From Bacteroidota bacterium (GTDB lineage: Bacteria; Bacteroidota; Ignavibacteria; UBA10030; UBA8401), in assembly GCA_025355705.1 (NCBI GenBank), contig JANXZD010000411.1, forward strand, positions 1 to 29,137: a DNA stretch of 29,137 nucleotides, given 5' to 3'. Under the pieces are notes generated by a model. That model saw nothing but the letters and a program-made list of their open reading frames with translations, had not been told where the DNA came from and made no database searches. This document shows positions 1 through 29,137 of the stretch, piece after piece (within the stretch, counting starts at the first letter, position 1; every line of letters starts with the position of its first letter). A program made the translations under genes and the position numbers.

Positions 1-2510
1 GGCAGATATTCCCAACGCAAAACAGCATTCCCACGCAACTCTTTTGTTGTCGTATTTCTATTCCCAACAAATATGTTCGGGGAACCCCCTGAGACACCGT
101 CAACATCAATGGAGCGACCGACAGTTTCATTATTGTCAACAGAATCAATCACCGTTGAACCGTTTGTCCCATAAATGAGATAATCGTCAGACTTTGATTT
201 CAGCAATACTTTAAGATTTGAATATAATTGTGAAGAGATTAGCGGCTGTAAATACAATTGCAGACTTAATGTCGGCGTAAATGTCCAGTTAAGTCGAATG
301 TTTGCTGATAATTCTTTGTAGTCTAGTTCCGCAAAAACATATCGGTTACCAAATGTATTTACCGCTAACGGATCTGAATACACTGTGCCAATCCATTGCA
401 ATTTATTTAGATCCGTTGTAAGACTTGGTCCTATCGAAAAAGTAATATTGGATATCGGACGATATTGTGTCCAAAATCCCAGCTGGAATGAATTGCCCTG
501 CGTAGATTTTTCTTGATAGCCAAACATCTCCACTACGATTGGTTTACTATAATCGGAGGAAAAATTAACATTGTAACTAAAAGCAGGTTTGCTGATTGTC
601 AATGGTCCACCGCGGGTTCTTCGATTGTTATAAAATTCGTTCGGATTCAAATTCACACCCCAATTAACCGAATAAAAATTCATGAATTGAACAAAACCGA
701 AATGCACCAATATTCGATGGACTAAATTCCCTTCGAAATCGTAACTTTGTCCGAAACCACCGCCAAGTTCCTTCCTTCGAAAAAAACCGTCCGGCTCAGA
801 CCAATTGTATCCGGCACCAATATGCATATTGATCACATCGGCACGGGATTGAAAACCGAGATCGTTTACCTCATAGTTTGGGTTGATGAATCCGAACGAA
901 GAATTAAAAAAGAAATTCCCTTTTTGTTTAATCAAATAAAAACGTCCCGCATATCCCGTCAATGAAGTTGCATTTGAATCAACGTTCAAATTATTAGCAT
1001 CGGGTCTTTGGAAATAATGCTGCGAATTTGTCTGCACATTTGTTATCCTTGTTCGACTTCCTTGAATACGAGAAAGGTTTGTATATCCGGTCATCACCCA
1101 CGCTTTACTGCTATCAAGAAATGTCCAGCCATCCATTCCAACGAACAATCCGTTATCATTCAAACTATTTTTAAGGACATTATCAGAAAATTGCCGTTGT
1201 GTGAAAGTGCTTAACAATCCAATACCTTGCTTCCCATCATTAAAATCACGCTGAACCCTGCCGACACCATAGTATGTTAATGGCTCTACTTCTGCTTCCG
1301 ATCGAAGGCTATTCAATTTGTAATCCGCAAATTCACGAGCAGTAACTGCGTGAATTGTTCCAACATTCCATCCATCCGCAATTTTTCCTGTAATCTTTCC
1401 AGCACCGAGAATTCTTGTCGCAAACGGTGATTCCAAAAAATCAGTATTGCTTAGCGAATCATTTCCCACGGGTGATCGTCCGATCCTTCTACTATAGAAC
1501 GGCGTGGTGTACGGAAAATTAAAATTCCAAAAATTCCTTCCACCTCCTTGTCCGTAATTAGTAAAGATGTTTGCACTTTCAACAAAGAACGGTCGTTTCT
1601 CTTGAAACATGGATTCAACATCGGATAAATTCACGGTAGCGGGATCAACTTCAACTTGTCCGAAGTCTGGATTAATTGTTGCATTCAAAACGAGGTTACT
1701 GCTCAAACCATATCGAATATCGGCTCCAAGATCCGATGAATATCGTGATCCATTGTTGAATGGATTTCCCTGGGCCGGATGAGTATATTCCGCTTTCGAT
1801 GTTGCGAACGGTAAGATCTCTAATGCGTTTGCCGGTTTCACTCCTTCAATTCCGATAAGCTCTGAGAATCGCGAAACAAACCCGCTTTCATTTCTCGGTG
1901 TGAACACAAGATAATCAGTTTCATTCTTTCTTCCGATATCTCTTCGAAAATTTATTCCCCACACTTGTTGATCTTTTTCTTGAAATCTGAGTTGAGAAAA
2001 TGGAATTCTCATTTCAGTAGTCCATCCCTTATCATCAATCGAGGATTTGCCATCCCAAACACCATCCCAATCAGAATTATCCCAATCATCGTTATAGAGA
2101 ACACCATCGCCTACGGAACCTGAAGGACCAATCACGAAATAATTTCCCGAGCGTTTATCTCTATACGGATCAAGAAAAACGCCGAACCAATCTGCCGTGT
2201 TCATATTATCGCGTCGCCCAAGAAGTGCCAATATTGAATCTGGGTGAGCATCATATAATCGAGCGGCGATATAGATCGCATCATTGTCGTACGCAATCCA
2301 TACTTCGGTTTTTTCACTCGGCAACGATCCTTGGTCGGGATCCTTTTGTTTGAAATCAGAAAATGGTTGAGAAGAACGCCAAATGTCTTCATCCAATTTC
2401 CCGTCAATGATGATCCGTTCATTAAGTTTAAGCGCCTGAATATGCTGCGTTGCGTTTGTAAGCGTTGCAATCACTGCAAGACAACCAACCAAACGGTGAA
2501 TCAAATTCAT
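1..2510 (-). CDS. DUF5916-type exported protein with N-terminal CBM9-like domain; 3' end runs off the window
   Basis: Not in the ORF track because it has no stop inside the window. ATG at 2510 follows GGAGG. Manual translation gives MNLIHRLVGCLAVIATLTNATQHIQALKLNERIIIDGKLDEDIW...TEVWIAYDNDAIYIAARLYD...INPDFGQVEVDPATVNLSDVESMFQEKRPFF...YSRRIG...RWEYLP. The frame at position 1 matches the start frame (836 full codons); not every internal codon was checked. Confidence 0.85.
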   Translation of the reverse strand, partial: MNLIHRLVGCLAVIATLTNATQHIQALKLNERIIIDGKLDEDIWRSSQPFSDFKQKDPDQGSLPSEKTEVWIAYDNDAIYIAARLYDAHPDSILALLGRRDNMNTADWFGVFLDPYRDKRSGNYFVIGPSGSVGDGVLYNDDWDNSDWDGVWDGKSSIDDKGWTTEMRIPFSQLRFQEKDQQVWGINFRRDIGRKNETDYLVFTPRNESGFVSRFSELIGIEGVKPANALEILPFATSKAEYTHPAQGNPFNNGSRYSSDLGADIRYGLSSNLVLNATINPDFGQVEVDPATVNLSDVESMFQEKRPFFVESANIFTNYGQGGGRNFWNFNFPYTTPFYSRRIGRSPVGNDSLSNTDFLESPFATRILGAGKITGKIADGWNVGTIHAVTAREFADYKLNSLRSEAEVEPLTYYGVGRVQRDFNDGKQGIGLLSTFTQRQFSDNVLKNSLNDNGLFVGMDGWTFLDSSKAWVMTGYTNLSRIQGSRTRITNVQTNSQHYFQRPDANNLNVDSNATSLTGYAGRFYLIKQKGNFFFNSSFGFINPNYEVNDLGFQSRADVINMHIGAGYNWSEPDGFFRRKELGGGFGQSYDFEGNLVHRILVHFGFVQFMNFYSVNWGVNLNPNEFYNNRRTRGGPLTISKPAFSYNVNFSSDYSKPIVVEMFGYQEKSTQGNSFQLGFWTQYRPISNITFSIGPSLTTDLNKLQWIGTVYSDPLAVNTFGNRYVFAELDYKELSANIRLNWTFTPTLSLQLYLQPLISSQLYSNLKVLLKSKSDDYLIYGTNGSTVIDSVDNNETVGRSIDVDGVSGGSPNIFVGNRNTTTKELRGNAVLRWEYL

Positions 2511-2525
2511 CGAACCTCCAATTAA

Positions 2526-2567
2526 CACAAAAGCGGCATTAGTTATGAACGCTACGCCGCTTCTGTG
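2526..2567 (-). terminator. Hairpin, probable intrinsic terminator of the ECF operon
   Basis: Arms CACAAAAGCGGC (2526-2537) and GCCGCTTCTGTG (2556-2567) pair with one mismatch. On the minus strand the GC stem is followed by TTTTGTGTT, about 25 nt after the DUF4097 stop. Confidence 0.6.
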
Positions 2568-2578
2568 AGTTTGTTACA
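2551..2578 (-). promoter_or_regulatory. Putative ECF-sigma promoter for the DUF5916 gene (TGTAAC-N16-CGTAGC)
   Basis: The minus strand reads TGTAAC aaactcacagaagcgg CGTAGC, matching the general ECF pattern (AAC in -35, CGT in -10, 16-nt spacer). Pattern match only. Confidence 0.4.
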
Positions 2579-2591
2579 TTACTATTGTAAA

Positions 2592-3824
2592 TTATTTTTT
2601 CTTGATGTCGATATAGCCGTTGACAGTTTCAAGTATAATCGTTTCGCCACCGCCGTTGATCACATATCGTGCACGAATCTCTTCACGGTCATCATTTTTT
2701 TCATACGATTCTGCCTTGAAATCAGATCGAACCTCGTACTTTGTTTTTCGTGAGAATGAACCCCAATTGTCGCGTAAACGAATTGTTGCTTCGATGGTTG
2801 CTTTTGTATTTTCAGGTATTGTAAGCCGAACATCACCGCCGGCAGTTTTCAGTTTACTGTTTCCTTTGCCACTAGGAATCAATTCAGCAGTAACATTTCC
2901 GCCTGCAGTGCTTGCTTCAATCGATCCGGTAATATTCTTCAGTTCGATATCACCACCGGCGGTTTTTGCTTCAACTGTTCCGGATGCTCCCTTTAGATTA
3001 AGATCTCCTCCGGCTGTTCTGAGATATGCGCTGCCACTCACTTTTCCAACTCGAACATCACCGCCAGCGGTTGATAGAGAAGCATCTCCACCAATATCAC
3101 CAACTTCAATATTACCACCGGAAGTTCGAGCATCAAGTTTTTTAGCTACTTTGTCGATACGAATATCGCCGCCTGATGTACTAACTGTCGCTTCTCCATT
3201 AACATTTGCAAGAGTGATGTTTCCGCCTGATGTCCGCAGATCTGCTTTGCCTTCTATGTCACCGGTTTTTACATCACCGCCCGACGTGGCCATGCTGACA
3301 GTTCCTTTTACTTTCTCTATTGTAATGTTTCCACCGGAGGTGGATCCTTTTACATCTCCAGTAATATTTCCCTGCAATTCAATATCCCCACCTGATGTTC
3401 TAAGATCCAGTTTAGTTTGCGAAGGAACCGTAATCTGAAATCTTCCATCGCTATGATTACCCCATTTGGGACGATAAGAAACTCTCACTTCATCTCCGGA
3501 TTGTGTCATCTTTACATATTCCATATCTTCTTCATCAATTCCGTCGACAACAACATTGATCTCATTTTTATCCGATGATCTTATCAAGATCTCGCAACCA
3601 CTGACAGAAACCTCAAGAGAGCTTCCTTTCCCCACCGTGAACGTTTGTTCTTTATGAGATTGAATACTGGACGAGGAAGCATTTGCCGCGAAACTTTCAT
3701 GTGAACCTGATTTTCCTGATGTTTTTGCTCGTGGTGCTCTCGGCGTTTCTTGTTCGCTTGCTGTACCAATTGCGTTAACCAGAATGATACAGACTATAAA
3801 TGATACAATAGTTCTTGTTCTCAT
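2592..3824 (-). CDS. DUF4097 family beta-strand-repeat (putative adhesin-like) exported protein
   Basis: 410 aa with an N-terminal signal or anchor sequence and eleven T-[SA]-G-G-[DN] repeats. Its ATG overlaps the TGA of the upstream gene (ATGA, 3821-3824). Confidence 0.85.
   Translation of the reverse strand: MRTRTIVSFIVCIILVNAIGTASEQETPRAPRAKTSGKSGSHESFAANASSSSIQSHKEQTFTVGKGSSLEVSVSGCEILIRSSDKNEINVVVDGIDEEDMEYVKMTQSGDEVRVSYRPKWGNHSDGRFQITVPSQTKLDLRTSGGDIELQGNITGDVKGSTSGGNITIEKVKGTVSMATSGGDVKTGDIEGKADLRTSGGNITLANVNGEATVSTSGGDIRIDKVAKKLDARTSGGNIEVGDIGGDASLSTAGGDVRVGKVSGSAYLRTAGGDLNLKGASGTVEAKTAGGDIELKNITGSIEASTAGGNVTAELIPSGKGNSKLKTAGGDVRLTIPENTKATIEATIRLRDNWGSFSRKTKYEVRSDFKAESYEKNDDREEIRARYVINGGGETIILETVNGYIDIKKK
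2832..3398 (-). repeat. Intragenic repeat array: 11 x T[SA]GG[DN], period about 19 aa
   Basis: Read directly from the translation, from LRTSGGDIEL to LKTAGGDVRL. Confidence 0.85.
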
Positions 3825-4777
3825 TGATATATCTCCTTTACTAAGTTGACCGCACGATTGCGGATATAATTATTTTGTTCTTTTTCAATTTGTTGTTTCA
3901 AAGCATTGATCGTGGCAACATCGAACTTTGTCCCATCCATTTTTATCATTTCAAAAGCGTTTATTGCAGCAACCCGCAATCCAGCGTTGTTATCTTTTGA
4001 AATAACAAATAACAGAGCATCACGGATATCTGCATCGAAGTCATACTGCTGAAGAACTCTTAATGCTTCTCTTCTCACTCCGGGATTACTATCAGACGTA
4101 AGCGACTTTATCAAAGTGGATTTGATCAAAGGATCAATAATCTTTTTATTTTCAGAATGATGCCGGATCGCGTTGACTGTTGAAAGACGAACGCCCGCAT
4201 TCGATTCGTTCAACAACGCGTGGGTGAGCAGTTTTTGAATTTCGGGATCATCAATCTTTCCTTTAATATGCATCGGTGCAACGGCATCAAATTCAAACTC
4301 AACTTCGCCATCACTCGCATCGCTATCAATGAATCGGACATTCGAAATAGATGTTTGTGGTCGAGCATCTGAAGAATTTATAGCCGGTTGAAATAGGAGA
4401 CCGTGTTCACTTGCCATCGGCGAAAATGAATAATACCCGATCACCATGCCAACCAAAAGGATAAGTGCACCTCCAAATGCAATTTTAGGTTGAATGAATT
4501 CAACTGCGACAGCAATAATTTGATAAACAATCGACTTTTTATTCCGCTCTTTGCGTAATGCTTGGCGCAATTGACTGCGGGCATCGCTCAACAAACTATC
4601 AGATGTTTTTGAAGAAGTATTTTGGGAAATAAATGATTTGAGTTCTTTCAGTCCCTGATATTCTTTATTCAAATCGGGATGTTTCTTGAGATACACATCC
4701 AGTTTTACCTGATCTTCGCTGTTTAGTTCGCCATAGACCGAAAGCTGCATTAACTCTTTATACACTTCTTTTTTCAT
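3821..4777 (-). CDS. Putative membrane-anchored anti-sigma factor with C-terminal HEAT-like repeats
   Basis: 318 aa, starting 3 nt after the ECF sigma stop. It has an anti-sigma-like N-terminus (ELMQLSVYGELNSEDQVKLDVYL), one TM segment (IAFGGALILLVGMVIGYYSF) and three repeated units: NAGVRLSTVNAI, NPGVRREALRVL, NAGLRVAAINAF. Confidence 0.8.
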   Translation of the reverse strand: MKKEVYKELMQLSVYGELNSEDQVKLDVYLKKHPDLNKEYQGLKELKSFISQNTSSKTSDSLLSDARSQLRQALRKERNKKSIVYQIIAVAVEFIQPKIAFGGALILLVGMVIGYYSFSPMASEHGLLFQPAINSSDARPQTSISNVRFIDSDASDGEVEFEFDAVAPMHIKGKIDDPEIQKLLTHALLNESNAGVRLSTVNAIRHHSENKKIIDPLIKSTLIKSLTSDSNPGVRREALRVLQQYDFDADIRDALLFVISKDNNAGLRVAAINAFEMIKMDGTKFDVATINALKQQIEKEQNNYIRNRAVNLVKEIYQ

Positions 4778-4780
4778 ATT

Positions 4781-5344
4781 CTACCCGTATAAATCTTGCA
4801 AGTGGATTCTCATCTTTTGTGTCGCTTCAAATAGATATTTTTTTACAGTACCTTCAGCACAATTCATCATTACCGCAATATCTTTCAATTTATAATCTTG
4901 ATAATGCCTAAGAGTAAATACCAATCTTTGTTTCGGGGATAAATTTTGTAATGCATTTTCAATTCTGTACGAAATTTCATTCCCGAACGTTTGAGAATCT
5001 GTTTCACTATCACTTACCGCAACCACAGCAGTAGTTTCGTCATCATTATCGTCATCCAGCAAGAGATGCAAATTTCTTTTTTTCTTCTCCCGGTACGTTA
5101 GACAAACATTCGTTGCAATTCTAAATAACCAGGTGGAAAATTCACTCTGCTGTTGAAACTTTGACAATCCTTTAAATACACGGATAAACGTTTCCTGATA
5201 GATATCTTTTGCATCTTCAGCACAGCGGGTGTACCGTGAAGCAATATTGAGCACATCTTTATCATATCGAAAGATGAGTTGTTCAAATGCAGAGAAATTT
5301 CCTGCTTTGGATTGCTCTATGAGTTCAGTATCCGTTTGCGCCAT
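4781..5344 (-). CDS. ECF (group 4) RNA polymerase sigma-70 factor
   Basis: Region 2 motifs (DAKDIYQETFIRVF, FSTWLFRIATNVCL) and region 4 motifs (LSPKQRLVFTLRHYQDYKLKDIAVMMNCAEGTVKKYL). Start placed at MAQTDTELI (5344) rather than 5413 because the extra codons contain promoter-like motifs. Confidence 0.92.
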   Translation of the reverse strand: MAQTDTELIEQSKAGNFSAFEQLIFRYDKDVLNIASRYTRCAEDAKDIYQETFIRVFKGLSKFQQQSEFSTWLFRIATNVCLTYREKKKRNLHLLLDDDNDDETTAVVAVSDSETDSQTFGNEISYRIENALQNLSPKQRLVFTLRHYQDYKLKDIAVMMNCAEGTVKKYLFEATQKMRIHLQDLYG

Positions 5345-5361
5345 ATGACTGCATTTATCTA

Positions 5362-5389
5362 TTAGACTTTCGATGCTGTAAAAAGGTTG
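5362..5389 (-). promoter_or_regulatory. Putative autoregulatory ECF promoter (CAACCT-N16-GTCTAA)
   Basis: The minus strand reads CAACCT ttttacagcatcgaaa GTCTAA, ending 17 nt before the 5344 ATG. It resembles RpoE/AlgU-type GAACTT...TCTAA promoters. Confidence 0.5.
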
Positions 5390-5397
5390 TGGTGTTA

Positions 5398-5426
5398 TTG
5401 CAACCTTTTCCATCGAACCGTATATT
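5398..5426 (+). promoter_or_regulatory. Putative sigma70 promoter (TTGCAA-N17-TATATT) for the 5450 gene
   Basis: TTGCAA at 5398-5403, a 17-nt spacer, TATATT at 5421-5426, and the ATG at 5450. Confidence 0.5.
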
Positions 5427-5449
5427 ATACAAATAATGGTGAACTTACG

Positions 5450-5848
5450 ATGAAAATAATGTTCGGTTGCATACTGTTTCTTCCAATTCTATCATTGGGA
5501 CAACAGCGGGAATTTAGTTTTTATATAGAGAGGAAGGATTCTATCTTATTGCTGCGCCTCACCTCAATGGAGACTTTCCCTTGCTTAGGATACTCAATGA
5601 GAACAGTCGAAATGTGGGATCATGATACATTGGTAGTTGATATCCGGGGATTTGTAAAACCGTTACAGTGTTATAGTATTGCAGATGTTGCAAGGAAGAC
5701 ACAACAGATCATCGGGATTAGATCAAAACAGTTCGGTGTAAAACTTCGATGGAAAGATACATCTGATCTCTGGCTTATTAATACAGCAACAGAATCAGTG
5801 ACCGCAGTAGAAAAACATGTCGCTTTTACTTCTTGGTTCAGGGATTGA
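5450..5848 (+). CDS. Hypothetical exported protein (132 aa)
   Basis: MKIMFGCILFLPILSLGQQ looks like a signal peptide cleaved before Gln. The mature part has two Cys. The gene has an upstream promoter and a downstream terminator. Start trimmed from the ORF-track 5387. Confidence 0.65.
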   Translation: MKIMFGCILFLPILSLGQQREFSFYIERKDSILLLRLTSMETFPCLGYSMRTVEMWDHDTLVVDIRGFVKPLQCYSIADVARKTQQIIGIRSKQFGVKLRWKDTSDLWLINTATESVTAVEKHVAFTSWFRD

Positions 5849-5896
5849 ATCTCCCTATAGGATACTAATGAATGGATCCTTCGTCCTTTCATCCAA

Positions 5897-5934
5897 CAAA
5901 AAGGGAATAGCATATCATTCATATTCCCTTTTTG
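5897..5934. terminator. Bidirectional intrinsic terminator
   Basis: Perfect 13-bp inverted repeat CAAAAAGGGAATA / TATTCCCTTTTTG between convergent genes, with A and T tracts on both sides. Confidence 0.8.
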
Positions 5935-5949
5935 ATATAAAAACTCTTA

Positions 5950-6354
5950 TTAATTTTTACGAACTGCGGGATTACTTGATTCAATCATCAGCATTCTTCG
6001 CTTTGGAAAATTCTTTTTATCCTGTAACTGAAATTGCACATCAAAAACAACTTCGGAAGCGCGCTTCTTTCCATAGAACGTTTCCGGTATCCACTTTACT
6101 TTTCGGAGCGTGGATTTAACGGAATTACTAAAAATTCCATAGCCTCCAAAATCTATCGCGGTGACGTTCCCAAGAGAATCAATTTCTACACTTACTCTTG
6201 CAATATCTTCAACTCCGGCGCGGCGTGCCAATTCAGGATAGACGATAAGACTCTTCAATGAATCCCATCCAATCTCCGGCTTTGCTTCTACCAGAGCATC
6301 TTGTGAATAACCAAATGAAACTAACAACAGAATAGAAATGCATAGCGATTTCAT
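5950..6354 (-). CDS. TonB C-terminal domain protein (energy transducer TonB family), short form
   Basis: AAGGAG precedes ATG 6354. The protein reads MKSLCISILLLVSFGYSQD (signal-like), then LIVYPELARRAGVEDIARVSVEIDSLGNV...KVKWIP, a TonB_C pattern. Confidence 0.8.
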   Translation of the reverse strand: MKSLCISILLLVSFGYSQDALVEAKPEIGWDSLKSLIVYPELARRAGVEDIARVSVEIDSLGNVTAIDFGGYGIFSNSVKSTLRKVKWIPETFYGKKRASEVVFDVQFQLQDKKNFPKRRMLMIESSNPAVRKN

Positions 6355-6419
6355 ATAATGCTCCTTGTTAATTGATATACGAATTTCATTGAATTTCCAC
6401 CGAGAGTCAAGCCCTATAA

Positions 6420-7493
6420 TCAATCTTTCTTTTCAATGTTTGAAGAACCAAATGGAATTACACGTTTCGTCGATGCGCTTAAAATTGCTGCTTCAATCAA
6501 GCGAATTGTATCCCTTCCTTCCTCAGGTTTTACAATAATTCTTCCTTTCCCTGTTATCGCATCAAAAATATTTTCATAATATGCAGGATAATTTCCATTC
6601 TCGGTTTCTCTTGTTGTGATACTATGTTCGCCTTTCATTTGCGTATTGAGTTTTCCCCATAACTCAATAGAATCTTTCCCCCAATCAAGGCTTAACGGTT
6701 GTTCTCCACGTTTTAGCATTTCTTCCTGAGGATCGAGCCCGTATTTCACAAACGAACCTTCCGTTCCGTGCAGTGTAAACCGTGCACCGGCTTCGCGTAC
6801 CAACAATCCTGAGCGTAGTATGACTTTTATAACATCATAATAGAGTATCATTTCAAAGTGGTCAATAATTTTCCCACCATCACGTCGTGCTCCCATATCA
6901 GCATAAACAGAATTTGGCAGCCCAAACAATACTTGTGCCTGATCGATCAAATGAGAGCCAAGATCATATAACAATCCGTTCCCTTTGTCGCCGCTTTCTT
7001 TCCAAGGATTATCGCGGATGAAGTTTACATAACGATCGTAATGCGATTCGTATTCAACCAACCGTCCCAGCAGGTTTTGCTCGACAATTTTTTTTACCGT
7101 AAGAAAATCACCATCCCAACGTCGGTTTTGGAAAACGCTGATGATCTTTCCTTTTTTCACCGAAATATCAATAAGCTCCTGAGCCTCCGTTGAGGTAACG
7201 GTAAATGGTTTGTCTATTATTACATGTTTGTTTGCAAGAAGTGCTCGTTTCCCCAAATCGTAATGAGTAGTGTTTGGTGTGGCGATAACAATAAGATCAA
7301 TATCTTTATTTTGAAGAGCCTCATCAATATTTTTTACAATAGTAGCCCATGGATATTTTTTGCGAGCCTTTTCCGAGCTGCGTTCAACAACCGTTGTTAA
7401 TTCAAAATTTGGGTTCGACGCAATAAGCGGTGCATGAAAAACCTGTCCCGCCATACCATAGCCTATAAGTCCTACTTTTATTTTTTTATCCAT
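6420..7493 (-). CDS. Gfo/Idh/MocA family oxidoreductase (YdgJ/IolW-like)
   Basis: Rossmann motif VGLIGYGMAG, plus IATPNTTH, HVIIDKPF, FQNRRWDGDF and LYDLGSHLIDQA. Confidence 0.92.
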   Translation of the reverse strand: MDKKIKVGLIGYGMAGQVFHAPLIASNPNFELTTVVERSSEKARKKYPWATIVKNIDEALQNKDIDLIVIATPNTTHYDLGKRALLANKHVIIDKPFTVTSTEAQELIDISVKKGKIISVFQNRRWDGDFLTVKKIVEQNLLGRLVEYESHYDRYVNFIRDNPWKESGDKGNGLLYDLGSHLIDQAQVLFGLPNSVYADMGARRDGGKIIDHFEMILYYDVIKVILRSGLLVREAGARFTLHGTEGSFVKYGLDPQEEMLKRGEQPLSLDWGKDSIELWGKLNTQMKGEHSITTRETENGNYPAYYENIFDAITGKGRIIVKPEEGRDTIRLIEAAILSASTKRVIPFGSSNIEKKD

Positions 7494-7649
7494 ATAATGA
7501 CAATAGACGTGTTATGTGAAATACCAATGATTCTTACCTCTTGTTTTATTTAAAACTTATCTCTTCCTATCGTAAAAATCAACACTTTCATTTTCCACTA
7601 GGTACACCTATATTTCGACAAATAAATCTGTTAAATCGAGGAAAAAATC

Positions 7650-8423
7650 ATGGCATACGAGACACTGTTACTCACCAAAGAAAACGGATACGCGCTTATC
7701 CAGATCAATCGCCCTCAGGCATTGAATGCCCTCAACTCACAAGTGCTGATAGATATTTATAATGCACTCTTCGAAATAGATCATGAAGATGAATTCAAGT
7801 GCTCTATTGTAACCGGAAATGAAAAGGCATTTGCTGCCGGAGCTGATATAAAGGAAATGACAGATAAAAACGGGAAACAGATGTTCAATGACAATCAGTT
7901 CGAATCCTTCTACAAAATTCGGACAATCAAAAAACCGATCATTGCCGCCGTCAACGGATTTGCGCTTGGAGGCGGATGTGAACTAGTGATGGCGTGTGAT
8001 ATGATCATTGCAAGCGAAACGGCAAAGTTTGGTCAGCCGGAAATTAATCTTGGTGTGATTCCGGGAATGGGAGGCTCGCAGCGATTAACGCACGCTGTTG
8101 GTAAGTATAGAGCAATGGAATTACTCCTAACCGGAGATATGTTCTCTGCGGAAGATGCATTGAAATGGGGATTGGTAAACAAAGTTGTTCCAAGTGAATT
8201 TTTGGTGGAAGAAGCCAAGTCCCTTGCAAAAAAAATTGCAGGCAAGCCGTTAATGGCAATTCGTGCTGCAAAAGAAATGATCAACAAAGCAGATGACCTT
8301 TCTTTACACGATGGATTGGAATACGAACGCAGAAAATTTGCAGACCTATTCGACACTGAAGACCAAAAAGAAGGAATGAAAGCGTTTGTGGAAAAGCGAA
8401 AAGCGGTTTGGAAGAATAAGTAG
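7650..8423 (+). CDS. Enoyl-CoA hydratase (crotonase superfamily, PaaF/Crt-like)
   Basis: INRPQALNALN, AFAAGADIKEM, and both catalytic Glu motifs of true hydratases (GGGCELVMACD, GQPEINLG). Confidence 0.93.
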   Translation: MAYETLLLTKENGYALIQINRPQALNALNSQVLIDIYNALFEIDHEDEFKCSIVTGNEKAFAAGADIKEMTDKNGKQMFNDNQFESFYKIRTIKKPIIAAVNGFALGGGCELVMACDMIIASETAKFGQPEINLGVIPGMGGSQRLTHAVGKYRAMELLLTGDMFSAEDALKWGLVNKVVPSEFLVEEAKSLAKKIAGKPLMAIRAAKEMINKADDLSLHDGLEYERRKFADLFDTEDQKEGMKAFVEKRKAVWKNK

Positions 8424-8734
8424 TGAAGTCGTTGAGTCGTTGAGTTAATGTGAAAACAATTTTAGCCACAGAGTTCACAGAGAAAATTTAGCAACAAAAC
8501 ATCATTAACAAACTTTAATTGGAACTCTCGTTTTTTTTCTGTATGTTTAAGTGTTGCAAATATGCAACACCGCATCTGAAAATCTAACACTGTCTCAGAA
8601 GCGGATATACGACACGCTTCTCTGATGGCAATTCGCATTAGGATATTCCTTCCGCACACTGCATCCAAAAAGCAGCGAGTCATTTTTTAACACAACATTT
8701 GCCTTACATCAACACTCTGCGACTGTTCTCGTTT

Positions 8735-8760
8735 GAGATTCTTCGCACCGCTCAGAATAA
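8735..8760. repeat. Degenerate REP-like palindromic element
   Basis: GAGATTCTTCGCACCGCTCAGAATAA resembles, from recollection, the intergenic repeat GAGATTCTTCGCTTCGCTCAGAATGAC. Single copy in this window. Confidence 0.4.
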
Positions 8761-8822
8761 GAGTGATTAGTCTGCTTCTGCGCTTTGTTTGCGGCAAATA
8801 ATAAACAAAAGGATCTAAAATA

Positions 8823-10802
8823 ATGGCTTTTCAAGCCCTTGGTCTTAACGACCGACTTGTGCAAGGTATTCTTGCGACCGGGTATTCCACCCCAACAGAA
8901 ATTCAAGCACGTGCAATTCCGCTGGCAGTCGCCGGCAAAGATATTATCGGCAGTGCGCAAACAGGAACAGGTAAAACCGCCGCGTTCACTCTTCCGATCC
9001 TTAACCGCTTAGCGGCACAGACGGAAAAATCGCATCACATTAAAGCGCTTATTCTTACACCAACACGCGAACTTGCGCAACAGATAGAAGATGCCGTAAA
9101 ACAATACGGACGATTTCTTCCTGTGAAAGCTCTTTCAATTTATGGTGGAACAAATATTCAGAATCAGTTAAAACAATTATCACGCGGCGTCGATATTCTT
9201 ATCGCAACGCCCGGACGATTAATCGACCATTTAGAACGCAGAAGCGTCAATCTTTCGCAGGTAGAAGTACTTGTGCTGGATGAAGCGGACAGAATGTTCG
9301 ATATGGGATTCATCGACGATATGCGATTGATCATTAAACAAACACCGGCTACACGGCAGACACTGCTATTTTCTGCAACAATGGGGAAAGAAGTCCGTGC
9401 ATTGGTGAAGAACATCCAAAAAAATCCGGAATTGATCGAAGTTGGTCATCAACGAACACCAGCAACGACAGTAACGCAGCATTTTTATACTGTGAATGAT
9501 GACAAAAAATTGAGCCTTCTTCTTCACATCCTTCAAACGAAAGAATTGGACTGCGTGTTAGTGTTTTCCAAAACGAAAGTCGGAGCTGAACGAGTTTCCA
9601 ATAATCTGCATAAGAACGGCATCAAAGCAATTTCGATCCATTCGGACAGAACGCAGGCACAGCGACAACGCGCACTTGCCGGGTTCAAACAAGGTCAATA
9701 TAAAGTATTGGTTGCAACGGATGTTGCCGCACGCGGAATTGACGTTGAAGGAATTTCGCACGTGGTCAATTATGATATCCCAACCTATGCGGAAGATTAT
9801 ATTCATCGCATCGGACGAACGGGACGAGCGTTATCAACCGGTGATGCAATAACATTTGTTACACGAAGTGAAGCGCGACATGTGAAAAAGATCGAACAGT
9901 TCATCGGAAAGAAATTCGAAATTAAAAAATATCCTGACTTTGATTATAACAAAATAGAAGAAAAGATAGTTAAACAGCCGGGTCAATCAGAAACCGAACA
10001 TCAATCATCCGATGAACCAAATTTCAACAGAGAACATCGAGAGAGCAGAGATCGTTTCAAACGAAATGACCGAGGTACGGATCGACGTTCAAGTTCTGGA
10101 AGCCGTCCGGATCGACGCGAAGGATTTAAACGAGATGATCGTCGAACCGGCAGCAGCGGATTTGGCGGTGGAGAAAAACGAAGTTCCGGTTTTCCAAAAC
10201 GAGATTCGTTTGGCAGCGGAGAACGCAAAGAAAGCGGATACACAAAACGTGAATCATTTGGAGGAGAACGTAAAGAAGGTGGATTTCCACGACGTGAGTC
10301 GTTTGGCGGAGCTCGTAAAGAAGGGGGCTTTCCAAAGCGTGATTCGTTTGGCGGAGGACGCAGAGACGGCGGTTATCCAAAACGTGAAACTTTTGGCGGT
10401 GAACGCAAAGATAACGGATTTGTAAAACGTGAGTCATTTGGTGGCGAACGTAAAGAAGGTGGGTACGCGAAACGAGAATCATTTGGAGGAGAACGTAAAA
10501 CCAGCGGATTCGTAAAACGCGATTCCTTCGGCGGAGAACGTAAACCGGGTGGATTCGTAAAACGAGATTCGTTTGGCGGAAAACGCAGAGAAAGTACTTT
10601 TGGAAAGCGAGATTCATCCGACGTACAGAAACGAGAACATAATTTTGAAAAACGAGAATCATTTACCGAAACAAGAGGTTTTGACCGACCGAAACCGCAC
10701 AGCGGACCGGATTGGAAAACATTGATTCCCGAAGAACGAGAACACAAATCGCGCGATCACAAAGTCGTGCGTAAAATGGTTAGCAGAAAGAAAAAGGATT
10801 AG
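8823..10802 (+). CDS. rhlE: DEAD-box ATP-dependent RNA helicase (RhlE-like) with long repetitive C-terminal tail
   Basis: Q motif (GYSTPTEIQARAIP), motif I (AQTGTGKT), DEAD, SAT and motif VI (HRIGRTGRA), followed by about 290 aa of low-complexity tail. Confidence 0.92.
   Translation: MAFQALGLNDRLVQGILATGYSTPTEIQARAIPLAVAGKDIIGSAQTGTGKTAAFTLPILNRLAAQTEKSHHIKALILTPTRELAQQIEDAVKQYGRFLPVKALSIYGGTNIQNQLKQLSRGVDILIATPGRLIDHLERRSVNLSQVEVLVLDEADRMFDMGFIDDMRLIIKQTPATRQTLLFSATMGKEVRALVKNIQKNPELIEVGHQRTPATTVTQHFYTVNDDKKLSLLLHILQTKELDCVLVFSKTKVGAERVSNNLHKNGIKAISIHSDRTQAQRQRALAGFKQGQYKVLVATDVAARGIDVEGISHVVNYDIPTYAEDYIHRIGRTGRALSTGDAITFVTRSEARHVKKIEQFIGKKFEIKKYPDFDYNKIEEKIVKQPGQSETEHQSSDEPNFNREHRESRDRFKRNDRGTDRRSSSGSRPDRREGFKRDDRRTGSSGFGGGEKRSSGFPKRDSFGSGERKESGYTKRESFGGERKEGGFPRRESFGGARKEGGFPKRDSFGGGRRDGGYPKRETFGGERKDNGFVKRESFGGERKEGGYAKRESFGGERKTSGFVKRDSFGGERKPGGFVKRDSFGGKRRESTFGKRDSSDVQKREHNFEKRESFTETRGFDRPKPHSGPDWKTLIPEEREHKSRDHKVVRKMVSRKKKD
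10197..10664 (+). repeat. In-frame tandem repeat, 45 nt / 15 aa, consensus KRESFGGERKEGGF[PV]
   Basis: One 16-aa unit and nine 15-aa units from aa 459 to aa 609, plus a partial eleventh unit (KRESF). The last two units are degenerate. Confidence 0.92.
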
Positions 10803-10868
10803 TAACCCTGTTATTTATGCTGGTGAGTCACGCTGCGCTTTGACAAAAGCATGACTTAACGAAACTAA

Positions 10869-10905
10869 AAAAGAAGCAGCCGGAAACGGTTGCTTCTTTT
10901 GTTTT
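10869..10905 (+). terminator. Intrinsic terminator after the helicase
   Basis: AAAAGAAGCAGCCG-GAAA-CGGTTGCTTCTTTT followed by GTTTT. Confidence 0.85.
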
Positions 10906-10971
10906 AAAGCGAGATTTTCAGACTAACGTTTAGAAAGGCTTTTTGAATAGTAAATTCTATGAGGGATTATT

Positions 10972-12585
10972 ATGGCCGACAAGTATAGATTTAAAAGACA
11001 CGATTCCATCGGGGCTGCTGCAGCTGAAGAAGATCATAAATTTTTGACAGAATGTTTTATCGATAATGGTGATTTGAGTGTTTTATTGGACTGTAAGAAT
11101 ACAAAACGTGTCATTGTTGGCAGAACCGGATCCGGCAAAACGGCACTAATACAACAGCTTCTAAAACGAAATAATGTTATTGAAATCCTACCAGAAAGTC
11201 TTTCTTTTAATTTTTTATCAAACTCTGGCGTATTAAGATTCTTTCTTGACGCAGGTGTTAAGCTTGATTTGTTTTTTAAACTCTTATGGAGACACGTTTT
11301 CACAGTTGAATTACTAAAACGTAAATATCATATAACTAACGAGAATGCAAAGAAAACATATCTTGAAAGCCTAAAAAGTATTTTCAACAAAGATAAAAAT
11401 AAAGAAAAAGCAATCGAATATCTTCTAAAGTGGGGAGGTAAATTTTTCGAAGAAACAGAGTATAGAATTAAAGAAATCACAAACAAACTTGAAGATGAAT
11501 TAAAAGGAAGTATGGATTTAAAAAGGACACCAATTGAATTTGGTATCTCATCGGCTTCAAAACTTACTGAAGAGCAAAAAATTGATGTTGTTCAGCGTGG
11601 ACAATCTGTAATAAACAATATACAGATGAAGGAACTTGGGGAAATACTAAGTTTTCTTGATGAAGATGTTTTCGACGATCAACAAGAACATTTTTATATA
11701 TGTATAGATAGATTAGACGAAAATTGGATTGATGATCGATTTAGATATTTATTGATCAGAAGTTTGATTGAAACCGTCAAAGATTTTTATAAGGTAAAAA
11801 ATGTGAAAATATTTGTTGCGCTAAGAACTGATTTATTAGAAAGGGTATTTAGATTAACCAGAGATCCTGGCTTTCAAGAAGAAAAATATAGATCGTTTTA
11901 TTTACAATTGAATTGGCAAAATTCTATGCTGTCAGAATTACTTGATAAACGAGTGAATCTATTAATACGTTCTCAATACACACAAAGTGGTGTTACTGCA
12001 AAAGATATTTTGCCTTCAAAAATTGATGGAGATCCTTCGTTAAACTATATGATTCGAAGAACTCTTATGAGACCTCGAGAGTTAATAGAATTTTTTAACA
12101 CTTGTATCGAGTACGGTCATGGTAAGGCAACTTTTACTAAAGAGATTATATTAAGATCTGAAGGAGAATATTCAAAAAATAGATTGCGAAGCCTGCAAGA
12201 CGAATGGATATCAGACTATCCCTCTTTAATTGATTTCACTTCAATAATACGAAAACAAAATAGAAACTTTAAAGTTCGGATGTTAGATGAAGAAGCAATA
12301 GAAGCTTTTGCATTAAATTATGCAACTGTAAATTCTGATAAAACTGATTTTCTCTCAACTAATGCGAGAGGTTTTGCTGAAGCTAACATTAATCTTGAAA
12401 ACTTTCTTGCAGGTGTTTTTCAGGTATTCTACAAAACAGGTATCGTTGGTATAAAAACTGAATCATATGATTCCGTACAATGGTCTCACAATGGTGTTAT
12501 AACTATTGCAGCGCAAAACATAGACTTCAATACAACAATTTCAATACACCCAACCTTTCACAGAGTATTAGGCATAAAATCATGA
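10972..12585 (+). CDS. Stand-alone P-loop ATPase (resembles Sll1717/FunZ-like, STAND-related ATPases)
   Basis: 537 aa. Walker A IVGRTGSGKT, Walker B YICIDRLDENW, then RRTLMRPRELIEFFN and a C-terminal YKTGIVG...IHPTFHRVLG. GAGGGA precedes the ATG. The family label is from recollection. Confidence 0.75.
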   Translation: MADKYRFKRHDSIGAAAAEEDHKFLTECFIDNGDLSVLLDCKNTKRVIVGRTGSGKTALIQQLLKRNNVIEILPESLSFNFLSNSGVLRFFLDAGVKLDLFFKLLWRHVFTVELLKRKYHITNENAKKTYLESLKSIFNKDKNKEKAIEYLLKWGGKFFEETEYRIKEITNKLEDELKGSMDLKRTPIEFGISSASKLTEEQKIDVVQRGQSVINNIQMKELGEILSFLDEDVFDDQQEHFYICIDRLDENWIDDRFRYLLIRSLIETVKDFYKVKNVKIFVALRTDLLERVFRLTRDPGFQEEKYRSFYLQLNWQNSMLSELLDKRVNLLIRSQYTQSGVTAKDILPSKIDGDPSLNYMIRRTLMRPRELIEFFNTCIEYGHGKATFTKEIILRSEGEYSKNRLRSLQDEWISDYPSLIDFTSIIRKQNRNFKVRMLDEEAIEAFALNYATVNSDKTDFLSTNARGFAEANINLENFLAGVFQVFYKTGIVGIKTESYDSVQWSHNGVITIAAQNIDFNTTISIHPTFHRVLGIKS

Positions 12586-13376
12586 GTAATGGCGTTTCTT
12601 TTCAGACCATCTTATATTCAATTTCCAATAACATTCTCACCATTTCATTCAATCGTCCGGAGAGTTACAATGCGGTAAATGAGCAGATGAAAAAAGAACT
12701 GCTCGATGCATTTAGACAAGCCGAAAAAGATCCCGGAGTAAAGTGTATTGTACTGCGCGGTGCCGGGGAAAAAGCATTTTGTTCGGGACAAGATCTGAAA
12801 GAATATCAGGAAGCAAAAAGTTCGATGAAGGAGATGCTCGAAAAAGGATACAATCCGATTATCAAACAGATGCGAACAATGGAAAAACCGATCATTGGAA
12901 TGATCAATGGTGTCGCTGCAGGTGCAGGATTCAGTTTTGCGCTTGCGTGCGATATGCGCATCATGTCCGACAAAGCAAAACTCATTCAAGCTTTCGTCCG
13001 AATCGGTTTAGTTGCTGATTCGGGGAGTCACTGGTTCCTTCCACGATTGGTTGGGACAGCGAAGGCATTCGAGTTTGCTGCTACAGGAAAAGATATTGAT
13101 GCAATAGAAGCGAAAGAAGTTAGGCTTGTCAATCACGTTGTTCCTCACACCAATCTGGAAAAAGTGACATACGATCTCGCAAATAAATTGGCGAACGGAG
13201 CAACCAAAGCAATCGGCATTATTAAACGGACACTCAACAAATCACTCACGATGTCATTCGATGAATTGCTCACGTATGAAGCAATGATGCAGGAGATCGC
13301 CGCACAATCGCACGATCATAAAGAAGGAATTGCTGCGTTCATTGAAAAACGTGCACCGAAGTTTGAGGGAAAATAG
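12582..13376 (+). CDS. paaG: Crotonase-family isomerase, PaaG-like (2-(1,2-epoxy-1,2-dihydrophenyl)acetyl-CoA isomerase)
   Basis: FNRPESYNAVN, AFCSGQDL and GLVADSG (PaaG-type Asp). The two hydratase Glu are absent. Start placed at MSNG (12582), overlapping the ATPase TGA. Confidence 0.75.
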   Translation: MSNGVSFQTILYSISNNILTISFNRPESYNAVNEQMKKELLDAFRQAEKDPGVKCIVLRGAGEKAFCSGQDLKEYQEAKSSMKEMLEKGYNPIIKQMRTMEKPIIGMINGVAAGAGFSFALACDMRIMSDKAKLIQAFVRIGLVADSGSHWFLPRLVGTAKAFEFAATGKDIDAIEAKEVRLVNHVVPHTNLEKVTYDLANKLANGATKAIGIIKRTLNKSLTMSFDELLTYEAMMQEIAAQSHDHKEGIAAFIEKRAPKFEGK

Positions 13377-13407
13377 TTTAAAGGTTTGAAAATCTTCGAG
13401 CCAAATC

Positions 13408-14013
13408 ATGGACATCGAGCCATATCTCTCTTTAATCCCACAATCACAAAGTGACCAATTGCTTCACGGATGGGGTTTTGATCTACTACGAGAATATTTC
13501 GTTATAGCGCAACAACTATCCCCTACAAAATCTCCTATCATAGAATTAGCCACAGGAACAGGACGAATGTGTGCAACACTCTCGTGTATTTTTCCTACGA
13601 TATTTTCGGGAGATAATTCTTTAACAGATCTTCCCCGTACATATCAGCGCATACCAAAACAATTCGCAGAACGAGTCCATTATCTACAATTGAATATGGA
13701 GAATCTTCCCTTTCGCTCAGACAGTATTTCTACGCTGGTCTGCTTAAACACAATGCACGAAGTTTCTCATCCTGATGTATGTCTTCACGAAATGATCCGA
13801 GTGATGAATCCTAATGGAACGTTAGTGATCGGTGATTTTAATCGGACGGGGTTCGATGCGATGCAAAAGATCCATGAAATTGTTTACCATAATGATCATC
13901 TCGAAGGATCAATTTCTACGGATAAAATCAAAATGGTTTTAACTGCTTCATTTTGTTCCGTCCGCTCAGTTACAACTCCATTAAACACCACCTATTTCGC
14001 TTCCAACAAATAA
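13408..14013 (+). CDS. Class I SAM-dependent methyltransferase
   Basis: IIELATGTGR (motif I), NMENLPFRSDSI, LHEMIRVMNPNGTLVIGDF. Confidence 0.85.
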   Translation: MDIEPYLSLIPQSQSDQLLHGWGFDLLREYFVIAQQLSPTKSPIIELATGTGRMCATLSCIFPTIFSGDNSLTDLPRTYQRIPKQFAERVHYLQLNMENLPFRSDSISTLVCLNTMHEVSHPDVCLHEMIRVMNPNGTLVIGDFNRTGFDAMQKIHEIVYHNDHLEGSISTDKIKMVLTASFCSVRSVTTPLNTTYFASNK

Positions 14014-14079
14014 TAATCTCTCATACTAAATATTCTTTTCTTGTTTTTCGAAAATGACAATTAGTGATCACTATTTATA

Positions 14080-14108
14080 TTGATTTTTCATCAATTCATT
14101 GGTACACT
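14080..14108 (+). promoter_or_regulatory. Putative sigma70 promoter of pfk (TTGATT-N17-TACACT)
   Basis: Hexamers at 14080-14085 and 14103-14108 with a 17-nt spacer, overlapped by the inverted repeat TTGAT-N5-ATCAA. Confidence 0.45.
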
Positions 14109-14186
14109 CTTAGCACAGTTTCACTTTAATTAAAAATATCATCATCATTAAGACAAACATCTCTGCAATCATCGAAAGGTAACACT

Positions 14187-15347
14187 ATGCGCATCGGAAT
14201 TCTCACCGGAGGCGGCGACGTTCCCGGATTAAATCCTTGTATTAAAGAAGTGGTCTATCATGCAGCGAATGCAGGAGCAGAAGTGTACGGCATTCGCCGC
14301 GGCTGGGGCGGGTTGCTGAATTTTAATATTGACGATGTTGAAGATCAAAAGAACTGGATTATTCCTTTAACAAAACAAAACACTCGAACTATTGATCGTT
14401 CCGGAGGTACATTTCTTCATACGTCTCGAACAAATCCACAAAAAGTAAAATGGACAGATATTCCAAAATTTTTACAAAATCCGGAAAACCCGCCAAAGGA
14501 TGGTGATCCAATCAGTGATTTCACTCCGCACGTTCTCCGCGTTCTTGAATATTTGAAGATCGATGCATTGATCACCATTGGCGGTGACGATACACAAAGT
14601 TATGCTGTCCGTTTGCACAATGAAAAATTCCCTGTCGTCTCTATTCCAAAAACGATGGACAATGATGTGTACGGAACCGATTACTGTATAGGATTTTCAA
14701 CGGCAGTCACACGCAGTGTTGAATTCATCACCAATCTTCGTACATCAACCGGTTCGCACGAACGTATCGCTGTGATCGAACTTTTCGGACGTAATTCCGG
14801 TGAAACTTCACTCATCTCTGCATATCTTGCCGGAGTTGATCGCGCAGTTATTTCCGAAGTCCATTTCGATCCGGAAAAATTAGCCGCATTGCTCATGGAT
14901 GACAAGAGAACAAATCCGAGCGGATACGCGATCATGACAATTTCCGAAGGGGCTCAAATGATCGGTGGAAAAGTTGTTGAATACGGACAAGCGGATGCTT
15001 ATGGTCATAAAAAACTTGGCGGCATCGGACAAATTACCGGTGAAGCAATTCAGAAAATTACCGGACAGCACATCATCAATCAACAAGTCGCCTATTTAAT
15101 GCGAAGTGGTGAACCCGATGCATTGGATAGAATGGTGGCAATGTGTTACGCAAACCTTGCAACGGACATGGTCATAAAGAAACATACCGGAAGAATGGTT
15201 GCATTGCGTGATGGAAAATATACGACTGTTCCTCTCCACTCAATTACCGATGGGGTGAAACGTGTTGATGTTCAAGAATTATATGATTCTGAAAATTATC
15301 GCCCGCGCATATTAAATGTGATCGGAAAGCCGATGTTCTTGTATTAG
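14187..15347 (+). CDS. pfkA: 6-phosphofructokinase (PfkA family), predicted PPi-dependent
   Basis: [28 protein letters not shown] and [16 protein letters not shown] precedes the ATG. Confidence 0.92.
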
Positions 15348-15357
15348 TTCAGATTTT

Positions 15358-15392
15358 GATAGCTCCGAAACCTTTGAAATTTCGGAGCTATC
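15358..15392. repeat. 13-bp perfect inverted repeat (REP-like or terminator-like hairpin)
   Basis: GATAGCTCCGAAA-cctttgaaa-TTTCGGAGCTATC, 10 nt after the pfk stop. No clear U-tract. Confidence 0.6.
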
Positions 15393-15478
15393 CGTCTTGA
15401 TTAATTGAGATATTGATGAGAAATTATTGCTCTTGGTTTTAATGTTGATTATGTTTCATGCATAAATAAGGAGGCGTT

Positions 15479-16123
15479 ATGCAACGATTCATTATTTTCT
15501 TTACCGCTTTTCCGTTCTTCTTCTCCGCACTTGTTGCCCAGAAAAATCCGCAGATTGAATTATCAACATCATTTCCATTCCACGCATTTCAAAGTTCGTC
15601 ACGGGATTATTTTCTCACAACAAAATATTCAGCGGGAGTTTCATTTACCATCAATGACTACGCTGATTTCATCTCGACAATAACCTATACGCAGCAAAAT
15701 GCGATTATGACACAGGTTCCATCATACAGAACCGGTGCTTTGGTCGATTCCAGAACAATTTTTGTTCCATTTACTTCCGATCCATTCTTTTCCGAATATG
15801 GAGTATTCACCGGAGTACGATTGACAACGAGTCAAAACTTTGCACAGGTGTTTGTGAAAGGACAAATTGGAGTGCTTGACGCAAAATATGGAACGATACA
15901 AAGTGTTCCATATTTGAATCCCAACGACCTTCCCGGCGGATATTCTTATCGAGATGTTGAAGGTGATGTGATGAAAATCCAGATCGCTGGAATGTATGGT
16001 GCCGGATTGATGCTGCATCCGACCGCATCATTGACATTCGTCGTTGACCTCCATGCAATCAATCGTTTCACAAATCAACCGCTTGATGTTTACAGAAGCG
16101 TTGGTGTGCAATTCGGGATGTAA
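15479..16123 (+). CDS. Hypothetical outer-membrane beta-barrel protein
   Basis: AGGAGG RBS and a signal peptide ending ALVA|Q. Alternating strands include GVFTGVRL, VFVKGQIGV, YGAGLML and VGVQF. Confidence 0.7.
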   Translation: MQRFIIFFTAFPFFFSALVAQKNPQIELSTSFPFHAFQSSSRDYFLTTKYSAGVSFTINDYADFISTITYTQQNAIMTQVPSYRTGALVDSRTIFVPFTSDPFFSEYGVFTGVRLTTSQNFAQVFVKGQIGVLDAKYGTIQSVPYLNPNDLPGGYSYRDVEGDVMKIQIAGMYGAGLMLHPTASLTFVVDLHAINRFTNQPLDVYRSVGVQFGM

Positions 16124-16135
16124 ATCATCCGATAA

Positions 16136-17380
16136 ATGAAAAAGCTACTGCTCATATTATTGTTCATCAACTCACAGGCATTCTCACAAGCCGGAAGCAG
16201 TGCCGTTCCATTTCTTCTCATATCTACTTCTGTTGAAGCAAATGGGATGGGCGGGATAATGACTGTGGCGAATTCGTCAAGTCCTTCATCAATGATGTTC
16301 AATCCCGCACAACTTGGCATGAGCAGCCAAACCGATTTTTTTAGCACAGAAATGTATTCCCACAAAACATTATGGCTGCCGCAATTTAGATTACATGATC
16401 TTTGGATCAATAATTATTCCATGATGTATGGAATGAAACTGCCTACGACAAATAACTCACTGATCAGCGTTGGTTTTGGATACTCACGTTTATTTTTGAA
16501 TCTCGGAAGGTTTATTGTTACCACCGAAAATAGCCCCGACCCGATTGCTAACTTTGATGGGTACGAAACCAGCGACAATTTTAGTATCGGTGTCAGTGTT
16601 GATCTCGGTATCACTGTGGCATTCGGCACGACAATAAAAAAAATCACATCAAACCTCAGCCCAATCGGAACCGCGCAAGAAAAAACTTCGGGCGGTGCAA
16701 ATGTTTGGGCTTCAGATCTCGGCTTATTAATTAAAATTCCGGTGATGCGTTTTATCTTTATGGATGAAGAATTTAAGGGAAAAACTCTTTTACCTTTTTT
16801 TGATATAACTGCAGCGCATGCGTTAAATAATCTTGGCAGCCGTGTCGTCTATATTGATCCTGCACAATCAGATCCGTTACCGCGAACTGCGCGCTTAGGA
16901 TGGTCGATTGAAGCCGGATTAAAATTTCAAACAGACAAATTCAATGTCTCTTTAATCAATTTAACAGTCGCTCGAGAGGCTGAAAATTTATTATTTAAAC
17001 GGGATAATATCGGAAATTGGGAATACTATGGCGCACCATTAGGGAACATTGATATCTATAAGAATCTTATTGCAAGCGAAGCTAATGGCTACGTCACTGT
17101 ACGAAGAGGGTTTTCTGCCAATTTTTTTGAAACGATAACATTTCGACAAGGTTCGTACGAAGGAGACGGGAATCTTTCCTATACGACAACAGGTTATACG
17201 ATCAGTACAAGTGGAATTTTAAAATATTTCAAATCTACCATGCCTATTAGTTCAGACTTTAATCCAGTTCAATTCTTATTGTCTCATTTTGAAATTAGAT
17301 TTAGTCATAGTGAATATACAGGGCATACTCTCTTAGATGGAACGGGATTCGATAATCTTATATTTTCATTCCGCCATTAA
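16136..17380 (+). CDS. porV: PorV/PorQ family outer-membrane protein (type IX secretion associated)
   Basis: Signal peptide ending AFS|Q, then AGSSAVPFLLISTSVEANGMGG, FNPAQLG and DPLPRTARLG. Confidence 0.75.
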   Translation: MKKLLLILLFINSQAFSQAGSSAVPFLLISTSVEANGMGGIMTVANSSSPSSMMFNPAQLGMSSQTDFFSTEMYSHKTLWLPQFRLHDLWINNYSMMYGMKLPTTNNSLISVGFGYSRLFLNLGRFIVTTENSPDPIANFDGYETSDNFSIGVSVDLGITVAFGTTIKKITSNLSPIGTAQEKTSGGANVWASDLGLLIKIPVMRFIFMDEEFKGKTLLPFFDITAAHALNNLGSRVVYIDPAQSDPLPRTARLGWSIEAGLKFQTDKFNVSLINLTVAREAENLLFKRDNIGNWEYYGAPLGNIDIYKNLIASEANGYVTVRRGFSANFFETITFRQGSYEGDGNLSYTTTGYTISTSGILKYFKSTMPISSDFNPVQFLLSHFEIRFSHSEYTGHTLLDGTGFDNLIFSFRH

Positions 17381-17419
17381 AATCTATACCGTAACTTTCA
17401 GAATTTCCGAGTTATTATC

Positions 17420-17457
17420 AAACAACAATCCCGTCTTTAAAGACGGGATTGTTGTTT
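17420..17457. terminator. 38-bp perfect palindrome, probable bidirectional terminator
   Basis: AAACAACAATCCCGTCTTT|AAAGACGGGATTGTTGTTT between convergent porV-like and hydA genes. Confidence 0.75.
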
Positions 17458-17469
17458 TTGCATAGCCAT

Positions 17470-19296
17470 CTATACATGAATTGGAGCTTTCAATTCCTTC
17501 TTTTCTTTCCCGTTCGTTTTCCAAACAAACAGTCCACGTTGTTGATACGATGTATGAAGTAAGTGATGCGACATTTCCCCGAGTGGTTCTTTCAGAAATT
17601 CACTGTACAACGCAGCAACGTTTGGATTTTCGTGCGATTTACGGAGAGGCTTGTTTGCATCCTCGGCGTAGATCGATTCCGCGCGTTTCTTTCTGATCTC
17701 CATCGTTGTGGGAATCGGCTGACCGCCGCCGCCAAGACATCCGCCGGGACAGGTCATTACTTCGATAAATGCGTACGGTGATTCCCCTTTTTCTATCTGT
17801 TCCATCAACGTACGAGCATTCTTTAAAGTATGCGCGACTGCTACTTTCACTTTCATTCCGTTCAAATCCACTTCTGCTTCTTTGATTCCATCCATTCCCC
17901 GAACTGCTGTGAAGTTTATATTAGCAAGAGGACTTCCGGTAATCACTTCGTAGGCTGTGCGCAATGCCGCTTCCATCACACCGCCGGTTGCTCCGAAGAT
18001 AACGGCTGCACCGGTCGATTCACCAAGCGGACTATCGAATTCTTCTGACGGCAATGACGAGAATCGTATTCCTGTCTCTTTGAACATTCGCGCCAATTCT
18101 CTTGTCGTCAGGACATAATCGACATCGTAAAATGTATCCTCACTCGACCACGCCCGTTTGTCTTTCCAGTAATCGAACGCACCCATCATTTCGGGACGAC
18201 GCGCTTCATATTTTTTGGCGGTACACGGCATTACTGAAACGACAACGATCTTCCTCGGGTCTATTCCCATCTTTGCGGCGTAGTATGTTTTTGCAACGGT
18301 TCCGAACATCTGTTGAGGAGATTTGCAGGAAGAAAGATGACCGAGCAGATCGGGGAAGAAATGTTCAGCAAATTTTATCCAGCCCGGCGAGCAGGAAGTG
18401 ATCATCGGGAGTTTTCCTTTGTTCTTAATCCTGTCAATCAATTCATATCCTTCTTCAAGGATTGTAAGATCTGCCGTGAACTGAGTATCGAAGATTTTCT
18501 TAAAGCCAAGTTTGCGAAGACCTGCAACCATTTGTCCCGTCACCAAACTTCCCGGACCCATTCCCATTGCCTCTCCGATGCCGACACGGATCGCCGGCGC
18601 AGTCTGTACGATAACATATTTATCGGGATTGGATATTTCTTCAAAAACATTGTCCGTATCGTCGCGTTCGACGATAGCGCCAGTGGGACAGACAAGAGCA
18701 CACTGACCACAATACGTGCAGGCAACATTGCCAAGACCTTTTTCCATATATGTGGAAATTTTGGACTTGATACCGCGACCAGAAATTCCTATCGCAGAAA
18801 CAGTCTGCACATTCTGACAGACAGCAATGCATCGTCCGCACAAGATACATTTGTTCGGATCGCGATGAATGGAGATAGAACTTGTATCACATTTTTGAAT
18901 CTTCTTTGTCCGGACATACCGATCTTCTTTCACACCGAGATCGGCAGCAAGTGACTGCAGTTCGCAATTTTGGTTGCGCAGGCAGGAAAGACAATCCTTC
19001 GGATGGTTCGCCAACAGAAGTTCAACACTCGTTTTCCGTGCGTCGCGAATTCGGGCAGAGTTCGTTACAATTTCCATTCCCTCATATACACAGGCAGTGC
19101 ATGAGCGAAGAAGAGATTTCGCTCCTTTTACTTCAACAACGCAGACCGCACATGACGCATTTTTTGAAACATCTTCCATATAACAAAGCGTCGGAACTTT
19201 AATACCGGCTCGCTTACACGCATCAAGTATCGTTGCGTTCTGCGAAGCCTGATGATTATCACCATTGATTTTGATATTGACCATTGTCGTATTCAT
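17470..19296 (-). CDS. hydA: [FeFe]-hydrogenase catalytic subunit, group A, M3-type (HydA/HndD-like)
   Basis: H-cluster motifs TSCSPGW, MPCTAKKYE and EVMTCPGGCLGGGGQP. N-terminal [2Fe-2S] Cys, His-ligated cluster (HPKDCLSCLRNQNC) and two ferredoxin motifs (CILCGRCIAVC, CTYCGQCALVCP). Confidence 0.96.
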   Translation of the reverse strand: MNTTMVNIKINGDNHQASQNATILDACKRAGIKVPTLCYMEDVSKNASCAVCVVEVKGAKSLLRSCTACVYEGMEIVTNSARIRDARKTSVELLLANHPKDCLSCLRNQNCELQSLAADLGVKEDRYVRTKKIQKCDTSSISIHRDPNKCILCGRCIAVCQNVQTVSAIGISGRGIKSKISTYMEKGLGNVACTYCGQCALVCPTGAIVERDDTDNVFEEISNPDKYVIVQTAPAIRVGIGEAMGMGPGSLVTGQMVAGLRKLGFKKIFDTQFTADLTILEEGYELIDRIKNKGKLPMITSCSPGWIKFAEHFFPDLLGHLSSCKSPQQMFGTVAKTYYAAKMGIDPRKIVVVSVMPCTAKKYEARRPEMMGAFDYWKDKRAWSSEDTFYDVDYVLTTRELARMFKETGIRFSSLPSEEFDSPLGESTGAAVIFGATGGVMEAALRTAYEVITGSPLANINFTAVRGMDGIKEAEVDLNGMKVKVAVAHTLKNARTLMEQIEKGESPYAFIEVMTCPGGCLGGGGQPIPTTMEIRKKRAESIYAEDANKPLRKSHENPNVAALYSEFLKEPLGEMSHHLLHTSYQQRGLFVWKTNGKEKKELKAPIHV

Positions 19297-19305
19297 TAAG
19301 GCTCC

Positions 19306-22300
19306 TTACTGATCGTTAAATTCATTGCATTTGACATCACAGCGCAAGCATCGAGTTGCTTCCAACAACGCTTCCTCACCGGTGTATCCGGCAAGCACTT
19401 CTTGAAAACTCGAAACACGCTCCTTGACAGAAACTTTTTTCGGTTCGATCATCTTTGCTTCTTCCGGCTCCAGTTCCACTTCATCCTTGTATTTGAATTC
19501 CCTGAACAACCTATGGAATCGTTTCTCTTTCATCAGATCGTTATCGATCGCTTCAGCAGCCTTGCGCGCGATTCCCATCGCTTCGGCAACTGTTGCGGGA
19601 CCGGTCACTGCATCTCCACCAGCATAGACATTCGGAAGATTCGTCCTACAACTTGACTGGTTAATCTTCACCGTGCCGTTCTTTCGGAGTTCCAATCCTG
19701 CTTCTTTCGCTGCATCAAATTCCACCTTCTCTCCGATTGCAAGAATGACATTGTTACATGGAATGATTTCTTTCTCCATGGTTTCGATCGGTTTTTTCCT
19801 ACCGGAACTATCAAAACCATCGAATTTCATTTTAATGATCTCAAGTCCCGTCACTTTATCGTTATGGTCACCAATGATCCGATACGGAGCTGACATGAAC
19901 ATGAAACGGATATTCTCATCCAAAGCATCTTTTATCTCGTGCTCATTCGCCGGCATCTCATCGCGGTCGCGTCGATAGACAATAGTCACATCGGAACCGT
20001 TGCGAAGGACTGAACGAGCTGCATCAATCGCGACATTCCCTGCACCGACGACTACTACTTTTTTGCCGACACGGAGCCGTCCACCAATTGCAAGATCTTC
20101 AAGGAATTCATATCCCTGCAGAACACCGTCGAGTTGATTCCCTTCGATGTGCAGTTCTATATCTTTTTGTGCACCAACTGCGACAAAGAGAGCATCATTT
20201 TGTTTCTGCAACATTTTAAAAGAAAAATCTTTTCCAATACGCATATTGAACACGAACTTAATTCCGAGTTTCTTGAACAGTTCAAGTTCTTTGTTGACAA
20301 CATCTTTGGGCAAACGATAAGCGGGAATACCGTATTGAAGTATTCCGCCAGCGCGTGCGTGACTGTCATAGACTATAACGGAATGACCGAGTCGAACAAG
20401 ATAAAACGCTGCAGTTAGTCCCGCAGGACCCGCGCCAACAATTGCAATCTTCTTTCCGGTCGGAGAAAGTTTCTCTCGTATCAATCTTTGATAAATCTCT
20501 TTTTCTTTTCCCATCTTATAGATCGTGTCAGCAAGGTAACGATGGATCTCGCCTTGATTGACCGGATCGTCAACCATATCTCTTCGGCATCGCATCTGAC
20601 AGTGGAAATAACAAATACGACCTACCGTTCCAGGAAGAGGATTATCTCGCAGGGTCAGTTCAAAAGCTTCTTCAATTCTTCCTTCTTTCAATAATTGCAG
20701 ATAGCCTGGAATATTCATGTGCAGTGGACAACTGTTCTCGCACAATGCCATAAAGAGATTCTCACAAACACCAGCTTTGCATCTTTTTTCAATAATGTGT
20801 TTCTCATACTCATCACGGAAATATCGCAGCGTACTCAACACCGGATTCGAACTTGTCTGACCCAATCCGCAAAGTGAAGAATCTCTGATCACGTATGACA
20901 ATCGTTCAAGTGTATCAAGATCTTCCATCGTGCCATCACCGTGAGTAATTTTATTCAAAATCGCAAGTGATTGTGATAAACCTTCGCGACATGGCGTACA
21001 TTTTCCGCATGATTCTGAAGCGGTTACCTCAATAAAATACCGTGCAACATCCACCATGCAATTATCCTGATCCATCACCACCATACCACCCGAACCCATT
21101 ATCGTTCCAAGCTTCGAAAGCGACTCGTAATCAACCGGTGTATTGAAATGTTCAACCGGAATACATCCGCCGGAAGGTCCCCCTGTCTGCACAGCTCGTA
21201 TCTTCTTTTTGGTTCCAGTTCCTTCACCCATCTGATAGATGATCGTTTCAAGAGTTGTTCCAAGCGGTAATTCAACGAGTCCCGTATTTTTTATTTTACC
21301 GACCAGCGAGAATACTTTTGTTCCCGTACTGTTCTGAGTACCGAATTTCGCAAATGCATCTCCGCCTATCGCAACAATCACCGGAACGTTGAACCACGTT
21401 TCAACATTGTTAATGTTCGTCGGCTTTCCCCATAGTCCTTTTTGAGCAGGGTATGGAGGACGCGGAATCGGTCTGCCGGCTCTTCCTTCAATGGATGCGA
21501 TCAACGCAGTCTCTTCACCACAGACAAACGCTCCGGCTCCTTCAACGTATGACAGATCAAACGAAAATTCCGAACCAAAAATATTTTCCCCAAGAAATCC
21601 ATACTCTTTTGCTACCGCAACTGCTTTTTTGAAACGCTCCACCGCAAGCGGATATTCTGCACGCACATACATAATTCCTTCGGATGCCCCCATCACATAC
21701 GCGCCGATCAGCATTCCTTCGATCAGTGAATGCGGATCACTTTCGATCTCGTTCCGGTTCATATACGCGCCGGGATCCCCTTCGTCGGCATTACAGATGA
21801 TGTACTTCTGTCCGGTCTCAACTTTCTTCATCATTTCCCATTTAATCGCAGTGGGAAATCCTGCGCCTCCCCGTCCGCGAAGCTTTGCTTTTTTAATTTC
21901 ATCAAGAACAGAATCTCTCGTCATGCTCGTCAAGGCTTTCATCAACGATGAATAACCACCAACAGCAATGTATTCCTCGATGTCTTCAGGATCGATCAAA
22001 CCCGATTCGCGCAGAACAATTTTTTTCTGTCCTTTAAAGAACGGAAGTTCATTCCACAATGGAACACTCACTAGTCCCGTTCCAAATTCAATTTTAGATG
22101 TAAAAAAATCCCACTTCTCTATTTTACACAATGCTTTCTTAAGCGGCATCAATCCTTTTGAAAGGCTCTGCACAATGTTCTCAGCATCTTTTGTCGTCAC
22201 TTTACGCAGTATCACAAGAGGCATTCCGGGTATGTAACAGTTCACCAACACTTCTTCGGCACAGAATCCAAAACATCCGGTCATCGAAAGTCGTATCGCA

Positions 22301-22467
22301 ACATTCTTTGCTTTGATTGTTTTTTGCAATGCTTCAAAAACTTCCTTCGCACCGTTTCCAATACCGCACGTTCCCATCCCGACAGATATTTTGGGGATAT
22401 CAGGAAGAAGTTTCTTCAAGCCGTTTTGTCTCATCACTTCCCATGTTGAAGCATCAATGGTTTTCAT
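19306..22467 (-). CDS. hydB: HydB/NuoF-like diaphorase subunit fused to a GltD/NfnB-like FAD/NADP(H) oxidoreductase
   Basis: About aa 1-570: thioredoxin-like domain, LRGRGGAGFPT, CNADEGDPGAYMNR, GGPSGG and ESCGKCTPCREG. About aa 570-1053: CENSCP, GRICYFHCQMRC, IVGAGPAGLTAA, YGIPAYRLP, VVGAGNVAIDAAR, VYRR and YAGGD. Confidence 0.93.
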   Translation of the reverse strand: MKTIDASTWEVMRQNGLKKLLPDIPKISVGMGTCGIGNGAKEVFEALQKTIKAKNVAIRLSMTGCFGFCAEEVLVNCYIPGMPLVILRKVTTKDAENIVQSLSKGLMPLKKALCKIEKWDFFTSKIEFGTGLVSVPLWNELPFFKGQKKIVLRESGLIDPEDIEEYIAVGGYSSLMKALTSMTRDSVLDEIKKAKLRGRGGAGFPTAIKWEMMKKVETGQKYIICNADEGDPGAYMNRNEIESDPHSLIEGMLIGAYVMGASEGIMYVRAEYPLAVERFKKAVAVAKEYGFLGENIFGSEFSFDLSYVEGAGAFVCGEETALIASIEGRAGRPIPRPPYPAQKGLWGKPTNINNVETWFNVPVIVAIGGDAFAKFGTQNSTGTKVFSLVGKIKNTGLVELPLGTTLETIIYQMGEGTGTKKKIRAVQTGGPSGGCIPVEHFNTPVDYESLSKLGTIMGSGGMVVMDQDNCMVDVARYFIEVTASESCGKCTPCREGLSQSLAILNKITHGDGTMEDLDTLERLSYVIRDSSLCGLGQTSSNPVLSTLRYFRDEYEKHIIEKRCKAGVCENLFMALCENSCPLHMNIPGYLQLLKEGRIEEAFELTLRDNPLPGTVGRICYFHCQMRCRRDMVDDPVNQGEIHRYLADTIYKMGKEKEIYQRLIREKLSPTGKKIAIVGAGPAGLTAAFYLVRLGHSVIVYDSHARAGGILQYGIPAYRLPKDVVNKELELFKKLGIKFVFNMRIGKDFSFKMLQKQNDALFVAVGAQKDIELHIEGNQLDGVLQGYEFLEDLAIGGRLRVGKKVVVVGAGNVAIDAARSVLRNGSDVTIVYRRDRDEMPANEHEIKDALDENIRFMFMSAPYRIIGDHNDKVTGLEIIKMKFDGFDSSGRKKPIETMEKEIIPCNNVILAIGEKVEFDAAKEAGLELRKNGTVKINQSSCRTNLPNVYAGGDAVTGPATVAEAMGIARKAAEAIDNDLMKEKRFHRLFREFKYKDEVELEPEEAKMIEPKKVSVKERVSSFQEVLAGYTGEEALLEATRCLRCDVKCNEFNDQ

Positions 22468-22984
22468 GGATTTTCCTCACTTTCGAAATTCGACGCACAA
22501 GCATTTGTAATTTGGACGCCGTCACATTGCTATAAATAATTCCGTCGATGGCAATAACTGGTGCGAGTGCGCATTGACCGAAACACGCTACCGTTGTAAT
22601 CGTGAATTGATTGTCCGGTGTCGTGAAGAACGACTCACCCTCATCCAATTCTTTCTTACAGTTCAAAATCAAACCAAGATCATCCAATAATGTGCGAGAA
22701 CCTTTCGTGTGGCAAGCAGTTCCGCGGCAAACGGTAATGGTATGTTTCCCCTGCGGCTTGAGATTGAAGAATGAATAGAAGGTAACCACGTTATAGACTC
22801 TGGAAAGAGGAACACCCGTTCTGAGTGCCACATGGTTCAATGCGTCTTCGGAAAGAAATTTATGTTCGTTGAGAATTTGGGACTCTTCGAGAATGCCCAA
22901 GAGTTCTCCATGTTTCCCTTTGTATCGTGAGATTACAGCATCGATCTCCTGCATCTCTTGCGACAACGTACGTGATCCATCCAT
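22454..22984 (-). CDS. hydC: HydC/NuoE-like [2Fe-2S] subunit
   Basis: VVTFYSFF, TVCRGTACH and ACFGQCALAPV. AAGGAG precedes the ATG; 14-nt overlap with hydB. Confidence 0.93.
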   Translation of the reverse strand: MDGSRTLSQEMQEIDAVISRYKGKHGELLGILEESQILNEHKFLSEDALNHVALRTGVPLSRVYNVVTFYSFFNLKPQGKHTITVCRGTACHTKGSRTLLDDLGLILNCKKELDEGESFFTTPDNQFTITTVACFGQCALAPVIAIDGIIYSNVTASKLQMLVRRISKVRKIHENH

Positions 22985-23531
22985 AATTGCTCCTTTTCAA
23001 ATTGAAAATTATCTGTCTACTAATAAAACCACACTCATAAAAACGCGAAAACATATTCTGTCATTTAAAAACGTTAGAGCACTCCATTATCATTTACATG
23101 ATCATCGTTGAAGACCATACTGTAACCATCTCGGGAAGACATAAACACTTTCTGTACCCGGAGCACATAGGGAAGTTGAGCGGCGATATTTTCGCACTAA
23201 AAAATATGTTGCAGCGTGCGGAGTTGATGGGAGATTATTTTGGAGGAACTACACTTTGAATTTATTTGTACCGTTACAGCTTACCGTTGAATGAATTATG
23301 CTAAAATAAATTTTTTCATCTCAGTTGTTCACAAAAAATATCCAGCAAGTAACGAGTTCCTTCAAATACTATGACGTCGCTTAACTATCGGAAATGCCAA
23401 AAAGCACATGTGAAATATAAAGAAGTATTTCCTGAAAAACAGTATTAGAATACTCATTTAAAAAAATATTTTCATAATCAAGACACGTTTGTATTTTTTC
23501 TAAAATAAAAAAATATTTATTGAGGTTGCAA

Positions 23532-23560
23532 TTGCTAACCGACTAATGTTTAACTAAATT
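23532..23560 (+). promoter_or_regulatory. Putative sigma70 promoter upstream of the TonB-dependent receptor (TTGCTA-N17-TAAATT)
   Basis: Spacing counted directly. The region is AT-rich, so a chance match is possible. Confidence 0.35.
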
Positions 23561-23596
23561 TTTGTCATCAATTAATTACCTCAAAACATTTTTCAA

Positions 23597-25993
23597 TTGG
23601 TATCTTTTCCAAGAATAATTTTCTCTTTCATCACCAACGCTGCTTCTACTGTTTGCAGTTCTTTGAATCCCCATCGTAAAAAAAAATATGCAACTGTTCA
23701 ACAGTACAACGTTTATATTTTCTACGTTTTTATTCTCATATCAATTTCCTCTGCCCAAACTGTTTTAATTAACGGTTACATTATCGATGCAAACTCAAAC
23801 TCACCAATTTCGCATTCCATAATTCTTTTGAATGAAACCGGAGAGAAGAAAAGCAGCGACGAGCGAGGATATTTTCAGTTCGAAGTCCATACAATCGGCA
23901 GTTATACTTTATCTATTCATCATATTGCTTATAAGGATGCCGAACGGAAGATCATTGTCAATATTCTTTCTCCAGACACAATTATTATCGCTCTCCAGCC
24001 AAAAATATTCCAATCGGACGGTATCATCGTCAACAGTACCCGCACTGAGTCAGATGTGAACTGCACTCCATTTCCATTGAATGTTGCATCAAGCGAACAA
24101 CTTTTACGACAAAGCAACACAACAATTTCAGATGCACTGAAAAACTCTCCCGGACTTTCAATTGTCCGCGACGGTACGTGGGAAACTGCTATTTCAATCC
24201 GTGGAATGAGCCGTTCAAATATCGTTATGCTTGTGGATAATTCAAGGATTGAAACGGCGAACGATATTGCCGGCGCACTTTCTCTTATAAACACTCATGA
24301 TTTGGAAAGAATTGAAACAATCCGTTCTTCGGGTGCGGCGCTTTATGGAACAGGAGCTTTGGGCGGCATTATTCATTTATTGACAAAACGCGCTACATTC
24401 ACTGATAAATTCCAAATAAGTAGTGAATTGAGCAGTGAGTTCTCAAGCGTGAACAATTGCGCATCGCAATATCTTGCAGTGGTGGGATCCTCAGAACAAT
24501 ATGCGGGAAGATTTAGCAGCGGTTACCGGAAGGCAGACAATACATCGACTCCAACAGGAGTGCTTCCTAATTCACAATTTGCTGATTTTAACGTTACCGG
24601 CTCACTCAAAATAAAGACATTTGAAAACCAAGTTCTCCATCTTTCATATCAACGATCTCAGGCAGAAAATACTGGAATTTCCGGAGGCGCGCCCATTTCT
24701 GCATCGGCTTTAGCAACATATAAACTTGCACAACGTGAGTTTTTCGGACTTGATTATTCAGTCCCAAATATTTCTCCGACTCTTTCATTTATTACGGTTC
24801 GGATTTCTCAACAAAATATTTCCCGCAATGTTGAGATCGTTCAAACTCCGACATTGACTCTGACACCTCATGCAATTCACTCAACATCGAGCGCTCAGGT
24901 TGAATCAAAAATTACCGCATCAGAAAATAACTTTCTTGTTCTCGGCGCAGAGGTCTGGCAAAGAACATTGGAGAGCAAGCGTGAAAAGCTCAACAAAGCA
25001 AATAACACGATCACCGGTGAACATCCGATTCCACACTCCAAGTTTCTTTCTGCAGGATTGTATGGACAGAATGAATGGTATGTTGTGCCAAACAAAGTCA
25101 CGGTAATACTCGGAGCACGATATGATTGGATCCATATCAGCAATGATGAAACGACCAATCCGGAATATATCATCAGCAATGGAGTTCTTAGTACCGCACC
25201 AGCAAACCAGATAATTTTATGGAAGAGTGGAACCACAAAGGATGAATCGTGGAGTGGAAATACAGGAATACAATATTCATTGCTTTCAAATCTGGATGTA
25301 AATTTTCTTGCATCAACTGCATTTCGTTCGCCTTCACTGGAAGAGCGTTATCAATATCTGACTCTCGGAGACGGTATTCATGTAGGAAATCCAAATCTTA
25401 AACCGGAGCAAAGCATAAGCATTAATACGGGATTCCGATGGCATACGGACGGAACAAATATCCGGACAGATTTTTTTCTCAACCAATTGACGAACCTTGT
25501 TACAGACATCCCGGGAACATTTGAAGGGAACGCCGCATTCATCAAACAGAATATCAGTGAAGCTCGATTGTACGGATATGAAATTTCTGGTGAGCAATCA
25601 TTTACTTCGTGGGCAACAATGAATATTTCGGTTTCTTATGTTCGGGGAGAGGATACGCACAACAATATTAATCTTTCTCAGATTGCGCCTCTTCATGGGA
25701 ACGTGGAATTAACAGTTCGAAACCACGATACTGGAAAGTTATCATTTTCTTTGTCAATGAGTGCGCCTCAGGAGTTCATTGGTGCAGGAGAAAAACGAAC
25801 ATCCGGTTTTGCTGTTTTTGATATTGATGCGGTTTCTATTCCAATTCAATTCGATCAGTTTTCTATTACGATCCGCGGCGGGATTCAAAATATTTTTAAC
25901 AAAGAATATCGCAATCATCTTTCTACTATCCGCGGTAATATTACATCGGAACCGGGGAGGAATTTTTTTCTTACAATAGGAGTTGCAGTTTAG
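23597..25993 (+). CDS. TonB-dependent receptor with N-terminal carboxypeptidase-regulatory-like domain; start codon uncertain
   Basis: INGYIIDANSNSPI...SDERGYF, plug motifs (ISIRGM, IVMLVDN, ERIETIRSSGAALYGTGALGGII), FRSPSLEERY, GNPNLKPE and the C-terminal EPGRNFFLTIGVAV. Confidence 0.88.
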   Translation: MVSFPRIIFSFITNAASTVCSSLNPHRKKKYATVQQYNVYIFYVFILISISSAQTVLINGYIIDANSNSPISHSIILLNETGEKKSSDERGYFQFEVHTIGSYTLSIHHIAYKDAERKIIVNILSPDTIIIALQPKIFQSDGIIVNSTRTESDVNCTPFPLNVASSEQLLRQSNTTISDALKNSPGLSIVRDGTWETAISIRGMSRSNIVMLVDNSRIETANDIAGALSLINTHDLERIETIRSSGAALYGTGALGGIIHLLTKRATFTDKFQISSELSSEFSSVNNCASQYLAVVGSSEQYAGRFSSGYRKADNTSTPTGVLPNSQFADFNVTGSLKIKTFENQVLHLSYQRSQAENTGISGGAPISASALATYKLAQREFFGLDYSVPNISPTLSFITVRISQQNISRNVEIVQTPTLTLTPHAIHSTSSAQVESKITASENNFLVLGAEVWQRTLESKREKLNKANNTITGEHPIPHSKFLSAGLYGQNEWYVVPNKVTVILGARYDWIHISNDETTNPEYIISNGVLSTAPANQIILWKSGTTKDESWSGNTGIQYSLLSNLDVNFLASTAFRSPSLEERYQYLTLGDGIHVGNPNLKPEQSISINTGFRWHTDGTNIRTDFFLNQLTNLVTDIPGTFEGNAAFIKQNISEARLYGYEISGEQSFTSWATMNISVSYVRGEDTHNNINLSQIAPLHGNVELTVRNHDTGKLSFSLSMSAPQEFIGAGEKRTSGFAVFDIDAVSIPIQFDQFSITIRGGIQNIFNKEYRNHLSTIRGNITSEPGRNFFLTIGVAV

Positions 25994-26022
25994 TAAAGAC
26001 TGCCCAATAAGGATTCAATAAT

Positions 26023-26904
26023 ATGTTCTGGTTTACATTAGCAACTTGCTCAGCACTTCTTTCCGCTACCTCTGCGGTTTTACAAAAAAAAATATTGTTC
26101 CGACTGAATGCTCTGGAATTTTCGTTCTCCGTTTCGCTCTCCATTGTTTTCGTAACTCTATTCATTCCATTTTTTATTGATGTAAATTCCATTCAACCGT
26201 TAACACTATCGATCATTATTGGTAAGAGCATACTCGGAGCCTCGGCATTTTTATTAGTAATGTTATCGCTTCAACATAATCAGATCAGCAGCGCCCTTCC
26301 TCTATTAGGATTAACACCTGCTGTAACAGCGCTCCTCTCCTTTTTTATTTTGGGAGAAGGATTGCAGCAATCTGAATGGTTTGGTGTCGGATTAATGATT
26401 GCCGGGGCATACGTATTGGAAAGAAAACCAAGCGATAAGTTCTTCCAGCCCATCAACGTAATTATTAAATCAAAAAAGTATTATTATATCTACGGCGCGG
26501 TCGTATTGTTCGCTGTATCGTCAGTGTTCGATAGAATGTTAGTTCACACTATGAAGGTCAATCCATTTGTCATCCTTTTTTACCAGCACATCGTATATGT
26601 TTTGTTTTTCTCTTCAATTTTAATGTTACGGAATGTCTCTTTCAAAATAGTCATTCAAAAAAGTACGGAACAATTACCACTCATTATCACTGTTGCGATT
26701 CTGACTTTGGCGTATCGATTTACTCAACTAGAGGCGACAAAACTTGCGCCCGTTGCATTAGTGCTGGCAGTGAAACGAACCTCAATACTATATGCCTCGT
26801 TCTTTGGAGGAAAATTATTTTCCGAAGATCGACTAACACTAAAACTGGTCGGGGCTTTGCTGATTGTGGCGGCGGGATTTATAATTTTGAGAAACGTGGG
26901 ATAA
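26023..26904 (+). CDS. EamA/DMT family transporter
   Basis: 293 aa with about 10 hydrophobic segments in two repeats (LLSFFILGE; FFGGKLFSE). Confidence 0.88.
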   Translation: MFWFTLATCSALLSATSAVLQKKILFRLNALEFSFSVSLSIVFVTLFIPFFIDVNSIQPLTLSIIIGKSILGASAFLLVMLSLQHNQISSALPLLGLTPAVTALLSFFILGEGLQQSEWFGVGLMIAGAYVLERKPSDKFFQPINVIIKSKKYYYIYGAVVLFAVSSVFDRMLVHTMKVNPFVILFYQHIVYVLFFSSILMLRNVSFKIVIQKSTEQLPLIITVAILTLAYRFTQLEATKLAPVALVLAVKRTSILYASFFGGKLFSEDRLTLKLVGALLIVAAGFIILRNVG

Positions 26905-27006
26905 ACACCATACTTTATTAACTTTTCTCTTTGGTTTTACACCAATCATTCTGTAATTTCATTTAGCAGTTCTTCGTTACATATTTATCATTCATCATTA
27001 TTAAAA

Positions 27007-27864
27007 ATGGCTATTTCAATTGGAATTGTTGGTGCTGGAACAATGGGGGCAGGAATTGCACACATTGCAGCGTTGAACAAATGCACGGTTTCTCTCTATG
27101 ATATCAACGAAGAAGTGATCCGCCGTAGTGTAGAGCGGATCAATTTCGAGATGAAACGAAGCGTCGATAAGAATAAGATCTCGGACGACGATATGAAGCA
27201 GGCGCTCACCCGCATCAAAAAACGAACGAACATCAATGATCTTGATACGTGTGATATTATCATTGAAGCAGTGTTGGAAGACATTCGAGTAAAGAAAGAT
27301 CTTTTCAAAAAATTAGACCAGATCGCCCATCATACAGCGATCCTTGCAACGAACACCTCTTCCCTTTCGGTCACATCCATTGCAGCAGCGACCAAAAAAC
27401 CTGAACGCGTTGTTGGGATGCATTTTTTCAATCCCGTTCACTTAATGAAACTTGTTGAGATCGTCAAAGGGGCAAAAACTTCTTCCGAAACGATCACACA
27501 AACGATTGCCATTGCAGAAAAACTTGGGAAAAAGACAATCGTAACAAAAGACACTCCCGGATTTGTAGTGAACAGAGTTGCGCGACCATTCTATTCTGAA
27601 GCGTTGAAGATTCTAAGCGAGAATGTTACCACCGTTGAAGAGATCGACCGCATTGTAAAAAAGAGCGGCGGATTCAAGATGGGTCCTTTTGAATTGATGG
27701 ATATGATCGGCAATGATGTGAATTTTTCCGTCACTGAATCGATGTTCCAGCAATTCTTTAATGATCCACGATTCCAGCCGAGCCATATTCAAAAACAATT
27801 AGTAGAAGCCGGAATGTTCGGTAAAAAAACGAAGCAAGGATTCTATAATTACGAAGAAAAATGA
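27007..27864 (+). CDS. paaH: 3-hydroxyacyl-CoA dehydrogenase (PaaH/Hbd-like), catalytic part
   Basis: GIVGAGTMGAGIA, IIEAVLED, LATNTSSLS, GMHFFNP with LVE, PGFVVNR and GFKMGPFELMD. Confidence 0.85.
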   Translation: MAISIGIVGAGTMGAGIAHIAALNKCTVSLYDINEEVIRRSVERINFEMKRSVDKNKISDDDMKQALTRIKKRTNINDLDTCDIIIEAVLEDIRVKKDLFKKLDQIAHHTAILATNTSSLSVTSIAAATKKPERVVGMHFFNPVHLMKLVEIVKGAKTSSETITQTIAIAEKLGKKTIVTKDTPGFVVNRVARPFYSEALKILSENVTTVEEIDRIVKKSGGFKMGPFELMDMIGNDVNFSVTESMFQQFFNDPRFQPSHIQKQLVEAGMFGKKTKQGFYNYEEK

Positions 27865-28667
27865 AAAAACCAGTTAAAAGTGAAAAAATAAAATCTAAGA
27901 AAGTCTCTGCATCAAGATCTAAACCAAAAACTGAAAAGTCCAAACCGGTTGAAGTCAAGCAATTGATCTGTCTTCTTGGTGACGAACTATTGGTGAAAGA
28001 ATATTCCGCTGCGTTTCAGGAAAAAGGAATTGCTGTACAGGAATTGAAGAATCTTTCTACGCTCAAAACGTCGGCAAAGAAGATCACCGCAGCATTTGAA
28101 CTGACGCTGGCATCGAACGAGCAAAAGGAAAAAAATCTTCAGGCGTTGGATGAAACACTTCCTGAAAATGTTCCGATCATTTCTTCTTCAGTAACGGAAA
28201 CGATCCTGTCACAATCCAAACATTCAAAACACAAACATCGTTTTGTCGGTATCGCCGCTTTCCCAACACTATTATCCAATTCTTTGGTTGAACTTTCTCC
28301 TTCGATACATACTTCAAAAGAAATTGCGGATGAAGTGAAAACACTGTTCGATTCAATCAAAAAGGAAACGGCAATGGTGCAGGATGGTGTCGGAATGGTG
28401 ATGCCGAGAATTCTCTGTCAGATCATCAACGAAGCATTGTTCACTGTGCAGAATGATGTCGCCACGCCGAAGGAGATCGATGAAGCAATGAAACACGGAA
28501 CCAATTATCCGCACGGACCGATTTCGTGGGGTGAAATGATCGGCTTTGCAAATGTTGTAGCAGTGTTGGATGCTTTATATCATTCTCATCATGAAGAGCG
28601 ATATAAAGTTGCTCCGGTGTTACGTCAAATGGCAATTGCCGGAATCTTCTGGAAAGCAAAAGAGTAA
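27861..28667 (+). CDS. 3-hydroxyacyl-CoA dehydrogenase-like second module (degenerate NAD domain plus C-terminal domain)
   Basis: GMVMPRILCQIINEA and EIDEAMKHGTNYPHGPISWG. No GxGxxG and no catalytic His motif. ATGA overlap with the upstream gene. Confidence 0.85.
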   Translation: MKKPVKSEKIKSKKVSASRSKPKTEKSKPVEVKQLICLLGDELLVKEYSAAFQEKGIAVQELKNLSTLKTSAKKITAAFELTLASNEQKEKNLQALDETLPENVPIISSSVTETILSQSKHSKHKHRFVGIAAFPTLLSNSLVELSPSIHTSKEIADEVKTLFDSIKKETAMVQDGVGMVMPRILCQIINEALFTVQNDVATPKEIDEAMKHGTNYPHGPISWGEMIGFANVVAVLDALYHSHHEERYKVAPVLRQMAIAGIFWKAKE

Positions 28668-28672
28668 AAAAT

Positions 28673-28733
28673 AAAACCTTGTCAAGGTTCCTGCCAAAAA
28701 GAAGGCGGGCAAGCCAAAACTTGACAAGGTTTT
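28673..28733. repeat. Composite REP-like inverted repeat, possibly also a bidirectional terminator
   Basis: Perfect 14-bp arms AAAACCTTGTCAAG and CTTGACAAGGTTTT enclose an inner CCTGCC...GGCGGG hairpin, between convergent genes. Confidence 0.7.
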
Positions 28734-28761
28734 CTATCCTTAATTCCTCAACAACTCCATG

Positions 28762-29137
28762 CTATTCAGCAGGCATCATCAACGATTCTTCGAGTGGAAG
28801 CATCGGCAATGGTTCACCATTATGCTGCAAACGGAATTTCAGCATGTCAATTGTGGGATCCGACATTGATTTGGTTTCAATACCAAAAAACTTCGGCATC
28901 AATGCGCTGAAATCAAAAAATCCTTTCTTCGGCATTTCCACAATAGTAATTTTTTGCTCTTTTGGAATTCCTGCACGCTCTTTGGCAATGGAAATTGCCG
29001 TTTCCATTCCACCAAGCACGTCAACAAGACCGTTCTGTTTTCCATCCAATCCACTCCACACTCTCCCCTGCCCGATCGAATCGATCTGTTCGTAATTCAT
29101 CTTTCTACCGGCAGAGACTTTTGTGACAAATTCTTTG
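28762..29137 (-). CDS. sppA: Signal peptide peptidase SppA (protease IV), C-terminal fragment
   Basis: The frame is open to the window edge: KEFVTKVSAGRKMNYEQIDSIGQGRVWSGLDGKQNGLVDVLGGMETAISIAKERAG. Confidence 0.9.
   Translation of the reverse strand, partial: KEFVTKVSAGRKMNYEQIDSIGQGRVWSGLDGKQNGLVDVLGGMETAISIAKERAGIPKEQKITIVEMPKKGFFDFSALMPKFFGIETKSMSDPTIDMLKFRLQHNGEPLPMLPLEESLMMPAE

Follow-up and report, generated by a model that had tools for sequence, protein, structure and literature searches.

A group A3 [FeFe]-hydrogenase operon whose HydB subunit carries a GltD-type NADPH/FAD module in place of the ferredoxin-like domain

To our knowledge, no class of electron-bifurcating enzymes is less well understood than the Bfu-type enzymes, and we know of no case in which their low-potential branch has been seen to end anywhere but at ferredoxin. 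The family consists of the BfuABC enzymes, which bifurcate electrons between NAD(H), ferredoxin and a third substrate (PMC9304861, PMC11829005, PMC12018979). In the bifurcating HydABC hydrogenases (A. woodii, 7q4v; T. kivui, 8a6t; T. maritima, 7p5h), HydB ends in a 2x[4Fe-4S] ferredoxin-like domain, and ferredoxin is used. In the Nfn-Bfu/StnABC transhydrogenases (Csac, 9bov; Tsib, 9n5u; S. ovata, 8oh5) there is no H-cluster, the B subunit retains its ferredoxin domain, and a GltD module lies inside the NuoG-like A subunit, where it feeds the mid-potential branch. Experiments have shown that NADPH enters through these StnC/NfnA modules and that two clusters provide their wiring (PMC10482914, PMC11829005). 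The combination of NuoF and GltD modules in a single HydB has also been described: an enlarged HydB of this kind was reported from Vallitalea guaymasensis L81 in 2018 (PMC6163223), and the sub-type I BfuABC was named from sequence analysis only by Zheng & Huang in 2024 (PMC11406978). The architecture is thus already published at the sequence level, as the initial annotation of the present DNA had allowed in noting that NuoF-GltD fusions exist and that the design may not be unique. Its remark that there is little biochemistry for such a hydrogenase also agrees with our literature search, which found sequence-level mentions and no NuoF::GltD hydrogenase that had been purified, assayed or structurally solved.

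The operon described here occupies part of a window (the whole stretch of DNA analysed) of 29,137 nucleotides, and its features are collected in Table 1. The hydC and hydB genes overlap by 14 nt at the hydB start, and the hydB::gltD reading frame is open throughout. The flanking genes are recognized by PF01257 (hydC, 6e-39) and by Fe_hyd_lg_C (2.6e-99) and NCBIfam NF040763 (878 bits, cutoff 765) in the case of hydA, in keeping with the original proposal of a HydABC-type hydrogenase operon. The fusion is complete in 114 full-length homologues, which have every cofactor ligand in common in the alignment, and it is found in 80 species-representative loci, in nearly all of which it stands between an upstream hydC and a downstream hydA; an assembly artefact is therefore excluded. 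The hydC-fusion-hydA order recurs in several phyla, in Ignavibacteria-like, Bacteroidales, FCPU426 and Spirochaetota genomes, and all four modules show dN/dS of 0.02-0.03. The neighbouring genes encode PFK, outer-membrane-like proteins, a TonB receptor and EamA. No maturase or other conserved accessory gene was found beside the operon in the neighbourhood examined. Scanning positions 17200-23650 gave 17 promoter-like sites against 12.2 +/- 3.2 in shuffled controls, with nothing clearly above them, and a terminator count below the expectation from such controls. The sequencing runs containing the stretch were all DNA runs, from sediment and groundwater metagenomes, and no RNA run containing it was found.

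Table 1. Coordinates of the hydC-hydB::gltD-hydA operon and of the modules of the fusion protein (positions in the window)
Feature	Position	Strand	Remarks
hydC (BfuC)	22454..22984	-	176 aa, thioredoxin-like [2Fe-2S] subunit with C1 cluster
hydB::gltD fusion	19306..22467	-	1053 aa; BfuB with NADPH/FAD module replacing ferredoxin domain
N-terminal thioredoxin-like domain, putative B5 site	22093..22401	-	aligned to Tsib, Csac and Sov NfnB/StnB N-terminal domains
NuoF-type core	20797..21987	-	FMN/NAD(H) site and B1 [4Fe-4S]; Pfam
B2 zinc-hinge segment	20764..20799	-	H557-x5-C563-x4-C568, fourth ligand Cys470
GltD-type two-cluster region	20512..20778	-	PF14691, 6.8e-21
FAD- and NADP(H)-binding Rossmann folds	19528..20451	-	PF07992, 1.4e-33
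C-terminal linker ending in EATRCLRCDVKC	19309..19527	-	permuted N-terminal Cys motif of GltD/NfnL
hydA	17470..19296	-	608 aa

Up to the zinc hinge, the complex has the composition of a Bfu enzyme. HydC supplies the BfuC subunit with its C1 [2Fe-2S] site, for which Cys 86, 91, 134 and 138 are the predicted ligands, and among solved chains it is closest to Csac NfnC (9bov_C), T. maritima HydC and T. kivui HydC, together with the C subunit of NiFe-HydABCSL. In the fusion protein, Pfam assigns Complex1_51K to residues 191-362, NADH_4Fe-4S to 473-557, Fer4_20 to 564-652 and Pyr_redox_2 to 673-965. The NuoF core, about 52-55% identical to solved BfuB chains, has the FMN/NAD(H) motifs GRGGAGFP (198-205) and ADEGDPGAY (227-235), and its B1 [4Fe-4S] ligands (Cys487, 490, 493 and 533) are invariant among the 114 homologues. 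The B2 hinge, with three Cys and a His, is also present: C470/H557/C563/C568 align residue for residue with C437/H524/C529/C534 of Tsib NfnB, the assigned hinge ligands of that protein (PMC12018979), and are invariant in the 114 homologues as well as in the distant families P0126 and P0134. It is the hinge His that sets bifurcating B subunits apart (PMC12018979). Further upstream, all 114 homologues have the candidate B5 ligands Cys34, Cys65 and Cys69, and 112 of them also have Cys114; the alignment points to a B5 site that would hold either Zn or a [2Fe-2S] cluster. In an AlphaFold2 model of the fusion (pLDDT 81.7, pTM 0.71), Foldseek matches the N-terminal half to Csac and Tsib NfnB with TMt 0.86-0.95. 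Pfam, the aligned ligands and the fold match together bear out the claim that the HydB-like N-terminal part is complete.

The similarity to Bfu enzymes ends at the hinge. The C-terminal ferredoxin-like domain with B3 and B4 (two CX2CX2CX3CP motifs), which is the ferredoxin outlet in the family, is missing: Pfam finds no Fer4-type ferredoxin domain in the fusion, the regular expression CxxCxxCxxxC is absent from the whole protein, and CxxCxxC occurs in it once, as the B1 motif at residue 487. Because IPR017896 was a requirement in the survey by which the family was defined (PMC9304861), fusion proteins of this kind were probably left out. Eight residues past the last hinge cysteine, a GltD-type module begins. 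Its start at about residue 572-576 corresponds to nucleotide ~20750, the point from which the initial annotation had placed a second flavoprotein running down to 19306. All the motifs then named are present (GAGPAG, 678-683; YGIPAYRLP, 712-720; GAGNVA, 808-813; YRR, 831-833), and the domain-HMM search proposed at the time gave Fer4_20 and Pyr_redox_2 in the C-terminal half and no Fer4. The distal cluster of the module is predicted to be held by Cys576 and Cys627 together with the C-terminal Cys1040 and Cys1043, and the proximal cluster by Cys580, Cys619, Cys623 and His642. This region aligns with C104/C108/C147/C151/C155 and K170 of Csac NfnA, whose cluster ligands have been described (PMC11829005). 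His642 is invariant in the 114 close homologues and is replaced by Lys in family P0134. The Rossmann folds align with those in the NADPH modules of Csac NfnA, Tsib NfnA and Pfu NfnL, the YRRxxxEMPA motif included, and G808/G810/N811 and Y831/R832/R833 are invariant. Residues 1011-1046 match residues 13-48 of NfnL, and the alignment to Csac NfnA reaches its residue 567. The module is therefore circularly permuted, with the RCLxC motif at the C-terminus, as in the StnC/NfnA inserts. The linker that carries it has low pLDDT in the cofactor-free model, and its Cys1040 and Cys1043 are conserved.

End to end, the module aligns with the NADPH modules of Csac NfnA, Tsib NfnA and Sov StnC. When the B core and the module were ranked by similarity to solved chains, the closest solved module was the GltD-like insert of Csac 9bov_A (E 5e-109), NfnB/NfnL being more distant; Foldseek matches the C-terminal half to NfnL 5jca_L with TMt 0.81. 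By sequence and fold, the B3/B4 ferredoxin-like domain is thus shown to be replaced by a complete GltD-type module with two [4Fe-4S] sites, FAD and an NADPH-type site; that a GltD-like flavoprotein takes this place was originally proposed. The accompanying analogy with the bifurcating FAD of NfnB fares less well: it is weak because the nearest relatives are the StnC/NfnA inserts, whose FAD was shown not to bifurcate (PMC10482914). Many other redox enzymes carry this permuted module as a fusion, which is what a portable NADPH port would be expected to show.

These features place the complex among the known systems as follows. The HydDB rule assigns an [FeFe] hydrogenase to group A3 when a neighbouring protein has a NuoF domain, and to A2 when it has GltD 'but not NuoF' (PMC5037454); the neighbour here has both domains, so the suggested HydDB classification gives A3. 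The complex shares with sub-type I BfuABC the DPD_II two-cluster domain and C-terminal FAD/NAD(P) domain that together replace B3/B4, the M3a-type HydA and the Ser at the fifth P1 position. There is no architectural difference from that sub-type; what distinguishes the present case is that it comes from an Ignavibacteria-like order in which no HydE, HydF or HydG was found and that the proximal ligand is His. With the bifurcating HydABC enzymes it shares the three subunits, and HydB up to the Zn hinge. The best solved matches to both halves of the fusion are in Nfn-Bfu/StnABC (655-597 bits for the B subunits, E 5e-109 to 2e-94 for the GltD-like insert of the A subunit), which also have the circular permutation and a non-Cys ligand position at the proximal cluster. 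However, in those enzymes the ligand is Lys170, where the fusion has His642, and here the A subunit is a true HydA and it is B that carries the module, at its C-terminal end. NfnAB (NfnSL; P. furiosus 5jca, T. maritima 4ylf) has the same GltD fold, two [4Fe-4S] clusters, FAD and NADPH site, but here there is no NfnS partner in the operon, the Cys motif is permuted, and His stands in place of Glu; a separate NfnAB-like pair is encoded elsewhere in the genome. The non-bifurcating NADH-dependent HydAB(C) enzymes of S. wolfei and S. aciditrophicus likewise have no B3/B4 ferredoxin domain. Unlike the fusion, their B subunits are also without the B2 and B5 sites and without a second flavoprotein.

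HydA has an N-terminal [2Fe-2S] domain, a His-ligated [4Fe-4S] site, a 2x[4Fe-4S] domain, the H-domain and a small-subunit-like tail. Of the solved chains, T. kivui HydA1, HDCR HydA2 and A. woodii HydA1 resemble it most, with scores of 433-398 bits to the T. kivui and A. woodii proteins. The L1-L3 motifs expected of a competent [FeFe] hydrogenase are present as TSCSPGW (300), MPCTAKKYE (356) and EVMTCPGGCLGGGGQP (512), and in related loci they are retained in 67/67 (L1), 67/67 (L2) and 61/67 (L3, the others being unmatched by the pattern). TSCSPGW, with Ser for the second Cys of L1, was considered as a sign of a defective H-cluster site and rejected, as the motif is identical in A. woodii HydA1 (7q4v_A). 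T. tengcongensis and I. album provide known examples of the change, and four of the five Bfu sub-types commonly have Ser at that position (PMC11406978).

Judged from the sequence, the complex most likely links H2, NAD(H) and NADP(H) through the branch that normally leads to ferredoxin. In the mechanism we propose, NADP(H) would exchange hydride with the FAD of the module, and electrons would pass from FAD to the proximal (3Cys+His) cluster and on to the distal cluster. From there they would reach the [2Fe-2S] cluster of HydC and the NAD(H)-binding FMN/B1 site, the wiring to C1 being assumed from topology; B1 would then connect through the Fe-S chain of HydA to the H-cluster. The overall reaction, likely without ferredoxin, would be NADH + NADPH + 2 H+ <-> 2 H2 + NAD+ + NADP+. 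The reactions may be energetically coupled, as the initial annotation had already suggested for H2, NAD(H) and NADP(H); NADH oxidation would then be assisted by that of the NADPH pool, whose potential is lower. Nernst arithmetic with the physiological potentials quoted in PMC9304861 gives an H2 ceiling of ~3 Pa for NADH alone and of ~150 Pa for the NADH+NADPH pair. Against coupling, the gap between the NADH and NADPH pools is ~100 mV, which is small for a bifurcation, and coupling is not required, since both H2 half-reactions are individually feasible under some conditions. The genome also encodes PFOR and the NfnAB-like pair, so ferredoxin must be reoxidised somewhere, which counts against a ferredoxin-free reading. 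On balance, a cytoplasmic group A3 HydABC of sub-type I, with NADP(H) on the canonical ferredoxin branch and NADH + NADPH oxidised to 2 H2, has in our judgement about an even chance of being correct.

The same parts could work differently. The FMN/NAD(H) and FAD/NADP(H) sites might be independent ports on one Fe-S wire. The complex would then be an NAD(P)H-dependent hydrogenase that neither con- nor bifurcates, with transhydrogenase activity as a by-product. In the closest solved modules the FAD serves as a simple NADPH port that does not bifurcate (PMC10482914), examples of non-bifurcating NADH-dependent HydAB(C) enzymes are known (PMC7311640), and at low H2 there is no thermodynamic need for coupling. 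But the non-bifurcating HydB homologues lack the B2-B5 sites (PMC9304861), whereas the B2 His/Cys hinge, the B5 domain and the BfuC subunit are all retained and invariant here, and we consider two uncoupled ports unlikely. Ferredoxin might also remain a substrate, bound at the N-terminal clusters of HydA or between HydC and the GltD module, or the FAD might be a second bifurcation centre, so that H2, NAD, NADP and ferredoxin would all be handled. A bifurcating role of the FAD has been raised for sub-type I BfuABC (PMC11406978), and a NifJ-type PFOR in the genome makes reduced ferredoxin; RnfD was not found, which in an 89%-complete MAG is not evidence of absence. However, the missing B3/B4 domain is part of the only ferredoxin site seen experimentally (PMC12018979), the FAD has no NfnS-like partner as a second exit, the proximal ligand is His where NfnL has Glu, and the genome has both the separate NfnAB-like pair and a [NiFe] hydrogenase candidate. 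A role for ferredoxin is thus quite unlikely.

The maturases raise the question of whether H2 is turned over at all. HydE, HydF and HydG, which a competent [FeFe] hydrogenase would be expected to have in its genome, were not found in the window's own MAG, which is 89% complete. Among the 121 genomes of the order, of which about 22 have the orthologous operon, neither HydG (by HMM and by protein query) nor HydE was found over the cutoff, and controls were positive; HydF was likewise missing in the four closed genomes searched. In other orders of the class, HydG is present in 19/201 genomes. H2 catalysis in this lineage therefore carries a caveat. HydA might contain the [4Fe-4S] subcluster only and serve as an Fe-S scaffold, the complex acting as an NADH:NADP+ transhydrogenase-like or other redox module, and in two sibling operons the fusion is indeed paired with Fe-S-only 'A' subunits without an H-domain. 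Against this, the H-domain is the better conserved half of HydA in the clade (83% vs 76% mean identity) and has lost essentially none of the columns that do not vary among maturase-positive lineages, and hydA is under strong purifying selection (dN/dS ~0.03) with L1-L3 intact. Moreover, archaea and eukaryotes without the maturases make active [FeFe] hydrogenases (PMC11216029). We regard a complex that turns over no H2 in this order as very unlikely. Finally, GltD-family modules are promiscuous, and a paralogous fusion in the same order adjoins a Glu_synthase-domain protein, so that the module might act on sulfur/polysulfide or Fe(III), like its SudA/NsoC/SfrB relatives, or serve a GltB-like partner. 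There is no such partner in the operon or the window, and the NADPH-site motifs are invariant; a reaction other than with nicotinamides would be a surprise of a high order.

The boldest form of the preferred reading combines ferredoxin-independent, NADH+NADPH-coupled H2 formation through the Bfu flavobicluster with an H-cluster assembled without HydE, HydF and HydG, and the two together are unlikely. If true, a ferredoxin-independent coupled hydrogenase would be a reaction type so far undemonstrated, and the 'alternative maturation pathway' proposed for archaea and some eukaryotes would extend to bacteria. The maturase-less order thus offers a bacterial case for the open question of HydEFG-independent [FeFe]-hydrogenase maturation, with many closed genomes available for phylogenetic profiling. 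As a widespread natural variant ending in an NADPH/FAD module, the fusion provides a test of whether the FMN/B1/C1 flavobicluster can drive a two-electron acceptor, and of what determines the direction of the Bfu branches. In anaerobes that are abundant in sediment and gut, among them Ignavibacteria-like lineages, Paludibacter and Spirochaetota, it would tie the pool of H2 directly to those of NAD(H) and NADP(H).

Three tightly packed genes encode the hydrogenase: the end of hydC overlaps the start of the fusion gene by 14 nt, and the stop of the fusion gene lies 9 nt from the start of hydA. By Pfam, HydA has Fer2_4, a NuoG-type His-ligated cluster, two [4Fe-4S] clusters, Fe_hyd_lg_C (2.6e-99) and a small-subunit tail, and it scores 878 bits, above the cutoff, against NF040763 (NCBIfam). 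It is the only [FeFe] HydA encoded in the genome, an 89% complete sediment MAG. The initial annotation had described the middle gene product as a HydB-type subunit with a second flavoprotein, and each motif quoted was found in its place. The ferredoxin motif claimed to be missing is indeed missing: the fusion has no CxxCxxCxxxC, and a Pfam search of the whole protein gave no ferredoxin-type Fer4 domain.

Against solved structures, residues 23-573 of the fusion match the B subunits of bifurcating Bfu (BfuABC family) enzymes, and the alignment extends across H557-IIEKR-C563-KAGV-C568. H557, C563 and C568, with C470, align with H524, C529, C534 and C437 of Tsib NfnB, the Zn ligands of the hinge site B2. 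The hinge His is reported to be kept in virtually all Bfu B subunits and to be missing in non-bifurcating homologues (PMC12018979). Residues 575-1045 match the GltD-like insert in the A subunits of NfnABC/StnABC, best Csac 9bov_A residues 104-567 (E 5e-109), followed by Tsib 9n5u_A and Sov 8oh5_C, whereas NfnL/NfnB score lower. The module shares with StnC/NfnA the same circular permutation relative to NfnL/GltD. The motif "EAxRCLxC" that opens NfnL is at the extreme C-terminus of the fusion (C1040, C1043), and the module opens instead with C576-ENS-C580-P. Alignment to the Csac (PMC11829005) and Sov (PMC10482914) structures predicts that the proximal cluster is bound by C580, C619 and C623 together with whichever residue fills the Lys170 position, and the distal cluster by C576, C627, C1040 and C1043. 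The Lys170 position is His642 in the fusion, unlike the Lys of StnC/NfnA and the Glu of NfnL. All these cluster and hinge ligands are invariant across 114 full-length homologues; in a 44-sequence alignment, down to 44% identity, only residue 642 differs among them, being His or Lys. The AlphaFold2 model of the fusion (pLDDT 81.7, pTM 0.71) superposes on NfnB chains (TMt 0.86-0.95) and NfnL (TMt 0.81).

The HydDB rule for group A2 reads "GltD ... but not NuoF" (PMC5037454), a wording which implies that GltD and NuoF neighbours had been seen before; by the HydDB rule the window enzyme belongs to group A3. Zheng and Huang (2024) named the architecture sub-type I BfuABC and postulated a second, FAD-based bifurcation centre (PMC11406978). 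The survey of the Bfu family chose B subunits by the ferredoxin domain IPR017896, which the fusion lacks. Our literature search found no purification, assay or structure of such an enzyme. Judged from sequence, the window hydrogenase is a further case of an architecture already described at that level, with a mechanism that we infer. The earlier interpretation, that two nicotinamide sites could couple H2, NAD(H) and NADP(H), stands as to architecture and is a proposal as to mechanism.

In Bfu enzymes, the Fe-S chain of the A subunit brings mid-potential electrons to B1/FMN, where FMN reduces NAD+, and the mobile C1 carries low-potential electrons to the ferredoxin-like domain (B3/B4) and then to ferredoxin (PMC11829005, PMC12018979). 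In the fusion, only eight residues separate the last hinge cysteine from the first GltD-module ligand, a spacing that puts the two clusters of the module in the topological place of B3/B4. From there they would lead to FAD and NADP(H) rather than ferredoxin. The evidence best supports an H2:NAD(P) enzyme that has two ports for nicotinamides, in which NADP(H) would occupy the former ferredoxin branch. The flavobicluster machinery would still be in use, for coupled confurcation of NADH and NADPH: the kept Bfu-specific hinge, B5 domain and BfuC point to a working flavobicluster, and characterised non-bifurcating HydB proteins are without these features. With physiological potentials of -280 mV for NADH and -380 mV for NADPH (PMC9304861), Nernst arithmetic gives an H2 ceiling of ~3 Pa for NADH alone, ~7 kPa for NADPH alone and ~150 Pa for the coupled pair. 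Ports that work uncoupled are a lesser but real possibility, from which the retained Bfu features point away. Residual ferredoxin use, or the second bifurcation site at the FAD that has been postulated, seems unlikely, the ferredoxin domain being gone. The FAD motif GAGPAG and the NADPH motif GAGNVA ... VYRRDRDEMPA align with those of NADPH modules, and an acceptor other than a nicotinamide is very improbable for this module.

More than 120 protein clusters (at least 62% identity) cover the fusion at full length. The best 80 loci, from GTDB contigs with one genome per species, are from Ignavibacteria-like lineages, Ca. Kryptoniota, FCPU426, Spirochaetota and Bacteroidales (mostly Paludibacter); wherever the contig permits, hydC is directly upstream and hydA directly downstream. 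The more distant family P0134 has the same operon, with 39% identity in the module and Lys at 642. Among proteins without the fusion, those nearest to the module are ~1000-1250 aa long and carry it at ~101-575; they are A subunits of StnC/NfnA type. The same permuted module is also joined to TPP enzymes, OYE, DHODH and HdrA/MvhD-type proteins, a variety of partners that fits a portable NADPH port.

Related complexes were also seen. A paralogous NuoF::GltD fusion (L089; 1062 aa, 43-47% identity), present in ~10 of 121 genomes of the order, is encoded alongside a NuoE-like protein, an Fe-S subunit of 225 aa that corresponds to just the N-terminal module of HydA, and a PF01645 Glu_synthase protein of 526 aa; its operon has no H-domain. 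In L088 (family P0126, 49% module identity, His at the 642 position) the operon encodes a NuoE-like protein, the fusion, a 132-aa ORF and a 403-aa protein that shares 40% identity, over its residues 176-382, with HydA 5-210; as the H-domain is absent, this is an H-cluster-free version of the complex. The same order also has the cluster L090, in which a group-C-like protein of 444 aa with Fer4, PF04060 and a weak Fe_hyd_lg_C match is encoded together with a PHP-domain protein, proteins resembling NuoE and NuoF (the latter 610 aa) and an Fe-S protein of 587 aa lacking an H-domain.

The genome of the window also has an NfnAB-like pair (289 and 481 aa), GltBD, a lone 445-aa GltD-like protein adjoining an aminotransferase, a NifJ-type PFOR (1883 bits) and a candidate [NiFe] hydrogenase large subunit. 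In the window, the 214- and 414-aa ORFs convergent with hydA resemble secreted or outer-membrane beta-rich proteins and are kept only in the closest relatives (five loci). The 537-aa ORF, possibly an inserted P-loop ATPase on first reading, is in the most AT-rich part (GC 0.34 vs ~0.41). The helicase has a ~320-aa C-terminal extension past its core, with repeat structure on that reading.

Features of the window and of related loci, and matches of the fusion
Feature	Position	Strand	Description
hydC	22454-22984	minus	176 aa; thioredoxin-like [2Fe-2S] (Pfam/NCBIfam)
hydB::gltD fusion	19306-22467	minus	1053 aa (Pfam/NCBIfam)
hydA	17470-19296	minus	608 aa; M3-type [FeFe]-hydrogenase (Pfam/NCBIfam)
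Two ORFs	15479-17380	plus	214 and 414 aa; convergent with hydA; no Pfam matches
ORF	10972-12585	plus	537 aa; no Pfam matches
DEAD-box helicase	8823-10802	plus	DEAD + Helicase_C
Complex1_51K	fusion 191-362		Pfam
NADH_4Fe-4S	fusion 473-557		Pfam
Fer4_20	fusion 564-652		Pfam
Pyr_redox_2	fusion 673-965		Pfam
Tsib NfnB 9n5u_B	fusion 23-573		655 bits
NiFe-HydB 7t2r_B	fusion 23-573		649 bits
Csac NfnB 9bov_B	fusion 23-573		612 bits
S. ovata StnB 8oh5_B	fusion 23-573		597 bits
A. woodii, T. kivui, T. maritima HydB	fusion 23-573		579-534 bits
Redox genes elsewhere in the genome (G000)			L081 (G000:C489), L082 (G000:C513), L083 (G000:C187), G000:C214, G000:C88
L088	506-5697		GCA_030643555.1, DAOWLF010000102.1
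L089	2660-8999	minus	G030:C4:772000-785000
L090			G030:C8:113000-125000

Profile searches of the window's genome gave no match to HydG (TIGR03955) and none above cutoff to HydF (TIGR03918). HydG and HydE are above cutoff in none of 121 genomes of the order (119 at least 90% complete), and the HydG protein of an FCPU426 carrier, used as query, found nothing in the same genomes. HydF is missing in four closed genomes of the order, with the FCPU426 control positive. The orthologous hydCBA operon, with intact H-cluster motifs, is present in ~22 of the 121. HydG was present in all six operon carriers tested in other phyla and, within the class, in 19 of 201 genomes, which all belong to other orders; hydEFG is reported present in Ignavibacterium album. 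That the complex does not turn over H2 in this lineage we consider improbable: judged by its sequence conservation, the H-domain is not decaying in the maturase-less clade. Mean pairwise identity there is 83% for the H-domain vs 76% for the Fe-S domain, and hydA dN/dS is 0.02-0.03. Of the H-domain columns invariant in maturase-positive lineages, 126 of 165 are also invariant in this clade, and nearly all the others differ by a gap or in one or a few sequences, never more than 7 of 37. All 67 related loci have intact L1 and L2 motifs; L3 is intact in 61, those that the pattern matched. The maturase gap with a conserved H-domain runs parallel to maturase-less archaea and eukaryotes, where H-cluster assembly has been proposed to follow an alternative maturation route (PMC11216029). 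The lack of maturases throughout the order is a finding additional to the architecture, and the enzyme may or may not make H2 here.
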